From: Omnitrophica bacterium GWA2_41_15
Lineage (GTDB): Bacteria > Omnitrophota > Gorgyraeia > Gygaellales > UBA12090
Reading direction: 5' to 3'
NCBI GenBank assembly: GCA_919902675.1
Contig: CAKKRH010000016.1
Span: 8,789 to 72,788, forward strand
Length of the DNA stretch: 64,000 bases
How positions within the stretch are numbered: the stretch's first letter is position 1; each line of letters starts with the position of its first letter. Made by a program: the position numbers and the translations under genes. Shown here piece by piece: positions 1 to 64,000 of the stretch. The notes under the pieces were generated by a model. The model saw only the letters and a list, made by a program, of their open reading frames with translations, had not been told where the DNA came from and searched no databases.

Positions 1-1
1 C

Positions 2-1744
2 AAGAAGGCGTTTATCAGCCTGGCCCTGGATATCATTGAGGCCCTGTATATCCCCAAGATAGACTCCCGTTATATAAACAAGCATATCCGGATAGAAAAC
101 CTTAAATTTTTGGATGAGGCCTTAAAAAAAGGAAAAGGAGCGATTCTCCTGGCCTATCATTTAGGCAACTGGGAGTTGTCTAATATCACCTGCAGCCTGG
201 AGGGATATGACTATAAGGTTATTGTCAATGAGCAAAGGTATCCGCTTTTAAATGAACTTTTAAACCGCTACCGCCAATCTAAAGGCTGTAAAATCATTCC
301 CCGGGGAATGGCCCTAAGAGAAATCATCAAGGCCTTAAAAAGTAATCAGGTAGTGGCGATGGCAGGAGACCAGGGCGGCAAGGAAGGTTATTTAAGCGAG
401 ATGTTTGGCCTGCCTATTTCCACGCCTAGTGGTTTTCTCAGGTTCGCCTTAAATACTCACTCGGCAATAATCCCGGCTATTATTGTCAGAGAACGCAGGT
501 TTTATCACCGGATTATCCTGGAGGCCCCGCTTGAGATACAGGGAAAAGATTCCCGGGAGGCCTTAGAAAATTGCCTGCGTAAGTCAAACGCGATCTTAGA
601 GCGCTATATCCGCGAGTATCCCCAGGAATATTTCTGGTTTTATAAAATATGGAAATACTCACCTTTTAAAAATGTGATAGTTTTATCCGACGGCAAGGCC
701 GGGCATCTGAGGCAGATGGAGGCTTTAGAGAGAATAGTTGGTGGCTTAGGACTTACGGTTTATAGCAAGATTATAGAAATAAGGTTTAAAAACAGGTTGG
801 CAAAAATACTGGCTAATGTTTGCGCCGGGTTTGGTTTGGATATTTTTGAGCTCTGTGTCCGTGAAGAATCTTATCTGGCCTTAAGGAGAGCGAGCGCGGA
901 CCTGGTTATTTCCTGCGGCGCGTCTTTGGCCGGGCTTAATTTGGCGATAGCTAGGGATAATTTGGCTCGTTCTGTATGCGTTATGAATCCGGGAATCGCG
1001 GGAAGAAGGAGATTTGATTTAGTGATTATGCCTAAGCACGACGGCTCGCGGCAGCGGAAAAATATCGTGATTACTGATGGCGCACTTAATTTGATCGATC
1101 AGGATTATTTAGACCGGCAAACTCAAGGCCTCCTTGAAGCGATTATTCCGGATAAGGCTTTGAATAACTCTATGGCTCTGGCTATAGGAAGCCGCACCAT
1201 CGCCCGCGGGCTTATCGGCGTATTAATCGGCGGGGATACCAAAAAATATAAATTAACCCAAAGATTAATCGCGATGGTTTCCTCCCAGATAAAAAAAGCG
1301 GCCTCGGATTTAGGAATGGACATACTGCTTACCACTTCTCGCAGGACGCCTCGGAAAGCTGAGGAGACGATTAAAAAGGAATTTGGCGGCTTAAAAGAAT
1401 GCCCGCTCCTGGTGATTGCCAATGAAAGAAATATCCCGCAGGCAGTAGGAGGGATTCTGGGGTTATGCGAATGTGTGGTTGTCTCCGGCGAGAGTATTTC
1501 AATGGTCTCGGAGGCGGCGGCTTCCGGTAAGTATGTCCTGGTTTTCAGGCTTAAAGGCACTTATTTAGGCAAAGAGGGCCGTCATGAGAGATTTTTAAGG
1601 AATTTGGAGAGTGAGGGTTATGTTCGGATAATCCAACCTGAGAATATCGCGGATAAAATTAAAGAGCTTATCCGGGATAGGCCGCCGATAAAGAAATTGG
1701 ATGACCGGGCCAAGGTTAAAGAAGCGATGAAAAAACTGCTATGA
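2..1744 (+). CDS. Lipid A late acyltransferase (LpxL/HtrB family) fused to a C-terminal ELM1/DUF1022-like domain; 5' end cut by window edge
   Basis: The frame is open from nt 2, with no stop upstream of the ATG at 110, so the gene begins outside the window. The N-part carries the acyltransferase blocks GAILLAYHLGNWE and VVAMAGDQ. The C-part, from VIVLSDGKAGHLRQ, carries the ELM1-family blocks GGDTKKY and LLTTSRRTP. Confidence 0.7.
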   Translation, partial: KKAFISLALDIIEALYIPKIDSRYINKHIRIENLKFLDEALKKGKGAILLAYHLGNWELSNITCSLEGYDYKVIVNEQRYPLLNELLNRYRQSKGCKIIPRGMALREIIKALKSNQVVAMAGDQGGKEGYLSEMFGLPISTPSGFLRFALNTHSAIIPAIIVRERRFYHRIILEAPLEIQGKDSREALENCLRKSNAILERYIREYPQEYFWFYKIWKYSPFKNVIVLSDGKAGHLRQMEALERIVGGLGLTVYSKIIEIRFKNRLAKILANVCAGFGLDIFELCVREESYLALRRASADLVISCGASLAGLNLAIARDNLARSVCVMNPGIAGRRRFDLVIMPKHDGSRQRKNIVITDGALNLIDQDYLDRQTQGLLEAIIPDKALNNSMALAIGSRTIARGLIGVLIGGDTKKYKLTQRLIAMVSSQIKKAASDLGMDILLTTSRRTPRKAEETIKKEFGGLKECPLLVIANERNIPQAVGGILGLCECVVVSGESISMVSEAAASGKYVLVFRLKGTYLGKEGRHERFLRNLESEGYVRIIQPENIADKIKELIRDRPPIKKLDDRAKVKEAMKKLL

Positions 1745-1749
1745 TAAAC

Positions 1750-1805
1750 TATCAGCTATCAGCAATCAGCAATCAGCTGAAAGCCGAAAGCTGAAAGCCG
1801 AAAGC
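1750..1805 (+). repeat. Heptamer-phased intercistronic hairpin: 4x (T/A)ATCAGC then 4x YGAAAGC
   Basis: It reads tatcagc tatcagc aatcagc aatcagc | tgaaagc cgaaagc tgaaagc cgaaagc. It fills the whole gap between the stop (1742-1747) and ATG 1808. Confidence 0.85.
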
Positions 1806-1807
1806 TG

Positions 1808-3895
1808 ATGAACATTCTGCAAATAGTACCTGAACTTAATTACGGCGGGGTGGAGACCGGGACGGTGGATTTGGCTAAGTATTTAATCAATGCCCGGCAT
1901 AAGGCGGTAGTGGTTTCCGCCGGCGGAGAGTTGGTAGACAGGCTTAAGGCCTTAGGCGCTGTTCATTATTCGCTGGCGGTTAATAAAAAATCCCTATTTT
2001 CAATTGTCCGGGCTTGTTCAGAGCTGGTAAAGATCATCCGAAAAGAAGATATCCAGGTAGTCCATGCCCGTTCCCGGGTTCCAGCCTGGAGCGCTTATTT
2101 TGCCGCCAAATTAACTAATGTTCCTTTTGTTACCACTTGTCACGGTTATTATTCCCGGCATATTTTAAGCCGGGTGATGGGCTGGGGAAAATTGGTAATT
2201 GTGCCCAGCCAGATAATCGGAAGGCGCATGATTGACGATTTCGCGGTATCCGCAGAGAGGATAAGGTTGATACCGCGCGGTGTGGATGCCGAAAATTTTA
2301 CCTTTATTTTGCCTGAGGAAAAAAGCCGTACTGAGTTTGTGATCGCCATTATCGCCAGGATTACTCCGATAAAAGGGCATCTTTGTTTTATCAAAGCAAT
2401 CCAGCGGGTCTACCGTAGTATTCCTAATATTAAGGTCTGGATTATCGGCACAGCCCCCAAATCCAAGTCTCATTATAAAGAGGACCTGGAGATTCTAGTC
2501 AAGCGTTTGGGATTGGCGCATATTGTAGAATTTTTAGGCAAGAGAAACGACATTTCTCAGCTTTTTTCTAAAATCAATCTTTTGGTTATGGCCTCAACTA
2601 CCCACGAGGCCTTTGGTCGGGTGATTGTCGAGGCTCAAGTATCCGGGGTTCCGGTAGTGGCTACACGGGTAGGTGGAGTGGTGGATATTATTGAGCCCGG
2701 CGTGGATGGGCTCCTCTGTGTTCCTAAAGATTCTGAAGGTATGGCTGAGGCAATTATCAGGATTTTGAGGGATAATGAACTAAGCTCTCTATTAGCCAAA
2801 AACGGCCGGCTTAAGGCGCTTTCAAAATTTAACTTGGAGAAAATGGCTAAAGACACCCTGGAGGTTTATCAGGAGGCAGTTGGTTTTAAAAGAATTCTGA
2901 TAATAAAACTGAGCGCTTTGGGTGATCTTATACTCTCGATTCCGGCCTTAAAGGCGCTACGCAAGAAATATCCTCCTTCTCATCAGATAACCCTGCTCAC
3001 CGGCCAGGCGATAGCCGCGGTAGTAAGTAATTGTCCTTATTTGGATGAGGTAATGGTGTATGATTTTAAAGAGAACGATAAGGGCATCTTTAAGCTTTTT
3101 CGCCTGGGTAAGGAATTAAGAAGAAAGAATTTTGATATGGTTGTTGACCTGCAGAATAACCGCAAGAGCCATATCCTTTGCGCTCTTTCTTTGGCTTCGC
3201 TAAGATGCGGATATCAAAACAAGAAGTTTAGCTTTTTGCTTAATCGTAAGGTCATAGAAGATAAATTTATCCTGGGGCCGCTGGAACATCAGTTCCGGAT
3301 TTTAAATCTGCTGGATATTGAACTCAAGGACAGAAAGATTGAACTTTGGCCTTCAAAAGATGATGAGAGATATATCGATGATTTTTTAAATTCAGAATGG
3401 TTAAGCGGGAGTCAGATTTTGGTGGGGGTTCACCTTAGTTCTTCCCAGAAGTGGCTTACCAAGCGCTGGCCGCTGGAATATATCGCTCATCTGGCCGAAG
3501 AGCTGGCTTTAAGGGATATTCGCGTGGTTATAACCGGAGAAAGAATGCCCCGAGAAGAATTGAGAGTTTTTAACGAGTTGACCAAGAAGTCCAGGCCGAT
3601 TATGGCCTGCGGAAAAACCACCATAAACCAGCTTGCCTGCCTGATTAAACGCTGTAATGTATTTATTTCAGGTGATACCGCGCCGTTACATATTGCCTCC
3701 GGCGTAGGCACGCCGGTAATCGCGCTATTCGGCCCGACTGACCCCCGCCGGCATATCTCCTCGGAAAAAGACGCGTTGATTTTAAAAAAGGAGTTAGAGT
3801 GCCAGCCCTGCTATAAGCCAAAATGCGTATCCATAGAGTGTATGAAGAAGATAAGCGTGGATGAGGTTAAAGAGGCGGTGTTAAAACTGTTATAA
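1808..3895 (+). CDS. Two-domain glycosyltransferase: N-terminal GT4 (WaaG-like) fused to C-terminal GT9 (heptosyltransferase-like)
   Basis: 695-aa ORF. The N-half has the GT4 E-x7-E block EAFGRVIVEAQVSGVPVVATRVGG. The C-half has ILIIKLSALGDLILSIPALKALR and ISGDTAPLHIASGVGTPVIALFGPT, the same signature seen in the GT9 ORFs at 5899 and 6911. Confidence 0.8.
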   Translation: MNILQIVPELNYGGVETGTVDLAKYLINARHKAVVVSAGGELVDRLKALGAVHYSLAVNKKSLFSIVRACSELVKIIRKEDIQVVHARSRVPAWSAYFAAKLTNVPFVTTCHGYYSRHILSRVMGWGKLVIVPSQIIGRRMIDDFAVSAERIRLIPRGVDAENFTFILPEEKSRTEFVIAIIARITPIKGHLCFIKAIQRVYRSIPNIKVWIIGTAPKSKSHYKEDLEILVKRLGLAHIVEFLGKRNDISQLFSKINLLVMASTTHEAFGRVIVEAQVSGVPVVATRVGGVVDIIEPGVDGLLCVPKDSEGMAEAIIRILRDNELSSLLAKNGRLKALSKFNLEKMAKDTLEVYQEAVGFKRILIIKLSALGDLILSIPALKALRKKYPPSHQITLLTGQAIAAVVSNCPYLDEVMVYDFKENDKGIFKLFRLGKELRRKNFDMVVDLQNNRKSHILCALSLASLRCGYQNKKFSFLLNRKVIEDKFILGPLEHQFRILNLLDIELKDRKIELWPSKDDERYIDDFLNSEWLSGSQILVGVHLSSSQKWLTKRWPLEYIAHLAEELALRDIRVVITGERMPREELRVFNELTKKSRPIMACGKTTINQLACLIKRCNVFISGDTAPLHIASGVGTPVIALFGPTDPRRHISSEKDALILKKELECQPCYKPKCVSIECMKKISVDEVKEAVLKLL

Positions 3896-3900
3896 TAAGC

Positions 3901-3949
3901 TATCAGCTTTCAGCTGTCAGCAGTCAGCCGAAAGCCGAAAGCCGAAAGC
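3901..3949 (+). repeat. Heptamer-phased intercistronic hairpin: 4x NNTCAGC then 3x CGAAAGC
   Basis: tatcagc tttcagc tgtcagc agtcagc | cgaaagc x3. It is preceded by TAATAAGC and followed by cg + ATG 3952. Confidence 0.85.
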
Positions 3950-3951
3950 CG

Positions 3952-5046
3952 ATGAACATTTTAATTCTGGCTAATCATTTCAATCCCGGAGGAATATCCA
4001 GCTATATCTTGAATTTGGCTCAAGGATTAACTGTCAGAGGGCATAAGGTATATATCGGCTCCGCGGGCGGTGAGTGGGTGGAAAGGCTTACGAAAAATAA
4101 TATAGAACATATCAATCTGCCTTTAAAGACCAAATCCATAATCAGCCCGAAGCTTTTGTTTTCTTATTTTATCCTGAAGAAAGCCCTGAAGGATAAACGC
4201 GTCGACATAATCCACAGCCAGACCCGGGTTACCAGCGTATTGGCTTATTGGTTATCCGCGAAGACCGCCATACCTTTTGTTTCTACCGCCCACGGTTTTT
4301 TCAAGCCGCGCTGGGAGAGATTGAGGTTTCCTTGCTGGGGGGATTTGGTTATTGCCATCTCCCATGCGGTTAAAGAGCATTTAATCCGGGATTTTAAAGT
4401 TGCCCCGGATAAAATAAGATTGGTGCGTAACGGAATAAAGGTCGCCAGTCTCCAGTCGCCAGTCTCCAGAAGAAAAGAGATAAAAGAAGAATTCGGCTTG
4501 AAAGATGGGCCGGTGGTGGGGATTATCGCCCGGCTTTCTGAGGTCAAAGGGCATAAATACCTGATCCAGGCTATGAGTGAGGTTGCCGCGGAAATCCCAG
4601 AGGTTCAGCTTTTGAGTGTGGGTGACGGCGCGATAAAAAAAGAATTAGAGGATCTCGCGCTCTCTCTGGGTATTTTAGAGCGCGCGCGTTTTATTCCGGC
4701 GGTCGCCGACACCCGGGAGGCGCTTTCGGTAATGGATGTTTTTGTGATGCCCTCTTTGCAGGAAGGATTAGGTTTGTCCATAATGGAGGCGATGCTTTCC
4801 GGCCTGGCGGTAGCTGCTTCCTCGGTCGGAGGCATACCCTCTTTGATCAAAGACGGGCAAACCGGGATCCTGGTTAGGCCTAAAGACGCCTCCGCCTTAG
4901 CTAAGGCGATAATCAGCCTGTTAAAGGATAATAAAAAGGCATTCGAACTAGGCGAAAATGCCCGGGAATTGATTGTAAAAGAATTTTCTTTAGAGAGAAT
5001 GATTCATGAAACAGAAGAGGTTTACAGACTATGCCTAAGGCGATAA
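3952..5046 (+). CDS. Glycosyltransferase family 4
   Basis: 364 aa. It starts MNILILANHFNPGGISSY and has the E-x7-E block EGLGLSIMEAMLSGLAVAASSVGG. Confidence 0.8.
   Translation: MNILILANHFNPGGISSYILNLAQGLTVRGHKVYIGSAGGEWVERLTKNNIEHINLPLKTKSIISPKLLFSYFILKKALKDKRVDIIHSQTRVTSVLAYWLSAKTAIPFVSTAHGFFKPRWERLRFPCWGDLVIAISHAVKEHLIRDFKVAPDKIRLVRNGIKVASLQSPVSRRKEIKEEFGLKDGPVVGIIARLSEVKGHKYLIQAMSEVAAEIPEVQLLSVGDGAIKKELEDLALSLGILERARFIPAVADTREALSVMDVFVMPSLQEGLGLSIMEAMLSGLAVAASSVGGIPSLIKDGQTGILVRPKDASALAKAIISLLKDNKKAFELGENARELIVKEFSLERMIHETEEVYRLCLRR
4441..4468 (+). repeat. In-CDS tandem 14-mer x2 (= 4 heptamers gtcgcca gtctcca)
   Basis: gtcgccagtctcca gtcgccagtctcca inside the GT4 gene, encoding VASLQSPVS. 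Confidence 0.85.
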
Positions 5047-5834
5047 AATTCGGGTTACTATTTCTGCTTTTTTCTTTTTTCAGCTTTTTAATCTGGATAG
5101 GCACACTGCTTAAGCATTATACCGTGCCTATCTTGATGTATCACTATGTCAATAACGAAGAACCGTTAAAAAGCAGGCTGGGCGTGAGTCCGGAGAGCTT
5201 TGAAAGGCAGATGCGTTTCTTAAGAGAACGTAAATACAATATTGTTTCCCTGGAGGAGTTAACCGATCTGATAAAGAATAAGAAAAAGATACCTCCTATG
5301 ACCGTGGCCGTTACCTTTGACGACGGCTATCTGGATAATTATACTCACGCCTACCCGGTGCTAAAGAAATATAATATCCCGGCGGCTATTTTCGTGGTGA
5401 TTAACCGGATAGGTAAGCATTTAGTAAATGATGATTATATGTCCTGGAGCCAGATTAGAGAGATCTCTGAAAGCGGCCTGATTACTATCGGAAGCCATAG
5501 TATGAGTCATCCTAACTTAAGCGAGATTAGTTTGGAAGAACAGCTGAAAGAGGAAATCCTTGAGTCAAAAAAAATATTGGAAAAGGAATTGAATCAAGAG
5601 GTTAAATTCTTCAGTTATCCTTTTGGCGGCCGGAGCCCTGAGGCATGCCGGATTGTATCTTTATCCGGCTATAAGGCAGCCGTGGGAACCAATTTTCCTA
5701 AAGGCTCTCCTGGCGACGACATCTATGCCTTAAAAAGACTGCGTATTTCGGAAAACTGCCGGAACCTGTTTATTTTCTGGGTGGAAGTATCCGGCTTTTA
5801 TACACATATCAAAGAGCAGAGGGATGACTACTAA
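5031..5834 (+). CDS. Polysaccharide deacetylase (CE4 / NodB homology domain), N-terminal TM anchor
   Basis: NodB motifs VAVTFDDGY and IGSHSMSHPNL, plus a hydrophobic N-terminus. It overlaps the preceding gene by 16 nt. Confidence 0.8.
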   Translation: MPKAIKFGLLFLLFSFFSFLIWIGTLLKHYTVPILMYHYVNNEEPLKSRLGVSPESFERQMRFLRERKYNIVSLEELTDLIKNKKKIPPMTVAVTFDDGYLDNYTHAYPVLKKYNIPAAIFVVINRIGKHLVNDDYMSWSQIREISESGLITIGSHSMSHPNLSEISLEEQLKEEILESKKILEKELNQEVKFFSYPFGGRSPEACRIVSLSGYKAAVGTNFPKGSPGDDIYALKRLRISENCRNLFIFWVEVSGFYTHIKEQRDDY

Positions 5835-5840
5835 ATAAGC

Positions 5841-5896
5841 TTTCAGCTCTCAGCTTTTAGCAATCAGCCGAAAGCCGAAAGCCGAAAGCCGAAAGC
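5841..5896 (+). repeat. Heptamer-phased intercistronic hairpin: 4x NNT(C/T)AGC then 4x CGAAAGC
   Basis: tttcagc tctcagc ttttagc aatcagc | cgaaagc x4. It is preceded by TAAATAAGC and followed by aa + ATG 5899. Confidence 0.85.
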
Positions 5897-5898
5897 AA

Positions 5899-6957
5899 AT
5901 GAATATTCTTATCGTCGAAGTGAACTGGCTGGGGGATGTGTTGTTTTCTACTCCGGCTATTAAGGTGCTAAGGAAGCAATTTCCGGATAGCCGTATCAGT
6001 TGTCTGATTGTCCCCAGAGTGAAAGAGGTATTAGAGAATAATCCTTATATTGATGAGCTTATTATCAATGATGAAGAGGGCCTGCATAAGGGATTTTTTG
6101 GCCGGTTGAAATTAGTTAAGGCCTTAAAAAGTAAGAATTTTGATTTGGCGGTTTTTTTTCATCGTTCTTTCTCCCGGGCATTAATTGCTTATCTGGCCGG
6201 GATTCCCAGGAGGCTGGGCTATGCTACCTGGAAAAGAAGATTCCTCTTAACCGAAGCCATACCAATGCCTAAAAAAGACAGCCTGCACCGGGTGGACCAT
6301 TATCTAAACATAGTTAAACCATTGGGATGCGCTGTGGATGATAGGCAATATGAATTTTTCTTGAGCCAAGAAGACGAAAGGTTCGCCGAAGATTTCTGGA
6401 ATAAGGAAGGCTTAAAAAAGGACGACTGGACGGTTTGTTTAAATCCGGGAGGCAACTGGGGCCCTAAGCGCTGGCCAAAAGAGAATTTTGCCTCACTCGC
6501 CGACAGGCTTATCCGCGAGTATCAAGCCAAAATAATTTTTAGCGGCTCAAAAGATGATATTTTGCTGATAAAAGAGATAACCCGGATGATGGAGCAAAAA
6601 GAATTCAGCGTATCCGCCGGATATACCAATCTTAAAGCTGCCGGGGCTATTTTTAAAAAGGCGAATCTGACGATTTCCGGGGATTCTGGGCCTTTACATA
6701 TCGCCGCCAGTGTCGGGGCGACTGTCCTGGCCTTATTCGGCCCGACCTCGCCCGCAATCACCGGGCCGATCGGCTCAGGCAGAATCGCGCTTATGCATAA
6801 GCCGCTGGAGTGCCGGGTTCCTTGTTATGACGCGGCCTGTAATGATAACCGCTGTATGCGGGAAATTAAAGTTGAAGATGTATTGGCAGAGGTGAAGAAG
6901 CTAGAGGAGGATGCTCATAGAAATGAAGTTTACGCGGCGGAAAAAAAATTACTTTAG
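5899..6957 (+). CDS. Glycosyltransferase family 9 (LPS heptosyltransferase-like)
   Basis: ILIVEVNWLGDVLFSTPAIKVLRK at the N-terminus, and ISGDSGPLHIAASVGATVLALFGPT. Confidence 0.8.
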   Translation: MNILIVEVNWLGDVLFSTPAIKVLRKQFPDSRISCLIVPRVKEVLENNPYIDELIINDEEGLHKGFFGRLKLVKALKSKNFDLAVFFHRSFSRALIAYLAGIPRRLGYATWKRRFLLTEAIPMPKKDSLHRVDHYLNIVKPLGCAVDDRQYEFFLSQEDERFAEDFWNKEGLKKDDWTVCLNPGGNWGPKRWPKENFASLADRLIREYQAKIIFSGSKDDILLIKEITRMMEQKEFSVSAGYTNLKAAGAIFKKANLTISGDSGPLHIAASVGATVLALFGPTSPAITGPIGSGRIALMHKPLECRVPCYDAACNDNRCMREIKVEDVLAEVKKLEEDAHRNEVYAAEKKLL

Positions 6958-7984
6958 CCGGATTTTGGTGGTGCGCACGGATAGAATCGGGGATGTGGTC
7001 TTAACCACCCCGGTCTTAAAAGCCTTAAGGGAAAATTATCCCGCGAGCCATATTGCTATGATGGTTAATCCCCAGACCAAAGAACTGCTTGAGGGCAATC
7101 CTTATCTTAACGAGGTAATTGTGTATGATAAGGATAAAAAAGATAAAGGGATGCTGGGCTTCTGGAGATTTGTCTTGGAATTAAAAAGAAAAAGATTTGA
7201 TTTAGCTATAGTGCTGCATACTAAAAACCGCCTTAATCTGATTACCTATCTTGCCGATATCAAGCGCCGGGCCGGCTACAAAAATAATAAATTCGGCTTT
7301 TTGCTCACGGATAAACTGATGGATATCCGACCTCTGGGCCTAAAACACGAGGTTGATTATTGTCTGGATATTCTAAGAAAGCTTGGCCTGAAAATAAGCG
7401 ATAAGATTCCTTATTTGGCAGTTAAAAATGAAGATATGGATTCAGTGGGTAATATTCTTGAGGCTCTGGGCGTAAACCGCGATACCAGGATTGCCGCTAT
7501 TCATCCCGGCTCAAGCTGTATTTCCAAGCGTTGGCCAAGAGAGAGATTTGTGGTTTTGGCTAACCGGCTGGTCGAGGATTATGGCCTGAAGGTTATTCTG
7601 ATTGCTTCAGGTGAAGAGAATGAGGCTATTGCTGATGAGATAGCCAGGCAGATAAGATATCCGGTTCTGAATCTATCCGGAAAATTGTCTCTGGGCCAAG
7701 TATCCGCGCTTTTAAAACGTTGTGTTATTTTTATCTCTAATGACTCTGGCCCGGTGCATATTGCCAGCGCCGTGGGCACGCCGGTAGTCTCTATCTTTGG
7801 CCGTAACCAGGCTGGTTTAAGCCCGGCGCGCTGGGCCCCGGTAGGGAGAAAAGACGCGTATCTGCATAAAGAGGTGGGTTGCTCGATATGCCTGGCGCAT
7901 AATTGTAATATCGGTTTTGACTGTTTGAAGGCCATAACCGTGGATGATCTGTTAAAGGCAGTTGACGATATCCTCAAACCGTGA
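6911..7984 (+). CDS. Glycosyltransferase family 9 (LPS heptosyltransferase-like)
   Basis: ILVVRTDRIGDVVLTTPVLKALRE and ISNDSGPVHIASAVGTPVVSIFG. The start is ambiguous: ATG 6911 lies 1 nt after AGGAGG, and ATG 6923 (MKFTRRKK) is equally plausible. Confidence 0.8.
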   Translation: MLIEMKFTRRKKNYFSRILVVRTDRIGDVVLTTPVLKALRENYPASHIAMMVNPQTKELLEGNPYLNEVIVYDKDKKDKGMLGFWRFVLELKRKRFDLAIVLHTKNRLNLITYLADIKRRAGYKNNKFGFLLTDKLMDIRPLGLKHEVDYCLDILRKLGLKISDKIPYLAVKNEDMDSVGNILEALGVNRDTRIAAIHPGSSCISKRWPRERFVVLANRLVEDYGLKVILIASGEENEAIADEIARQIRYPVLNLSGKLSLGQVSALLKRCVIFISNDSGPVHIASAVGTPVVSIFGRNQAGLSPARWAPVGRKDAYLHKEVGCSICLAHNCNIGFDCLKAITVDDLLKAVDDILKP

Positions 7985-8128
7985 TAATATATTATGTTAA
8001 AATTAGCCCAAAATCAATCCTTCCGACACCATGGCCTAAAGACCGTGGTTTGTTCAGGATTGATACTAAAGAGCGGCGTAACCTTTTCCCTCCCTAAAGA
8101 GACTGTGCCAAATGAGCATTTTTTGAGG

Positions 8129-8189
8129 GATAGGCGGGACATTCTTGTCCCGCTCTCGACGAGGCGGGGTTAGAAAACCCCGCCTATCC
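8129..8189 (+). repeat. GC-rich double-hairpin repeat, copy 1
   Basis: gataggcgggacattcttgtcccgc…ggcggggttagaaaaccccgcctatcc. The stems are gcgggac/gtcccgc and ggcggggt/accccgcc. A near-identical copy lies at 35282. Confidence 0.85.
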
Positions 8190-8357
8190 GGCAAGAAAAA
8201 GCCATTATGACCCAGTCTCTAAAGGGCGGGGTTTCACTTCGGCTTCGCTTGAGTGTCCTTCGCAGAAGTGTCCTGAGCCTGTCGAAGGAGAACGCCGCCG
8301 AATGTATCAAAGGTGAGCTAATTGTTTTTGGTTGTTTATTTTTAAATTATACATAGA

Positions 8358-9290
8358 ATGAGCATAGATTTAAATAAGGTAAAAACCTATTCTATAAAAA
8401 AGAGGTTATCCCGGGTAGATAAGAAAGCTTTTGCCGGCCTTTCAGCTAAAGGCGGAAGCTTTGGGGAGTTTTATGAGTCTCTGCCTGACATTCTTAGGGT
8501 CCGCGACCTGAAGTCGGTGGTTAGCGCTATTATCAGGGCCAGGAAGAAGAAAAGGGCGGTAATTTTTATGATGGGAGCCCATGTGATTAAATGTGGCCTC
8601 AGCCCCCTAGTTGTAGATTTAATCCGCAAGAAAATAATTAGCTCTTTGGTCTTAAACGGCGCCGGGATAATTCATGATTTTGAGATTGCCTATCAGGCCC
8701 GGACCTCGGAAGATGTGGCCAGCGCCTTAAAGTTGGGTAATTTTGGGATGGCCCGGGAAACAGCCGAGTTTGTTAATAACGCGGTCAACCAAGGTGTCCG
8801 GGAAGGATTGGGCCTGGGAGAGGCAGTGGGCAGACAAATAGCCCGGGAAGGATTAAAGTTTAAGGATTACAGCATCTTATACGCTTGTTATAAAGCGAAT
8901 ATTCCGGTGAGCGTGCAGGTGGCCATCGGAACGGACATAATTCATCAGCACCCTTCTTTTGACGGGGCCGCGACCGGTGAAGGCTCGCAAAGAGATTTTT
9001 TAAAATTAGTTGAAGCACTTAGCGGCTTAAGAGACGGCGGAGTAGTCTTGAATTTCGGCTCAAATGTTATTTTACCGGAGGTTTTCTTAAAGGCCTTGAA
9101 CCTGGCCCGGAATTTAGGAAAAAAGATAGATAATTTTACCGCGGCCAATTTTGATATGGTGCATCATTACCGCCCCCAGGTGAATGTGGTATCTCGTCCC
9201 ACCCAGGACTCCGGGCGCGGCTATTACATTATCGGCCATCACGAGATTATGCTTCCTTTGCTTCATAGGGGAATAATTGAATACCTTTAA
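8358..9290 (+). CDS. Deoxyhypusine-synthase-like fold protein (function unknown)
   Basis: 310 aa. By eye it is collinear with deoxyhypusine synthase blocks: VIFMMGAHVIKCGLSPLVVDLIRKKIISSLVLNGAGIIHDFEIA resembles ...SSGIRE..YLV.H.MVDV.VTTAGG.EED, YACYKANIPVSVQVAIGTD resembles YWA.KN.IPVF.PALTDG, and the C-terminal ...MLPLL also matches. Not verified by search. Confidence 0.4.
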   Translation: MSIDLNKVKTYSIKKRLSRVDKKAFAGLSAKGGSFGEFYESLPDILRVRDLKSVVSAIIRARKKKRAVIFMMGAHVIKCGLSPLVVDLIRKKIISSLVLNGAGIIHDFEIAYQARTSEDVASALKLGNFGMARETAEFVNNAVNQGVREGLGLGEAVGRQIAREGLKFKDYSILYACYKANIPVSVQVAIGTDIIHQHPSFDGAATGEGSQRDFLKLVEALSGLRDGGVVLNFGSNVILPEVFLKALNLARNLGKKIDNFTAANFDMVHHYRPQVNVVSRPTQDSGRGYYIIGHHEIMLPLLHRGIIEYL

Positions 9291-9320
9291 GAATAAAATA
9301 GCGAAAAAGAGAGTTACGAC

Positions 9321-10307
9321 ATGAAAACAAAATGGAAGTCAATAATCCATAAATTTTCTAAAGCTAGGGTTTTGGTTATTGGGGATTTAATTTTGGATGA
9401 GTTTATTTGGGGCAAGGTAGACAGAATTTCGCCGGAGGCTCCTGTTCCGGTGGTATTGGTAAACTCCGAGTCGTTTATGCCCGGGGGTGCTTCTAATGTG
9501 GCCAATAATATCGCTTCTTTGGGGGGAAATTCCGGAATCTGCGGGGTAATCGGAGAAGATAAGTCCGGGCGCGTCTTGGTTGAGGAGCTAAAGAAAAAAG
9601 GCGTGGATGTTTCGGGAATAGTAATTGACGGACAGCGGCCGACTACGGTCAAGACCCGCGTTATTGCCCATCATCAGCAGATGGTCAGGGTGGACCGGGA
9701 GAAGATGGGATCTATTGATGACAATATCCTGGAGCAGATTTTGTCTTTTATCCGCCGCAAGATTAATGAAATTGACGCCCTGATTATTGAAGACTACGGT
9801 AAGGGAGTGATTACCCCGCGGCTATTGGCAGAGATAGTGCCGCTGGCCAAAAAACATAAAAAGATAATCACCGTTGATCCTAAGGTAAGCCATTTCCCTT
9901 ATTATCAAGGAGTAACCTGCATTACTCCTAATGAAAAAGAGGCCCAGGGCGGCTCAGGTATTGATATTAAGAATGACGAAGATATTGATAAGGCCGGAAA
10001 GAAACTGCTTAAGGATTTAAACTTGGAAGCGGCGCTGATTACCTTGGGGGAAAACGGGATGCGCTTATTTGAGAAAAGCGGATCGGTTACCCATATTCCC
10101 ACAGTGGCTCAGGAGGTTTTTGATGTCTCAGGTGCCGGAGACACGGTTATTGCCGCTTTTACTCTAGCCTTAGCCAGCGAAGCCACAAAGCGGGAAGCGG
10201 CCTATATTTCCAATTTTGCCGCCGGCATCGTAGTCAGTAAGGTAGGAACCGCCGTGGTAACCAAAGAGGAATTGTTAGAGAGGATAAATCTTAAAGATAA
10301 ATCCTAA
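9321..10307 (+). CDS. hldA: D-glycero-beta-D-manno-heptose-7-phosphate kinase (HldE domain I / RfaE-I, PfkB family)
   Basis: VLVIGDLILDEFIWGKVDRISPEAPVPVV and the PfkB C-terminal motif DVSGAGDTVIAAF. The length (328 aa) fits the kinase domain only. Confidence 0.8.
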   Translation: MKTKWKSIIHKFSKARVLVIGDLILDEFIWGKVDRISPEAPVPVVLVNSESFMPGGASNVANNIASLGGNSGICGVIGEDKSGRVLVEELKKKGVDVSGIVIDGQRPTTVKTRVIAHHQQMVRVDREKMGSIDDNILEQILSFIRRKINEIDALIIEDYGKGVITPRLLAEIVPLAKKHKKIITVDPKVSHFPYYQGVTCITPNEKEAQGGSGIDIKNDEDIDKAGKKLLKDLNLEAALITLGENGMRLFEKSGSVTHIPTVAQEVFDVSGAGDTVIAAFTLALASEATKREAAYISNFAAGIVVSKVGTAVVTKEELLERINLKDKS

Positions 10308-10425
10308 ACCAGAAATCCTAATCCCTAAACAAACCCAAAATCTAAAACATAAAAGTCAAAACTTTTGTTTGGCGCATTTGGATTTTCGTTTTTGAGTTTG
10401 TTTAGAGTTTAGTGTTTAGAGTTTT
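10303..10425 (+). repeat. CTAAACAAA-core long imperfect hairpin element (copy A, after hldA)
   Basis: The left arm is A/C-rich heptamers (taaacca gaaatcc taatccc taaacaa acccaaa…). The right arm is T/G-rich (…gagtttgtttagagtttagtgtttagag). Confidence 0.75.
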
Positions 10426-10452
10426 TCCATAGTAAGTTTGCATGGAGGACAG

Positions 10453-11175
10453 ATGGATGTAATAGGGGTAATTCCGGCACGGTATGGTTCAACCCGTTTT
10501 GAAGGCAAGGTATTAGCCGACATACACGGAAAACCGATGATTCAATGGGTATGGGAAGCGGCAAAAAAAGCCAAGATCTTGGATGAGGTGATTGTTGCTT
10601 GTGATGATAAAAGAATAGAGGAAGCGGTTAAATCCTTCGGGGGCAAGGCAGTTTTTACCTCTAAAGAACATATCTGCGGAACGGATAGAATCTGCGAGGT
10701 GGTAAATCCCTTAGAGGTTAAAGTGATAGTGAATATTCAGGCTGATGAGCCGTTACTGGATCCGGTGATGATTGAGAACGTGGCCCGCCCGCTATTGGAT
10801 AACCCCGCGTTAAATATGGCCACTCTGATGAAAAGAATAGATGGGCCTCAGGAAGCTTCTGACCCTAATGTAGTCAAGGTGCTTACGGATAAAAACGGAT
10901 TAGCCCTTTATTTTTCGCGTTTAGCTATTCCTTATCAACAGGATAAATCTGTCCGCGCGGTCTATTACAAGCACATCGGCCTATATGCCTATACTAAAGA
11001 CTTCCTTTTTATCTTTAAGAATCTTCCTGAATCTTATTTAGAGAAGATGGAAAAGTTGGAACAACTGCGGGTTCTGGAGGCCGGTTTCAAGATAAAAGTG
11101 ATTGAAACCAAAGTTTCGACTATCGGCGTGGATACCCCTGAGGATTTAGAAAAAGCCAAGAAGGTAATTTCTTAA
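10453..11175 (+). CDS. kdsB: 3-deoxy-manno-octulosonate cytidylyltransferase (CMP-Kdo synthetase)
   Basis: VIGVIPARYGSTRFEGKVLADIHGKPMIQWV and IVNIQADEPLL. ATG 10453 follows GGAGG. The ORF track starts it at TTG 10438. Confidence 0.9.
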   Translation: MDVIGVIPARYGSTRFEGKVLADIHGKPMIQWVWEAAKKAKILDEVIVACDDKRIEEAVKSFGGKAVFTSKEHICGTDRICEVVNPLEVKVIVNIQADEPLLDPVMIENVARPLLDNPALNMATLMKRIDGPQEASDPNVVKVLTDKNGLALYFSRLAIPYQQDKSVRAVYYKHIGLYAYTKDFLFIFKNLPESYLEKMEKLEQLRVLEAGFKIKVIETKVSTIGVDTPEDLEKAKKVIS

Positions 11176-11180
11176 AGAAG

Positions 11181-11999
11181 ATGACCAAAGAGATAAAGAT
11201 AAAAGATATAAAGATCGGCGCGGGGAATCCTCTTGTGTTGATTGCCGGGCCTTGCGTGATTGAGAATAAAAAGTTGACTCTTGATACCGCTTGGGCTTTA
11301 AAGGATTTATGTCTGGAAATTGAAATTCCTTTTATCTTTAAGTCCAGCTATGATAAGGCTAACCGCACCTCTTTGGATTCCTACCGCGGCCCGGGCTTAA
11401 AAAAAGGTTTAGAGATACTGAAAGAAGTTAAAGAAAAATTAGGGCTTCCAATCTTAAGCGATGTGCATTGCCGGCAGGATTTAAGAGAAGCGGCTAAGGT
11501 TTTGGATATAATTCAGATTCCGGCATTTTTATCCCGCCAGACCGACCTTTTGACTGAGGTGGCGCGCACGGGAAAGGTGGTTAATATCAAAAAGGGCCAA
11601 TTCCTGGCTCCCTGGGATATGGCTCCTAGCATTAAAAAGATAGAATCAAGCGGTAATAAGAACATCCTGATTACCGAAAGAGGGATTAGTTTTGGCTATA
11701 ATAATCTGGTTTCGGATTTAAGGGCTTTAGCCATAATCCGGGATTTTGGTTATCCGGTGATTTATGATGCTACTCATAGCGTTCAGCTTCCCGGGGGAGG
11801 CGGCAGTTGTTCGGGCGGTGAGCGCCGTTTTGTCCCGGGCCTGTCCCGGGCGGCAGTGGCCTTTGGTTGTGACGGTTTATTCCTGGAGGTGCACCCTGAC
11901 CCTGATAAGGCCCTTTGTGACGGTCCGAATATGGTTTCCTTAAAAGAACTTAAAGCCTTGCTCAAGCAGGTTAAAAATATCGAGAGGGTGTTGAAATGA
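11181..11999 (+). CDS. kdsA: 2-dehydro-3-deoxyphosphooctonate aldolase (Kdo8P synthase), Cys-type (metal-dependent class)
   Basis: PFIFKSSYDKANRTS, IQIPAFLSRQTDL and YDATHSVQLPGG. AGPCVIEN has Cys where non-metallo enzymes have Asn. Confidence 0.9.
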   Translation: MTKEIKIKDIKIGAGNPLVLIAGPCVIENKKLTLDTAWALKDLCLEIEIPFIFKSSYDKANRTSLDSYRGPGLKKGLEILKEVKEKLGLPILSDVHCRQDLREAAKVLDIIQIPAFLSRQTDLLTEVARTGKVVNIKKGQFLAPWDMAPSIKKIESSGNKNILITERGISFGYNNLVSDLRALAIIRDFGYPVIYDATHSVQLPGGGGSCSGGERRFVPGLSRAAVAFGCDGLFLEVHPDPDKALCDGPNMVSLKELKALLKQVKNIERVLK

Positions 12000-12955
12000 T
12001 TCTTAAGCGGGCTAAAGAGGTTTTTAAAATAGAAGCTGAAGCGATAGCCAGCCTCTCTTCCAAGTTAGATGATAATTTCGTCCAGGCGGTAGAGGCGATT
12101 TATAATTGCCGGGGCCGGGTGGTGGTGAGCGGAATGGGTAAAACCGGAATCATCGGCCAGAAGATATCCGCGACCCTCTCTTCCTTGGGGACTCCCAGCA
12201 TTTGGCTGCATTCCGCGGAGGCCACGCACGGAGACTTGGGAAAGGTAACCAAGGATGATGTGGTGATTGTCCTTTCTAATAGCGGTGAAACCGAAGAGAC
12301 TAAAAATTTACTGCCCATACTAAAGAAGATCGGAGCCAGGATTATTGCCATTACCGGAAATAAAAATTCTACCTTAGCCAAATATTCGGATATAGTCCTG
12401 GATGTCTCGGTTAAAAAAGAGGCCTGCACCTTAGGGCTGGCCCCTACCTCATCCACCACCGCCGCCCTGGCCATGGGAGATGCCCTGGCCGTATGTTTGG
12501 TGGAGAAAAAAGGTTTTAAGGAAAAGGATTTTGCCTTATATCATCCCGGGGGGTTATTAGGAAAGAGGCTGCTTCTGAAAGTTGAGGATATTATGCGTAA
12601 AGGAAAAGCCAACCCTATTGTCAAGGAGGAGACCCTGGTCAAGGATGTGCTTTACGCTATTACCGGTTCCCGGGCCGGAGCGGCCTCGGTTGTAGATAAG
12701 TCGGGAAGGCTAAGCGGTATTTTTACCGACGGAGACCTGAGAAGGCATTTAGAGCGCAGCGCGGATTTAGCTTCGCGAAAAGTAAAAGAGGTTATGACTA
12801 AGAATCCTGTTACTATCCACCCGCGGCAATTAGCGGCCGAGGCCTTAAGGATCCTGGAAGAAAAAAAGATTGATGAACTTCCGGTGGTGGATGCGGCGCT
12901 TAAGCCGGTGGGTATGTTGGATATCCAGGATATCTTGCGGGCGGGGCTTGTATAG
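11996..12955 (+). CDS. kdsD: Arabinose-5-phosphate isomerase (SIS domain + tandem CBS)
   Basis: SIS block VVVSGMGKTGIIGQKISATLSSLGTPS and LSNSGETEE, with a C-terminal CBS pair. There is a 4-nt ATGA overlap with kdsA. Confidence 0.85.
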   Translation: MILKRAKEVFKIEAEAIASLSSKLDDNFVQAVEAIYNCRGRVVVSGMGKTGIIGQKISATLSSLGTPSIWLHSAEATHGDLGKVTKDDVVIVLSNSGETEETKNLLPILKKIGARIIAITGNKNSTLAKYSDIVLDVSVKKEACTLGLAPTSSTTAALAMGDALAVCLVEKKGFKEKDFALYHPGGLLGKRLLLKVEDIMRKGKANPIVKEETLVKDVLYAITGSRAGAASVVDKSGRLSGIFTDGDLRRHLERSADLASRKVKEVMTKNPVTIHPRQLAAEALRILEEKKIDELPVVDAALKPVGMLDIQDILRAGLV

Positions 12956-12987
12956 TCCATAGTCGATAGTTGATGGTCCATAGATTA
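12953..12987 (+). repeat. Direct array of 5 heptamers spanning the kdsD stop and the kdsC start region
   Basis: tagtcca tagtcga tagttga tggtcca tagatta. The first TAG is the kdsD stop codon. Confidence 0.8.
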
Positions 12988-13515
12988 AGAATGCGGGCAA
13001 ATATAGCAAATAAAATAAAAAAGGTTAAACTTTTGATTCTGGATGTGGATGGGGTGCTTACTGACGGCAGGATAATTTATGATTCTCAGGGCAGGGATTC
13101 CAAGTTTTTTGATGTTCATGACGGCTTGGGGGTGTATCTTTTAAAAAGGGTGGGGATTAAAACCATCCTGATTACCGCCAAAGGTTCAAAAACAATTAAA
13201 CCCAGAGCCAAAGATATGCGGGTTGAGGAGTTTTACGAAGACATTTTTCCTAAAACAAAAGTTTTGACTAAAATTCTTAAAAAACACCGGATAAAAACTG
13301 GGAATATCTGTTTTATCGGTGATGATTTGGTGGATTTAAGCATAATGAAGGCGGTGGGTTTTCCGGTGGCCGTGGCCAACGCCAGTAAGGACATTAAGGC
13401 CGCCTCAAGTTATATTACCCAAAAAAAAGGCGGCCGGGGCGCGGTCCGGGAGACGGCTGAGTTGATTTTAAAGACTCAAGGAAAATGGCAGGAAGCAATT
13501 AGCATATATCAATAG
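12970..13515 (+). CDS. kdsC: Kdo8P phosphatase (HAD superfamily)
   Basis: HAD motif I LILDVDGVLTDGRIIY and FIGDDLVDL. The true start may be ATG 12991 (MRANIANK), because the first codons lie in a heptamer repeat array. Confidence 0.8.
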   Translation: MMVHRLRMRANIANKIKKVKLLILDVDGVLTDGRIIYDSQGRDSKFFDVHDGLGVYLLKRVGIKTILITAKGSKTIKPRAKDMRVEEFYEDIFPKTKVLTKILKKHRIKTGNICFIGDDLVDLSIMKAVGFPVAVANASKDIKAASSYITQKKGGRGAVRETAELILKTQGKWQEAISIYQ

Positions 13516-13530
13516 AGCCGGCAAGCCAAA

Positions 13531-13669
13531 GCCATAAGCCAGAGGGCGATGGTTTGCGTTCCATATAAGCAAAGCCATAAGCCAGAGGGCGATGGTTTGC
13601 ATTCCATATAAGCAAAGCCATAAGCCAGAGGGCGATGGTTTGCATTCCATATAAGCAAAGCCATAAGCC
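13531..13669 (+). repeat. Tandem repeat, 43-bp unit x3.2, each unit self-complementary
   Basis: Units start at 13531, 13574, 13617 and 13660 (partial). The unit is gccataagccagagggcgatggtttgc(g/a)ttccatataagcaaa. The internal dyad is gcaaagccat…atggtttgc. Confidence 0.9.
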
Positions 13670-13697
13670 TTGACAAGGCTTTGAGAGTTGTTATTAT
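13670..13697 (+). promoter_or_regulatory. Sigma-70-type promoter for the lptC/A-like gene
   Basis: TTGACA (13670-13675), a 16-nt spacer, then TATTAT (13692-13697). It directly abuts the last 43-bp repeat unit. Confidence 0.5.
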
Positions 13698-13722
13698 ATT
13701 ATTTCCGAAAAAACCAAAAACT

Positions 13723-14658
13723 ATGAATAAGACCGTTTTAGCGCTTGTTTTTTTATTTAGTTTGAGTTTTACTCTGGACGCGGCCCAGAAAGGCGCGCCT
13801 AAGAAAAACCAGACGCAATCCGAAAGCTCCGACCAAAGGATAGATGATTTCTCTCTTTCCGGAGGCAACCAGAGGGGAAAGAAGGCCTGGGAGGTTAAGG
13901 GAAAGTCCGCGGATATCTTTACCGATGTGGTCAAGCTTACCAGCGTAAACGCCAATGTTTACGGCGAGGAAGAGGATGTGAACTTGGTCGCGGATAACGG
14001 CGCCTACGATAAGGCCAGCGGCAAGATGCACCTGGAGGATAATGTGGTAATTACTACCACCGGCGGCGGGAAGATGACTACCGACTATTTGGATTGGGAT
14101 AAGGAGTCGCAAAGGGTGAGTACCGAGGCCATGGTGAATATTGAAAAGCAGAATATTAAGGCAACGGCCAAGGGTTTGGAGGGTGAGCCTAATTTAAAAA
14201 GGATTTCTTTAAAAGATAATGTTAAGGTTGAAATCAGGGAGCAGGCCGAGGCGCTCATCGCGCCGCTCCCGCCTCTCGCTCCTCAGGCGGCTTCGGCGGG
14301 TGAATCCAAAATTCCCGATCCTCTTTTTTCCGCCAAGGAACCGACGATTATTACCTGCTCCGGGCCCTTAGAAATAGATTATGAAAAAGAAATAGCGATT
14401 TTCCATAATAATGTTATGGTGGACCAAAAAGACCAAGGGATTATGTATGCCGACAGGATGGACGCCTATTTTGATTTTAAGAACAAAAAGATTTTACGGA
14501 TAATTTCTAAAGGCAACGTCAAAATTGTCAAGGATGAAAATACCTCTTACAGTGATGAGGCGCTGTATTCCGCCCAAGACGGTAAATTAACCTTAAGCGG
14601 AAATCCGCGCTTAGTTATTAATTCCAAGGATAAAATACTCAACGCGCCGTCAGAGTAG
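13723..14658 (+). CDS. LptC-like plus LptA/OstA-like two-domain LPS transport protein with N-terminal signal/anchor
   Basis: MNKTVLALVFLFSLSFTLDAA is a signal or anchor. Two OstA-type beta-jellyroll-like halves (…GKMHLEDNVVITTTGGGKMTTDYLDWD… and …AIFHNNVMVDQKDQGIMYADRMDAYFD…GNVKIV…LSGNPRLV) are joined by a Pro/Ala linker (APLPPLAPQAASA). Its position between kdsC and lptB matches the E. coli lptC-lptA slot. Confidence 0.55.
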   Translation: MNKTVLALVFLFSLSFTLDAAQKGAPKKNQTQSESSDQRIDDFSLSGGNQRGKKAWEVKGKSADIFTDVVKLTSVNANVYGEEEDVNLVADNGAYDKASGKMHLEDNVVITTTGGGKMTTDYLDWDKESQRVSTEAMVNIEKQNIKATAKGLEGEPNLKRISLKDNVKVEIREQAEALIAPLPPLAPQAASAGESKIPDPLFSAKEPTIITCSGPLEIDYEKEIAIFHNNVMVDQKDQGIMYADRMDAYFDFKNKKILRIISKGNVKIVKDENTSYSDEALYSAQDGKLTLSGNPRLVINSKDKILNAPSE

Positions 14659-14855
14659 TTTTTATAGGTTAAGGGCGCGTTGAAGGGGGCGCGGGGGAGA
14701 TCGTCCCCCACGCTTAGGGGGGCGCTGCTTAGCGAACGTAGTGAGCGCGATGAGGGGGGCTTGCCCCACATAGCGCCTGCCTGCTAAAGCAGGCAGGGAA
14801 GCGCGGAGTTAACTTTCGCTTTTCCCAAATAAGAATTAAGTTAACGGAGCACTTG

Positions 14856-15578
14856 ATGCATCTTTTGGAAACTAAAGGTTTAGAAAAATCTTACGGGGGC
14901 AGGAAGGTTGTCTGCGGGGTGGACATCCTGGTCAAAAGGGGCGAGGTGGTCGGGCTCCTGGGGCCCAACGGCGCGGGTAAGACCACTACCTTTTATATGG
15001 TAGTGGGCATAGTCAAGCCGGATAAGGGCAATGTGGTTTTTGACAATGAAGAGATAACCGCTCTTCCTATTCATGAACGCAGCCGTTTAGGCATAGGTTA
15101 CCTGGCCCAGGAAAGGTCGGTTTTCAGGAAGCTCACCGTAGCGGAGAATATTATGGCCATACTGGAAACCCTGCCTTTAAGCCCGGGCCAGCGCAAGAGG
15201 CGGCTGGAGGAATTATTAGCCGAACTAAACATAGCTCATTTGGCCAAGTCTAAGGCCTATACCTTATCCGGAGGGGAGACTCGGCGCCTGGAGATTACCC
15301 GGGCCCTGGTTACCCGGCCGTCGTTTATCCTTCTGGATGAACCTTTTTCCGGAATTGATCCTATAGTTGTTTCCGAGGCCCAGGCTATAATCCGGGAGCT
15401 TAAGGTTAAAGGTTTAGGGGTATTGGTTACTGACCATAATGTCCGGGAGACCCTGTCTATTACCGATCGGGCTTATTTAATCTCTGACGGAAAGATTTTG
15501 ATTTCCGGCACAGCCGATGACCTGATTAACAATCCCCAGGTCCGTTCTATTTATCTGGGTGAGAAATTTAGGATGTGA
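14856..15578 (+). CDS. lptB: LPS export ABC transporter ATP-binding protein
   Basis: Walker A GPNGAGKTTTF, signature LSGGETRRLEI, Walker B FILLDEPFSGIDP. ATG 14856 lies 7 nt after GGAG. Confidence 0.85.
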   Translation: MHLLETKGLEKSYGGRKVVCGVDILVKRGEVVGLLGPNGAGKTTTFYMVVGIVKPDKGNVVFDNEEITALPIHERSRLGIGYLAQERSVFRKLTVAENIMAILETLPLSPGQRKRRLEELLAELNIAHLAKSKAYTLSGGETRRLEITRALVTRPSFILLDEPFSGIDPIVVSEAQAIIRELKVKGLGVLVTDHNVRETLSITDRAYLISDGKILISGTADDLINNPQVRSIYLGEKFRM

Positions 15579-15582
15579 GTTG

Positions 15583-15674
15583 CCTCGGCGAAACGCCGAG
15601 GTGTTTACTGAAAAAGATTCCGCGGCACATTGCCGCGGAATCAATCTAAACTTTCATTAATGAAAGTTTAGATT
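15583..15674 (+). other. Three consecutive perfect hairpins/palindromes between lptB and tig
   Basis: cctcggcg-aaa-cgccgagg (15583-15601); gattccgcggca-cat-tgccgcggaatc (15616-15642); a perfect 32-nt palindrome aatctaaactttcattaatgaaagtttagatt (15643-15674). Confidence 0.8.
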
Positions 15675-15687
15675 GAAAGGAAAATAA

Positions 15688-16563
15688 ATGAAGGTTGAAG
15701 CCAAAAAATTAGACGCGAGTAAAGTGCAGTTGGATATTGAAGTTCCTCAGGAGACAGTAAAAAAGAAATTTGAAGAGGTGTATGAAAAAGTGGGCAAGGA
15801 AGCCAGGATTCCCGGTTTTCGCCCCGGGAAGGCCCCCAGGGATATATTAGAGAAGCATCACGGCCGGCTGATTCAGGATGAGGTAATCAAGGGTCTTATT
15901 CCTGAAGCCTACCGGGGTTCGATTGAGAGAGAAAAGATTGACGTGGTGGAGATGCCCGAGATAAGCCAGGTAAAATTAGAATCGCATATTTTGTCTTTTC
16001 GTGCGGTGGTTGAGGTAAAGCCACAGATAGAAATCAAGGATTATAAAAACATTAAGCTTAAATATAAAAAGATAGCTGTCGGGCCGCAAGAGATCGATAA
16101 GTCTTTAGACAGTTTTAAAGAAAGCCATAAAATATCCGCTCTTGACGATAAATTTGCCAAAGGTTTAGGTTATGCCGCGTTAGCTGATATGCGCGCCTCT
16201 ATCGAGCGCAGGCTTCTGACGCAAAAAGAGGATGAATTGAGGCGCCAGCTTCAAGAGGACCTGCTTAAGCAGATTTTAGATAAGGCGCGCTTTAGGGTTC
16301 CTCCGTCTTTGATTGCCCAGCGTTTGGAAGAATTAGTAAAGGATGCCAAGGTTCAGCTGGCCATCAGGCAGGTGCCCAGGGAGCAGATTGCCTCCCACGA
16401 TGAGAAGCTAAGAAAAGAACTCTCGCCTGAGGCCGAGTCTCAGGTTAAGACATTCTTAGTCTTAGAGGAAATCGCCAAAAGGGAAAATATAACCGATGCC
16501 GAACATTTAACTCAAAGAACAATTGAGTTTTTGTTAAGTGAAGCCAATTGGGTTGAAGAATAA
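15688..16563 (+). CDS. tig: Trigger factor lacking the central PPIase domain
   Basis: The N-terminal ribosome-binding signature GFRPGKAP is present. Residues ~150 onward (LDDKFAKGLG…RFRVPPSLI) match the start of the TF C-terminal domain directly. At 291 aa versus the usual ~430, no FKBP segment fits. Confidence 0.75.
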   Translation: MKVEAKKLDASKVQLDIEVPQETVKKKFEEVYEKVGKEARIPGFRPGKAPRDILEKHHGRLIQDEVIKGLIPEAYRGSIEREKIDVVEMPEISQVKLESHILSFRAVVEVKPQIEIKDYKNIKLKYKKIAVGPQEIDKSLDSFKESHKISALDDKFAKGLGYAALADMRASIERRLLTQKEDELRRQLQEDLLKQILDKARFRVPPSLIAQRLEELVKDAKVQLAIRQVPREQIASHDEKLRKELSPEAESQVKTFLVLEEIAKRENITDAEHLTQRTIEFLLSEANWVEE

Positions 16564-16570
16564 GTGAAGC

Positions 16571-16708
16571 TAAACCCTAAATCCGAAACCCTAAACTCTA
16601 AACAAACTAAAAATCATAAACTCGAAACTCAAAATAAATGTTTAAGATTTGGAGAATTTGGATTTGGGTAGGATTTGTTTAGGATTTAGAAGTTAGTGCT
16701 TAGGGTTT
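16571..16708 (+). repeat. CTAAACAAA-core long hairpin element (copy B, after tig)
   Basis: The outer 9 bp are perfect (aaaccctaa / ttagggttt). The core ctaaacaaa pairs with tttgtttag. The left arm has 3 G in ~70 nt and the right arm has 1 C. Confidence 0.8.
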
Positions 16709-16748
16709 ACCGTGCTATTAACAAAAACTTATAAGTAACGGAGGTAAA

Positions 16749-17357
16749 ATGAAGATACATGGACAGACATTGGTTCCGATGGTGGTAGAGCAGACCTCTA
16801 AAGGTTTTGAACGGGCTTATGATATATTCTCCCGCCTGCTTAAAGACAGGATTGTTTTTATTGGCACTCCGATTGACGACACCGTGGCTAATCTGGTTAT
16901 CGCTCAGATGCTTTTTCTGCAGATGGAGGATGTCAATAAAGAAATCAGTATTTATATTAATTCACCAGGAGGTTCGGTAACCGCGGGTATGGCAATTTAT
17001 GATACGATGCAGTTTGTAAAATGCGATGTGTCTACTTATTGCGTTGGCCAGGCTGCCAGCATGGCCGCGCTTTTACTTTGCGCCGGAAGCAAGGGTAAAC
17101 GTTTCTGCCTGCCTAATTCCCGGGTTATGATTCATCAGCCTTGGGGAGGGGTGCAGGGCCAGGCTTCGGATATTTCAATTCAGGCCAAGGAGATACTCCG
17201 CCTTCGGGACCGGATAAATGAGATTTTATCCCACCATACCGGCCAATCTTTAGAGAAAATCCAAAAAGACACCGACAGGGATTTTTTTATGTCCGGGGAT
17301 GAATCTAAAGCCTATGGATTGGTGGATGAAGTGGTGGCCGCGAAAATGAAGAAATAA
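16749..17357 (+). CDS. clpP: ATP-dependent Clp protease proteolytic subunit
   Basis: [17 protein letters not shown], catalytic-Ser block [11 protein letters not shown], and MIHQP. GGAGG lies upstream. Confidence 0.95.
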
Positions 17358-17358
17358 T

Positions 17359-17451
17359 TTTAGTTTATAGAGTTTATTGAGTTTATAGAGTCTATTGAGT
17401 TAAGCTCAAAATAACTCAACTCAACAAACTCAAGCAACTCAATTAACTATA
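17359..17451 (+). repeat. Low-complexity hairpin built from ~9-mers, arms in inverted polarity (T/G arm first)
   Basis: Left arm agtttatag agtttattg agtttatag agtctattg. Right arm ctcaacaaa ctcaagcaa ctcaattaa. Located after clpP. Confidence 0.6.
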
Positions 17452-17470
17452 AGATGAGAGAGGATTTATT

Positions 17471-18607
17471 ATGCGAAAAAACTATCTATTGACTCCCGGT
17501 CCAACGCCGCTTCCTCCGCAGGTGTGCGAGGCCTTGGCCAAACCGATAATCCATCACCGCACCCCGCAATTTCAGGCCATCCTTAAGGAAGCGGCGGAGG
17601 GATTAAAGTATGTCTTTCAGACTAAGTCTGAGGTATTTATTTTATCTTCTTCCGGCACCGGGGCAATGGAGGCGGCTGTGGCCAATCTGCTGACTTCCGG
17701 CGACAGCGCGATAATCATTGAGGGCGGTAAATTCGGAGAGAGATGGACGGAGCTGTGTCAGGCTTACGGAATAAAACCTGAGGTGATTAAAGTTGTCTGG
17801 GGTAGGGTTTTTAATATTGAGGAGTTAAAGGATAAATTAAAGGCCTCTCAGGCCAAGGTGGTATTTGCTACTCTTTGCGAGACCTCTACCGGAGTTGACT
17901 TTGATATAAAGGCAATCGCTCACGTGGTGAAAAATAGCGCCGCGGTCCTGGCGGTGGACGCTATCAGCGGTTTAGGAGTGGTGGATTTAAAGACTGATGA
18001 ATGGGGAGTGGATATAGTGGTAAGTGGTTCGCAAAAGGGCCTGATGCTTCCTCCCGGCCTGGGTTTTATCAGCGTAAGTGAGAAAGCCTGGAAGTTGATT
18101 AATCAATCCAGGACTCCGCGCTATTATTTTGACTTGCGTTTAGCTAAGAAAGCCTGGGAGCAAACCGATACCCCTTTTACTACTTCGGTATCCTTGGTGG
18201 TGGCTTTAAACGCCGCCTTAAAGATGATTAAGGATGACGGCTTAGAGAATGTCTTTAAACGCTGTAGTAAATTAGCTCAAGGAATAAGGAGCGCGGCTAA
18301 GGCCTTGGGATTGAAACTTTTCGCGGATGAGGGATGTTCTTCGCGCGCCATTACCGCGGTGAATGTCCCGGTGGGCGTAGACGGTGAAAAGTTAGTTAAG
18401 ACGATGCGCGATGTGCATGGGATAACTATCGCCGGAGGCCAGGCCGAGCTTAAGGGAAAGGCCTTTCGAATTGCTTCAATGGGCTATCTCAATGAATTTG
18501 ATATAATTTTAGCTCTCTCCTGCCTGGAAAAGGTCTTACATCAGATGGGCTATAAATTTGAACTGGGCTCGGGCCTGAAAGCCGCCCAAGAGGTGTTTTT
18601 AACTTAA
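17471..18607 (+). CDS. Class-V aminotransferase (serine-pyruvate/AGT family; probably the phosphoserine aminotransferase partner of serA)
   Basis: 378 aa, with the PLP-lysine block VVSGSQKGLMLPPGLGF. It lies 18 nt upstream of serA. Confidence 0.7.
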   Translation: MRKNYLLTPGPTPLPPQVCEALAKPIIHHRTPQFQAILKEAAEGLKYVFQTKSEVFILSSSGTGAMEAAVANLLTSGDSAIIIEGGKFGERWTELCQAYGIKPEVIKVVWGRVFNIEELKDKLKASQAKVVFATLCETSTGVDFDIKAIAHVVKNSAAVLAVDAISGLGVVDLKTDEWGVDIVVSGSQKGLMLPPGLGFISVSEKAWKLINQSRTPRYYFDLRLAKKAWEQTDTPFTTSVSLVVALNAALKMIKDDGLENVFKRCSKLAQGIRSAAKALGLKLFADEGCSSRAITAVNVPVGVDGEKLVKTMRDVHGITIAGGQAELKGKAFRIASMGYLNEFDIILALSCLEKVLHQMGYKFELGSGLKAAQEVFLT

Positions 18608-18625
18608 ACCTGAGCGAGGAATCAG

Positions 18626-20212
18626 ATGATTAAAATATTAATTAGCGACAATTTGTCTGAAGAAGGACTAAAGATACTTAAAGAGGTAAAGGGCTTTGAG
18701 GTTGAGGTTAAGACTGAACTTAAACCGGATGAGCTTAAGGCGATAATTAAGGATTATGAGGCTTTGATAGTGCGCTCAGCCACCAAAGTTACCAGAGATA
18801 TTATTCAGTCCGGGACTAAGCTCAAGGTTATCGGCCGGGCTGGAGTAGGTTTGGATAATGTGGATCTTGAAGCCGCCACCAATAGAGGCATTATCGTGAT
18901 GAATACCCCGGGAGGGAATACCATTTCTACCGCTGAACATACTATGAGCATGCTTTTGGCTCTTTCCAGGAATATTCCCACTGCCGACCATTCCTTAAAG
19001 TCAGGAGAGTGGAAGCGCTCTAAGTTTATGGGGGTTGAGCTTTACGGAAAGACTTTAGGCATTTTGGGTTTAGGGAGGATTGGCAAAGAGGTTTCTAAGC
19101 GGGCGCTTTCTTTCGGGATGAAGGTGATTGCCTATGACCCATTCTTATCCATAGAGGTAGCCAATCAATTAGGGATAGAGGTGGTGGATTTAGGGCAGTT
19201 ATTCAAGGACTCGGATTTTATCAGCGTGCACAGCCCGCTTACTGAGGAGACCCGGCATATCATCTCGGATAAGGAAATAGCCTTGATGAAGACAGGCGTG
19301 CGTTTGATTAACTGCGCCCGAGGCGGGATAATCGATGAGGCGGCTCTTCTGAGAGGCTTAGAATCCGCTAAGATAGCCGGGGCGGCTTTGGATGTTTTTG
19401 AAAAGGAGCCTCCGGATTTTTCTTCGGCCCTTCTTAAGCATAAAAATGTGGTGATTACACCGCATTTAGGCGCCTCTACCGAAGAGGCCCAGGTTAATGT
19501 AGCGGTTGAGGTAGCTTTGTCGGTGCGGGATGCCCTCTTAAACAAGGGTATCCGTAACGCCGCTAACTTTCCCTGCCTGGCGGCAGAGGTCTGCCAGCTC
19601 TTACAGCCTTATATAACCTTGAGCGAAAAGCTGGGTATGCTGGCCGGACAACTCTTTGAAGGCAGGATATCCGAACTCAAAATAAGCTATACCGGAGAGA
19701 TAATTAAAAACGACCTTAGCCCTCTGACCATGGCTATTATTAAGGGAATCTTGACCCCGGTCTTGCAGGAGACGGTTAATTATATAAATGCCAAAAACTT
19801 GGCTAAAGAGCGGGGGATAAAGGTTTTAGAATCCAAGACCGAGAGGGAAGAGGATTTTACCAATCTTATTCTTTTAGAGGTAACTATTGAAGGAAGACGC
19901 TATAGCGTGGCCGGCACTCTCTTTACCAATAATGAGCCGCGCATCGTCAATGTGAACGGTTTGTATGTGGAAACTATACCCCAGGGTTATATGTTGTTTC
20001 TGGAGAATTGGGATAAGCCGGGAGTAATCGGAAGCCTGGGGATGCTCTTAGGTGGTAATGGAATTAATATTGCCGGAATGACTTTCGGAAGGGATAAACC
20101 GGGCGGAAAGGCGGTTTCGGCCTTAAACATTGACAGCCCGGTCTCAGCCAAGATTTTGGATGAGATAAGAAAGCTGGAGAATATCCTTTCGGTGAAGCTG
20201 GTGAAGCTGTAG
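18626..20212 (+). CDS. serA: D-3-phosphoglycerate dehydrogenase (long form with ASB + ACT domains)
   Basis: NAD-binding GILGLGRIGKEV, INCARGGIIDE and ITPHLGAST. The C-terminal ~200 aa extension ends with an ACT-like segment. Confidence 0.9.
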   Translation: MIKILISDNLSEEGLKILKEVKGFEVEVKTELKPDELKAIIKDYEALIVRSATKVTRDIIQSGTKLKVIGRAGVGLDNVDLEAATNRGIIVMNTPGGNTISTAEHTMSMLLALSRNIPTADHSLKSGEWKRSKFMGVELYGKTLGILGLGRIGKEVSKRALSFGMKVIAYDPFLSIEVANQLGIEVVDLGQLFKDSDFISVHSPLTEETRHIISDKEIALMKTGVRLINCARGGIIDEAALLRGLESAKIAGAALDVFEKEPPDFSSALLKHKNVVITPHLGASTEEAQVNVAVEVALSVRDALLNKGIRNAANFPCLAAEVCQLLQPYITLSEKLGMLAGQLFEGRISELKISYTGEIIKNDLSPLTMAIIKGILTPVLQETVNYINAKNLAKERGIKVLESKTEREEDFTNLILLEVTIEGRRYSVAGTLFTNNEPRIVNVNGLYVETIPQGYMLFLENWDKPGVIGSLGMLLGGNGINIAGMTFGRDKPGGKAVSALNIDSPVSAKILDEIRKLENILSVKLVKL

Positions 20213-20213
20213 T

Positions 20214-20245
20214 GCGCTGTTACATAAAATTTTTAATAACAGCGC
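20214..20245 (+). terminator. Hairpin directly after the serA stop (no clear U-tract)
   Basis: gcgctgtta / taacagcgc is a 9-bp perfect stem with a 14-nt A/T loop. Confidence 0.35.
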
Positions 20246-20249
20246 GAGA

Positions 20250-20329
20250 GAGCAATTGAGCAATCGACAATAGAACAATAGACAAGAAAAAAGCTCAATT
20301 GCGGTCTATTTTCTATTGTTCAATTGTTC
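20250..20329 (+). repeat. Low-complexity hairpin built from ~8-mers
   Basis: gagcaatt gagcaatc gacaatag aacaatag … gtctatt ttctatt gttcaatt gttc. Nested pairs: aatagac/gtctatt, aatagaa/ttctatt, gagcaattg/caattgttc. Confidence 0.6.
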
Positions 20330-20413
20330 AAAAACTTCTGTAACAATGTAGTAGGGGTCTGTGGCATAAATTGTTGACTCCGCTTGAATGACGCATTATC
20401 TATTTTCTAGTCA

Positions 20414-21574
20414 ATGAAGAAATTATTAAAAGTTTGTTGGTTTGCCGGTCTTTTGATTTTTGGTTTTATTGCCGCTTCTTACGCCGCGCCCGAGATTTCA
20501 TTGCCCGCGGGACGGGAATATGATTTAGGAGCTTTAGAAGAGGGTGAGCTTTATCAGCGTAGTTTTGTCATAGCCAATTCCGGAGATAAACCATTAGAGG
20601 TGAAGGTGGTTCGGGTGGGCTGCGGCTGTACCACCATCCTTCATCCCAAAAAAAAACTGGAGATTTCTCCGGGTGAGTCCATTGAGGCCAGGTTTAGTTT
20701 TAATACCGAGGGCATGGAGGGGATTGAAACCAAGTATATTTATATTGAGTCTAATGATCCTGAAACGCCTTTATTAAAACTTAAATTGATTGCTCAGGTC
20801 CAAAGAAAACAATCCGCGGCAATCAGACGTTTTCTCTCCTGGGGGCTTCTTGCGGTCGTGGGGGCAGGTTTGATTGACGGGATCAACCCTTGCGCCTTTA
20901 CTGTGCTGGTATTCTTTATCTCTTTCCTGAATTTCGTAGGTTACCGCAAAAGAGAGCTTTTAGTCCTGGGGATGGTCTTTATCTTGGCGGTATTCCTTAC
21001 ATATATCCTGCTGGGTTTGGGGCTGTTTAAGTTTATCCAGTCCCTGGAAGCGTTTGCCTGGTTCTCTAAGATTATTTATTTAGGCACCGCTTCTTTGGCT
21101 ATAATTTTAGGGATAGGTAGTCTTTATGACTGGTATATCTATCGCAAGACCGGTAATCCCGAGGACGTAAAATTAAGGCTTCCGGATTTTATCAAGCAAA
21201 AGATTCATAAAACCATTCAGAATTCCTCGCGTAACAAGAATAAGTCGTTGATAGAGCTGGCCATAGCGGTATTCTTAAGCGGTTTTATCGTTTCTCTTCT
21301 GGAGTCGGTTTGTACCGGGCAGACCTATATACCGACCATTGCCTACGTATTTAGGGAGCCGGGTTTAAGGATACACGCTACAGGATATTTGGTTTTATAT
21401 AACCTTATGTTTATTTTACCTTTGGTAGTTATTTTGATCGCGGGATTAGCCGGTGTCGGCTCAGAGGCCTTTTCCAGGTTGATGCGAAAACATTTAGGGA
21501 CAGTGAAATTATTGACCGCGGCTTTATTCTTTTTTCTGGGAATACTTTTATTTATGGCAAAAAGAGGGCTTTAA
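20414..21574 (+). CDS. DUF1573 domain fused to a CcdA/DsbD-like thiol-disulfide membrane domain
   Basis: A signal peptide is followed by FVIANSGDKPLEVKVVRVGCGCTT (DUF1573 pattern). About six TM helices follow, with GLIDGINPCAFTVLVFF and LESVCTGQTY (paired membrane Cys). Confidence 0.5.
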   Translation: MKKLLKVCWFAGLLIFGFIAASYAAPEISLPAGREYDLGALEEGELYQRSFVIANSGDKPLEVKVVRVGCGCTTILHPKKKLEISPGESIEARFSFNTEGMEGIETKYIYIESNDPETPLLKLKLIAQVQRKQSAAIRRFLSWGLLAVVGAGLIDGINPCAFTVLVFFISFLNFVGYRKRELLVLGMVFILAVFLTYILLGLGLFKFIQSLEAFAWFSKIIYLGTASLAIILGIGSLYDWYIYRKTGNPEDVKLRLPDFIKQKIHKTIQNSSRNKNKSLIELAIAVFLSGFIVSLLESVCTGQTYIPTIAYVFREPGLRIHATGYLVLYNLMFILPLVVILIAGLAGVGSEAFSRLMRKHLGTVKLLTAALFFFLGILLFMAKRGL

Positions 21575-21576
21575 AA

Positions 21577-23388
21577 ATGAGCTTGCGGCTAAAGGTTGAA
21601 TCTAAATTTCAAATTTTAGGAATTTTATCTCTGTCCTCTGTCCTCTGTTCTCTGTTTTCTGGTTATTGTTTCGCTGAAAAGATAACCATTCTTTACACCG
21701 GAGGAACCCATGCCGCGCTCTATCATTGTGATTGTCCTCACCAGCCGGACGGCGGAGTGGCCAGGAGAATGACTAAGGTCAAAGAGCTGCGCAAGGAAAA
21801 TCCTGATACTATTCTGGTGGATGCCGGAGGGTTTTTTGCCGCAGGAGAGCTGGATGAGCACAGTCAAGATGCTCAACTGGATAAAGCGCGCACCGAAATT
21901 AACCTGAAGGCCCTTGAGCTTATGGGCTATGATGCCGTGGCTGTCGGTGATGATGAATTTAACTTTGGCCGGGATTATTTATCCGCTCAAGCCAAAAAAT
22001 CAAGGATTGCCTTTTTATCCTGCAATCTGAAGATGGATGGCCTTAAGCCTTATCTGATTAAGAAAGTGTCCGGCCTTAACGTCGCTCTTATCGGCTTAAC
22101 TAATCCTCAAGTTAATGCCAAGTCGGCTGGATTGGAGGCAGGAGACCCCTATCAGGCTTTAGCCAGAACTATTTCAGAGGTCAAGAGAAATAAGGCCGAT
22201 GTGGTGGTAGTTTTAAGTTATCTGGGGGAAGAAGAAGATACTAAGCTGATTACCCAGATTGACGGCGTTGATGCTATTATTTGCGCCAAGCCTCAGGATA
22301 CTCAAGAGCCTTTCAGTAAAATCGGCAAAGGCCTCCTGGTCCGGGCCTCCCGGCAGGGCAGGCGTTTAGGAAAATTGGATATTGAATTAGAGAATAAGAA
22401 GATAAAAGAGACCAGGGTGGAGGATATCCGCTTATCTAAAGAAATAGCCGATTGGCCCCAGCTAAAAAAGCAAGTGCCGGCCTGTTTTGAGGATTCCGCC
22501 TGCCGCAAGGAAGGCTTAGTCGGTAAATGCCTTAATCCCGGAAAGATAAGTTCTTCTTGCGCTTATGAGAAACCCAAACAGATTTCTCTTTTGGTTATTC
22601 AGCCTAAGGATATAAAAGTCCTTCACCAGGAAAAATTTTTAAGCTTCTTAAGAAAGCTTTTTCCGGGGCTACAGGTTAATTTTATTGATTCTGATTCCGC
22701 ACCCGGTAAATCCTGGATAGTAAAAACTCAGGCAAAACTTTTACCAGTGTATCTGATTGCCAAGGACGTGGATACGCAAGGCGAATTCAAGGATATCAAG
22801 GATTTTGCCGAATTAAAAGATGATTATTATTGTTTAAGCCCGCGGCTTTCCGGCGGTTTGATATTCATTGGCCGGCCCAGGATAGCTAATACATTAGATG
22901 TCTTTATGGGAACTAAGGGTAATAAAGGCTCAGAGGTTTTATCCTTGTTAAGAGACCTCCGGGCCGGGCATAAAGAATTGGGTATTAAACTGCATTATTT
23001 GGCAATTGAGACTCAAAATGGTTTCGCCGCGCCCGCAGGCATAGCGGAATTAGAAGAGGATATGAGGCAGGTTTGTATCGCTAAATATCAGCCGGATAAG
23101 CTCTGGGATTACGCTCTCTGCCGTTTTAAAAACCAGGATAGTTCCTGGTGGGAGATTTGCGCCGAGCAGTTTGGGATTAATCCGGCAGCGATCAAGAAAT
23201 GCGCTCTTTCTCAAGAAGGGCTGGATTTATTAAGAGAAAACACCGCCTTGAACAAAGAGTTGGAAATGTCCATCGGGCCGGTGTTTTTGGTGAATAATAA
23301 TGAGGTATACGCGGCTAAAAATTTCAGCCGGGTTGAGGAGTTGGAAAAACTTTTAGGCTTAGCACCCGCGAAAAAAGATAAGGATTAA
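21577..23388 (+). CDS. Secreted protein: degenerate metallophosphoesterase/5'-nucleotidase-like N-half, Cys-rich thioredoxin/DsbA-like C-half
   Basis: ILVDAGGFF and MGYDAVAVGDDEFNFG resemble calcineurin-type blocks but lack the GNHE His. The C-terminus (…CALSQEGLDLLRENTALNKELEMSIGPVFLVNN) resembles a DsbA-family tail. Weak call. Confidence 0.35.
   Translation: MSLRLKVESKFQILGILSLSSVLCSLFSGYCFAEKITILYTGGTHAALYHCDCPHQPDGGVARRMTKVKELRKENPDTILVDAGGFFAAGELDEHSQDAQLDKARTEINLKALELMGYDAVAVGDDEFNFGRDYLSAQAKKSRIAFLSCNLKMDGLKPYLIKKVSGLNVALIGLTNPQVNAKSAGLEAGDPYQALARTISEVKRNKADVVVVLSYLGEEEDTKLITQIDGVDAIICAKPQDTQEPFSKIGKGLLVRASRQGRRLGKLDIELENKKIKETRVEDIRLSKEIADWPQLKKQVPACFEDSACRKEGLVGKCLNPGKISSSCAYEKPKQISLLVIQPKDIKVLHQEKFLSFLRKLFPGLQVNFIDSDSAPGKSWIVKTQAKLLPVYLIAKDVDTQGEFKDIKDFAELKDDYYCLSPRLSGGLIFIGRPRIANTLDVFMGTKGNKGSEVLSLLRDLRAGHKELGIKLHYLAIETQNGFAAPAGIAELEEDMRQVCIAKYQPDKLWDYALCRFKNQDSSWWEICAEQFGINPAAIKKCALSQEGLDLLRENTALNKELEMSIGPVFLVNNNEVYAAKNFSRVEELEKLLGLAPAKKDKD
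21629..21656 (+). repeat. In-CDS array of 4 heptamers (ctctgtc x2, ctctgtt x2)
   Basis: It lies in the signal-peptide coding part of the 21577 ORF (…LSLSSVLCSLFS…). Confidence 0.85.
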
Positions 23389-23410
23389 TAATCAGATTAT
23401 TCTTTGCTTT

Positions 23411-23437
23411 GCTGATCAGGATATCCTCCTGATCAGC
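23411..23437 (+). terminator. Hairpin after the 21577 ORF (no U-tract)
   Basis: gctgatcagga-tatcc-tcctgatcagc is an 11-bp perfect stem. Confidence 0.4.
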
Positions 23438-23480
23438 GGCTCAGGCGGGATTGGAAGAACATTATTTAAGAGGTGAGAAA

Positions 23481-24719
23481 ATGAAACAACCAAAAATTTA
23501 TATTCTGGATGTAACCAATCGCGACGGGGTGCAGACCTCGCGGATATGTCTTTCCAAGTTAGAAAAGACAATGATTAATGTGTATTTGAATCAGATGGGA
23601 GCGGCTCAATCCGAGTTCGGCTTTCCCGTTACCCGTCATGAAACTAATTACCTGAATGCCAATCTGGAGCTGGCTGAAGAAGGGTTTCTGTCTCCGATAA
23701 TCTTGAGCGGCTGGATGCGGGCGACTAAGGAGGATGTAAAGGAGAGCTTTAAGCTTGTTCCCAGGTTAAAGTATGTCAATCTCTCCATATCAACATCCGA
23801 CCAGATGATCGTGCATAAGTTTAAAGGAAAATTAGACCACGCTTCCGTAATCAAGGAGATGGCTGAGAGCGTGAAGCTGGCCAGGAAGCATGGCGCTGAA
23901 ATTATCGGGGTAAACGCCGAGGATGCCTCAAGGACCCGGATGGATTATTTAATTGAGTTTGCCCTGGCGGCTAAAGATGCCGGGGCCGACCGTATTCGCT
24001 ATTGCGATACATTAGGCTGTGACAGCCCGTTTACTATGTATGATAGAATAAGGCTTTTAGCCGACGCGGTAAAATTACCCATTGAAATTCATTGCCATAA
24101 TGATTTGGGAATGGTGGTGGCCAATTCCGTCTCCGGGGCCAAGGCCGCCCTTGATGCCGGGGTGGATGCCTATATTAATACCTGTGTCAACGGTATGGGC
24201 GAGCGGGCCGGAAACGCTGACTTAGTGAGCGTCCTACTGGCCTTAAAATACGCCGGCGGCTTTGAGGAGAAGTATGTTTTGGATGAAAGGATAAATCTAA
24301 AGGAGGCCTGGAAGATATGCAAATACGCTTCTTACGCCTTTGGCGTGCCTATCCCCATAAATCAGCCCGGGATAGGCTCAAATGCCTTTGCCCATGAATC
24401 CGGTATCCATGCCGATGGAGCCCTTAAAGACAGGAAAAACTATGAGCTTTATGATTTTGAAGAGCTGGGCCGGGGCGAGCCTGAGATTATTGAGACGGGA
24501 CGCAAGATTACCGCCGGGGAATATTCCGGGATCAAGGGCTTCCGCAACGTCTACGAGAAGCTGGAGGTGGAGTTCAAGGATGATGCCCAAGCCACTGAAA
24601 TCTTAGAGTTGGTGCGTTATGCCAATGTGCACAACCAGAAGCCGCTGGTGGATGATGAGTTAAAGTTTATCGCCAAACATCCTAAAATAGCCAGGAAGAT
24701 TTTTACGATGACGCCGTAA
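23481..24719 (+). CDS. Homocitrate / 2-isopropylmalate / citramalate synthase family enzyme (HMGL-like)
   Basis: ILDVTNRDGVQT and EIHCHNDLGMVVANS. ATG 23481 follows AGAGGTGAG. The ORF track starts it at TTG 23451. Confidence 0.75.
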   Translation: MKQPKIYILDVTNRDGVQTSRICLSKLEKTMINVYLNQMGAAQSEFGFPVTRHETNYLNANLELAEEGFLSPIILSGWMRATKEDVKESFKLVPRLKYVNLSISTSDQMIVHKFKGKLDHASVIKEMAESVKLARKHGAEIIGVNAEDASRTRMDYLIEFALAAKDAGADRIRYCDTLGCDSPFTMYDRIRLLADAVKLPIEIHCHNDLGMVVANSVSGAKAALDAGVDAYINTCVNGMGERAGNADLVSVLLALKYAGGFEEKYVLDERINLKEAWKICKYASYAFGVPIPINQPGIGSNAFAHESGIHADGALKDRKNYELYDFEELGRGEPEIIETGRKITAGEYSGIKGFRNVYEKLEVEFKDDAQATEILELVRYANVHNQKPLVDDELKFIAKHPKIARKIFTMTP

Positions 24720-24729
24720 TGTAAAAACC

Positions 24730-26211
<1,482 letters not shown>

Positions 26212-26233
26212 AAAAATAGGAGGGATTTAGAAA

Positions 26234-28330
26234 ATGAATTTATTCTGGTTGGCGCCTTTAGGCTCATGTTTGGCTTTGAGTTTTGTGATATATCTGATTT
26301 TCGGGGTGATTCTGCCTAAAGACCCCGGCACCGACAAAATGCGGGAAATTGCCCGCTATGTATCTGAAGGGGCCTATGCTTATTTAAAAAGGCAGTATTC
26401 AATAGTAGGGATATTTTTCGCGGCAGTCTTCTGCCTGCTCTTGTGGATGGCCCATCAGGGTTATCTGGTTATTTTTGTGCCTTTTGCTTTTTTAAGCGGC
26501 GGTTTCTTTTCCGGCTTATCCGGATTTATCGGAATGACTATCGCCACCAAGGCTTCTAACCGCACCACCTCCGCCGCCCGGACCAGCCTGAATTCGGCCT
26601 TAAGGGTGGCTTTTTCCGCCGGAAGCGTGATGGGTTTTACCGTGGTGGGTTTAGGTTTATTGGATTTGGTCATCTGGTACGGTATTTTAGATTGGTATTA
26701 TTCTACTCATCCTATCGCTGTAGGAATGGATAAAATTTCGGCCATTACTTCAACTATGCTTTGTTTTGGAATGGGGGCATCCAGCCAGGCCCTTTTTGCC
26801 CGGGTAGGGGGAGGAATATTCACCAAGGCCGCGGATGTGGGGGCTGATCTTGTGGGCAAGGTTGAGGCCGGCATTCCGGAGGACGACCCAAGAAATCCGG
26901 CGGTAATTGCCGATAATGTCGGGGATAATGTGGGCGATGTGGCCGGGATGGGGGCGGACCTTTATGAGTCTTATGTGGGTTCAATTGTGGCTACCAGCGC
27001 TCTGGGGGTGGCCGCCGGTTTGGGACTGGCCGGGGTAATCGTGCCGATGGCCATGGCCGGATTAGGAGTAGTGGCTTCAATAATCGGGACATTCTTTGTT
27101 AACACTAAGGAGGACGCCTCCCAAGGGACATTGTTAGCTGCCTTAAGAAGAGGGGTGTTTGTCAGCGCCGGGATTATTCTGGTTACTTCGTTTTTTCTGG
27201 TGAAGTGGACCCTGGGCAGCCATAATTTAGGGTTTTACTGGTCAATCATCTTTGGGCTCCTGTCTGGGATAATCATCGGTATAGTTACTGAATATTATAC
27301 CTCATCCGGCTTTAAACCGACTAAACAGATTGCCGAGTCGGCCTTAACCGGCCCGGCTACGGTAATTATCAGCGGTATTGCCGTGGGTATGCTTTCTACC
27401 CTGGTGCCGGTAATGGTAGTGGGGGCGGCCATATTGGCTTCTTTTTATGTGTCCGGTGGAGCGGTAAATTTTAATTCCGGATTATACGGAATAGCCATAT
27501 CCGCCGTGGGTATGCTCTCTACTCTGGGGATTACCCTGGCTACTGATGCCTACGGCCCGATAGCCGATAACGCCGGAGGGAATGCCCAGATGTCCAATCA
27601 GCCGCCGGAGGTCAGGGCCAGGACCGATGCCCTGGATGCCTTGGGTAATACTACTGCCGCAACCGGTAAAGGCTTTGCCATCGGTTCAGCCGCCCTTACC
27701 GCGCTGGCCTTGATTGCCGCCTATAAAGACCAAGTTTTGCTTTTAGGCAAAGACTTAAAGCTGGATTTGATGGATCCTAGAGTTTTAGTCGGGCTTTTTA
27801 TCGGTGGGATGCTTCCTTATTTATTTTGCTCTTTGACTATGCAGGCAGTGGGCCGGGCTGCGGGCAAGATTGTGCTTGAGGTTAGGAGGCAGTTTAAGGA
27901 AATTAAGGGTTTATTTGAAGGCACGGCCAAGGCCGATTACGCCCGTTGCGTGGGCATAGCTACCTCCGCCGCCCAGAAAGAGATGATCCTACCTTCTTTG
28001 CTTGCGGTATTGGCTCCTATTATCGTGGGCGTGCTTATCGGGCTTGAGGCTGAGGTCGGGCTTTTAGCCGGGGCCCTGGTTTCGGGATTTGTCCTGGCGG
28101 TGATGATGGCTAACTCCGGGGGAGCCTGGGATAACGCCAAGAAATATATTGAGGAGGGTAATCTCGGGGGCAAAGGTTCTCTGCCGCATAAGGCGGCAGT
28201 GGTCGGAGATACCGTGGGTGATCCCTTCAAAGACACCGCCGGACCTTCCTTAAATATCCTGATTAAGCTGATGTCAATGGTTTCCATAGTCTTTGCCGGT
28301 TTTATGATCAAGAACACCTTGATGAAATAA
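26234..28330 (+). CDS. hppA: Membrane-bound proton/sodium-translocating pyrophosphatase
   Basis: 698 aa and polytopic, with [17 protein letters not shown] and [17 protein letters not shown]. Confidence 0.95.
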
Positions 28331-28348
28331 CGGGGATTAATTACTCTA

Positions 28349-29515
28349 ATGAAAGATAGTATCGCTAAAAAAGTCCGGGATATGCGGCCTTCGGGGATAA
28401 GGGCGTTTTTTGACCTGGTGCTGGGGATGAAGGATGTTATATCTTTGGGGGTGGGCGAGCCGGATTTTGCCACTCCCTGGAGCATCCGGGAATCAGCGAT
28501 ATTCTCTCTGGAACAGGGTTGGACCAGCTATACCTCAAATAAGGGCCTGATGAAACTGAGGATGAGTATTTCCCGTTTTCTTAAGCACCATCACGGACTC
28601 GCTTATAATCCTGAGGATGAAATTTTAGTAACTGTGGGGGTGAGCGAGGCCCTGGATCTGGCGGCGCGCGCGATTTTAAATCCCGCAGATAAGGTCTTGA
28701 TTCCTGAACCTTGTTATGTTTCCTATGGCCCGGTAAGCGCTTTAGCCGGGGGAGAGCCGGTGTATATCTCAACCGCCAAGTCTAATTTTAAACTCCGGCC
28801 GGCGGATATCGAGAAAAACTGTGATGCTAAAACCAAAGCTATAATTTTTAATTATCCCTCTAATCCTACGGGAGTTTCTTATACCAAGAAGGAATTAGAG
28901 GAAATCAAAAAGGCAGTTTTAAAACATAATCTGATTATGATCAGCGATGAGGTGTATGATGAGCTGACCTATGATTTTAAACATGTTCCTTTCGCCTCGC
29001 TATCCGGAGCAAAAAACAATACCCTTTATCTGAACGGTTTTTCTAAAAGCTACGCCATGACCGGCTGGCGGGTGGGATATGCCTGCGGCCCCAAAGAGAT
29101 AATCGCGGCAATGACCAAGATTCATCAGTATACCATTATGTGCGTGTCCACAATCAGCCAGATGGCATCCTGTGAGGCTTTGCAAGGAGCCGGTAAAGCG
29201 GTTAGTGAAATGAGGCGGGAATACCAGAGGAGGAGAGAGCTTGTGGTAGATGGCCTAAACCGGATGGGGCTAAAGTGCCTTAAGCCCCAGGGGGCCTTTT
29301 ACGCCTTTGCCTGCGTAGAAAGCACAGGCTTAAGCTCAATGGATTTTTGCTCCCGGCTTCTCAAGGAACAGAAGGTGGCGGTGGTTCCGGGAAATGCCTT
29401 TGGAGATTCGGGAGAAGGCTATATCCGGATTTCCTACGCCTCAAGCCTGGAGAACCTGCGCGAGGCTTTAAGCAGGATAGAGGTGTTTTTAAAGAAGTTA
29501 GAGGTTGGGAGTTAG
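28349..29515 (+). CDS. Class I/II PLP-dependent aminotransferase (aspartate aminotransferase-like)
   Basis: NYPSNPTG and the PLP-lysine block [16 protein letters not shown]. The last codons and the stop lie inside a heptamer array. Confidence 0.85.
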
Positions 29516-29538
29516 AAGTTAGGGGCGGGAGGTTGATG
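29497..29538 (+). repeat. Direct array of 6 GTTNNNN heptamers spanning the aminotransferase C-terminus and stop
   Basis: gttagag gttggga gttagaa gttaggg gcgggag gttgatg. The stop TAG (29513-29515) lies in unit 3. Confidence 0.8.
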
Positions 29539-29550
29539 GAAAGGGCATAG

Positions 29551-29997
29551 ATGATGTTAGAAGAGAAGATATTGGAAGATTTTAAGAAGGCGATGAAAGA
29601 CAAGGACGCGCCAAGGGTTTCCACCTTAAGTTTCTTGAGGTCAGAATTGAAGAATATCGCTATTGAGAAGAGGGCGGAAAAACTTGAGGATGTTGATGTC
29701 CTGACGGCCATAAAAAAACAGATAAAACAGCGCCAGGATTCTATCGAGCAGTTTAGGGCCGGCTCCAGGGCGGATCTTGTGGAGAAAGAAAGCAAAGAAC
29801 TGGAGATTCTAAGATCCTATTTGCCTGAGCAGCTGTCTGAAGGTAAGATAAAAGAGATAATTGACCAGGTGGTAACCTCGATTGGCGCCAAGACCGCCCA
29901 GGATATGGGAAAGGTGATGAAAGAATTACTGCCTAAGCTTTCAGGAAGAGCGGATAATAAATTAGTCAGTGAACTGGTAAAGCAAAGATTACATTAA
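29551..29997 (+). CDS. GatB/YqeY domain protein
   Basis: 148 aa with the typical YqeY layout (…DFKKAMKDKD…LSFLRSELKN…IKKQIKQRQDSIEQF…). Confidence 0.75.
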   Translation: MMLEEKILEDFKKAMKDKDAPRVSTLSFLRSELKNIAIEKRAEKLEDVDVLTAIKKQIKQRQDSIEQFRAGSRADLVEKESKELEILRSYLPEQLSEGKIKEIIDQVVTSIGAKTAQDMGKVMKELLPKLSGRADNKLVSELVKQRLH

Positions 29998-30003
29998 ATA
30001 AGC

Positions 30004-30059
30004 CTTCAGCTGTCAGCCTTCAGCTTTCAGCTGAGAGCTGATAACTGAAAGCCGACAGC
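30004..30059 (+). repeat. Heptamer-phased intercistronic hairpin (diverged copy)
   Basis: cttcagc tgtcagc cttcagc tttcagc | tgagagc tgataac tgaaagc cgacagc. It is preceded by TAAATAAGC and followed by tgataa + ATG 30066. Confidence 0.8.
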
Positions 30060-30065
30060 TGATAA

Positions 30066-30365
30066 ATGTCTACTATACGTAAATTGGTTGAGGAGTCGCA
30101 TAAAATCGCCCGGGAAAAAGGCTGGTGGCAGAACGAAAGGAATGATGCCGAGTTGATCGCTCTTATGCATTCGGAGCTTTCCGAGGCCCTGGAGGCGATG
30201 CGCAATCACGCCAGGACCGAAGAAGTTGCCGAGGAACTGGCAGACTGCTGTATCCGGATATTTGATTATTGCGGGGCCCGCGGCATAGACCTGCAGGGCG
30301 CGATTAAAAAGAAGATAGCCAAAAACCGCGCCCGGCCCTATCGCCACGGGAATAAGAAGTTTTAA
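30066..30365 (+). CDS. Small MazG-like nucleotide pyrophosphohydrolase
   Basis: 99 aa, with LMHSELSEALEA and EELADCCIRIFDY (E-x2-E…E-x2-D metal motif). Confidence 0.6.
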   Translation: MSTIRKLVEESHKIAREKGWWQNERNDAELIALMHSELSEALEAMRNHARTEEVAEELADCCIRIFDYCGARGIDLQGAIKKKIAKNRARPYRHGNKKF

Positions 30366-30448
30366 CCAGCATGGAACATCACGTGTAACTACGCAATATA
30401 ATTTGTGCGTGGTTCCGCGTCTAGTTCCGCGCAATTTCTGCGATTTAA

Positions 30449-30742
30449 ATGTTTATTCACTCCATATTATTCGAGATCGCGCCTGAAGAACAGGCAAAAT
30501 ACAAGCAAGACTGCAAGATGTGGGCCGCTTATGCCGCAAAGGCCAAAGGTTTTATCCGTTATATGACCGTGAAGCGGCTTGACCATAAGAATCAATTCGC
30601 CTCGGTTTATGAATGGAGGGCGAAAAGCCTTCACCAGGCCTTTATGAAAAAATACCATGATTGGCTGGTGGGTAAATCCCTGGCCAGGGTTAAGGTTTTG
30701 GGGTACTATAATCTTAAGACAATAGATGAAATTATTAGATAA
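30449..30742 (+). CDS. Antibiotic-biosynthesis-monooxygenase-like (Dabb fold) small protein
   Basis: 97 aa. Size and pattern (IHSILFEI…FIRYMTVKRLD…FASVYEWRAKSLHQAF) fit the ABM domain. Weak call. Confidence 0.4.
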   Translation: MFIHSILFEIAPEEQAKYKQDCKMWAAYAAKAKGFIRYMTVKRLDHKNQFASVYEWRAKSLHQAFMKKYHDWLVGKSLARVKVLGYYNLKTIDEIIR

Positions 30743-30750
30743 ATACAAAA

Positions 30751-30868
30751 TAAACCCTAAACCCTAAATCCGAAACCATAAACAAACTCAAATGTTTAAA
30801 AACCCAAAACAAAAAAACATAAAATTCTTGTATTGTGGGTTTATGACTTTGGATTTGTTTAGAATTTT
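30751..30868 (+). repeat. CTAAACAAA-core long hairpin element (copy D, after ABM-like ORF)
   Basis: taaaccc taaaccc taaatcc gaaacca taaacaa actcaaatgt … ggatttgtttagaatttt. Confidence 0.75.
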
Positions 30869-30942
30869 CCCACCTATAGTCAATCAGAAGGCGGGATCTC
30901 GCTCTGGCGAGAAGAGTTTAGCGTTTATTTTGAGTAACCGCG

Positions 30943-31734
30943 ATGTCTGACGCGAAATGTCCGGGGCAGAATCCCCAATATTGGAAGCCGGAAGATGCCT
31001 TTGAGGTTAGCTGTCCTAATTGTAAGGAAATAGTTGAGTTCTTTAAGGATGAACCCAAGAGGCGATGCCACAACTGTAAGCAGGAGGTAATTAATCCCAA
31101 GGTTGATTTTGGCTGCGCCCTTTGGTGCCCTAAAGCGGTTGACTGTATCGGAGAGGCGCGTTATCAACAATTATTGGCCGCGGCCAAGACTCAACCCAAA
31201 CAGGATAAATACCGGACCAAAAAAGACCTTTTACTTTTTGAGATGGAAAAGTATTTCGCGGCTGATGAGCGCCGGATAAACCACGCCAGGAAGGTCCTGG
31301 AATTCGCTGAGCAGCTGCTTGAAAAAGAGCAGGCCGATCCCCTGGTGGTTATTTCCGCGGCCATACTCCATGATATAGGCATACATAAGGCCGAGGAAAA
31401 ATATAAAAGTTCAGCCGGGAATTATCAGGAGATAGAGGGGCCTCCCATTGCCAAGGCTATTATGGAGAAGCTCCAGTTTAAAAAAGAGATAATTGGCGAG
31501 GTCTGTGAGATTGTTGCTCATCATCATTCTCCGGGTAAGGTTGATACCCTTAACTTTAAGGTGCTTTATGACGCGGACTGGTTAGTTAACCTCAGGGACG
31601 AGTGTGCCGCCGGCAATAAAAATAAACTGGCTGAAATAATAGATAGGGTATTTCTTACCCGCAGCGGGAAAGAAATAGCCAGGCGGCTTTATGTAGGGGC
31701 GGGTTTAGAGTCTACCCCTACCGATGATGACTAA
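30943..31734 (+). CDS. Zinc-ribbon + HD-domain phosphohydrolase
   Basis: The N-terminus has CPNC…CHNC plus further Cys. The HD domain has HARKVL…AAILHDIG…VAHHHSPG…YDADWL. Confidence 0.65.
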   Translation: MSDAKCPGQNPQYWKPEDAFEVSCPNCKEIVEFFKDEPKRRCHNCKQEVINPKVDFGCALWCPKAVDCIGEARYQQLLAAAKTQPKQDKYRTKKDLLLFEMEKYFAADERRINHARKVLEFAEQLLEKEQADPLVVISAAILHDIGIHKAEEKYKSSAGNYQEIEGPPIAKAIMEKLQFKKEIIGEVCEIVAHHHSPGKVDTLNFKVLYDADWLVNLRDECAAGNKNKLAEIIDRVFLTRSGKEIARRLYVGAGLESTPTDDD

Positions 31735-33688
31735 AGAAGAGGCTTTGCGCGACTTTCTGGCCAGCCTTAAAACCTCGCTGAACAATGCCGCGGTTTATTT
31801 TAAAGACCATCCTGTTTTTTTGAAATCCGCCGAAGACCTAAAAGCAAAAGCGGATTCACTCCTTGTCTTTCTTAACCCCATAAAAATCGGCATCAGCCCG
31901 AATTCGCTCTTCATAGACGGTAAGAATTGGGAAAAGTCCGGCCTGTCTAAAGAATTAGCCTCATTTCTTCATTTCCGTAAAGTCGAAACAATAGAGATAA
32001 AAAGCGGTGTCAGCTTCAAGGAGCTGATTTTTTTTATTTCCAAGGTTTCTTTGGCTCCGAAAGAGATTCTTAAAGAAGGCGGAATAGAGGCTATTCTCAA
32101 GAAAGAAAATTTGTCATATATTCTGGCGAAGGGATTGGATTATTCCCGTCTCTTAGGGGCCCAGGGAAAGGAACATAAGGATGTCTGGATTCATATGTTT
32201 CAGGAGGCCGCCGAGAAGGGAACTCCTGAGGATATATCCGGCTTGGCGGATAACTTCGGTAAGATTATAGAGAAATTTAAGGTCAATGATCTTTTAGAAA
32301 ACGAGGATTTACGCGAAAACATCCATAATTTTCTCAACTATTTAAAGGATGAAGCAAGAGATAAATTCAACGCCTGCTTAAGGGAGATGGCTAATTTGAT
32401 TTTGAGGGATAAGACCATATTTAAAACAGATCAGTTGGGGACACTGCGGGTATTTTTTAAAGACTTAAGCGGTGATGAATTTAGCGGTATTTTATGGGAG
32501 GCGGCGGTTTCGAATAAAGATTTTGACGCCCTTAGTTTTGAGTTACTATCCTCATTTTTGGATAAAAATCAGCATGAGCGCGCCGCTTCGTCATTGGCCG
32601 ATAAAATCAAAACCAAAAATCCACCGGAGGTTAATCCCCAGGCGGTAAAAAGGCTTAAGGAGCTTTTCTTTGCCGCCAAGGATCAAACGCGAGCTTACGA
32701 CCCCTACCGTAAAAACCTGGAATTCTTATTTAAAAATACTTTTTTTGAAGAGGCCGGTTCTCGCGGCCTCGACTTGGAATCCACGCGCGCGAGTTATCAG
32801 TTTCTTATCCTTAATTCGCTTATAGGGGAAAAGAATAAAACAAAATTAAGCCTGCTTAAAGATTTGGTTAAAGAGGAGCTTGATTCCGTGATAAAAAACA
32901 AAGACACGGAGTTCTTAAGGCATTTTCTGGAAATCTGCGAGAGGAGGAGGAAGGAATCAAGTTTCTCCGGCATATTTGATCCGATAAAGAATGACGCTCT
33001 TTCATCTATTGAAAATATTATTTTTCAAGGCGCGCCTCGCGGGGAATTTGAGGGTTTTTTAAATCTGCTGAACAGGAGTTTTTTGGGCGAGCGGTATTAT
33101 CTGGATAAAATATTTAATGAAAACAGAATAGGTTCCGGAATTTTTAAAATGTATTTTAAATTCTTCCCGGAGGCGCTGAATGTTTTCTATGACAATTTAA
33201 AGAAAAAGCCACCCGACACCGAATTCTTAAAAAATCTAATTGAAGCTGTCCAGGAAATTCGCTCAGGCCTAAGTTTAGAGATATTAAAAAATATTTTTTC
33301 CTTCTCGCATAGTTTGATAAAACTGGAGATACTTAAGGCTATGCGAAAGCTGCCGGAGCGGGATGAAAATTTCTTATTCTCCATTCTTAAGGAAGAAAAT
33401 GTTTTTTTAAGGAAAGAAGCGCTTGGAGTTTTAGTATGCAAGGAAGGCCCGGGAAGCGAAGCCGGCCAAAATAACGCGGTGGCTAGAGCCTTAAAATTGC
33501 TTTTGGACGTGCCGGATTCCTGGGGAAGAAAGAATAAGGTTTTAGAAGAGAATATTGATATTGTGGTTGAAGATGGCCTGGCCACACAGGCGAGCGATTT
33601 TCTGCTTACTTTAAGCGGGAGGGGATTCTTCTGGAGTAAGAAGGTCAGGGAAAAGGCTAAGGCCGCTTTGGAGAGTTTACTGGAATGA
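31724..33688 (+). CDS. Hypothetical 654-aa helical protein; N-terminal domain shared with the HD-GYP ORF and with the GGDEF-STAND ORF; HEAT-like C-terminus
   Basis: The long ORF overlaps the upstream gene by 11 nt. N-terminal ~110 aa: LRDFLASLKTSLNNAAVYFKDHP…VETIEIKSGVSFKELIFFISKV. The C-terminus has LEILKAMRKLPERDENFLFSILKEENVFLRKEALGVLV. Confidence 0.6.
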   Translation: MMTKEEALRDFLASLKTSLNNAAVYFKDHPVFLKSAEDLKAKADSLLVFLNPIKIGISPNSLFIDGKNWEKSGLSKELASFLHFRKVETIEIKSGVSFKELIFFISKVSLAPKEILKEGGIEAILKKENLSYILAKGLDYSRLLGAQGKEHKDVWIHMFQEAAEKGTPEDISGLADNFGKIIEKFKVNDLLENEDLRENIHNFLNYLKDEARDKFNACLREMANLILRDKTIFKTDQLGTLRVFFKDLSGDEFSGILWEAAVSNKDFDALSFELLSSFLDKNQHERAASSLADKIKTKNPPEVNPQAVKRLKELFFAAKDQTRAYDPYRKNLEFLFKNTFFEEAGSRGLDLESTRASYQFLILNSLIGEKNKTKLSLLKDLVKEELDSVIKNKDTEFLRHFLEICERRRKESSFSGIFDPIKNDALSSIENIIFQGAPRGEFEGFLNLLNRSFLGERYYLDKIFNENRIGSGIFKMYFKFFPEALNVFYDNLKKKPPDTEFLKNLIEAVQEIRSGLSLEILKNIFSFSHSLIKLEILKAMRKLPERDENFLFSILKEENVFLRKEALGVLVCKEGPGSEAGQNNAVARALKLLLDVPDSWGRKNKVLEENIDIVVEDGLATQASDFLLTLSGRGFFWSKKVREKAKAALESLLE

Positions 33689-33743
33689 CACGGCGCGTCA
33701 TCCGCCTGATTGAGCCGGGTAGGATTTCAAGGAAGGGTTAGAT

Positions 33744-35084
33744 ATGGCAGAAGCCATTGAAGATTCATTAAGAAACTTGATTTCATCTTTGCAGTCAGCC
33801 AAGATATATCCTTTAGAACATCCTAAGTTTAAGGAGTCTCTGGAGAACGCGCATAACAGTCTGCGGAATCTTTTGGAGGAGAGAAACGAGCTGGTAATCG
33901 GAATTATCGGCGAGGAGCTTGCTTTTGAGAAAGAAATATTCTTTGATTTAAGCAAGTCGGTTAAGCCTTTTATCCAGTATTTAAAGGAAAGAGGGATTGA
34001 GAGGATTGCCTTTACCCGCGGCATTACTAAAGAAGAATTGTCGGGTTTCATCATATTTTTAATAACCCCCAAGGAAAATTTCGGCCCCGGAGTCCAGGAG
34101 TATTTGTTGAATAAAGGAATAAAGAATATAGCCATCGGTAAAATAAAGGCCGGGGATAACTCTTTAAGAAAAGAAGTCCTGGATTCGGTAAATTATTTAA
34201 GGCAGTATGAAGATTCTTTAAGCAGGATTTCCGTCTCCTTGGATGCTATTGTAAAAAATGAGGCATTTGATTATCCGCAGTTAAAATATACGCTGGGCAA
34301 TATGATGGAGAATTTATTCAAGAGTTATCAGGAATTCCTGAAACTTGCCGCCTTGAAAAGGCACGATATAAGCACATTTGTCCATCTTTTGAATACGGCT
34401 GTATTGTCTATGTATTTTTCTTTCCGTCTCGGCTTTAATAAAGACGATGTGTTGAATATCGGCATGGCCGCGTTATTCCATGATATCGGAAAGATTTACG
34501 TATCCGGGCAGGTAATCAAAAGCCCGGATAAGCTTAGCGATGAAGAATTTGAGATGATGAAAAGCCACACTGAGCTGGGTTCGGATATACTTTTAAGGCA
34601 TACCCGGCAATTAGGAGTCCTTCCGGCAATAGTCGCCTTTGAGCATCATCTCAGGTATGACCTTAAGGGTTACCCTAAGCTTTATTTCGCCGGCCGGCCT
34701 CATATTGCTTCCTTGATTGTTTCACTATGCGATGTTTACGATGCCCTTAACGCCAGGAGAAGCTATAAGAAGAGCTACCCCCCGGAGTTTATTTATAGTC
34801 TGATGCTTAAAGAAAAAGGCAAGATGTTTGAGCCTGAACTCCTGGATAAGCTTTTTATGATAATGGGTGTGTGGCCGGTAGGCGCGATTGTTTCTTTGAC
34901 CGATAAATCCGTGGCCATAGTCCGGCAAGAAAATGAAGATGATATATTTTACCCTAAAGTAGAGGTAGTTTTTCCTTTTGATAAAAGCGGGCCCATTGAC
35001 TTAAGAATGAAGAAAGAAGAGTTAAAAATAGAATACGCCCTTGACGCCCAAGGCGAAGGAAAAAAGTATTATCATTTGGTTTGA
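33744..35084 (+). CDS. HD-GYP domain c-di-GMP phosphodiesterase-type protein
   Basis: AALFHDIGK, KSHTELG and AFEHHLRYDLKGYPK (HD…HH…GYP). The N-terminal domain is homologous to that of the 31724 ORF. Confidence 0.85.
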   Translation: MAEAIEDSLRNLISSLQSAKIYPLEHPKFKESLENAHNSLRNLLEERNELVIGIIGEELAFEKEIFFDLSKSVKPFIQYLKERGIERIAFTRGITKEELSGFIIFLITPKENFGPGVQEYLLNKGIKNIAIGKIKAGDNSLRKEVLDSVNYLRQYEDSLSRISVSLDAIVKNEAFDYPQLKYTLGNMMENLFKSYQEFLKLAALKRHDISTFVHLLNTAVLSMYFSFRLGFNKDDVLNIGMAALFHDIGKIYVSGQVIKSPDKLSDEEFEMMKSHTELGSDILLRHTRQLGVLPAIVAFEHHLRYDLKGYPKLYFAGRPHIASLIVSLCDVYDALNARRSYKKSYPPEFIYSLMLKEKGKMFEPELLDKLFMIMGVWPVGAIVSLTDKSVAIVRQENEDDIFYPKVEVVFPFDKSGPIDLRMKKEELKIEYALDAQGEGKKYYHLV

Positions 35085-35108
35085 CTCATAACATTGTCCC
35101 CGGTCAAT

Positions 35109-35250
35109 CAGATTGTGTCATAATAGCCTTTTGTGTCATTGCGAGGTCGCCGAAGGCGACCGTGGCAATCTTACTTGCGACGATGTCTGAATTAAAGATT
35201 GCTTCGCTACGCTCGCAATGACACGCATTTTACTATTATGACACAGTCTG
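35109..35250. repeat. Nested inverted-repeat element (MITE-like or structured RNA)
   Basis: Outer arms cagattgtgtcataatag / ctattatgacacagtctg. Inner arms gtgtcattgcgag / ctcgcaatgacac. Apical pairs gtcgccgaaggcgac and ggcaatctt/aagattgc. Confidence 0.7.
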
Positions 35251-35281
35251 AATGTGGGTAGCGGAAATTTCCACTTCGGAC

Positions 35282-35336
35282 TAGGCGGGACATTCTTGTC
35301 CCGCCGTCGGGGCGGGGTTAGAAAACCCCGCCTATC
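35282..35336 (+). repeat. GC-rich double-hairpin repeat, copy 2
   Basis: taggcgggacattcttgtcccgccgtcggggcggggttagaaaaccccgcctatcc. Orientation matches copy 1, and only the inter-hairpin linker differs. Confidence 0.85.
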
Positions 35337-35380
35337 CTGAGTTCTGTAATAACTTTTTATTGACACATTTATAATTTCTC

Positions 35381-35408
35381 TTGACAAAAATTATTTATGT
35401 GGTATATT
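35381..35408 (+). promoter_or_regulatory. Sigma-70-type promoter with extended -10
   Basis: TTGACA, a 16-nt spacer, then TGgTATATT. It shares the 10-mer atgtggtata with the promoter at 57812. Confidence 0.55.
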
Positions 35409-35414
35409 TAAATT

Positions 35415-35483
35415 AAGAAATTTACAAGGTAGTAATACGCAAAGAGGCGTTTAGATGAGAAGTGCGATCTAAGCGCTTTTTTT
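35415..35483 (+). ncRNA. Candidate ~70-nt promoter-to-terminator transcript (sRNA or first module of the sigma-factor leader)
   Basis: It is bounded by the 35381 promoter and the 35447-35483 terminator. It contains SD-like AAAGAGG plus a 5-codon micro-ORF, ATG AGA AGT GCG ATC TAA (35455-35472), embedded in the terminator stem. Confidence 0.25.
35447..35483 (+). terminator. Rho-independent terminator-like hairpin + U7
   Basis: gcgtttagat / atctaagcgc (one G.U pair) is followed by ttttttt. Confidence 0.6.
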
Positions 35484-35557
35484 ATTGCAACCGCGCAAAT
35501 CGTAGAAAATCTAACAAGTCTTTTCTCGCGCGCCTTTAGCGGTTAGGGGATAAAGAA

Positions 35558-35608
35558 GTCCCAAATATAGCTAAGAAAGTAAAAGCTGTGTTTGGGATTT
35601 TTATTTTT
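35558..35608 (+). terminator. Terminator/attenuator-like hairpin + T-rich run immediately upstream of the sigma-factor ATG
   Basis: gtcccaaatatagct / agctgtgtttgggat is ~15 bp including G.U pairs. It is followed by ttttatttttaaaat and ATG 35614. Confidence 0.5.
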
Positions 35609-35613
35609 AAAAT

Positions 35614-36141
35614 ATGGATGCACAGGAATTTACAAAATTAGCCAACGAACTCAAGCCTCTCTTAAAGAGAATTTCCGCCAAGAGGAGATTCCTGGGCTTT
35701 ATAGATGACGACGACCTCTGTCAGGAGGCTTTGATAAATTTATGGAAACGTTCCAAGAATGGCGAATTTCAGGGTAAGACCGTGAGTTATATCATCCGCA
35801 GTTGTTATTTCCACATTCAAAACTATATCCGCACCCACAAGGTTAGGGCGGATATGCTTAGCCTGGAGGAGCCTGTGGCGTATAGTTCCGAGGATCCCTT
35901 CTGTCTTAAGGATATTGTGGTTGATGAAAGCGGATTTTTCTTTGATAAGCTTAACAGCCGTTTGATTGTTGATGAGATGATGAATAACGGGCTTAAAAAG
36001 AAGGAAAAAGATGTTTTGCGTTTTTTATATCAGGGGTTAAGCCTGAGAGAAACAGCCAGGCGCCTGGGCATGTCGCATGTGGGGGTCTTGAAAATCAAGA
36101 AAAAGATTAGCTTGAAATACGCCCAAAAGTATTACGGATAA
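35614..36141 (+). CDS. Small sigma-70 family (ECF-like) RNA polymerase sigma factor
   Basis: 175 aa. Region-2-like DDDLCQEALINLWKR, and region-4 HTH LSLRETARRLGMSHVGVLKIKKKI. Confidence 0.7.
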   Translation: MDAQEFTKLANELKPLLKRISAKRRFLGFIDDDDLCQEALINLWKRSKNGEFQGKTVSYIIRSCYFHIQNYIRTHKVRADMLSLEEPVAYSSEDPFCLKDIVVDESGFFFDKLNSRLIVDEMMNNGLKKKEKDVLRFLYQGLSLRETARRLGMSHVGVLKIKKKISLKYAQKYYG

Positions 36142-36253
36142 AATCAAATATCAAAGTTCAAAAATTTGAGACTGTTACAAAACCCTAAAAGACTCTCATC
36201 TTGAGACATTTCTGTATAAGATCCTTCGTCGGGACTTACGTCCCTCCTCAGGA

Positions 36254-36296
36254 TGAGAGCGTTGAAAAACAGGGTTTTCCAACGCTCTCAATTTTT
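36254..36296 (+). terminator. Rho-independent terminator downstream of the sigma-factor gene
   Basis: tgagagcgttg / caacgctctca is an 11-bp perfect stem, extended by aaaa/tttt, followed by attttt. Confidence 0.65.
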
Positions 36297-36443
36297 AAAA
36301 TATGGCGCGCTTATCCAAAGAAGGATAAATAGCCGTTATCAAGAAAAGCATTTTCTTGCTTATATCTAATTAAACTTTAGCCAAAGCAGGCCTTTACAGA
36401 AGGACGGACTTTTAAGTTACTAAGAAGTAATTTTTAAGCAAGG

Positions 36444-36472
36444 GGCGTCTTTTTAGAGAAAAGATGCCTTTT
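36444..36472 (+). terminator. Terminator-like hairpin + T-run in the amt upstream region
   Basis: ggcgtctttt / aaaagatgcc (one G.U pair) is followed by ttttatatt. Confidence 0.45.
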
Positions 36473-36526
36473 ATATTCGGGATTGAAGTTGTGATGGTTA
36501 TTGCTTGTAGTTTACCCCGTTTCGCA

Positions 36527-36584
36527 TGACCCCGCCGCTGGCGGGGCTCAGCGGGGTTAATTCGCCCCGCTCATCAGGCGGGGC
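36527..36584 (+). promoter_or_regulatory. Three overlapping, mutually exclusive GC hairpins in the amt 5' leader
   Basis: tgaccccgcc-gct-ggcggggctca; agcgggg-ttaattcg-ccccgct; gccccgc-tcatcag-gcggggc. Hairpins 2 and 3 share 36564-36571. The amt SD starts at 36591. Confidence 0.4.
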
Positions 36585-36603
36585 TCATTAAGGAGGATTA
36601 AAG

Positions 36604-37830
36604 ATGAACTCAGGAGATACAGCGTTTATTTTAATTTCATCAGCTTTAGTCATGTTGATGACGCCGGGACTGGCCTTTTTCTACGGAGGCATGGTCAGAC
36701 GTAAGAATATGTTAAGTATTTTGATGCAGTGTTTTATTGTTCTCTGCGCCTTAAGCCTGCAGTGGGTGCTTTTCGGCTATAGCCTTTCTTTTGCCCCGGG
36801 AAGCGGCTTTTGGGGTGGTTTGGGGTGGGCCGGGTTAAATGGCGTGGGCTTAGAGCCTTACGCGGATTATTCCGCCACCATACCACATCAGGCCTTTATG
36901 ATTTTCCAGGCGATGTTTGCCATAATCACACCGGCTTTGATTATCGGGGCTTTTGCCGAGAGGATGAAGTTTTCCGCTTTTTTGATCTTTACCCTTCTCT
37001 GGGCGACATTTGTGTATGATCCGGTCTGCCATTGGGTTTGGGGAATCGGCGGATGGCTTAGGAGCTTAGGGGCATTGGATTTTGCCGGAGGAACCGTGGT
37101 TCATATCAACGCCGGAATCGCCGCCCTGGTCAGCGCCCTGGTAATCGGAAGGAGAAAGAATTTAGATCATCATGCCCCGGCTCCGCATAACCTGCCCTTT
37201 ATCGTGTTAGGGACAGGCCTGCTTTGGTTCGGCTGGTTTGGTTTTAACGCCGGAAGCGCTTTGGCGGCTAACGGATTGGCAGTCAATGCCTTTGTGGTTA
37301 CCAATACCGCCGCGGCCGCGGCCGGATTGAGCTGGGCCTTGATAGAGTGGTTTCATAACGGAAAGCCCACGATGTTCGGGACCGCCAGCGGCGCGGTGGC
37401 CGGATTAGTCGCGATTACCCCGGCGGCAGGCTATGTCAGCGTGATACCGGCGATTATCATCGGAATCCTGGTAAGCGTGATTTGTTTTATCGCGGTAAGC
37501 GTAATCAAGCCAAAATTAGGATACGATGATTCTTTGGATGCCTTTGGAGTTCATTGCGTAGGCGGTATCTGGGGGGCCTTGGCCACCGGACTGTTTGCTT
37601 CAAAAAGCGTGAATCCGGCCGGTGCCGATGGATTGTTTTTTGGCAATCCCCAGTTATTTATGATTCAGCTAAAGGCGGTGGCGGTGGTGGCGGCCTACTC
37701 GTTTATAGTAACATTTGTTATTTATAAATTGGTAGATATGACTATTGGGGTAAGGGTAAGCGATAAAGAGGAATCTATGGGGCTTGACCTGACTCAGCAT
37801 CAGGAGAGGGCGTATACGGTGCTTGAGTAA
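36604..37830 (+). CDS. amt: Ammonium transporter
   Basis: DFAGGTVVHINAG, WFGWFGFNAGS and AFGVHCVGGIWG. A strong SD (AAGGAGG) lies upstream. Confidence 0.95.
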   Translation: MNSGDTAFILISSALVMLMTPGLAFFYGGMVRRKNMLSILMQCFIVLCALSLQWVLFGYSLSFAPGSGFWGGLGWAGLNGVGLEPYADYSATIPHQAFMIFQAMFAIITPALIIGAFAERMKFSAFLIFTLLWATFVYDPVCHWVWGIGGWLRSLGALDFAGGTVVHINAGIAALVSALVIGRRKNLDHHAPAPHNLPFIVLGTGLLWFGWFGFNAGSALAANGLAVNAFVVTNTAAAAAGLSWALIEWFHNGKPTMFGTASGAVAGLVAITPAAGYVSVIPAIIIGILVSVICFIAVSVIKPKLGYDDSLDAFGVHCVGGIWGALATGLFASKSVNPAGADGLFFGNPQLFMIQLKAVAVVAAYSFIVTFVIYKLVDMTIGVRVSDKEESMGLDLTQHQERAYTVLE

Positions 37831-37839
37831 AATAATGAT

Positions 37840-37971
37840 AAACTCTAAACCCAAAACCCTAAATTCTAAACAAACCCAAATGTTAAAACCCAAAATCAAA
37901 AACGGCTGTTTAGTGTTTTGGGTTTCTGGTTTTGGATTTGTTTAGGATTTAGGATTTAGGATTTAGGATTT
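37840..37971 (+). repeat. CTAAACAAA-core long hairpin element (copy E, between amt and glnB), right arm ends in 4 perfect AGGATTT
   Basis: …taaattc taaacaa acccaaatgt … ggatttgttt aggattt x4 (37944-37971). It abuts the glnB SD. Confidence 0.8.
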
Positions 37972-37989
37972 CTTTTAGAGGAGGAAAAT

Positions 37990-38331
37990 ATGAAATTAAT
38001 TATCGCGATAATTCAGCCTTATAAATTAGAGGATGTTAAGGAAGAGCTTTATAAGGCGGGGGTGAATTTGATTACGGTAAGTGAGGTTTTGGGCCACGGC
38101 CGTCAAAAAGGAATTACTGAGGTTTATCGCGGCTCAAAAGAGAGCGGTAATCTCTTGAGGAAGGTGCGTCTGGAGATTGCGGTGAATGAGGAGTTTGTTG
38201 AGCCGACTATTAAGGCTATTACCAGCTCAGCCAAGACCGGCGAGATAGGCGACGGAAAGATTTTTGTCTTGGACCTGAAAGAATGTATCCGTATCCGCAC
38301 CTCGGAAAAAGGCCCGGCGGCTATCGGCTAA
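37990..38331 (+). CDS. glnB: Nitrogen regulatory protein P-II
   Basis: [19 protein letters not shown]-loop [15 protein letters not shown] with the conserved Tyr, and GDGKIFV. Confidence 0.9.
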
Positions 38332-38334
38332 AAA

Positions 38335-38368
38335 TTATTATCACAATAGAAAAATTGTGATATAATAA
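38335..38368 (+). other. Imperfect A/T-rich hairpin after glnB (TCACA…TGTGA)
   Basis: ttattatcacaat / attgtgatataataa. Confidence 0.4.
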
Positions 38369-38378
38369 TCAAAAAATT

Positions 38379-38426
38379 AAGGGTCGATAGTCAATGGTTA
38401 AGATTGACTATTGACTATCGACCCTT
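38379..38426 (+). repeat. Perfect 17-bp-stem hairpin made of heptamers (gtcgata gtcaatg … ttgacta ttgacta tcgaccc)
   Basis: aagggtcgatagtcaat / attgactatcgaccctt are exact reverse complements. Located between glnB and glnN. Confidence 0.8.
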
Positions 38427-38456
38427 TATTATTTACTATTCTAATAGGAGGAGGAA

Positions 38457-40649
38457 ATGAGCATCAGGGAAGAAGTTTTATTCAGAATCAAGAGTATTGA
38501 TTTGGAGAGGAAGTCTCAACCTAAGAGTGTTTCCAGTTATTTTGGCGAGAACACCTTTAATATCTCCACAATGAAAGAGCATATTTCTGAAAGCACTTTT
38601 GACGCTTTCAAGCGCTGGATGTCCGAAGGCCTGACCATTACTATTGATCAGGCTAATGAGATTGCCGAGTGCATGAAGAGATGGGCTATTTCTAAGGGGG
38701 CTACTTATTATACCCACTGGTTCCAGCCGATGACTGGCTTAACCGCGGAGAAACACGATAGTTTTATTTCCATAACCGCACCTGGAAAGGTCATGGAGAA
38801 GTTTTCCGGAAGCAAGCTTATCCAGGGTGAGCCCGACGCCAGTTCTTTTCCCTCCGGAGGCATACGCGCTACTTTTGAGGCCCGCGGTTATACCGCCTGG
38901 GATCCTTCCAGCCCGGCCTTTATAATTGAAAGTACGTTAGGTAAGACTCTGTGCATTCCGAGCATTTTTATTTCTTATCACGGCGAGGCTCTGGATAAGA
39001 AGCTTCCCCTTTTGCGCTCTGATGAGGCTGTGAGCAAGGCGGCTATAGGCCTTTTGCGGCTTTTCGGGCACAAAGATGTCAAGAAAGTGCTTTCTACCTG
39101 CGGCCCGGAACAGGAGTATTTCTTGATAGATAAAAATTATTATAACTTAAGGCAGGACCTCTTATTGACCGGGCGCACCTTGGTGGGCGCGAGCTCACCT
39201 AAAGGGCAACAGCTTGAGGACCAGTATTTCGGGACAATCAAGGAGCGAGTGGTTAATTTTATGTTTGAGGTCGCGGAGGAGGCTTATAAGCTGGGGATTC
39301 CGGTGATGACCCGGCATAATGAGGTGGCTCCGCACCAGTATGAGTTCGCGCCGGTGTTTGAAGAATCCAATATTGCCGCCGACCATAATCAACTGCTGAT
39401 GGAATTGATGAAGAAAGTCGCCCTGCGGCATAATTTGGTCTGCCTTTTACACGAGAAGCCGTTTGCCGGGATAAACGGAAGCGGCAAACATCTGAATTGG
39501 TCTTTGGCGGATGATAAGGGTAATAATCTGCTTAATCCCGGGGAAACCCCTGAGGATAATTTGCAGTTTTTGGCAGTATTGGCCGCGGTGCTCAGGGCGG
39601 TTTATAATCACTCGGATCTCCTGCGCTCAAGCGTGGCTATTGCCGGGAATGAACACCGCTTGGGAGCCAATGAAGCGCCTCCGGCGATTATGAGCGTCTT
39701 CCTGGGAGATCAGTTAACTTCTATCCTGAATATGATTGAGAAGGGCGCGAAGAACAAGGTTTCCAAGCGCGACATTATTGATTTAGGTGTTACCAAACTT
39801 CCTAAATTCAATAAGGATTCCACTGACCGTAACCGTACCTCGCCTTTTGCCTTTACCGGGAATAAGTTTGAGTTCCGGGCGGTAGGCTCTTCCCAGAACA
39901 TCTCTACGCCGATAGCGGTGATTAATACTATTATTGCCGAGAGCTTGGATTATGTGGCGGATAAGATTAAAAAGGCCTCCGCGGGCAAGGATTTCAACAC
40001 GGCAGTCTTAAAGGTTATCGCCGAGTTGGTTAAGGAGAGCAAGGACATCCGTTTTGAGGGAAATAATTATTCCGAGGATTGGGTTAAAGAGGCCAAAAGG
40101 AGAGGTCTGCCTAATGTGGCCTCTACCGTGGATGCCTTAAAGGCCCTGGAAAAAAAGGAAAACATCGCCTTATTTGAGAAGTATAAGGTTTTCACTAAGG
40201 AAGAGCTTCTGGCCCGTCACAAAATCTGGGTTGATTTATATAACCTTACCCTGGAGATTGAGGCCAATACCCTCAATGAGATGGTTAATTCTTGCGTCGT
40301 TCCTTCAGGATGTGAATATGAGCGGCTTTTGGCGGATAATCTTTCCAGGTTGGTCAGCCTCAAGAAAGAGGTTAAGTTGAAACTGGAAGAGGCAGTCTTA
40401 GATGACCAGAAAGAGCATTTAAGCGAAGTGGCCCAAAAGATTTATTATGTGCGGCGCAACTCCAAAGAGCTGGTTAAGCTCTTAGAAAAAGCCGCTCAAC
40501 TCCACCATGAGGAAAAAGCAGAGCTTTATTTTAAAGAGCTAAAGCCTCTTATGGAGCATATCAGGAGGCATGTGGATGCCCTGGAGCGGGTTGTCTCCGA
40601 TGAGCATTGGGATCTACCCAAGTATCGCGAGATGCTTTTTATAAAATAA
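38457..40649 (+). CDS. glnN: Glutamine synthetase type III
   Basis: The 730-aa length and layout are typical of GSIII. Catalytic region: HNEVAPHQYEFAP…INGSGKHLNWSL. Confidence 0.85.
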   Translation: MSIREEVLFRIKSIDLERKSQPKSVSSYFGENTFNISTMKEHISESTFDAFKRWMSEGLTITIDQANEIAECMKRWAISKGATYYTHWFQPMTGLTAEKHDSFISITAPGKVMEKFSGSKLIQGEPDASSFPSGGIRATFEARGYTAWDPSSPAFIIESTLGKTLCIPSIFISYHGEALDKKLPLLRSDEAVSKAAIGLLRLFGHKDVKKVLSTCGPEQEYFLIDKNYYNLRQDLLLTGRTLVGASSPKGQQLEDQYFGTIKERVVNFMFEVAEEAYKLGIPVMTRHNEVAPHQYEFAPVFEESNIAADHNQLLMELMKKVALRHNLVCLLHEKPFAGINGSGKHLNWSLADDKGNNLLNPGETPEDNLQFLAVLAAVLRAVYNHSDLLRSSVAIAGNEHRLGANEAPPAIMSVFLGDQLTSILNMIEKGAKNKVSKRDIIDLGVTKLPKFNKDSTDRNRTSPFAFTGNKFEFRAVGSSQNISTPIAVINTIIAESLDYVADKIKKASAGKDFNTAVLKVIAELVKESKDIRFEGNNYSEDWVKEAKRRGLPNVASTVDALKALEKKENIALFEKYKVFTKEELLARHKIWVDLYNLTLEIEANTLNEMVNSCVVPSGCEYERLLADNLSRLVSLKKEVKLKLEEAVLDDQKEHLSEVAQKIYYVRRNSKELVKLLEKAAQLHHEEKAELYFKELKPLMEHIRRHVDALERVVSDEHWDLPKYREMLFIK

Positions 40650-40672
40650 TTCAGACGAATATGTTTTCTCGT

Positions 40673-40747
40673 TGACCCCGCGCCTTTTATTATTCAGTTT
40701 TTAGAAATCAAAACTTGAATATGTAAAAGGCGCGGGGTCATTTTTTT
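40673..40747 (+). terminator. Strong rho-independent terminator after glnN
   Basis: tgaccccgcgcctttt / aaaaggcgcggggtca is a 16-bp perfect stem. The long loop can itself pair. It is followed by T7. Confidence 0.75.
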
Positions 40748-40748
40748 C

Positions 40749-40777
40749 TTGCCTAAAGCCTAAGTATGAGATATTAT
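40749..40777 (+). promoter_or_regulatory. Putative gltB promoter
   Basis: TTGCCT, a 17-nt spacer, then TATTAT, just after the glnN terminator. Confidence 0.4.
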
Positions 40778-40809
40778 AGAAAGTCAAAAGTTAAGAGTCA
40801 AAAACTAAA

Positions 40810-43800
40810 ATGAAGAGACGACAAGATTTGGAAAAATACGGTTTGTATGATTCCCGTTTTGAGCATGATTCCTGCGGGGTGGGGTTTGTCTGCGATGTTA
40901 AGGGGAGAAAATCCAATTCCATCGTTCGCCAGGGACTAAAGGTGCTTAAGCGGCTTTCTCATCGCGGGGCAACCGGGGCGGATCCCAAGACCGGGGACGG
41001 GGCTGGAATTTTGATCCAAACCCCGCATCAATTCTTCCTCAAGATTGCCCATCAGGCCAGGATCCGGCTTCCTGACTATGGGGAATACGGCTCTGGGCTG
41101 GTTTTTCTGCCGGCTAATCCTAAGGAACGCAAGTTTTGTAAGGATGCCTTAGCTAAGATCATTAAGGATGAGGGGCAGTTTTTGCTTGGCTTTAGGGCCG
41201 TGCCGGTGGATAATTCGGATATCGGGGTGAGCGCTCAAAAGACCCAGCCGGTGATTGAGCAGGTGTTCATAAGAAGGGTCGCCAAGCCGCCAAGTCGCCA
41301 AGTCGCCAAGCAAGACGATTTAGATTTTGAGCGCAGGCTTTATGTTATCCGCAAACAGGCCGAAAATATCATCCGCGCCTCTAAATTAAAACAAAAATCC
41401 TCTTTTTATATCCCCAATCTTTCCAGCCGCACCTTTTCCTATAAAGGGCTGTTGATGCCAGAGCAGGTGGATAGTTTCTTCCCGGACCTGCTGGATGAGG
41501 ATGTTCAGAGCGCGATCTGTCTGGTTCATTCCCGCTATTCCACCAATACCTTTCCCACCTGGGACCTGGCCCAGCCTTTTCGCTTCCTGGCCCATAACGG
41601 CGAGATAAACACCTTGCGGGGGAATATCAGCTGGATGTCTGCCCGGGAAGGCCTCTTAAAAAGCGGGCTCTTCGGCAAAGACATAAATAAGCTCAAGCCG
41701 GTGATTGTCCCGGGGGGCAGTGACTCCGCGGCTATTGATAACGCCTTTGAGCTTTTGGTATTGGCCGGCAGGCCCATTGAGCAGGCGATGATGATGCTTA
41801 TTCCGGGTGCCTGGGAACAGCATAAATTAATGGATGAAAAGCTCAAGGATTTTTATAAATACCACGCCTGTTTTATGGAGCCCTGGGACGGCCCGGCGGC
41901 TATTGCCTTTAGCGACGGGATAAGTATCGGGGCAGTCCTGGACAGAAACGGCCTGCGCCCGGCGCGCTATATTGTAACTAAAGATGATCTGGCGGTGATG
42001 GCCTCGGAGGTGGGGGTGCTGGATGAGATTAAGCCTTCAGACATCGCGCTCTCCGGCAGGCTTGAGCCGGGGAAGATGTTTTTTATTGATACCCTTCGGC
42101 AGAGGATCATCCAGGATGATGAGATTAAGGAAAAGGCCGCCAGCCGAAAGCCTTACGGTGACTGGCTTAAAGATAACCTTCTGGAGTTTGATAAGCTCCC
42201 CGCCGCAAGGCTGAAAGCTGAAAGCAGAAAGCTGAAAGCTGGTGAAGATGTTTTGCTTCTCCTAAATGCCTTTGGCTACACCCGTGAAGACTTGAAGCTC
42301 ATCCTAAAACCTATGGCTGAAGAGGGCAAAGAGCCTATCGGCTCAATGGGCAATGATGTGCCTCACGCGGTGCTCTCCAGGTATCCCCAGATGCTTTATA
42401 CATATTTCAAACAGCTCTTTGCCCAGGTAACCAACCCGGCCATTGACCCTATAAGGGAAGAATTGGTGATGAGCCTGTTTAGCTTTGTGGGCGCTCAGAA
42501 AAATATCCTGGAGGAAACCCCCGGACACGCGCGTAAGCTTTTAGTCAAAGAACCCATCCTTAGTAACGAGGATTTGGCCGGGATCCGAGGCCTCAACCCC
42601 GCCCTTTCTTACTATGAAGATACGCCTGGAAGAGGAAAGGGCGGGGTCAAGGAAAAAGGCTTTAAGAGTAAAGGCGTTTCCATACTTTTTAATGTTGAGG
42701 ACGAAAAGGATTTTCTTAAAACCTTGAATAAGGTCTGTCAGGAGGCAGTCGCGGCTATCCGGCAGGGATACAGTTTTATTATCCTAAGCGATCAGGGGGT
42801 AAATAAAAAGCGCGCGGCCTTGCCGGCCCTTTTGGCTGTGGGGGCAGTGCATCATTACTTAGTCAAAAAGGCCCTGCGCACCCAGATTGGGATCATTCTG
42901 GAAACTGCTGAACCACGGGAGGTGCATCATTTTGCCTTGTTGTTTGGCTATGGAGCGGATTGCGTTAATCCTTACCTGGCCTATCAGTCTCTGGCCTATT
43001 TAATCTCCGAGGGGCAGTTGAATTTGGATTATGCCAAGGCCTTGAATAATTACCGCCACGCCCTGGATACCGGGATACTCAAGATACTTTCCAAGATGGG
43101 TATTTCTACACTTCAGAGTTATCGCGGGGCCCAGATATTCGAGGCCTTGGGGGTGGGGCTTGAGGTTATTGATAAATGCTTTTGCGGGACTGTTTCGCGC
43201 GTTGGGGGCGCGGGTTTTAGCGAGATTTGCGCTGAGTCTTTGCTAAGGCATAAACAGGCCTTTGGCGAAGGGTCTCTCAATGCCCCTTACCTGTTAAGCG
43301 GAGGCGTTTACCAGTGGAAACGCGACGGTGAATACCACCTTTGGAATCCGGATACTATTGCCAGTCTCCAGGATGCCACCCGTCTTGGCGATTACAAGAA
43401 ATACAGGGAATTCGCCAATCTTATTAATGACCAGTCTAAAAATCCGGCGACCTTGAGAAGCCTGCTCAAATTCAAGTCTGTCAGGCCTATTCCGATTGAG
43501 AAGGTGGAGACGGCAGAAAATATCTTTAAGCGCCTGGCTACCGGGGCAATGAGCTTTGGTTCAATTTCAAGAGGGGCGCATGAGAACCTGGCCATCGCCA
43601 TGAACCGCTTAGGCGGCCGTTCCAATACCGGAGAAGGCGGGGAGGATCCTGCCCGGTTTAAGCCGCTTGCTAACGGAGATTCCAAAAGAAGCGCTATTAA
43701 GCAGGTAGCCTCCGGCCGTTTCGGGGTAACTACCAATTATTTGGTCAATGCCGATGAAATCCAGATTAAGATTGCTCAGGGGGCTAAGCCCGGTGAAGGG

Positions 43801-45429
43801 GGACAACTCCCCGGCCACAAGGTCAGCGTAACTATCGCCAAGACCCGCTATACCACACCAGGGGTGACCCTGATTTCTCCTCCTCCGCACCACGATATTT
43901 ATTCCATTGAGGACCTGGCCCAACTCATTTTTGATTTAAAAAACGTTAATCCCCGGGCGCGTATTAGCGTAAAATTAGTTTCAGAGATCGGCGTAGGCAC
44001 TATTGCCGCCGGGGTAGCCAAGGGCCACGCGGATATGATCCTGATTTCCGGCGCAGACGGAGGCACTGGAGCCTCGCCAATGAGCTCTATTAAGCACGCC
44101 GGACTGCCCTGGGAGCTGGGGATTTCCGAAACCCATCAGACCCTGGTCTTGAATGACTTAAGGAGCCGGGTGCGCCTGCAGACCGATGGCCAGATGCGCA
44201 CCGGCCGCGATGTGGCCATTGCCGCGATATTGGGGGCGGAGGAATACGGATTTTGCACCGCGGCCCTGATTATCTCCGGGTGCGTGATGCTCAGACATTG
44301 CCATTTAAATACCTGTTCTGTGGGGGTGGCTACCCAGGATGAGATCCTGGAAAAAAGATTTCGCGGCCGGCCGGAATACTTAGTGAATTATTTTCGTTTT
44401 GTGGTTAGCGAACTGCGGGAGATTATGGCTTCCCTGGGAGTAAGCCGGATGGAGGATCTGATCGGCCACACCGAGCTCCTGGAGCTTAATTCCGCGATCC
44501 TGCCCTGGAAGGCCAGGAATATAGATTATTCGCGCATCTTGTATCAGCCGAAAGTACCCAAGACCGTAGGCACGTATTATCAGATGAAGCAAGATCATGG
44601 TATAGATAAGGTCCTGGACCGTAAGTTAATTGATCTGGCTAAGCCAGCATTGAAAGAGGCCAATCCGGTAAAGATAGAGCTTCCAATAGAGAATGTCCAT
44701 CGCACTGCCGGGGCAATGCTAAGCGGAGAGGTTTGTAAGCGCTATGGCGAAGAGGCTTTGCCTGACGGCACGATCCACTGTAAATTTAAAGGCACAGCCG
44801 GTCAGAGTTTCGGAGCTTTCCTGGCTAAAGGGATTGTCTTTGAGCTTGAGGGCATGGCTAACGATTATGTGGGTAAAGGCGCATCCGGAGGCCGGATCAT
44901 CATTTATCCGGATAAATCCGCGGGGTATAAGCCGGAGGAAAACATCATTATCGGTAACACTACCTTCTATGGGGCTATTACCGGTGAGGCCTATATCCGG
45001 GGCCTGGCCGGAGAAAGGTTTTGCATTCGTAACTCCGGCTTGTTCGGGGTGGTGGAAGGTGTGGGCGACCACGGATGCGAGTATATGACCGGCGGACGGG
45101 TGGTGATCCTGGGTAGGACCGGGAGGAATTTTGCCGCCGGGATGTCCGGCGGGATCGCCTATGTCTATGACGCCGTGGGTGATTTTAAGAATAAATGCAA
45201 TATGGAGATGGTGGCTTTGGAGGCGGTTTCGCTTGAGGATGAGTTGACGATTACAGACTTATTACATAACCATCATAAATATACCAATAGCCTTTTAGCC
45301 AAGAAGGTGCTGGATAATTTTAAGGAAGAGCTAAAAAATTTTATTAAGGTGATGCCTCTTGAGTACAAGCGGATCCTGGAGCAAGAGAGGCTGGAGAAGA
45401 AGATGAAATTAACCGAAGTATCAGATTGA
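40810..45429 (+). CDS. gltB: Glutamate synthase large subunit
   Basis: Ntn amidotransferase start …HDSCGVGFV, FMN region GAKPGEGGQLPG, and Fe-S Cys cluster CVMLRHCHLNTC. 1539 aa. Confidence 0.95.
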   Translation: MKRRQDLEKYGLYDSRFEHDSCGVGFVCDVKGRKSNSIVRQGLKVLKRLSHRGATGADPKTGDGAGILIQTPHQFFLKIAHQARIRLPDYGEYGSGLVFLPANPKERKFCKDALAKIIKDEGQFLLGFRAVPVDNSDIGVSAQKTQPVIEQVFIRRVAKPPSRQVAKQDDLDFERRLYVIRKQAENIIRASKLKQKSSFYIPNLSSRTFSYKGLLMPEQVDSFFPDLLDEDVQSAICLVHSRYSTNTFPTWDLAQPFRFLAHNGEINTLRGNISWMSAREGLLKSGLFGKDINKLKPVIVPGGSDSAAIDNAFELLVLAGRPIEQAMMMLIPGAWEQHKLMDEKLKDFYKYHACFMEPWDGPAAIAFSDGISIGAVLDRNGLRPARYIVTKDDLAVMASEVGVLDEIKPSDIALSGRLEPGKMFFIDTLRQRIIQDDEIKEKAASRKPYGDWLKDNLLEFDKLPAARLKAESRKLKAGEDVLLLLNAFGYTREDLKLILKPMAEEGKEPIGSMGNDVPHAVLSRYPQMLYTYFKQLFAQVTNPAIDPIREELVMSLFSFVGAQKNILEETPGHARKLLVKEPILSNEDLAGIRGLNPALSYYEDTPGRGKGGVKEKGFKSKGVSILFNVEDEKDFLKTLNKVCQEAVAAIRQGYSFIILSDQGVNKKRAALPALLAVGAVHHYLVKKALRTQIGIILETAEPREVHHFALLFGYGADCVNPYLAYQSLAYLISEGQLNLDYAKALNNYRHALDTGILKILSKMGISTLQSYRGAQIFEALGVGLEVIDKCFCGTVSRVGGAGFSEICAESLLRHKQAFGEGSLNAPYLLSGGVYQWKRDGEYHLWNPDTIASLQDATRLGDYKKYREFANLINDQSKNPATLRSLLKFKSVRPIPIEKVETAENIFKRLATGAMSFGSISRGAHENLAIAMNRLGGRSNTGEGGEDPARFKPLANGDSKRSAIKQVASGRFGVTTNYLVNADEIQIKIAQGAKPGEGGQLPGHKVSVTIAKTRYTTPGVTLISPPPHHDIYSIEDLAQLIFDLKNVNPRARISVKLVSEIGVGTIAAGVAKGHADMILISGADGGTGASPMSSIKHAGLPWELGISETHQTLVLNDLRSRVRLQTDGQMRTGRDVAIAAILGAEEYGFCTAALIISGCVMLRHCHLNTCSVGVATQDEILEKRFRGRPEYLVNYFRFVVSELREIMASLGVSRMEDLIGHTELLELNSAILPWKARNIDYSRILYQPKVPKTVGTYYQMKQDHGIDKVLDRKLIDLAKPALKEANPVKIELPIENVHRTAGAMLSGEVCKRYGEEALPDGTIHCKFKGTAGQSFGAFLAKGIVFELEGMANDYVGKGASGGRIIIYPDKSAGYKPEENIIIGNTTFYGAITGEAYIRGLAGERFCIRNSGLFGVVEGVGDHGCEYMTGGRVVILGRTGRNFAAGMSGGIAYVYDAVGDFKNKCNMEMVALEAVSLEDELTITDLLHNHHKYTNSLLAKKVLDNFKEELKNFIKVMPLEYKRILEQERLEKKMKLTEVSD
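41279..41310 (+). repeat. In-CDS array of 4 octamers (tcgccaag / ccgccaag) in gltB
   Basis: tcgccaag ccgccaag tcgccaag tcgccaag, encoding …VAKPPSRQVAKQ…. Confidence 0.85.
42212..42239 (+). repeat. Right-arm-only GAAAGC heptamer array inside the gltB reading frame
   Basis: tgaaagc tgaaagc agaaagc tgaaagc, with the ATAAGC tag 16 nt upstream (42191-42196). It translates as …DKLPAARLKAESRKLKAGE…. Confidence 0.8.
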
Positions 45430-45433
45430 AAAG

Positions 45434-45570
45434 AAACACTAAACACTAAATTCTAAATCCTAAACAAATCCAAAACACAAAACCATAAACCTAAAACATA
45501 TTTTTGTTTTGAGTTTCTAACTTTGGGTTTTGAGCTTGTTTAGAGTTTAAGATTTAGAGTTTAGGGTTTT
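45434..45570 (+). repeat. CTAAACAAA-core long hairpin element (copy F, between gltB and gltD)
   Basis: …taaacac taaattc taaatcc taaacaa atccaaa … gagcttgtttagagtttaagatttagagtttagggtttt. It ends 8 nt before the gltD ATG. Confidence 0.8.
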
Positions 45571-45577
45571 ATATGAT

Positions 45578-47041
45578 ATGGCAGTAGACATTAAAGGTTT
45601 CTTAAAGGTAAAGAGAAAATATCCTGAATACCGGCCGGTCTGCGAGCGGGTCAAGGATTATCAGCCGGTTTTTGTCTTGAGGGCGAATCCCCAGAGCCAG
45701 GAACAGGCAGTGCGCTGTATGGATTGCGGCACCCCTTTTTGCCACTCGGGATGTCCGATTGGTAATTATATCCCGGAGTGGAATGAGATGATTGCCGCGG
45801 GAAAGTGGCAGAAGGCCTTTGAACTTCTTAATGCCACCAATAATATGCCGGAGGTTACCGGCCGTCTTTGTCCGGCGCCCTGTGAATACGCCTGCGTCTT
45901 GGGGATTAACGATGACCCGGTAACCATCCGGGAAAATGAATTAGCCATAATTGAGAATGGATTCAAAGAAGGTTTTATTAAGGCCCGGCCGCCTAAGAAA
46001 CGCACTGGTAAGAAAGTGGCGGTAATCGGTTCCGGGCCTGCCGGCCTGTCTTGCGCCGCCCAGTTGAACCAGGCCGGGCATAAAGTAACGGTCTTTGAGA
46101 AATACGACAAGCCAGGAGGGATACTGCGTTACGGTATACCGGACTTTAAGCTAGAGAAGTCTGTGCTTGAGCGTAGGATAGGGATTTGGAAAAAAGAAGG
46201 GATAGTTTTTAAGTGTGGGATAGATGTGGGCGAGGATTATTCGGCTAGAAAATTATTAAAAGATTTTGACGTCGTCTGCCTGGCCGGAGGTTCAAGGGTG
46301 TCCAGGGATTTAAAGATTGAAGGCCGGGAATTGTCCGGGATACACTTTGCCATGGATTACCTGATCCAGTCTAACCGCAGTCTGAGCGAAGAATTGAAAA
46401 ATTCCAATGCGGGTTTGGAGGAAGGTCAGCTTAACGCCAAAGGCAAAAGAGTGCTGGTTATCGGCGGAGGGGATACTGGTGCTGACTGCGTGGGCACTGC
46501 CAATAGACAGGGGGCTTGCTGCGTGGTCCAGATAGAGGTGATGCCTAAACCGTCGGAATGTCGCACTCAGGATATGCCCTGGCCAAAGTATCCGATGATC
46601 TTCAAGACCTCTTCCAGCCATGAAGAAGGCGGAGAGCGTCAGTGGGCAGTGCTGACCAAAAGATTTATTGGTGAGTCTGGAATGGTTAAAAAGGTCTCCT
46701 GCGTGAGAGCTGATTTTTCCCAAAAAGACGATAAAGGCTGTCCCTTGATGAGAGAGATTTCCGGGAGTGAATTTGAGATTGAGGCGGATTTAATCCTTTT
46801 GGCAGTAGGCTTCCTGCATCCGGAGCATAAGAGCCTGCTCAAAGATTTGAAAATAGAGCTTGATCTCCGCGGCAATGTCAAGACTAATGATAATTATATG
46901 ACTTCCCGAAAGGGTGTATTCTCGGCCGGAGATATGCGCCGGGGGCAATCATTGATAGTCTGGGCTATATCCGAAGGCCGCCGCTGTGCCCAGGCCATTG
47001 ATATATATCTCTGCGGTAAAAGCAGTCTTCCTTCCATTTAG
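45578..47041 (+). CDS. gltD: Glutamate synthase small subunit (NAD(P)H)
   Basis: RCMDCGTPFCH, LCPAPCEYAC and VAVIGSGPAGLSCA. Confidence 0.9.
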   Translation: MAVDIKGFLKVKRKYPEYRPVCERVKDYQPVFVLRANPQSQEQAVRCMDCGTPFCHSGCPIGNYIPEWNEMIAAGKWQKAFELLNATNNMPEVTGRLCPAPCEYACVLGINDDPVTIRENELAIIENGFKEGFIKARPPKKRTGKKVAVIGSGPAGLSCAAQLNQAGHKVTVFEKYDKPGGILRYGIPDFKLEKSVLERRIGIWKKEGIVFKCGIDVGEDYSARKLLKDFDVVCLAGGSRVSRDLKIEGRELSGIHFAMDYLIQSNRSLSEELKNSNAGLEEGQLNAKGKRVLVIGGGDTGADCVGTANRQGACCVVQIEVMPKPSECRTQDMPWPKYPMIFKTSSSHEEGGERQWAVLTKRFIGESGMVKKVSCVRADFSQKDDKGCPLMREISGSEFEIEADLILLAVGFLHPEHKSLLKDLKIELDLRGNVKTNDNYMTSRKGVFSAGDMRRGQSLIVWAISEGRRCAQAIDIYLCGKSSLPSI

Positions 47042-47111
47042 GCGGTCCTCCCGTCGAGTAAGAAAATGCCGAATTTCGTATCGTACTAATACATTATTAC
47101 AAAAGTCCTTT

Positions 47112-47319
47112 AAACCCGGAATTTGCAATAGTAATGGCATTCGCCGCCAAATAAGGGCACATCTTCGTCAGAAAAAAGCGCTTACATACTAAAAGTATGC
47201 GCGCACTTTTTTCTGCCAAATCTACTGGCCAGAAGGCCGTGGTTGGGCTTCCTATTAGCCCAAGCCACACCCTTCTTTGGCGTCTCGGTGCCGCATTCCT
47301 ATTGCAAAATCCGGGTTAA
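47112..47319. repeat. ~210-bp multi-branched inverted-repeat element (MITE-like or structured RNA)
   Basis: Outer arms aaacccggaatttgcaatag… / …ctattgcaaaatccgggtt. Second tier cgccaaataaggg / cccttctttggcg. Inner hairpins cagaaaaaag…cttttttctg and gtggttgggct…agcccaagccac. Confidence 0.65.
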
Positions 47320-47437
47320 AATAACCAAGCTCCAATATACAACAACCAAACAATCTTTAAGAATGGGTTTTTAGTTTGTGATTAGTTATCGATTATTGGA
47401 ATTTATTTGGTTTTTGTTTCTTGGTTGTTGGTTATTT
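47318..47437 (+). repeat. Low-complexity long hairpin (CCAA/TTGG variant)
   Basis: aaataacc…caacaaccaa on the left pairs with ttggttgttggttattt on the right. The architecture matches the CTAAAC elements. Confidence 0.6.
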
Positions 47438-47489
47438 AATAACTTATGTAACAGCCTGCTAATTTTAAAAAAACCTGGGCTAACTTTCC

Positions 47490-47517
47490 TTGACTTGGGG
47501 TGGTTTTAATATATAAT
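47490..47517 (+). promoter_or_regulatory. Putative promoter of the pilus operon; predicts a leaderless or near-leaderless pilB mRNA
   Basis: TTGACT, a 16-nt spacer, then TATAAT (47512-47517). ATG 47526 is 8 nt after the -10, and there is no SD. Confidence 0.45.
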
Positions 47518-47525
47518 TATTATAT

Positions 47526-49208
47526 ATGGCTATCTTGAGACAGCAAATCATTAAGCTTTTAATCGAGCGTGGTGTATTTGACTTAATCGAAGTCGAGGAG
47601 GCCATTAGCCTTCAGAAAAGAGAAGGCCAAAAATTCAGCTCTTTATTGATTAAGCATGCCCCGGAAAAGAAAGACATCGCCATAGAGTTTATAAATCGGA
47701 TTATCAATCCTCCCGCTATTACCGTCTCTCAACTTGTCCAGCTAAAGATACCTCCTGATGTATTAAGGACAATAACTTTCGAAACAGCCAGCCGGTATCA
47801 TATCCTCCCAATCATAAAACAAGGCAATAGTCTTAATGTGGTTTTAGATGATCCTTTTACCATTCTTGATTTAGAGGATGTAAAGGAACTGCAGAATTAC
47901 GCCATAAACCCGATAATCTCACCTAAGGTGGAGTTTATGGGGCAGGTTGAGCTTCGTTATTCCCGGACATTGGATTCTTCTTTTGATTCTAAATTCCAGG
48001 ATATGGATGATATCCTAAGCGGCGTAGCTGAGACGTTAACGGTTTTACGCAAAGACTCCAAAGGTCCTGAAACGACACATATGAACCTGGAGGACGCCCC
48101 GGTTATCAAGGCGACCAATCTTATCCTGGAAAAGGCCGTTGAGGCCCGGGCCAGCGACATACTTATTGAACCGCTTAAAGACAATACCCGGGTGCGTTTT
48201 CGTCTGGATGGGATATTGCAGCAGTTTGAGGACTTGCCCAAGGAATTTCATCAGGCAATCATTTCGCGGATAAAAGTGATTTCCGGCCTGGATATAGCTG
48301 AGCGCAGGCTCCCTCAGGATGGACAGTTTAAGATTAAATTAAGGGGCCGGGAGGTGGAGTTCCGGGTTTCAACCCTTCCAGTGGTAGGAGGCGAGAAGGC
48401 CGTACTCAGGGTATTGGATAAGTCTTTAGGCATGCTCAATATCGATAAATGCGGGATAAGGGATGAATATCTTGAGCCGCTCAAAAAATCGGCCGCCTCT
48501 CCTTATGGGATGATCCTGATGTGCGGACCAACCTGTTCCGGGAAGACCTCGACATTATATTCCCTGTTAAATTATATCCATACCCCGGAGAAGAATACCG
48601 TTACGGTTGAAGACCCGGTGGAATATCAGATAAAAGGATTAAATCAAGTGTCGGTTAATTCCAAGACCGGGCTCACCTTTACCAAATGCCTGCGTTCGAT
48701 ACTCAGGCAGGATCCCGACATAATTATGATTGGAGAGATAAGGGATTTTGAAACCATGGACATCGCCATTAAGGCTGCCTTGACCGGGCATCTGGTCTTA
48801 AGCACCCTGCATACCACCACTGCCCCGGGTTCGGTGGTGCGCATGGTTGATATGGGGGTTCAGCCGTTTCTGATCAACGCCTCGGTAATAGCTGTCATCG
48901 CCCAGCGCCTGGCGCGCAAGATATGCGTTAACTGCAGACAGCCGGTTTCCGGCCAGCCGTATTTTATCGGGACAGGCTGCAGGGACTGTTTTCACACCGG
49001 CTATAGCGGAAGAACGGTTATTACCGAGATCTTGTATATGAACCCGGAAATCAGGGACGCGATAGCCTCCGAAGAGCTCGATGAGGATAAGATAAAAAAT
49101 ATTGCCCGGGAATACGGGATGAAGACCTTAAGAGAAGAGGGAGAATTCCTGGCCCGCCATGGAATAACCACCATGGAAGAGGTTTACAGGCTTACTCCTT
49201 CGGATTAG
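47526..49208 (+). CDS. PilB/GspE-family secretion ATPase, paralogue 1
   Basis: GspE-N-like N-terminus, Walker A GPTCSGKTST (Cys at the usual Gly), Asp box VEDPVEYQ, Walker B IIMIGEIRD, His box LTGHLVLSTLHT, and tetra-Cys CVNC…CRDC. Confidence 0.85.
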   Translation: MAILRQQIIKLLIERGVFDLIEVEEAISLQKREGQKFSSLLIKHAPEKKDIAIEFINRIINPPAITVSQLVQLKIPPDVLRTITFETASRYHILPIIKQGNSLNVVLDDPFTILDLEDVKELQNYAINPIISPKVEFMGQVELRYSRTLDSSFDSKFQDMDDILSGVAETLTVLRKDSKGPETTHMNLEDAPVIKATNLILEKAVEARASDILIEPLKDNTRVRFRLDGILQQFEDLPKEFHQAIISRIKVISGLDIAERRLPQDGQFKIKLRGREVEFRVSTLPVVGGEKAVLRVLDKSLGMLNIDKCGIRDEYLEPLKKSAASPYGMILMCGPTCSGKTSTLYSLLNYIHTPEKNTVTVEDPVEYQIKGLNQVSVNSKTGLTFTKCLRSILRQDPDIIMIGEIRDFETMDIAIKAALTGHLVLSTLHTTTAPGSVVRMVDMGVQPFLINASVIAVIAQRLARKICVNCRQPVSGQPYFIGTGCRDCFHTGYSGRTVITEILYMNPEIRDAIASEELDEDKIKNIAREYGMKTLREEGEFLARHGITTMEEVYRLTPSD

Positions 49209-49219
49209 CGAAATAGATA

Positions 49220-50917
49220 ATGTCTAATACCAAGATTAATCTAAGCAAGATCTTGATTGATTCGGGGAAAATGTCCCTGGAAGAGCTGGGCAAGGCCTTA
49301 TTGATCCAAAAGAATAGCGGCTTTGATCTTAAGAAAATCTTAATTAGCGAGGGCTTCCTTTCCGAGGATGAGCTTTTAGGTTTGATTTCTTACTATATGT
49401 ATGTGCCTTGTCTGGACCTTTTAAAGTTCAGGGTGGACCTTGAAGTGATTAAACTGCTTCCAGAAAATTTGGCGCGTAAATATCAGATTCTGCCTTTACA
49501 CAGGATAGGAGATATTGTTGTGGTGGCAACGGCAGAGCCTCTGGATGTGATTACTTTAGATAATCTGCGCTTGGCCTTTGTTTATGAAATCAGGCAGGTT
49601 TTGTGTAAGGAAGGCCAGATAACGCCTTGTATAGATAAATATTATTCCAGCGACCAGGCCCTTAATGAAATCTTGGAGACCGGAGGACTGGATATAGAGA
49701 AATTATCCCTGACTGGCGATTATCAATCGCAGGACATGCTTCAGGAAAGCCAGAAACAGCCGATTATTGAAGCGGTTAACCTTATAATCGGCGAGGCGAT
49801 AAAGAAAAGGGCCAGCGATATACATATCGAGGCCCTGGAGGAATCCATCCTGGTACGCTACCGCATTGATGGTATATTGCATGAGGCTTATGACCTGCCA
49901 AAAAAAAGCCAGATGGGTATTGTCGCCCGTCTTAAAATCCTTTCCGGGATGGATATAACCAAGTCTTATGTTCCCCAGGACGGCAGGTTTGATATGCTCT
50001 TTTCTGGCAACCGGGAGATAGATTTCCGTGTTTCGAGCCTGCCAACTATTTTCGGCGAGAAGTTTGTCTTGAGGATATTGGATAAGGTTAATTCCATCGT
50101 TAAATTGGAAAGCCTGGGTTTTTCGCCCAGGCAATTGGGATTATTGAGGGATGCGGCCTCCAAGGACCACGGGATGATCCTGATTACCGGCCCTACAGGA
50201 AGCGGAAAGACCACTACTCTGTATTCCCTGCTGGCTGAGATAACCACAATCCACAAGCATATCATCACTGTCGAGGATCCGGTGGAATATCAGATTGACG
50301 GGATTAGCCAGACCCAGGTTAAGCCTGAGATAGAGTTGACCTTTGCCGCGGTGCTCAGGGCTTTGCTTAGGCAGACTCCCGACGTGATTATGATCGGGGA
50401 GATACGCGACGGAGAAACCGCGGATATGGCCATCAAGTCTTCCCTGGTGGGCCAGCTTATTTTAAGCACTCTGCATACCAATGACGCGGTAGGGGCCTTT
50501 GCCAGGCTTAAAGACATGGGCATAGAGCGTTACCTGATAGCCTCTTCCTTGCTTTTGGTCTGTGCCCAGAGGCTTTGCCGCAAGATATGCCTTAACTGCA
50601 AAGAACAGCTTGAGTTTTTGCCCAAATCGATAATCAAGGAATTCGGACCGCGGATCGAAGGCAGGAAATTTTATTACGGTAAGGGATGCGGCGATTGTAA
50701 CAATACTGGATACAAGGGGAGGGTTGCCTTGCTTGAGGCCTTAAAGGTTGATGATGCCATAAAGAATATGATTATTAGGAAAACTTCTTTGGATAAAGTC
50801 AAGGAGTTCGCGCTTGAGGAGAAAAGGCTTATTACCTTAAGGGATGACGGCTTGGATAAGGCCTCAGGTGGAGTAACCACATTAGACGAGATATTGAGGG
50901 TAACGGCCAAGGAATAA
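49220..50917 (+). CDS. PilB/GspE-family secretion ATPase, paralogue 2
   Basis: Walker A GPTGSGKTTT, VEDPVEYQ, VIMIGEIRD, His box variant LVGQLILSTLHT, and tetra-Cys CLNC…CGDC. It starts 11 nt after paralogue 1. Confidence 0.85.
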   Translation: MSNTKINLSKILIDSGKMSLEELGKALLIQKNSGFDLKKILISEGFLSEDELLGLISYYMYVPCLDLLKFRVDLEVIKLLPENLARKYQILPLHRIGDIVVVATAEPLDVITLDNLRLAFVYEIRQVLCKEGQITPCIDKYYSSDQALNEILETGGLDIEKLSLTGDYQSQDMLQESQKQPIIEAVNLIIGEAIKKRASDIHIEALEESILVRYRIDGILHEAYDLPKKSQMGIVARLKILSGMDITKSYVPQDGRFDMLFSGNREIDFRVSSLPTIFGEKFVLRILDKVNSIVKLESLGFSPRQLGLLRDAASKDHGMILITGPTGSGKTTTLYSLLAEITTIHKHIITVEDPVEYQIDGISQTQVKPEIELTFAAVLRALLRQTPDVIMIGEIRDGETADMAIKSSLVGQLILSTLHTNDAVGAFARLKDMGIERYLIASSLLLVCAQRLCRKICLNCKEQLEFLPKSIIKEFGPRIEGRKFYYGKGCGDCNNTGYKGRVALLEALKVDDAIKNMIIRKTSLDKVKEFALEEKRLITLRDDGLDKASGGVTTLDEILRVTAKE

Positions 50918-50919
50918 AG

Positions 50920-53900
50920 ATGCAAGACGCGAATTTAATATACATTGACGAGTTGACCGATCTCTACAACAGGCGCTATTTATTCACCTACTTGCCCAAA
51001 GAATTGGAGATGGCCGAATCCCAGAAATACAATGTCTGGGTACTTATGCTGGATTTAGACGGATTCAAGGCCATAAACGACACCTACGGGCATCTCTGCG
51101 CGGATGAACTGCTTAAGGATATAGCTAAGATATTAAAGGATAATACAAAGTTTGAGGATAAAAAAATACGTTATGCCGGAGACGAGTTTACCATAGTCAT
51201 ATCCAATATCGACACCAAAGGCATCCCCGAGATAGCCAAAAGGCTGGTGGATAAGGTCAGTGCCTACAGATATAATGATCCCCGCTCCCAGAAGGAGATT
51301 GCCCTTACGGTCAGCCTGGGCATTGCCGGGTATCCTCAAGACGCCATAGAAGCCAGGAAATTAGTGGAGTTGGCGGATAAGGCTTTATATGTCTCAAAGC
51401 AGAAAGGCAAGAATTGTTTTTCCTCGGCTTCGGAAATAACCTCGGAGATGGTTTGGAAAAAGGATATTCTGGAAAGATTTCCTTGTCCTGTATTGGTGGG
51501 CAGGGAAAATGAATTTACCTCTCTGAAAAACTTTTTTAAGCTGACTTCCCAAACAAAAAAGGCGGATATCGTGTTTATCTCAGGGGAATTAGGCTCTGGC
51601 AAGAGCCGCATATTAGGTGAGTTCGGAAGATTCATATCCGCGGACAACAGCTTTATCTGCGCGCAAGCCAAATGCGCGGAGAAATATATGCTTGAGCCTT
51701 ATCGTATCCTGACCAATGTGTTGTATGGCTATTTTTCCAAGTTGGATAAGCTTCCTGAGGAACTTTTTGAAGGTTTTTCCAGGGATGAATTGTCGGTTTT
51801 ATTCAGCCTGCTTCCGGGCCTTGCCGATATGGCCGGGCTCGTCCAGGATAAGGACAAATCTCCCCATGATCCGCTTAAGCTCAGGGATTCATTAATTAAG
51901 CTGTTATCCAACCTATCATTAAAGAAATCCCCTTTAGCTATACTGCTGGATGATTTTCAGTATGTTGATGAGCAGACTATGGAATTATTATTATGTCTGG
52001 CGAAGAACAAAGGCCAGGCCGCGGTCTTGATTGTTTGTGCCTTTTCTTTAGCCGATGTATCGCAAGATATCGTTTTTAAGCCTGAGGCCTTTAGCGGTTG
52101 CGGTGAAGCCGTGATCTTGTCAAGTTTATCCGAAGAGGGGGTAAAAAATATGATATTGGCGATCTTTGCCGATATTTCGCTAACCGTTGATTTTTATGAT
52201 TTGATTTATAGGACAACTAAAGGCAACCCGCTCTTTGTGGAAGAGCTCTTGAAGCATATAGTGGAGAAGGAATATATATTCTATCAAAGAGGCCAGTGGA
52301 TGCAAAGAGACATTAAAGAGGCCGACCTTCCTAAGTCCATAGGGGATACTATTAAGGCCAGGCTGGAGATCTTAAGTCCGGAAATGAAGGATATGATCGC
52401 CAAGGCCGCGGCCATCGGCGGCAACTTTCAGATTGACCTCTTGCAGGGGATTGATAGCGAGGATAAGGGCTATGTTATGGATTTGGTGGGTTCAGCCAAG
52501 AAGATAGGCCTGATTTATGAAGCTGGCCCGGGAGGAGGCGATGAGTTCCGTTTTGCCACCGATGAAGTCCGGAAAATACTTTTTAAGGTTATCGGAGACA
52601 GCAATACCAAGCGCATATATTCCCGCTTAGGCCAGGCCGAAGAAAGGCTTAATTCGGACAATCTATCCAGGATAGCCGGCGAGCTTTATTATAATTTCAA
52701 GAAGGCCGAAGACTGGTCTAAGGCCGAGCATTACGCGAAGCTGGTTAAAGAAGGAAAAGGCGTATTTTATGACCAGGCCGTCAAGTACGCCCAGGATGTC
52801 CTGGAGGAAGCCAATATCAGTAAAATGCTTGCTCCTTTAAGCAAAGAGGCATTTTCACGAATGCCGGAGCTTATCCGTTCCATATATATAGCCGGAGTAA
52901 ACAGTACCCTGTATCCGGAAAACAGCCAGATCCGCGTTAAGTCCAACGAAGACGCCTATAATCTGCTGGTTAAGGCTTTATCGGAAACGGACCTATTGAA
53001 TATCGCCCGTATTGATAAGACTATAATCGTCAATAATAAAAAATTAGGCAAGGATATAAAGAACATATTCGTGGATTCTTTCAACTCGGCTTTAAGGAAT
53101 TTAAGCGTAGAAAGCGTATCTTTTCAAAAAGGGGTTAGTTTAGAGGAGCTTACAAAGTTCGTAAATCTGGTGAATTCCGCGGAAGAAAAAGAAGAGGGTT
53201 TCTTAAAGTGCCTGGAAAACTCAGGGGTGGTTAATATACGGGTAAATGAGGTAATCTACGACGTAGCTAAGAAGAAATCTAAGGAAAAGGAAGGGCTGGA
53301 AGATATCATGCTTATTGACTATCTTATGGGCAGGCTTCCGGGTAAGGGCAAGGCCGCGGACATGTCCGCGGCGGTAACGACTCACGCCGAAAAAATAGCT
53401 CAGGAGCTGGAGCGTTTAGGTGAACAGGCCGCCAATGCCGCCCCCGGCGTAGATAAGCAGGCGCTTAAGGCTGAAATTGTAGCCAAAAGCATTCAAAAAG
53501 TAGGGGGTAAGCTTTCCGCTAATGATGTAAATACGGACAAATATAAAGAGGGGTTGTCCAAAGCTATATTAGCTATGGAGCCAGCCTTGCGTTCGGATGT
53601 CTTGGCTAATCAGGCTGAAGACAAAGATGCCGATTCGGGTATAATTCAGGAGTTGGGGAGGGAATTGCCCGATGAGGTGATTATTGATGTCTTGAGTCGG
53701 CAGTATCTTAAAAAAGATATCGGCCTGGATAAAATGAAAAGGCTGGCGGAGCGTTTCTTGTTTAACCCGCAGAAGAAGAGCCGGATGGCTCCTGTTTTAA
53801 AGGAAAAGCTTACCGGTTTGGGGGCGTCCAAGGAGGAATGTGACTGGATTCTGGGCATTCAGGAGAGAGAGATTTCTTTGGACGCGAAGATGAAGAAGAT

Positions 53901-54900
53901 CATAGCCTTGCCGGCTAAGGAATTGGTCAGGGTGCTTCCGACATTAGAAATTGATTATGTGGTTAAAGAGTTCATGGTTCAGAAAGACGAGGCTCAGATT
54001 GAGGCGGTGATGGAGAGCCTGATCAGGGCCTTGGAACAAAAGCATCCCGACAACCACCTGCTCTCCGGATATCTGAAGAATATGCTGGATATATTCATCA
54101 AGAGCTCTCCCGACAAATTACTGCCTAAGTTCATATACCGCTTCTGTAAGATTTATCCTCAGCATAGGGAAATCCTGCCGGTGTTTCTGGCGGTTTTTGA
54201 CTCTTATTTAGACCGGCTTATCCGCACTTTCCTTTCAGCCGAAAGATTTGATTTAATGAGGGATTTGCTTGAAGTTTACGCGAGCGATCAGAAGGCTATT
54301 GAAGGCGTTTCGGGGATCATAAATTCCATATCTGACAAATTAATTGAAGAATTCGTCAGGCGCATGGACACCAAACTGGATCTGGGTGTGCTCACGGAAA
54401 TAGTCATCCTACTTAAAGATAAGGTGCTGGGTAAGCTGATAGATTCGGGATTATTCGAAGGAGGTGTGCCGGAAGGCAAGTATTTTGAGGCCTATCTGAG
54501 GAGGCGGGTAATCGCCAGAATTCTTGACTGTATGCCCAGCGAACTTGTGTTGAACATTTTTAAGAACAGGTTTATGTCCGTCAAGAGTTACCTGACGAAC
54601 AATTTGATTGAGATTATAGCCGCGATGGAAAGCGAAGATATCGCCGAGGCCCTTGAGCCTGTGCTTTCCGGTCCAGACCCCGCGGTGCGCCGCAAGGTAA
54701 TTTTCGTTTTAGGGAAAATGAAGTCTGGCAGAAGCGCCAGGTTGCTGTTAAAGATTTCCGGCGATAAAGATAAAGAGGCCGCGGGCCTGGCCTTACGGAC
54801 CCTTAAAGGCCGGGCTGATGAGGCGGCCAAACTGGTTATCAAGGCGGCCTTAGGAAGCAACAGCCTCATCCAGGCTTTGCGCGACGGATTATCGTCATGA
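50920..54900 (+). CDS. 1326-aa GGDEF (AGDEF variant) diguanylate-cyclase domain + AAA_16/STAND-like NTPase + long helical region + C-terminal HEAT repeats
   Basis: DELTDLYNRRYL…LDLDGFKAINDTYGH…IRYAGDEFTIVI, then VGRENEFTSL…IVFISGELGSGKSRILGEF (Walker A) and LAILLDDFQYVDEQT (Walker B), then a HEAT-like tail DPAVRRKVIFVLGKMKSGRSARLLL. It starts 2 nt after the pilB paralogue 2 stop. Confidence 0.7.
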   Translation: MQDANLIYIDELTDLYNRRYLFTYLPKELEMAESQKYNVWVLMLDLDGFKAINDTYGHLCADELLKDIAKILKDNTKFEDKKIRYAGDEFTIVISNIDTKGIPEIAKRLVDKVSAYRYNDPRSQKEIALTVSLGIAGYPQDAIEARKLVELADKALYVSKQKGKNCFSSASEITSEMVWKKDILERFPCPVLVGRENEFTSLKNFFKLTSQTKKADIVFISGELGSGKSRILGEFGRFISADNSFICAQAKCAEKYMLEPYRILTNVLYGYFSKLDKLPEELFEGFSRDELSVLFSLLPGLADMAGLVQDKDKSPHDPLKLRDSLIKLLSNLSLKKSPLAILLDDFQYVDEQTMELLLCLAKNKGQAAVLIVCAFSLADVSQDIVFKPEAFSGCGEAVILSSLSEEGVKNMILAIFADISLTVDFYDLIYRTTKGNPLFVEELLKHIVEKEYIFYQRGQWMQRDIKEADLPKSIGDTIKARLEILSPEMKDMIAKAAAIGGNFQIDLLQGIDSEDKGYVMDLVGSAKKIGLIYEAGPGGGDEFRFATDEVRKILFKVIGDSNTKRIYSRLGQAEERLNSDNLSRIAGELYYNFKKAEDWSKAEHYAKLVKEGKGVFYDQAVKYAQDVLEEANISKMLAPLSKEAFSRMPELIRSIYIAGVNSTLYPENSQIRVKSNEDAYNLLVKALSETDLLNIARIDKTIIVNNKKLGKDIKNIFVDSFNSALRNLSVESVSFQKGVSLEELTKFVNLVNSAEEKEEGFLKCLENSGVVNIRVNEVIYDVAKKKSKEKEGLEDIMLIDYLMGRLPGKGKAADMSAAVTTHAEKIAQELERLGEQAANAAPGVDKQALKAEIVAKSIQKVGGKLSANDVNTDKYKEGLSKAILAMEPALRSDVLANQAEDKDADSGIIQELGRELPDEVIIDVLSRQYLKKDIGLDKMKRLAERFLFNPQKKSRMAPVLKEKLTGLGASKEECDWILGIQEREISLDAKMKKIIALPAKELVRVLPTLEIDYVVKEFMVQKDEAQIEAVMESLIRALEQKHPDNHLLSGYLKNMLDIFIKSSPDKLLPKFIYRFCKIYPQHREILPVFLAVFDSYLDRLIRTFLSAERFDLMRDLLEVYASDQKAIEGVSGIINSISDKLIEEFVRRMDTKLDLGVLTEIVILLKDKVLGKLIDSGLFEGGVPEGKYFEAYLRRRVIARILDCMPSELVLNIFKNRFMSVKSYLTNNLIEIIAAMESEDIAEALEPVLSGPDPAVRRKVIFVLGKMKSGRSARLLLKISGDKDKEAAGLALRTLKGRADEAAKLVIKAALGSNSLIQALRDGLSS

Positions 54901-54942
54901 AGAAAACATTTTTAAGGATAGGGTATACTATATATAGATAAG

Positions 54943-55404
54943 ATGGAAAAAGATTTTGTTTTTCAGCGAAAGATCCGCAAGGTAAACCTGATCGGCCAGG
55001 TCCTCTTAAAGAAAAACCTGATTAGCCAGGAGCAGTTGGAGGCGGGCCTGAATATTCAGAAAAGCGAGGGCGGATTATTGGGTAATATCTTGGTGGGTAA
55101 GGGTTTTTTGTCGGAGGAATCCTTTGCCATGGCCTTGTCCAGCCAGCTGGACTTAGCCTATATACCGATAGAAAAATACAACGTGTCCCGGGAGGCTATT
55201 AAGATGGTCCCCAGGAATTTGGCAGAGAAAAATTGTATTTTGCCAATAGAGAAGACCGGCAGCGTCTTGACCCTGTCTTGCGCTGACCCGCTTAACGTCA
55301 GGGCGATTGCCGAGGTGGAAGCAGTGGCTAATTGCCTGGCAGTCCCTCTTATCGGGACGCGTTCGGAAATAGAAAAGGCGATACATTCGCACTATTCAAG
55401 CTGA
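54943..55404 (+). CDS. Stand-alone GspE N-terminal (T2SSE_N / MshEN-like) domain protein
   Basis: 153 aa. Tandem 24-residue motifs LIGQVLLKKNLISQEQLEAGLNIQ and LLGNILVGKGFLSEESFAMALSSQ are separated by 5 aa (KSEGG). They are followed by …VPRNLAEKNCILPIEKTGSVLTLSCADPLN…, typical of the T2SSE_N fold. Confidence 0.65.
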   Translation: MEKDFVFQRKIRKVNLIGQVLLKKNLISQEQLEAGLNIQKSEGGLLGNILVGKGFLSEESFAMALSSQLDLAYIPIEKYNVSREAIKMVPRNLAEKNCILPIEKTGSVLTLSCADPLNVRAIAEVEAVANCLAVPLIGTRSEIEKAIHSHYSS

Positions 55405-55486
55405 AACTTTGATAGTCTTATTTTATTTCTGTGAACTGTCAATCGCCAACTGCCTGCCCTGAGCTTGTCGAAGGGTTAACTAAATT

Positions 55487-56704
55487 ATGTCTAAATACGC
55501 TTACTTAGCCAAGGATAAAGAAGCCCATAGCTTTAGTGGGACAATTGAGTCCAGAGATCCCTCTGCGGCGGTATTAGAGCTAAAGAAGAGGGGCCTGATC
55601 GTAATTTCGGTAGTTGAAGAAAAAGTGGTCAAGGCAAAGGCCGGGGATAAATTTAAAGGCAAAAAGATAAAGACTGCTGAGATTGTAGTCTTTTGCCGGC
55701 AATTAGCCACCCTGGTTTCATCGGGGGTGTCTTTATTGACCTGTTTGAATATCATCTACGATCAGATCGAAAGCGTTTATTTAAAGCAAATAGTTGTGGA
55801 TTTAAAAAAGGATATCGAGGCCGGAAGTAGTCTGTTTAACGCCTTTTCCAAATATCGCGGTGTATTTCCCGGGATCTTCATAAATATGGTCAAGGCCGGG
55901 GAGGCCAGCGGGAGCTTGGGTGAGATTCTGGATCGGGTGGCAGTATACTTAGAGAAGAGCGAGAAGACCGCGCGCAAGATAAAAGCGGCCATGACCTATC
56001 CGGCCATAGTCATATTTATGTCCGTGGCTATCCTGATCTTTCTTATCCTTAAAGTAGTGCCTACTTTTAAGAGCATGTTTGAAAGCCTGAAAGGGGAATT
56101 ACCTTTACCTACCAAGCTTTTAATCGCGATCAGCGACAATGGCCTGCGTTTCTTTCCTTTTATCCTGGTAGGTGCTGTGCTTGCATGGATTATTTTTATC
56201 AAATACATCAACAGCGATAAAGGTAGATTGAATTTTGACCGTTTCAAGCTTAAGGCCCCGATGTTCGGAGCGCTTTTTGAGAAAGTGGTAATGAGTAGGT
56301 TTGCCTCAACCCTGGCCATCCTCTTAAGAAGCGGGGTGAATATCCTTGAGGCCTTTGACATTGTGGGTGAGGTTTTGGGAAATAAGGTGATTCAAGGCGC
56401 GGTCCAGCAGACCAAGATTTCTTTGAGCTCAGGCACCAATATCGCCAAGCCGATGGAGGAGACCGGCCGGTTTCCTCCATTTGTCTATAAGATGATCGCC
56501 ATCGGCGAGCAGACGGGTGAGCTGGAAAAAATGCTGGCCAAGGTTTCCGAATATTACGAATCCCAGGTGGATGAGGCCATAGCCGGGCTTTCTTCTATGA
56601 TTGAGCCTCTGATTATTTCTTTTCTGGGCACGACCGTGGGCTTTATCGTGGTTTCGATGTTTCTGCCGATATTCAAGATGACCCAGATGGTCCAAGGAGG
56701 TTGA
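55487..56704 (+). CDS. pilC: Type IV pilus / T2SS platform protein (PilC/GspF family)
   Basis: 405 aa with a duplicated GspF-type domain (FCRQLATLVSSGVSLLTCL and FASTLAILLRSGVNILEAF), three TM segments and C-terminal PLIISFLG…VSMFLPIF. Confidence 0.9.
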   Translation: MSKYAYLAKDKEAHSFSGTIESRDPSAAVLELKKRGLIVISVVEEKVVKAKAGDKFKGKKIKTAEIVVFCRQLATLVSSGVSLLTCLNIIYDQIESVYLKQIVVDLKKDIEAGSSLFNAFSKYRGVFPGIFINMVKAGEASGSLGEILDRVAVYLEKSEKTARKIKAAMTYPAIVIFMSVAILIFLILKVVPTFKSMFESLKGELPLPTKLLIAISDNGLRFFPFILVGAVLAWIIFIKYINSDKGRLNFDRFKLKAPMFGALFEKVVMSRFASTLAILLRSGVNILEAFDIVGEVLGNKVIQGAVQQTKISLSSGTNIAKPMEETGRFPPFVYKMIAIGEQTGELEKMLAKVSEYYESQVDEAIAGLSSMIEPLIISFLGTTVGFIVVSMFLPIFKMTQMVQGG

Positions 56705-56705
56705 T

Positions 56706-57152
56706 ATGAAGAGTAAAGGATTTAGCCTTTTGGAGGTGATGTTTTCGGCTCTGGTAATGGTGGCCTTATTGGTTGGGGTTTTAAGCCTTTATATCAGTTG
56801 TCTTAATCTTCAGGAGACGGCGAAGAATTCCTCCCGGGCCTCTTTTCAGCTCAGCTCCATGATCGAAGAGATAAAAGGGACTAATTTTAATAATATAAAC
56901 GCGACATATAATAATCAAAGGCTTGACTTGGAGGGTTTAGACGGTGAGATGTTGGTAGAGGTTACCCCTAACGGCACAGACCTTCTGGAGGTGCGGGTTA
57001 TTGCCGGCTGGACCCAAAAAGGGGGAAGCGCTATTGGCGAATACGGGCCAAATCCGGATAATTCTAATCAGGTTGAGCTTTATGACGTGGATAACGATAC
57101 TGTTATAGAATCCCCTTATGAGCTAACCGCAGCCATAGCTAATATGAACTAA
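56706..57152 (+). CDS. Prepilin-type (N-methylation motif) pilin/pseudopilin
   Basis: MKSKG|FSLLEVMFSALVMVALLVGVL: a short basic leader, G-F cleavage site, and Glu at +5. Confidence 0.7.
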   Translation: MKSKGFSLLEVMFSALVMVALLVGVLSLYISCLNLQETAKNSSRASFQLSSMIEEIKGTNFNNINATYNNQRLDLEGLDGEMLVEVTPNGTDLLEVRVIAGWTQKGGSAIGEYGPNPDNSNQVELYDVDNDTVIESPYELTAAIANMN

Positions 57153-57154
57153 AG

Positions 57155-57766
57155 ATGATTATGAATATGCCGCAAATTACAAATCACGGCCTTACTCCGC
57201 TAGAAACCAATGATCCACCCGTAAGAAGCAAGAGGTTTCTATTGGGGTTTACCTTGGTTGAGGTGATGATAGTGGTAGTCATATTCAGTATTATATTTGG
57301 CGTTAGCTTTGATGTCCTGCTTAGCGGAAGAAGGAGTTTTGATGCTTCATCAATACGCTATGACATTCAAACAAATGCCGCGCTTGGCCTGAACAATATG
57401 GCCCGCGAGCTTAAGAATAGCGCCTCCTTGTATGTGGATGTGGATGTAGGCGGTGATTCTGTCAGGTTCCTGGTGCCGGTGGGTTATAGTCAAAGCGGCG
57501 ATATCATTTGGGGGGCCGACGGAGAGACTAACCACCGGATCCGCTATGAGGTTAATGGTCAGAATCAATTGGTGAGAGACAGGTTCGATGCCTCTGATTC
57601 TATTGTCAACGGGACCACCCGGATCCTGGCCAATTATGTGGATGATGTGGATTTTGACAGCCAGCCTAACGGCCTTATTATGAATATTACCACCTCCGAG
57701 CAAAATAAGGTTACCAAAGAATGGCTGGATGAGAATCTGTCTTCGACGATAACCTTTCGCAATTAA
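57155..57766 (+). CDS. Prepilin-type pseudopilin with unusually long leader
   Basis: …VRSKRFLLG|FTLVEVMIVVVIFSIIFG. The only in-frame ATGs are at 57155, 57161 and 57167, giving a 37-41-aa leader. Confidence 0.6.
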   Translation: MIMNMPQITNHGLTPLETNDPPVRSKRFLLGFTLVEVMIVVVIFSIIFGVSFDVLLSGRRSFDASSIRYDIQTNAALGLNNMARELKNSASLYVDVDVGGDSVRFLVPVGYSQSGDIIWGADGETNHRIRYEVNGQNQLVRDRFDASDSIVNGTTRILANYVDDVDFDSQPNGLIMNITTSEQNKVTKEWLDENLSSTITFRN

Positions 57767-57811
57767 GCCAAAAATTGGCAAATTGGAATTTTACACTATT
57801 GTCAGGCCACC

Positions 57812-57839
57812 TTGAAAATACCGCAAGATGTGGTATACT
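57812..57839 (+). promoter_or_regulatory. Sigma-70-type promoter with extended -10 upstream of the 1200-aa gene
   Basis: TTGAAA, a 16-nt spacer, then TGgTATACT. Confidence 0.5.
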
Positions 57840-57881
57840 TTAAGCAAAGATATAATAAGTAATTTTTAAACAATTACCCCG

Positions 57882-60800
57882 ATGAAAAAGAATCTTAGGC
57901 TAGGCAATCAGGGCTTTATCCTAATGACCACCCTTATGGTGGGCACGGTCCTGACCGTGCTCTCCGGGGCCTATTTTGCCTCTTCCTTAAGCCAGAGTAA
58001 TATCGCCAGAAGGCAGTTTGAGGCCAACCAAGAGTTTTACAGCGCCGAATCCGGGATTGCCTATGGTTATGTGGAGGCGCTAAGCGGGGGCACCTTGACG
58101 CATAAAATAATAAACTCGATAACCGGAGAGCTTGAGGGCGAACTTAAAGGCGATAGGCAGTTTTCCGCGGATGTCGTTGACATTGACGGCTCAGGAAATA
58201 TGGTTATCAAGAACAAGGCAGGCAGGGTTATTGCCAAGGGAAAAATATACGAAAAAGGCTCGGATACTATTATCCTGGTTCAGGCGGTTAACGCGGACGG
58301 AGAAGAAACAGGACCGATACACCGTTATGTGATAAGCCATAAATCACTGTATAAGTATTTTGAGTTTTATGACACCGGCACCTGTAATGCCGCCGGAAAT
58401 TGGAAGTGTTATGAATGGAGCCTTGGCTGGTCAGGGACGCATAAAGGTAAGCTGGTTGCGAATGCCAGCACGAGCCCCGAAACCTATTTTGCCGTAGGCA
58501 AGGTCCATGTCAACGGTAATATTTTATTAAATGTTGAGGATTTTGAAAGCCTTCCGGAGTTGAGCTGTTCCGGACAATTCCTTTATGGCAACAAAACTCA
58601 ATTTAGCGAACCGGCGTTATGGGATAACATAACTTGGAATAATACCAATAAAAGCCGCACTTATAACTACAATCAATCAAATTGCGCCAACTGTATGCTT
58701 GATGGCCTGGCACCTCTGAATCGCTATGAATATTCTCCTTATAACTTTGTCTATCCTTTAGAGTATGATAATTTGACTGTTACGGCCTCTCCGATTTCGG
58801 AAAGAAGCGGCACGGCCAGAGATTGGGCACACGAACCCGGAGTGCATATCTATGGTTATCAGGTAACCGATGACTGGCCCGATATAACCACTTACGGTAA
58901 CACGCATTTTTGGATGGATATTGATAAAAGCGGGGTTCTAACTTCAAGCGAAAGGCAATATATCCCTAAGATACTGCCTAGTTGCTCCGGCTGCGGTTAT
59001 GATTGGGATAAATATAGCGGTAATCTTAATGATAATTACGCGAGCTGGTTAAGGTTTGGTAGCGGGTCAACCACTTGCTCTGATTCCCAAGCGGTAAGAT
59101 TTGAGGTTACCAACAGTAGTTATCAATATGAAGCCTTAAGGTGGTTGGCGGATAAGGAAAGCGCCGCTAATCCCAATATCAGCAGCAGTAGCCCCAGCGA
59201 ATACAGCAGTGCCACAACCGCTAACTGGCTGACTACCGCGGCCACAACCGCAAGCAGTGTATCTGCGAACAGTCGGTGGGATTCTTATGAATACGACCGG
59301 GTAACCCTTTTGAGTATACTGAATGAAGGCAATGCCGCATCCGGCCTCAATCCCAATCAAGGCTCAGGGCTGAAGGACCAAAGCGAATACGGCCTTTATG
59401 TAATAGTTAAATATTATCTGGCGAATGGGAGCTTTCCTTCTGGAACAGACGCGGTTATACAAAATTGGGTTACGGATTCAGGTCGATTACCGGCTTTTGA
59501 CGGCGTGTCCGGCCTTTCTTTAAATGATTTTTTTGCCTGGTGGAAACAGCGCAGGCATCATCACGGATTTGACCTTTCTGACTGCTCCTCTGCCTCTTAT
59601 GACGGGAATTGGTGTTTTTCTAATGATAAAACAGCTCAGACCACCGATGGCTATGGCCGCGCTGTCCCGGCAGTCCCGGCCTGGGAGAGGATTTTCTGGG
59701 AGGCCTGGCTTAATTATTGGCCTCCTGTCCGGGGTAAAAACCATAATCAGGTTTATAGCCCTGCGGACAACCGCCACGCCATAAATCCAGAATGGTGGGA
59801 GGACCTGGTTTATGGAAATGACCGCCCGGTTTCTGGAACTACGGATACAGTATTATCCTTGACTCATCTTAATACCTATAACGAGCCTCAAGCGGGTGTA
59901 TTTTCCGCTTGGCTTAAGGATAGGGGTCTGCTTGATGAGTCTAATAATTATGCCGGCAGTATTATTAAGTTTGACGCTCCTATAAGCGGTTATCATGGCC
60001 ATGCTGATTGCCCAGGACACGGAGGAGAAATACTTGAGCCGTTGAGCATAAAGGAGGCCTATAAGCCTCTTGCCCAGAAGGCAGGGGGGCTTTTTATAGA
60101 GCAAACTGCCGCGGATGAATTTACCGTTTATTATAACGGTGCTAATGTAGCTGATGGAGCGAGTTTAAGCGCTTGCCTGTCCGCGCTAAACGCCGCCGGA
60201 GGAGGAGCCGCCTGGATATCGGCCCAGGAGTTTTATAACCCCTATACTATCACTAAAGGAGTTTATGATCCTGCGCTAAGAAATCAGGATGAGACCAATA
60301 GCTCCAAGACCGCGGTGTATATTAACCCTTGCGATGTATATAGTACACTTGCCTATCCTTATATAGTAGATAACAGCGCCAGCTCTTGCTCTAGCTCCAC
60401 TGCTATACCTCCGACAGTAAAGGCCATACAGATAGATATCTCGCTTATGCCTTTTATAGGCGATAGCGATGATGATCATGTTATTTATATAGATGCTCCA
60501 GGCTATGATGTTCGTTTAAAAAACGGGGCTAAATTGCCGAATAACTTTACTTTGGCTAGCCCTTATGATGTCTATGTCCAGGCCCAAAAAAAGAGCGAAA
60601 GCGAGATGTCTTCTTTGTCCGGAGTTAATATAAATTTCGACGGGGATGCCACGGTTAATGAGGCAGATGTTTACCGGGGGGTGTTTAATTATGAGATAGG
60701 AGATAAAACCAGAACGGATCAAGGCTTAGATGCTAATTTTAAACCGGCGGCAGTGATTACTAATTCCCGGGTTTATTTTCTTTCTTCGGAGTTTCTGGAT

Positions 60801-61484
60801 AGAAACACCGTTTTTCCTTTCAGCTATCAATATCCGGCCAATCCTTATAGCGTGAAGAATGATTATTTTCTGGAGACTTATTGTGATCCCGTATGGCCTA
60901 CTTCTTGCGGCGGCGTTTCCGGTTTTCCCGCGGAGCCAGACCCAGTCACTTGGAGCTGGGTCAGGACTAATCTTACTGATCAGCAGCAGGGATGCTTATT
61001 GGCTGCCGGAGAGTCCAGATATCAAAGCGTGCACGCGGCGGATATGGTAAATACGGTCGGGTTCGGACAGCTTTTTAATCTGGCTGTGGCCAGCCCTTTT
61101 GAGCCCTGGGGATACCGCCTGGAGCGCTGGGGAGGCAGTTCTTCTCCGCTATTTCTGGAGGGGGCGTTTCTTAAGATCGGTTTTTGGCGTAATGAGGACC
61201 TTAGTTATAAGTACACCCGTTACCATACCCGGCCTGATACCGTGGTGAACTGGTATGAGAGAGCCAGGGAGTCAATTACCAGCGGCCACGAATATATGGC
61301 GGATGACTTAAAAGTAGCAAATAATTCCGTCAGCAGCAGCGTGACTTATGAATATGAAGAGAGGTTCTGGATGCCTGGAGGCCAGCCTTCAGGGGATTTC
61401 CTGGCCAGCGGCTATGAGCAGAGATGGGATCAGTTAAGCGGAACGGATGAAAATTTTGATTACGATACTCTACCTGAGCTTTAG
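57882..61484 (+). CDS. 1200-aa PilX_N-like pilus-associated protein (putative tip/adhesin), otherwise uncharacterised
   Basis: The N-terminus GFILMTTLMVGTVLTVLSGAYFASS…RRQFEANQEFYSAESGIAYGY matches my recollection of the PilX N-terminal domain pattern. The rest is W/Y/N/S-rich with no motif I recognise. It has its own promoter-like element upstream. Confidence 0.45.
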   Translation: MKKNLRLGNQGFILMTTLMVGTVLTVLSGAYFASSLSQSNIARRQFEANQEFYSAESGIAYGYVEALSGGTLTHKIINSITGELEGELKGDRQFSADVVDIDGSGNMVIKNKAGRVIAKGKIYEKGSDTIILVQAVNADGEETGPIHRYVISHKSLYKYFEFYDTGTCNAAGNWKCYEWSLGWSGTHKGKLVANASTSPETYFAVGKVHVNGNILLNVEDFESLPELSCSGQFLYGNKTQFSEPALWDNITWNNTNKSRTYNYNQSNCANCMLDGLAPLNRYEYSPYNFVYPLEYDNLTVTASPISERSGTARDWAHEPGVHIYGYQVTDDWPDITTYGNTHFWMDIDKSGVLTSSERQYIPKILPSCSGCGYDWDKYSGNLNDNYASWLRFGSGSTTCSDSQAVRFEVTNSSYQYEALRWLADKESAANPNISSSSPSEYSSATTANWLTTAATTASSVSANSRWDSYEYDRVTLLSILNEGNAASGLNPNQGSGLKDQSEYGLYVIVKYYLANGSFPSGTDAVIQNWVTDSGRLPAFDGVSGLSLNDFFAWWKQRRHHHGFDLSDCSSASYDGNWCFSNDKTAQTTDGYGRAVPAVPAWERIFWEAWLNYWPPVRGKNHNQVYSPADNRHAINPEWWEDLVYGNDRPVSGTTDTVLSLTHLNTYNEPQAGVFSAWLKDRGLLDESNNYAGSIIKFDAPISGYHGHADCPGHGGEILEPLSIKEAYKPLAQKAGGLFIEQTAADEFTVYYNGANVADGASLSACLSALNAAGGGAAWISAQEFYNPYTITKGVYDPALRNQDETNSSKTAVYINPCDVYSTLAYPYIVDNSASSCSSSTAIPPTVKAIQIDISLMPFIGDSDDDHVIYIDAPGYDVRLKNGAKLPNNFTLASPYDVYVQAQKKSESEMSSLSGVNINFDGDATVNEADVYRGVFNYEIGDKTRTDQGLDANFKPAAVITNSRVYFLSSEFLDRNTVFPFSYQYPANPYSVKNDYFLETYCDPVWPTSCGGVSGFPAEPDPVTWSWVRTNLTDQQQGCLLAAGESRYQSVHAADMVNTVGFGQLFNLAVASPFEPWGYRLERWGGSSSPLFLEGAFLKIGFWRNEDLSYKYTRYHTRPDTVVNWYERARESITSGHEYMADDLKVANNSVSSSVTYEYEERFWMPGGQPSGDFLASGYEQRWDQLSGTDENFDYDTLPEL

Positions 61485-62515
61485 AGCTCTTCTAAAGCCA
61501 GGCCCGCGGCCACCGAGAAAAGAGCCGGGCCGGCCTGGGATGCCTGAGAGGAAAGCTTGGGATTGAGATTGAAGTTCTGGAAGGGATTGATGAAAATTGG
61601 CTCTAAATTTAAGTACCCGCCTAAAAATTCCTTAAGTTCGGAAAACTGCGAAAACCCCCCTGCCAGGTACACCTGGTCGATCCTTTGCTCGGTGAGATTT
61701 TCGTAAAAGTCAAAGGAGGCGAAGATCTCATTCAGGAGATTGGTCAGAGAGAGCTTTACCATCTGTTTGACTTCGGCTGAGACACTATGCATATCGCGTT
61801 TGAGTTCTTCGGCCTTAGCCTGGTCTATATTCAGCTTGGTTTTAAGCAGAAAGCCGATGGTTTCGCCCCCGAAGCGGACATCCCTCACAAAGTAGGGAGT
61901 TTTATTTTTGGTAATTATAATGTTGGTGGTTTTGTTGCCGATATTGAGTATCGCGATATTGGCGTTGTTTTCGTTGCTTGGCCCGGAGTAGTTGAAATAC
62001 AGGGTATTCTTTATGGCCAAAGCGTCCATGGTTACCACCTGGGCCTTAAGCCCGGCTTCTTGAATAAGCTTTGACTTTGCTTCAATCAGCTCCTTCTTGG
62101 CAGCCACCAAAAATACCTGCATCCGGTTTTTTGACCTGGGGTCATCCCCGATTATCTTATAATCGGTATATACCTCATCGGCCTTAAAAGGGATGTGGTC
62201 TTCAATCTGGAATTCCATCGCTTTCTTGAGCTCATCCGGGGCCATCTTGGGCAGGGAAAGATACCTGGCTACCACATTTTCCCCGGCGATAGAGATATTC
62301 ACCTCTTTTGCCGAGATGTTGGCTTCCTTAAGCAGGTCTTTTATTGCCTTTGGTATGCCGGTTGGGTCAAGATCCTGGATATTTTTTATCCCCATATTGA
62401 TCATCTTGGAAGTCTTGTCGGCGATTTCTATTTCCACCACTTTCAGGTTATCGCTTCCGATATCCAGGCCGACTCTCCGAGGAGATTTTTTCTTGAATAA
62501 ATCAAAGGTTTTCAT
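61481..62515 (-). CDS. pilM: Type IV pilus assembly protein PilM (actin-like ATPase fold)
   Basis: VGLDIGSDNLKVVEI at the N-terminus, and …VYLAGGFSQFSELKEFL near the C-terminus. 344 aa. Confidence 0.8.
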   Translation of the reverse strand: MKTFDLFKKKSPRRVGLDIGSDNLKVVEIEIADKTSKMINMGIKNIQDLDPTGIPKAIKDLLKEANISAKEVNISIAGENVVARYLSLPKMAPDELKKAMEFQIEDHIPFKADEVYTDYKIIGDDPRSKNRMQVFLVAAKKELIEAKSKLIQEAGLKAQVVTMDALAIKNTLYFNYSGPSNENNANIAILNIGNKTTNIIITKNKTPYFVRDVRFGGETIGFLLKTKLNIDQAKAEELKRDMHSVSAEVKQMVKLSLTNLLNEIFASFDFYENLTEQRIDQVYLAGGFSQFSELKEFLGGYLNLEPIFINPFQNFNLNPKLSSQASQAGPALFSVAAGLALEEL

Positions 62516-62558
62516 TTTAGTTCAGGCAGGATAATTATCGTTGTTTTTGTCCTGGAGA

Positions 62559-63950
62559 TTATTTTTTTTTGCCTTTTTCCAGGGCCATGGCCATTGCCTG
62601 GTCTTTGGGGGTTGGTTTTTCTTTTCTTTTCATAGGAGTAAAAAGTTTAGAACGGGCATCTCTCAGCCTTTCTCTCTCCTCTTCGGAAATAGTGGCTCCT
62701 TCAATGATCCGGGGAGTGATAAAGACAATTAATTCGGTATCGGTTTCTTCTCTTAAGGTGCGGCTGAAGATTTTACCCAATAATGGTATATCTCCCAGAA
62801 GCGGAATTTTATCTATGGTAACGGTTTGGTCTTTTTTTCTTAAACCCCCGATAACCACGGTTTCATTATCTTTGAGCATCAGGTTGGTTTCGGCCTTGCG
62901 GGAGTCGATCGCCGGTTCGTTGGTGCTTCCTACGTAAGAGGCGACATAGCTTTGTTCGGTTTTGACGCTTAAAGAGATAAACTTCTCTTCGGTTTTGGTG
63001 ATATGCGGGGTAACGTAAAGTTTTATGCCTGTTTCTTTAAACTGGGTAGAGGAAACAGTTGAGCTTCCTTCAGTGCTTTGGGCGGTATAGGTGTAAGGAA
63101 CCTGTTCGGTGATTTCAATTTGAGCGGCTAGGTTATCCAGGGTGAGGATGCGGGGGGTAGCCAGGATCTTTACATCGCTGTCTTCAGCAAAGAGGGCCAG
63201 ATGGGAGGTGAGACTATAGGAGGGGAAGACGGTCTTGCCGTAATAAAGGTCTAGCACCGAAGATGAGGGGATGAGGGTTTGATTTCCATGCAGGTAGGAC
63301 TTGTCTTTATGGATTATGGTCCAGTCAATCCCCAGCTTATCCGTATCCTTAAGCTTTACGCTCATAATCAAGGCCTCAATCAGGACCTGGGGGGTGCGGA
63401 TATCCAACTTCTTGGCCAGATTCTCAATTTTTTCGATTACATCCGGGATATCGTTTATAATCAGTGAGTTTGTGGGAACATCCGCCTCCATGCTGCCGCG
63501 GCTGGAAAGCATCTTGCTTAAGGATTTTTGCAATTCGTCGGCTTTGGCAAAATTAAGGGTATAGATTTTGGTTATGGTTGAAATAACCTCTTCTTCTTTT
63601 TTAATCGTATCCGGAGTAGTTATGCGGATAATATTATCCTGGGTTTTGTAGGTCAGGTCGTTGGTCTTTAAGATGGTATCCAGGGCGGTTTCCCAGGTTA
63701 CGTCTTTGAGGGTTATATTAATATTGGCGCTGACATTTTTGTCCACCACGATGTTCAGCCCGCTGGCCTGGGAGATAATCTTTAGCGCGTCTTTAATATC
63801 CGCGTCTTTCAGGTTCAGGTTGAGCAGATTAGCTTCCCCGGCGAGGGTGTTTTGCTGGGAATAGAGGGGTATTATATTGAGCTGGGTTAAGATAAGGGAG
63901 ATGGCCGGGAAAATTACAATCTTTTTTAATAAAGATTTTTTCATTTTCAT
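62559..63950 (-). CDS. pilQ: Secretin (PilQ/GspD family)
   Basis: A signal peptide, N-domain LKDADIKDALKIISQASGLNIVVD, and secretin C-domain VVIGGL…IPLLGDIPLLGKIFS…ELIVFITPRII. Confidence 0.85.
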   Translation of the reverse strand: MKMKKSLLKKIVIFPAISLILTQLNIIPLYSQQNTLAGEANLLNLNLKDADIKDALKIISQASGLNIVVDKNVSANINITLKDVTWETALDTILKTNDLTYKTQDNIIRITTPDTIKKEEEVISTITKIYTLNFAKADELQKSLSKMLSSRGSMEADVPTNSLIINDIPDVIEKIENLAKKLDIRTPQVLIEALIMSVKLKDTDKLGIDWTIIHKDKSYLHGNQTLIPSSSVLDLYYGKTVFPSYSLTSHLALFAEDSDVKILATPRILTLDNLAAQIEITEQVPYTYTAQSTEGSSTVSSTQFKETGIKLYVTPHITKTEEKFISLSVKTEQSYVASYVGSTNEPAIDSRKAETNLMLKDNETVVIGGLRKKDQTVTIDKIPLLGDIPLLGKIFSRTLREETDTELIVFITPRIIEGATISEEERERLRDARSKLFTPMKRKEKPTPKDQAMAMALEKGKKK

Positions 63951-64000
63951 TTTGGTTTTCCTTGAGCCTCCAGGCTCAATTCATACATTTTATCACGCAG
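63947..64000 (-). CDS. 3' end of an upstream minus-strand gene (unknown; pilus-operon member?)
   Basis: The reverse frame is open from the window edge and reads …LRDKMYELSLEAQGKPK*. Its TGA overlaps the pilQ ATG (ATGA). Confidence 0.3.
   Translation of the reverse strand: MRDKMYELSLEAQGKPK

Follow-up and report, generated by a model that had tools for sequence, protein, structure and literature searches.

The window analysed here, the whole 64-kb stretch of DNA, carries a type IV pilus-like cassette (Table 1) in which the gene for a small free-standing protein of 153 residues lies between a gene for a GGDEF-domain protein and the gene for the PilC/GspF platform protein, with two genes for PilB-type ATPases further upstream and genes for pseudopilins, a large orphan protein, PilM and a secretin further downstream. 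Searches of the orphan protein against Pfam and NCBIfam found no family match; it has an 84% identical orthologue in locus L032 and weak matches in L001 and L036.

Table 1. Features of the pilus cassette and of the 153-residue protein, with their positions in the window.
Feature	Position	Strand	Basis
PilB-type ATPase, paralogue 1 (PilB1), degenerate N-terminal motif	47526..49208	+	Pfam T2SSE, MshEN; no NF053729.1 match
PilB-type ATPase, paralogue 2 (PilB2), degenerate motif	49220..50917	+	Pfam; NF053729.1 29.6 bits
1326-aa protein: GGDEF, AAA_16 STAND NTPase and C-terminal HEAT	50920..54900	+	Pfam, NCBIfam TIGR00254, motif
Free-standing MshEN/GSPII domain gene, 153 aa	54943..55404	+	ORF, homologues, dN/dS
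Motif I, LIGQVLLKKNLISQEQLEAGLNIQ, L16-Q39 (V. cholerae MshE R9-Q32)	54988..55059	+	5htl/PilF GSPII-B alignment, NF053729.1
Five-residue spacer KSEGG, K40-G44	55060..55074	+	direct reading; same length in MshE and PilF GSPII-B
Motif II, LLGNILVGKGFLSEESFAMALSSQ, L45-Q68 (MshE R38-Q61)	55075..55146	+	alignment, NF053729.1, pattern search
MshEN_C (N1E-like) alpha/beta subdomain, residues 69-152	55147..55398	+	Pfam, AF2, PilF alignment
PilC/GspF platform protein, directly downstream of the 153-aa gene	55487..56704	+	Pfam T2SSF E=1.9e-62
Two pseudopilin genes, 148 and 203 aa	56706..57766	+	N_methyl motif, TIGR02532
1200-aa orphan protein, N-terminal hydrophobic helix	57882..61484	+	conserved cassette member
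PilM, actin-like, GspL-related	61481..62515	-	Pfam PilM_2 E=7.7e-51, T2SSL 27 bits
Secretin, PilQ/GspD-like	62559..63950	-	Pfam Secretin, Secretin_N, STN

Omnitrophota is an uncultivated phylum whose cells are small. The genome that matches best is an Omnitrophica WOR_2 MAG (locus L001, 48% identity), and the order of cyclase-STAND-HEAT gene, free-standing MshEN gene and PilC gene is repeated in L001, L032, L033, L034 and L036, in each of which an orthologue of the cyclase gene lies directly upstream of the free-standing one. This order is kept down to 34% identity between the MshEN proteins, both upstream PilB genes recur in L034 and L036, and PilC is syntenic across all cassette loci. Judged from these sequences, a cassette of PilB, PilB, AGDEF-STAND-HEAT protein, free-standing MshEN protein, PilC and pseudopilins is conserved in Omnitrophota-like MAGs.

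The 153-residue protein of the preliminary description is the exact translation of its open reading frame. Homologues are 145-159 residues long and 34-92% identical, and codon comparison with two orthologues gave dN/dS values of 0.09 (vs L032) and 0.08 (vs L033): the gene is genuine and under strong purifying selection. It shares a reading frame with the cyclase gene in the window, where a 42-nt spacer separates the two, and a read-through fusion with that gene was ruled out by the in-frame TAA and TAG within the spacer and by the differing frames of the two genes in L001. Identity as a PilB/GspE/MshE secretion ATPase was likewise rejected, as the protein comprises 153 residues in all, without a T2SSE match; it is a homologue of the secretion-ATPase N-domain only, that is, a complete MshEN/GSPII domain without an attached ATPase.

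In phmmer comparisons with solved structures, residues 11-152 match the GSPII domains of Thermus thermophilus PilF and the MshEN domain of Vibrio cholerae (5htl), as well as the N-domains of Geobacter and Myxococcus PilB, and D115 aligns with D266 of PilF. The Pfam family PF05157 covers residues 69-152 (E=2.9e-15) and leaves the motif region outside the match, as is to be expected because the Pfam MshEN model omits the first three helices and hence the c-di-GMP site (Wang et al. 2016, supplement, PMC5013675). That confinement to the C-terminal part might nonetheless be held to favour a motif match that reflects either a generic T2SSE_N helix periodicity, which the preliminary description had itself named as a refutation, or chance. 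Against it stand the known gap in the Pfam model and the score of the protein with NF053729.1 (“c-di-GMP_motif, MshE-related”), a curated NCBI model in NCBIfam with 53 positions and a cut-off of 38 bits, which it matches over residues 17-68 at 59.0 bits while the N-domains of the PilBs from the same operon fall below the cut-off. Against it stand also the N-terminal 75 residues, which on their own align in register with 5htl (E=6.6e-8), the comparison with V. cholerae MshE that had been suggested as a check, and a relaxed single-motif pattern, which picks out these two sites and no others when all 64 kb are translated in six frames and gave 0 matches in 200 shuffles. Generic periodicity or chance is in our view effectively refuted, and the earlier assignment of a free-standing MshEN-type domain with a tandem motif devoid of arginine is borne out.

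The predicted c-di-GMP site spans 53 residues in total, two 24-residue motifs and the five-residue spacer, and direct reading of the translation confirms the tandem arrangement, the spacing and both terminal glutamines. Residue numbers are those of V. cholerae MshE plus 7, so that R9, L10, G11, L25, L29 and Q32 of the latter become L16, I17, G18, L32, L36 and Q39 in motif I, and R38, L39, G40, L54, L58 and Q61 become L45, L46, G47, F61, L65 and Q68 in motif II. The position-3 glycines are kept in both motifs (G18 and G47), glutamine stands at position 24 of each (Q39 and Q68), and the two leucine triads of MshE (L10/L54/L58 and L39/L25/L29) are represented by I17/F61/L65 and L46/L32/L36. Across nine homologues (down to 50% identity), L16, G18, L32, L36 and Q39 of the first motif and L45, L46, G47, G54, L65 and Q68 of the second are invariant, and the position of F61 is occupied by leucine in more distant homologues.

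The replacement of the leading arginine by leucine in both copies (L16 and L45) was correctly noted before, whereas the statement that the hydrophobic positions are exact went too far: besides the Arg-to-Leu changes, I17 replaces leucine at position 2 of motif I, N25 replaces its central glycine, and F61 replaces leucine at position 17 of motif II. At position 11, motif II has a phenylalanine that only the V. cholerae form of the motif permits. With strict regular expressions the literal published pattern finds no match, even when position 1 is opened to (R/K/L). We have not counted this failure as evidence against membership, since the Ile17 and Phe61 substitutions are conservative and the deviations are common in the family, the isoleucine, asparagine and phenylalanine in the motifs all being found naturally elsewhere within it.

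The preliminary description further asked whether such Arg-less domains still bind c-di-GMP, a question already answered for leucine by the GSPII-B domain of T. thermophilus PilF and its K167L variant. The wild-type domain carries Lys167/Leu196 at position 1 and binds the dinucleotide with a KD of 6 nM, and the Leu/Leu variant K167L binds it with a KD of 2 nM, the crystal structure of the latter (8pe0) showing leucine stacked on guanine, whereas the K167R and L196R substitutions weaken binding 25-fold (150 nM) and 4-fold (23 nM), respectively (PMC11731258, Neissner et al. 2024). The same authors widened the consensus to (R/K/L)LG and suggested that very high affinity may be predicted from a hydrophobic residue at position 1 (PMC11731258). 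In MshE, moreover, the role of Arg9 and Arg38 is limited to stacking on the guanines, and replacement of Arg9 shifts affinity less than five-fold (PMC5013675). The arginine of the 2016 consensus is absent from the 153-residue protein; L16 and L45 satisfy the extended consensus, so that the missing arginine does not count against membership of the MshEN family. By analogy with PilF GSPII-B, its affinity for c-di-GMP should lie in the nanomolar range.

An Arg-less site might instead have switched its ligand to 3'3'-cGAMP, pGpG or another dinucleotide, given that MshEN binds cGAMP weakly (KD 0.33 mM; PMC5013675) and that position 1 differs here from that of MshE. We consider such a switch very unlikely: the site owes its base specificity to the backbone amides of the glycine and the residue after it and to the leucine triads, all of which are retained; c-di-GMP itself is bound at 2 nM by PilF GSPII-B with leucine at both positions; and the neighbour in the operon is a cyclase of the GGDEF type.

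Leucine at position 1 is also widespread in the family at large. A word-indexed homologue search returned 9 close relatives only; the wider family became visible by exhaustive HMMER search, and 230 MshEN_N domains from its best 158 proteins were aligned. Arg/Arg is the commonest pair at position 1 (26 domains) and Leu/Leu the second (22), and 110 of the 230 domains have no arginine at either site. Proteins of up to 200 residues make up 41 of the best 158 matches, and in the 40 domains drawn from proteins of this size Leu/Leu is the commonest pair (14/40) and the Gly/Gly/Gln/Gln set is kept in 35. To judge from these matches, free-standing MshEN proteins are plentiful in sequence databases. A literature search for an experimental study or a binding assay on a free-standing MshEN protein found none, and the supplement of Wang et al. 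(PMC5013675) contains no “stand-alone” entry. No Rosetta-stone fusion of MshEN with a STAND/HEAT or GGDEF part was found among the top multi-domain matches, which comprise only multi-MshEN PilB ATPases, glycosyltransferases, and REC and PilZ fusions. Separately, an ORF of locus L020 combines a GGDEF-type sequence motif with a C-terminal MshEN_N-like motif, the sole GGDEF link seen.

Both PilB paralogues of the operon had been credited with similar Arg-less motifs. The strings quoted for them are indeed present, but the similarity does not hold, as the position-3 glycines are lost and the proteins score below the NF053729.1 cut-off. Motif I of PilB1 reads QII..., with isoleucine at the position-3 glycine, and its motif II is unrecognisable; the motifs of PilB2 begin NLS... 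and DLK..., the latter ending in YY, and thus have serine and lysine at the two glycine positions and tyrosine for the final glutamine of motif II. The importance of the position-3 glycine is documented (PMC5013675, PMC12002112): the G11L variant of V. cholerae MshEN shows no detectable c-di-GMP binding, and G40I binds poorly, if at all (PMC5013675). The three free-standing proteins of the window, L034 and L036 score above the cut-off of the model at 59-65 bits (65.4 in L034 and 59.3 in L036), whereas all six PilBs of these loci remain below it, the four of L034 and L036 with no match, 37.6, 22.1 and 36.6 bits. The PilBs adjoining the free-standing gene in L002 and L035 also have threonine, serine or valine at the glycine positions, and one L002 PilB passes at 60.1 bits despite its threonine and serine there; the “blind ATPase” pattern therefore covers few loci and is in part a single-residue argument. 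As read from their motifs, the PilB ATPases of the operon are probably unable to sense c-di-GMP.

The AF2 model of the 153-residue protein (pLDDT 81.5) consists of four helices (residues 16-23, 29-42, 46-52 and 58-66) followed by the alpha/beta subdomain. In Foldseek comparisons it comes closest to 5htl, MshE with c-di-GMP (E=2.4e-10), and to the c-di-GMP complexes of PilF GSPII-B, 8pdk and 8pe0 (K167L), with an rmsd to the crystal structures of ~13 Å that is this large because the orientation of the subdomains is poorly determined in the model.

A recognisable fold and motif need not mean an accessible pocket. [quoted passage not shown] The 153-residue protein might accordingly be imagined as a non-binding structural domain with an occluded pocket, a landing pad or decoy that competes, for instance, with the PilB N-domains for PilM; GSPII-A, non-binding with a perfect consensus, would be its precedent (PMC12002112), and the AF2 model does draw a helix over residues 2-13, just ahead of motif I, albeit with pLDDT <50 for residues 1-13, the region on which occlusion of the pocket would turn. 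We consider this unlikely. The sequence KIRKVN (residues 10-15) departs from the Ser/Thr/Asp-xx-Glu/Gln/Asp N-cap pattern expected there; GSPII-A itself has histidine and arginine for the two glutamines, and in its motif II serine at position 1 and alanine at position 3; and the ligand contacts G18, G47, Q39 and Q68, which the fold does not require, are invariant here, yet the PilBs encoded in this operon have lost them. The decoy idea, in any case, concerns output and not ligand binding.

The gene directly upstream encodes a cyclase-type protein, in keeping with the preliminary description, which had placed a cyclase gene next door. Its GGDEF domain is recognised with E=1e-42 and has the signature RYAGDEF rather than GGDEF, the AGDEF form being shared by the cyclases of the window, L001, L034 and L036. 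The V. cholerae protein VCA0965 is active with AGDEF, a signature that has been called degenerate in NbdA, and the 1326-residue protein is a candidate dedicated diguanylate cyclase. At the position of the RxxD inhibitory site the window has KFED, and KxxD is found in the window, L034 and L036, and KSDD in L001. This lack of an I-site, together with a gap of only 0-42 nt between the cyclase-HEAT gene and the free-standing gene in the window, L034 and L036, could suit a protein that binds c-di-GMP but serves as a nucleotide buffer or for feedback on the cyclase through the HEAT region. Such a role appears improbable, however, in view of L002, L035 and L038, where the free-standing gene occurs without a cyclase, directly upstream of genes for PilB or PilT-type ATPases; the gene is thus associated with the ATPases more widely than with the cyclase.

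Taken together, these data suggest that the 153-residue protein is most likely a working sensor for the neighbouring pilus machine and not a broken or exotic domain. We infer ligand binding from the sequence, the structural match and analogy, and regard it as quite probable that the protein binds c-di-GMP. [quoted passage not shown]

As for its role, the position of the gene between those for the cyclase and PilC and the loss of the glycines in the PilBs lead us to infer a c-di-GMP sensor that acts in trans on the pilus machine, together with the affinity, partner and direction of regulation that such a role would entail. The neighbouring cyclase would supply the c-di-GMP that loads the protein, and the N1E-like C-subdomain of the loaded protein would then dock on one of the candidates PilM, PilC and PilB and so switch pilus assembly. 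PilM is a candidate docking partner by analogy, as the N1 domains of GspE/EpsE bind its paralogues GspL/EpsL (PMC8389850); in Xanthomonas, where PilB lacks the motif, the c-di-GMP input likewise arrives in trans, through PilZ-FimX on the N-domain (PMC8389850). We are inclined to favour, if cautiously, the view that the stand-alone MshEN protein binds c-di-GMP with high affinity and as its receptor acts in trans on a pilus machine, the ATPases of which are probably blind to the dinucleotide. A more far-reaching proposal, which we put forward only tentatively, is that this split-off, nanomolar MshEN domain may be the sole c-di-GMP-competent part of an Omnitrophota type IV pilus-like machine, fed locally by a dedicated AGDEF cyclase on a STAND/HEAT scaffold and signalling in trans to blind ATPases; it would then be the first trans-acting single-domain MshEN adaptor and the MshEN counterpart of the stand-alone PilZ proteins.

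MshEN is, to our knowledge, one of only two widely distributed c-di-GMP receptor domains, and the work on it that we know of has dealt almost solely with the N-termini of ATPases or glycosyltransferases. The domain, its binding mode and its Arg-to-Leu variant are already published, and an NCBI model captures the 153-residue protein; what is new is the operon logic conserved in Omnitrophota-like genomes, in which a putative dedicated AGDEF cyclase and a receptor split off from its ATPase stand beside ATPases with degenerate motifs. Should binding and partner be confirmed, the cassette would represent a simple, self-contained form of local c-di-GMP signalling, with cyclase, receptor and motor in one operon, and would make the hydrophobic first residue testable as a predictor of nanomolar affinity. 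On the practical side, because the Pfam MshEN model leaves out the binding site, MshEN proteins are better judged by their score with the 53-residue model of the motif and by the glycine at position 3 than by the presence of the arginine.

Among known systems, the GSPII-A domain of PilF (9g1w) and the N-domain of Xanthomonas campestris XpsE (2d27) share the fold of the 153-residue protein and are non-binding members of the family, on which the landing-pad alternative is modelled. Both have lost key residues that the 153-residue protein retains: GSPII-A has His33 and Arg62 for the glutamines, in addition to Ser39 and Ala41, and XpsE carries the equivalents of G11V, G40L and Q61V, among others. 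V. cholerae MshE (MshEN, 5htl), the founding family member and best structural match, aligns in register over both motifs, but has Arg9/Arg38 where the protein has Leu16/Leu45, is fused to its ATPase, and binds with a KD of 0.5 uM for MshEN. A parallel to the proposed arrangement is the PilB-PilZ-FimX complex of Xanthomonas citri (7lkm), in which a type IV pilus ATPase with a motif-less N-domain is signalled to in trans by a separate c-di-GMP receptor; the receptor there is FimX, a degenerate EAL domain bridged by PilZ, whereas here it would itself be an MshEN domain. [quoted passage not shown] They nevertheless have in common with it the two-subdomain GSPII fold, the tandem 24-residue motif with its five-residue spacer, a non-Arg hydrophobic position 1 (Lys/Leu in the wild type and, as in the 153-residue protein, Leu/Leu in K167L), the glycine, leucine and glutamine contacts, and the aspartate after the third strand, D266 in PilF and D115 here.

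The cyclase-type protein of the pilus cassette, with its AGDEF, STAND and HEAT regions, carries AGDEF in place of GGDEF at residues 86-90, a signature kept in its orthologues down to ~40% identity, and further reads KFED at residues 77-80, the place of the RxxD inhibitory site. Because the altered signature is retained among orthologues and KFED stands where RxxD would, the sequence suggests a conserved, possibly feedback-insensitive enzyme. At 3992..8000 of L036, a compared locus from another genome, the cyclase-STAND-HEAT orthologue is spread over one ORF of 527 aa and another of 802 aa; the gene could be truly divided, or the MAG sequence could contain a frameshift. The stop codon of this orthologue is followed at the very next base by the start of the free-standing MshEN gene.

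A candidate c-di-GMP phosphodiesterase, the HD-GYP protein, is encoded upstream, ~20 kb from the pilus cassette. Weak homology (E=3e-6 in a pairwise BLASTP comparison) links roughly the first 130 aa of this protein to the AGDEF-STAND-HEAT protein, at residues 652-778 of the latter; the segment common to the putative cyclase and phosphodiesterase may constitute a regulatory module. A weak likeness to the same module is also seen at the N-terminus of the 654-aa ORF (E=0.01 vs. the cyclase protein). Housekeeping genes make up the remainder of the window and include the two blocks listed below.

Features of the window and their positions
Feature	Position	Strand	Remarks
LPS core, Kdo and Lpt genes	in housekeeping part (110..15578 and 36604..47041)		one block
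Nitrogen assimilation genes	in housekeeping part (110..15578 and 36604..47041)		another block: Amt, type III glutamine synthetase, glutamate synthase large and small subunits
HD-domain protein, 263 aa	30943..31734	+	Cys-rich N-terminus; precedes the 654-aa ORF
654-aa ORF	31724..33688	+	no Pfam match
HD-GYP protein, 446 aa	33744..35084	+	Pfam HD and HD_5; HDIGK ... HHLRYDLKGYP
Two PilB-type ATPases	47526..50917	+	in tandem
Cyclase-type protein	50920..54900	+	AGDEF-STAND-HEAT
1200-aa ORF	57882..61484	+	N-terminal hydrophobic helix; 3' of the pseudopilins

The tandem PilB pair is kept in L036 and in a second compared locus, L034, and the window cassette holds no PilT-type (N-domain-less) ATPase beside the two PilB genes. 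The 1200-aa ORF has no family match in Pfam or NCBIfam; it is conserved at 84% in L032 and weakly in L001 (an Omnitrophica WOR_2 MAG) and L036, and it could encode a giant protein that associates with the pilus or sits at its tip.

As for the receptor side, the four-helix bundle that would bind c-di-GMP in the free-standing protein (residues 1-68, window 54943..55149) lies outside the reach of the Pfam model PF05157 (MshEN), and a Pfam-only annotation therefore names the domain while leaving the binding site unseen. One PilB of L002 (1287..2984) scores 60.1 bits against the c-di-GMP-motif model NF053729.1, above its 38-bit cut-off, with the ligand-contacting position-3 Gly replaced in both motifs (RLT, RLS). 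Judged from these residues, a passing score is by itself no guarantee of an intact site, and the position-3 Gly should therefore be checked separately.

In L020 (Omnitrophota MAG JAGOLA010000119.1), a cyclase-type domain would be fused to an MshEN_N-like receptor motif: as read by eye, a 395-aa ORF ending near 1192 has a receiver-like stretch at its N-terminus, a GGDEF-type motif (HIGGDDF) and, at its C-terminus, a tandem motif resembling that of MshEN_N (PLGQILLEKN...ILLGEVLKELN...).

Follow-up and report, generated by a model that had tools for sequence, protein, structure and literature searches.

A giant PilX_N-like protein of Omnitrophota as a probable capping minor pilin of a type IVa-like pilus

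We describe a gene for a 1200-aa protein that probably caps the tip of a type IVa-like pilus of Omnitrophota as its apical minor pilin, the counterpart of PilK/PilX and GspK. It lies on contig CAKKRH010000016.1 of Omnitrophica bacterium GWA2_41_15, in a stretch of 64,000 nucleotides that was analysed as a whole (hereafter, the window; features in Table 1). A preliminary description of this DNA had read the product as a candidate pilus-tip adhesin or effector with a PilX_N-like anchor. A place at the tip is supported by the N-terminus, the adjacent genes and synteny; the adhesin role is one that we infer, whilst that of an effector is not favoured. The protein type is already known and the giant-pilin family itself is undescribed. 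Our verdict is that the giant pilin is a phylum-restricted version of known bulky tip pilins (ComZ, CpaL and the cyanobacterial PilX/HpsA).

Table 1. Features of the giant-pilin locus (window coordinates)
Feature	Position	Strand	Basis or remark
Minor prepilin, 148 aa, KG/FSLLEV, Glu at +5	56706..57152	+	Pfam N_methyl E=0.0018
Minor prepilin, 203 aa, G/FTLVEV, Glu at +5	57155..57766	+	Pfam N_methyl 23.6 bits
Conserved intergenic block AAAATTGGCAAwTTrGmATTTyAC	57770..57796	+	pairwise alignment with L003
Sigma-70-type promoter-like site: TTGAAA, 16-nt spacer, extended -10 TGgTATACT	57812..57839	+	promoter scan
AT-rich stretch after the -10: putative transcription start and 5′ leader	57840..57881	+	conservation
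Giant pilin ORF, 1200 aa, ATG start	57882..61484	+	probable capping-type (PilK/PilX/GspK-class) minor pilin with giant extra domain
Predicted prepilin leader MKKNLRLGNQG, aa 1-11, ending in Gly(-1)	57882..57914	+	family alignment
Hydrophobic N-terminal helix alpha1, aa 12-69	57915..58088	+	hydrophobicity, AlphaFold2, PilX_N
Antiparallel beta-sheet after alpha1, aa 72-164	58095..58373	+	predicted strands, pLDDT 86-93
Large mixed alpha/beta region, unrecognised fold, aa 165-1152	58374..61337	+	alignment, AlphaFold2
Ser/Thr/Ala-rich low-complexity insertion, aa 426-474	59157..59303	+	occupancy, pLDDT
Conserved C-terminal segment YExRF...PPGD...xWxE[ILV], aa 1153-1196	61338..61469	+	column counts, AlphaFold2

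Results and Discussion

The gene, its family and its upstream region

GenBank already contains an identical protein (MEK6564443.1, from a Candidatus Omnitrophota MAG), titled 'pilus assembly PilX N-terminal domain-containing protein'. An exhaustive profile search recovered 458 representatives of 50%-identity clusters at E<=1e-3, mostly of 700-1100 aa, and all named members that were checked belong to Omnitrophota. Other gene callers place the start at Met15 (P0001, 1186 aa). We favour the 1200-aa start because the motif NxKG/[FVI]xLI, which lies 5′ of Met15, is kept in the family alignment.

The upstream prepilin gene ends at 57766, leaving a gap of 115 nt (57767-57881) before the giant ORF. 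The ORF, the gap and the site TTGAAA-16-TGgTATACT (-35 at 57812-57817, extended -10 ending at 57839) are all as the preliminary description gave them. On its own a promoter-like match is weak evidence; the scan returned 20 sites in 7.8 kb, as against 13.0 +/- 3.1 in shuffles, among them TTGGCA-16-TATTGT at 57775-57802. The site at 57812 gains weight because it is conserved in related loci. It recurs as TTGAAG-17-TGgTATACT in L003, where the protein shares only 45% identity, and L004 and L005 retain the extended -10. L003 also matches almost exactly the run from the extended -10 into the AT-rich region, TGGTATACTTTAAGC-ArGATATAATrAkTAATTTTT. This motif conservation supports the proposal that the gene may be separately promoted. 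A 10-mer shared with a second promoter site, which had also been pointed out, is present: ATGTGGTATA has exactly two copies in the window, at 35397 and 57828, with about 0.04 expected and two copies in 0/100 shuffles, and both fall within the extended -10 elements of TTGAnA-16-TGgTATAyT sites. The putative 5′ leader is predicted to be unstructured (folding z-score 0.13) and contains no Shine-Dalgarno match and no Rfam family. Upstream, the conserved intergenic block could possibly be an operator, an UP element or a second promoter.

A prepilin-type N-terminus without Glu at +5

In the family alignment of 125 relatives the -1 column is Gly in 103 of 110 residues and the -2 column Lys in 78, with position +1 hydrophobic and position +3 Leu. 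Position +5 is most often S, T, I, A, V, F or L; Glu is not one of these seven, and the window protein has Thr in its place. Cleavage by prepilin peptidase would probably fall after Gly11. The sole hydrophobic segment of the giant pilin (aa 10-36) lies within a 61-residue AlphaFold2 helix (aa 9-69, pLDDT 77-90), and alpha1 carries the conserved motif QxFYxAExGIxYA...E.

The whole Pfam PilX_N profile (1-51) aligns to aa 10-60 with E=0.0019, at 18.5 bits and thus below the gathering score of 25.5. PilX_N is reached at E<=0.01 by only 3 of 54 relatives and by the family consensus at E=0.29. The consensus also weakly matches ComGG, and the family profile weakly matches the N-termini of geopilin prepilins. 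Aligned by hhalign with E. coli GspG to GspK, the N-terminal profile did not single out GspK (GspI 35%, GspJ 28%, GspK 24% probability). Despite the sub-threshold PilX_N match, the family-level evidence supports a capping minor pilin of the PilK/PilX/GspK class; the PilX_N-like anchor of the preliminary description is supported by the signal lacking Glu+5, by prepilin adjacency and by cluster synteny.

Partner prepilins and the pilus cluster

Of ten independent loci, nine have Glu+5 prepilins next to the giant gene; eight of these show a pair of about 131-150 and about 175-231 aa, L010 shows the smaller one only, and the trio is ordered I-J-K or K-I-J. Orthologues of the 148-aa prepilin, which has weak NCBIfam matches to ComGF, ComGE, PilV and XpsI, adjoin the giant gene in L002, L003 and L005, and prepilins of about 135 aa do so in L001, L004, L007, L009 and L010. 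Its size, gene order and Glu at +5 suggest a PilV/GspI-like tip partner. The 203-aa prepilin, with an unusually long leader as called (31 aa), passes the Pfam N_methyl cut-off of 21.2 and that of NCBIfam TIGR02532, with weak GspJ/GspH/GspG matches. It has orthologues in L003, L004 and L005, prepilins of about 175-231 aa adjoin the giant gene in all loci but L006 and L010 (8/10), and it may be a PilW/GspJ-like partner.

The machinery genes of the window encode two PilB/GspE-type ATPases, PilC/GspF, PilM and a secretin. This order of the window cluster recurs in L004 and L005, and L001, L002 and L010 carry a PilM/PilO/secretin set. Relative to the L005 orthologues, the machinery is well kept (ATPase 66%, secretin 57%, PilC 55% identity), with 25-30% for the giant protein and 26-36% for the two prepilins; such fast divergence is as would be expected for exposed tip parts. 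Tandem paralogues of the giant protein are seen in related loci. No PilY1-type protein was recognised among the scanned cluster ORFs.

The scanned window ORFs included none for a major pilin, a prepilin peptidase or PilT, so the type IVa-like character of the filament is a probable one. The cluster could instead be a type II secretion system, in which the giant pilin would cap a short periplasmic pseudopilus as GspK does, and its large domain would serve as piston head or dock substrates or the secretin rather than being a surface adhesin. With just three pseudopilin-like genes and neither major pilin nor PilT in the window, an order (148-203-1200 aa) that parallels E. coli gspI-gspJ-gspK, two ATPases of the long GspE/PilB type, and a large inserted domain known in GspK as well (PMC6561018, PMC13533445), this reading has some appeal. 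We nonetheless consider it improbable. The platform gene is of PilM type (PilM_2 E=7.7e-51 vs T2SSL E=3.5e-6); related loci have PilM, PilO and secretin as in type IVa pili, with GspC, GspL and GspM not recognised there; and surveys assign these Omnitrophota clusters to type IVa pili (PMC10066038). Moreover, a domain of ~1000 aa with rapidly diverging insertions and tandem paralogues is more in keeping with an exposed binding module than with an internal piston.

Head domain, giant region and C-terminus

The AlphaFold2 model, built with a 75-sequence alignment (pLDDT 79.9, pTM 0.81), places a beta-sheet after the 61-residue helix and then some 1000 residues of mixed structure. The strands are predicted at aa 72-78, 83-89, 99-101, 107-110, 116-125, 128-136, 142-155 and 159-164, a meander consistent with a candidate pilin head domain. 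A W-x-T-H motif at aa 71-74 is near-invariant in the family, as are T73 and H74 within it.

About 655 residues of the whole protein form the family core, broken up by lineage-specific insertions. The extra region is predicted as about 22% helix and 20% strand, with conserved motifs SLYxYFxF, GxIHVNG, WDKYSG, NxEWWxD, LPxGGLTVVSPxNVYxKGxYN, WQPAAxIT..YTLS and YNxAI..LERW. The Ser/Thr/Ala-rich stretch noticed earlier is present at about aa 430-466, in an insertion with family occupancy <25% and pLDDT 49-60 that is found only in the four closest relatives. In the C-terminal segment (pLDDT about 73-88) a short beta-strand predicted at aa 1181-1185 is a candidate in-cis terminal strand; coevolution analysis gave no support for its docking on the N-terminal sheet.

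Against the 39 other window ORFs the giant pilin is enriched in W (x3.9), Y (x2.2), N (x1.8), S (x1.6) and T (x1.6) and poor in Lys and Ile. Of the reported richness in W, Y, N, S and C, all but Cys (x1.1, not enriched) hold. An aromatic-, Asn-, Ser- and Thr-rich, Lys- and Ile-poor composition fits an extracellular binding protein.

The preliminary description had recognised no domain beyond the anchor. Pfam likewise gave PilX_N as the sole match, whilst NCBIfam and a PDB sequence search gave none; the GspK, PilY1, TadG and HpsA models did not match, and the searches with 54 relatives gave no domain beyond PilX_N-type matches and no catalytic family. It had also assigned no fold, and Foldseek with the AlphaFold2 model returned nothing at E<=0.001 in PDB or BFVD (best PDB row E=0.52). 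The top non-significant rows include GH43 enzymes and rhamnogalacturonan lyases.

A different view is that this is a bitopic inner-membrane protein or a periplasmic one, prepilin-like at the N-terminus only and never in a filament, its large domain being an enzyme or pilus-machine scaffold that acts, for example, on cell wall or polysaccharide. The sub-threshold PilX_N match, the lack of fold-level proof of a pilin head from Foldseek, the enzymes among its best rows and an aromatic- and Asn-rich composition like that of carbohydrate-active proteins would all agree with this. However, every Foldseek row has E>=0.5 and the 54 relatives gave no catalytic families; a simple signal anchor hardly explains Gly at -1, Lys at -2 and the missing Glu among the commonest +5 residues, and its obligate partnership with two Glu+5 prepilins indicates a place in the filament. 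We regard this view as unlikely, more so than a secretion pseudopilus.

We rate as least probable that the protein is an effector or cargo which the adjacent secretin system exports and the cell releases. In favour of this, the cluster contains a secretin, the gene has its own promoter-like site, and predation or parasitism is suspected in Omnitrophota (PMC10066038). Yet the protein lacks a cleavable Sec/Tat signal, its ~60-residue prepilin-type helix would retain it in the membrane or filament core, and toxin or enzyme domains were not detected. Fixed adjacency to two minor prepilins is also unexpected for cargo.

Comparison with known tip pilins

The giant pilin is four to six times larger than PilX (about 200 aa) or GspK (327 aa in E. 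coli). With PilK/PilX and GspK/XcpX it has in common a prepilin-type N-terminus that has Gly at -1 and lacks Glu at +5, two smaller Glu+5 prepilins encoded alongside in gspI-gspJ-gspK-like order, a sub-threshold end-to-end PilX_N match and, in the model, a long helix followed by beta-sheet. PilK homologues are apical and lack Glu at +5 (PMC13533445). It differs from GspK and PilX in that Pfam and NCBIfam give no match beyond PilX_N, and in that its extra region comes after the head domain, that of GspK being an alpha-helical insertion mid-sheet (PMC6561018).

The tip pilin ComZ of Thermus thermophilus is GspK-like, carries an insertion domain of about 380 aa and likewise pairs with a neighbouring minor pilin (PMC6561018). 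Both proteins join a GspK-like pilin framework to an extra domain so bulky that only the tip can hold it. However, the ComZ domain is a triangular beta-solenoid of ~380 residues, unlike the ~1000 residues of mixed alpha/beta structure here; ComZ binds DNA and has no sequence similarity to the giant pilin, and the Foldseek search of the PDB, which should include ComZ (published 2019), did not retrieve it at E<=0.001. Cyanobacterial PilX/HpsA (the PilX-EPS subfamily) are likewise enlarged PilX-type pilins, some >1280 aa, from organisms without PilY1; they co-occur strictly with a partner PilV and have been suggested to take over the tip-plug and adhesin roles of PilY1 (10.64898/2026.02.12.705559). 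NCBIfam HpsA (NF038301) matched 1 of 54 relatives (E=0.0047) and not the window protein, a beta-solenoid is not evident here, and the phyla differ.

CpaL has an adhesin domain between its pilin domain and terminal strand (PMC13533445). In both CpaL/TadG and the giant pilin the N-terminus is a minor-pilin-like domain, a large region fills the middle and a conserved strand lies at the extreme C-terminus, which here is the predicted strand at the conserved xWxE[ILV]. CpaL/TadG are Tad proteins, whereas this cluster is type IVa-like (PilM, secretin, PilB, PilC) and has no Tad/TadE Pfam matches. PilY1/PilC are of the same size class (about 1000-1500 aa), are encoded beside minor pilins and are likewise proposed to plug the tip of type IVa pili and to serve as adhesins. 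However, PilY1 has a Sec signal and a C-terminal beta-propeller and docks in trans onto PilK (PMC13533445), whilst the giant pilin has its own prepilin helix and no PilY1/PilC model or propeller-like match.

A model for the giant pilin

We propose that the giant pilin works as an apical cap, with trimer formation, tip location and plug role all inferred. The hydrophobic helix would insert it into the inner membrane, where prepilin peptidase would probably cut it after Gly11. Because it lacks Glu at +5, it could be positioned only at the very top of the filament. There it would form, with the 148-aa (I/V-like) and 203-aa (J/W-like) prepilins, a trimer that primes filament assembly, and the growing pilus would push it out through the secretin. 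The ~1000-residue domain may then substitute for a separate PilY1/PilC protein, none of which was recognised among the scanned cluster ORFs, plugging the tip and most likely binding surfaces, polysaccharide or host cells. Through an internal sigma-70-type promoter the cell could tune the level of the giant pilin separately from the machinery genes upstream of it. In Omnitrophota, type IVa pili are almost universal, with a proposed role in host attachment (PMC10066038), and the giant domain probably contacts surfaces or host cells.

Identity and N-terminus of the 1200-aa protein

The 1200-aa protein encoded downstream of two prepilin genes probably, in our judgement, caps the tip of a type IVa-like pilus as its apical minor pilin. 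The sole Pfam match was PilX_N (PF14341), aligned end to end over all 51 model positions at aa 10-60 (E=0.0019), but its 18.5 bits fall under the gathering threshold of 25.5 bits. The PilX_N-like N-terminus given in the preliminary description thus stands as an alignment and not as membership of PF14341 by that threshold. Searches with the protein gave no NCBIfam family at E<=1 and no match among PDB sequences. GenBank holds an identical sequence, MEK6564443.1 ('MAG: pilus assembly PilX N-terminal domain-containing protein [Candidatus Omnitrophota bacterium]'), which has therefore already put both organism and N-terminal label on public record. OGN54301.1, a relative with 45% identity, is annotated as hypothetical and attributed to 'Chlamydiae bacterium GWC2_50_10'. 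Moreover, a public 213-aa protein (P0070; window ~59524-59800) joins two reading frames of the gene through a frameshift, a chimera which shows that public collections include error-prone assemblies of the same organism, by which fragment counts are inflated.

Relative to the 39 other window ORFs the protein is enriched in Trp (3.9-fold), Tyr (2.2-fold), Asn (1.8-fold), Ser and Thr (1.6-fold each), whilst Lys, Ile and Met are scarce. Cys is not enriched, and the earlier remark that the protein is Cys-rich was the sole exception among observations that were otherwise confirmed (the ORF, the gap before it and the promoter-like site). A dockerin/EF-hand-like, Asp-rich loop, NFDGDATVNEADVY, lies at window 60624-60671 (aa 915-930), and a similar loop, DLDGDGKIND, occurs in two shorter relatives (P0005 and P0006). 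By their sequence, these loops are possible candidate calcium sites, as in PilY1.

The protein begins MKKNLRLGNQG|FILMTTLMVG (the bar marks the predicted cleavage site), with the short basic leader to Gly and ensuing hydrophobic helix of a class III (prepilin) signal; its single hydrophobic segment is aa 10-36. In an alignment of 125 family members, Gly occupies position -1 in 103 of 110 residues, Lys position -2 in 78 and Leu position +3 in 103, with F, V, I or M at +1. The seven commonest residues at +5 are S, T, I, A, V, F and L, Glu not being among them; the window protein has Thr, and so is without Glu at +5, as expected of a capping pilin. A missing Glu at this position distinguishes the apical PilK/PilX/GspK subunit (PMC13533445; bioRxiv 10.64898/2026.02.12.705559). 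The neighbouring 148-aa and 203-aa prepilins have the canonical G|F[ST]L[LV]E with Glu at +5. As called, the 203-aa prepilin has a 31-residue leader ahead of G|FTLVEV, and its orthologue is long too at L003, one of ten related loci (L001-L010) that carry homologues of the 1200-aa protein; at L004 and L005 the orthologous leader measures 5-7 residues. An unusually long leader or a wrongly called start codon would each account for the 31 residues.

When the N-terminal profile of the protein was aligned by hhalign with E. coli K-12 GspG to GspK, GspK obtained the top raw score (29.2), which is non-discriminating, with probabilities of 35% for GspI, 28% for GspJ and 24% for GspK. Pfam T2SSK did not match the protein. 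Because these sequence ties to GspK do not discriminate, the PilK/PilX/GspK class assignment rests on motif and context and not on a family model.

The pilus gene cluster

Features of the pilus cluster in the window, in gene order
Feature	Position	Strand	Details
Two adjacent PilB/GspE-type ATPases	47526-50917		560 and 565 aa; MshEN N-domains in both
GGDEF-AAA_16(STAND)-HEAT protein	50920-54900		1326 aa
Stand-alone MshEN protein	54943-55404		153 aa
PilC/GspF	between the 153-aa MshEN gene and the 148-aa prepilin gene
148-aa prepilin	56706-57152	+	follows PilC/GspF
203-aa prepilin	57155-57766	+	follows the 148-aa prepilin
Promoter-like site	57812-57839		TTGAAA (57812-57817), 16-nt spacer, TGgTATACT ending 57839
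1200-aa protein	57882-61484	+	ATG start; follows the 203-aa prepilin
PilM and secretin			pilM convergent; last in the window cluster

The gene order from ATPase to the 1200-aa protein is the same at L004 and L005. L003 has two prepilins, the large protein and a convergent pilM, and at L001, L002 and L010 the large protein is found together with PilM, PilO and secretin. The GGDEF and MshEN genes are syntenic at L001, L004, L005 and L010; they suggest a dedicated c-di-GMP module of the pilus, made up of a synthase and a free receptor besides the MshEN domains of the ATPases.

In nine of the ten loci the gene for the large protein directly adjoins prepilins with Glu at +5, in the order I-J-K or K-I-J, and the genomic context of the homologues thereby agrees with the link to pili drawn in the preliminary description. 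A pair of prepilins (~131-150 aa and ~175-231 aa) is present at eight loci, with L010 showing the smaller one only. NCBIfam and PDB searches with the small prepilins matched N-termini only and did not assign I versus J, so these identities are inferred from protein size and gene order. The protein is accordingly encoded with I/V-like and J/W-like minor pilins, as a capping pilin should be. That it is instead a membrane or periplasmic protein outside any filament seems improbable beside this recurrent pairing with prepilins.

Compared with L005, the large protein is 25-30% identical and the prepilins 26-36%, against 66% for the ATPase, 57% for the secretin and 55% for PilC. Such faster divergence than that of the machinery is as expected for exposed tip parts. 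Some loci carry two paralogues of the large protein: in tandem at L005 (7995-13564; 816 and 980 aa) and L004 (7977-13185; 761 and at least 917 aa), and flanking the two prepilins at L007 (6798-13598; 944 and 956 aa). These arrangements hint at interchangeable tip modules.

The scan of the cluster ORFs did not reveal a PilY1-like gene, and among the window ORFs scanned there was no major pilin, prepilin peptidase or PilT. The stop of the large gene overlaps that of convergent pilM by 4 nt (61481-61484), with no terminator-like site between the two genes, and the same tail-to-tail abutment is seen at L003. The 203-aa prepilin alone gave weak NCBIfam matches to Verru_Chthon cassette proteins C and D, an example of the large proteins encoded in prepilin cassettes; no NCBIfam family of large prepilin-cassette proteins matched the 1200-aa protein at E<=1.

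A putative internal promoter

The gene is preceded by a 115-nt gap, the upstream gene ending at 57766. A scan found 20 promoter-like sites versus 13.0 +/- 3.1 in shuffles, so that a match alone is not significant. At L003, where the protein is 45% identical, a 111-nt gap is 69% identical to that of the window, a value as high as in the flanking coding DNA, and retains TTGAAG-17-TGgTATACT together with a near-identical stretch downstream from the extended -10. L004 and L005 have gaps of 63-81 nt before the large gene, with other cluster genes abutting or overlapping, and both keep the extended -10. An internal promoter, described earlier as separate promotion of the gene, is thus well supported by sequence conservation, although not proven. 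A sequence scan found no terminator-like site between the prepilins and the gene, and therefore read-through transcription is also possible.

Upstream of the promoter-like site a block, AAAATTGGCAAwTTrGmATTTyAC (57770-57796), is conserved with L003; possible functions are those of an operator, an UP element or a second promoter (TTGGCA-16-TATTGT, 57775-57802). The 10-mer ATGTGGTATA, reported earlier as shared with a promoter at 35381, is indeed present in two copies in the window, in the promoter of the large gene and at 35397 (~0.04 expected by chance), inside equivalent extended -10 sites. The second copy lies in a TTGACA-16-TGgTATATT site (window 35381-36141). Downstream of this site, after a leader of ~205 nt, comes a sigma-70-family gene for 175 aa, whose matches to Sigma70_r2 and r4 are weak. 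We rejected the 10-mer as a specific regulatory link; two strong extended -10 promoters are a simpler explanation, TGGTATAYT occurring five times in the window. A structured leader, or a c-di-GMP riboswitch as the GGDEF gene of the cluster had suggested, was also rejected: no Rfam family matched, and shuffled sequences fold as well as the leader does.

A large family with a conserved core

When 1.84 billion representatives were searched exhaustively with a HMMER profile, 458 passed E<=1e-3, of which 161 also passed E<=1e-10 and 77 passed E<=1e-30; most members are 700-1100 aa long. Word-indexed search returned the same 7 clusters each time, whether with the single protein, a 7-sequence or a 125-sequence alignment, and thus greatly under-reports the family. 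All named members looked up were 'hypothetical protein' from Candidatus Omnitrophota, and a scan of GTDB species genomes with the 7-sequence alignment found five Omnitrophota contigs and two MAGs labelled Planctomycetales/Planctomycetia. Among 54 diverse members Pfam identified PilX_N in three (E<=0.01, best 2.5e-4), Dockerin_1 in two and no other domain, whilst NCBIfam gave one weak HpsA match (1/54, E=0.0047). The family consensus matched PilX_N at E=0.29, no gain over the single protein, and in NCBIfam only ComGG (E=0.1); against PDB sequences the family profile found geopilin N-termini only (E=0.075).

From end to end, ~655 residues of the protein fall in columns common to most of the family, and ~300 are lineage-specific insertions, among them the Ser/Thr/Ala stretch remarked on earlier (aa 426-474). 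The N-terminal motif QxFYxAExGIxYA...E...WxTH is followed by the core motifs SLYxYFxF, GxIHVNG, WDKYSG, NxEWWxD, LPxGGLTVVSPxNVYxKGxYN, WQPAAxIT...YTLS and YNxAI...LERW and by the C-terminal YExRF...PPGD...xWxE[ILV]. At L002 a 429-aa protein (3750-5039) follows the two prepilins; its N-terminus is also without Glu at +5 and it matches Pfam DUF4900 (E=2.1e-7). A suspected DUF4900-like motif in the 1200-aa protein is unsupported, because hhalign against this protein pairs the N-terminal helix only (69% probability).

Structure model and comparison with known tip proteins

An AlphaFold2 model from the 7-sequence alignment was unusable (pLDDT 34) and was replaced by one with 75 family sequences (pLDDT 79.9, pTM 0.81). 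The model has a helix at aa 9-69 and then eight strands in succession at aa 72-164 (pLDDT 86-93), an arrangement consistent with a pilin head. The following ~1000 residues are mixed, roughly 22% helix and 20% strand, with a short strand (aa 1181-1185) inside the conserved C-terminal xWxE[ILV]. In capping pilins a terminal beta-strand completes the pilin sheet in cis or in trans (PMC13533445). Mean-field coevolution between the C-terminal strand and the N-terminal sheet (125 sequences) gave output dominated by gap artefacts and noise.

Foldseek with this model found no match in the PDB or BFVD at E<=0.001, for the conserved ~650-residue core either, in line with the preliminary description, which could assign the part beyond the N-terminus to nothing known. 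PilY1/PilC proteins have a Neisseria_PilC propeller domain and a Sec-type signal; our protein has neither, its N-terminus being prepilin-type, and there was no Pfam Neisseria_PilC match in it or in 54 relatives and no propeller match by Foldseek. The size of its giant domain falls within the PilY1 range, for which members of ~1500 aa and up to 3500 aa are cited (PMC13533445). Precedents for enlarged capping pilins are ComZ (PMC6561018), CpaL (PMC13533445) and cyanobacterial PilX/HpsA (10.64898/2026.02.12.705559). A triangular beta-solenoid as in ComZ or cyanobacterial PilX, which resembles ice-binding proteins and sits ahead of the final pilin strand, was not found. ComZ was published in 2019 and so is expected in the PDB copy; therefore the giant domain is no recognisable ComZ-type beta-solenoid at Foldseek sensitivity. 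Moreover, HpsA (NCBIfam NF038301) did not match the protein at E<=1. ComZ and cyanobacterial PilX/HpsA are capping pilins that absorb the PilY1 role, and the present protein would be a third, structurally distinct example.

Proposed role and significance

We propose that the protein, with alpha1 as its anchor and a probable cleavage after Gly11, would join the I/V-like and J/W-like prepilins as a priming trimer and would then be carried through the secretin on the filament tip. There, in place of a distinct PilY1/PilC, the giant domain would plug the tip and probably act as an adhesin, a specific adhesin function being less certain than the capping role. A second reading, in which the protein caps the pseudopilus of a type II secretion system, seems unlikely to us. 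The preliminary description had offered an effector beside an adhesin; for a protein with such a putative membrane anchor and prepilin neighbours, we hold a released effector to be very improbable.

Enlargement of a capping pilin by a tip domain is already known from other proteins. New are a sizeable family centred, as far as sampled, on Omnitrophota, a conserved ~650-residue core without a Pfam domain model or fold match, and the constant association with two minor prepilins and with a conserved putative internal promoter. To our knowledge, no Omnitrophota have been isolated in pure culture to date; these bacteria are ultra-small and probably depend on hosts. Nearly all carry type IVa pili, which have been proposed for host attachment and are the main candidate for attachment of these tiny cells to partners or prey (PMC10066038). 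More speculatively, Omnitrophota may have merged a capping pilin and a PilY1-type adhesin in one giant subunit, its ~650-residue core lacking a solved relative, as a host- or surface-recognition module that is diversified by insertions and paralogues and sets partner specificity. If the family is the tip subunit, it would be the molecule that touches the target, and would offer a handle for predicting specificity, for antibodies or probes in enrichment cultures and for comparison between lineages.
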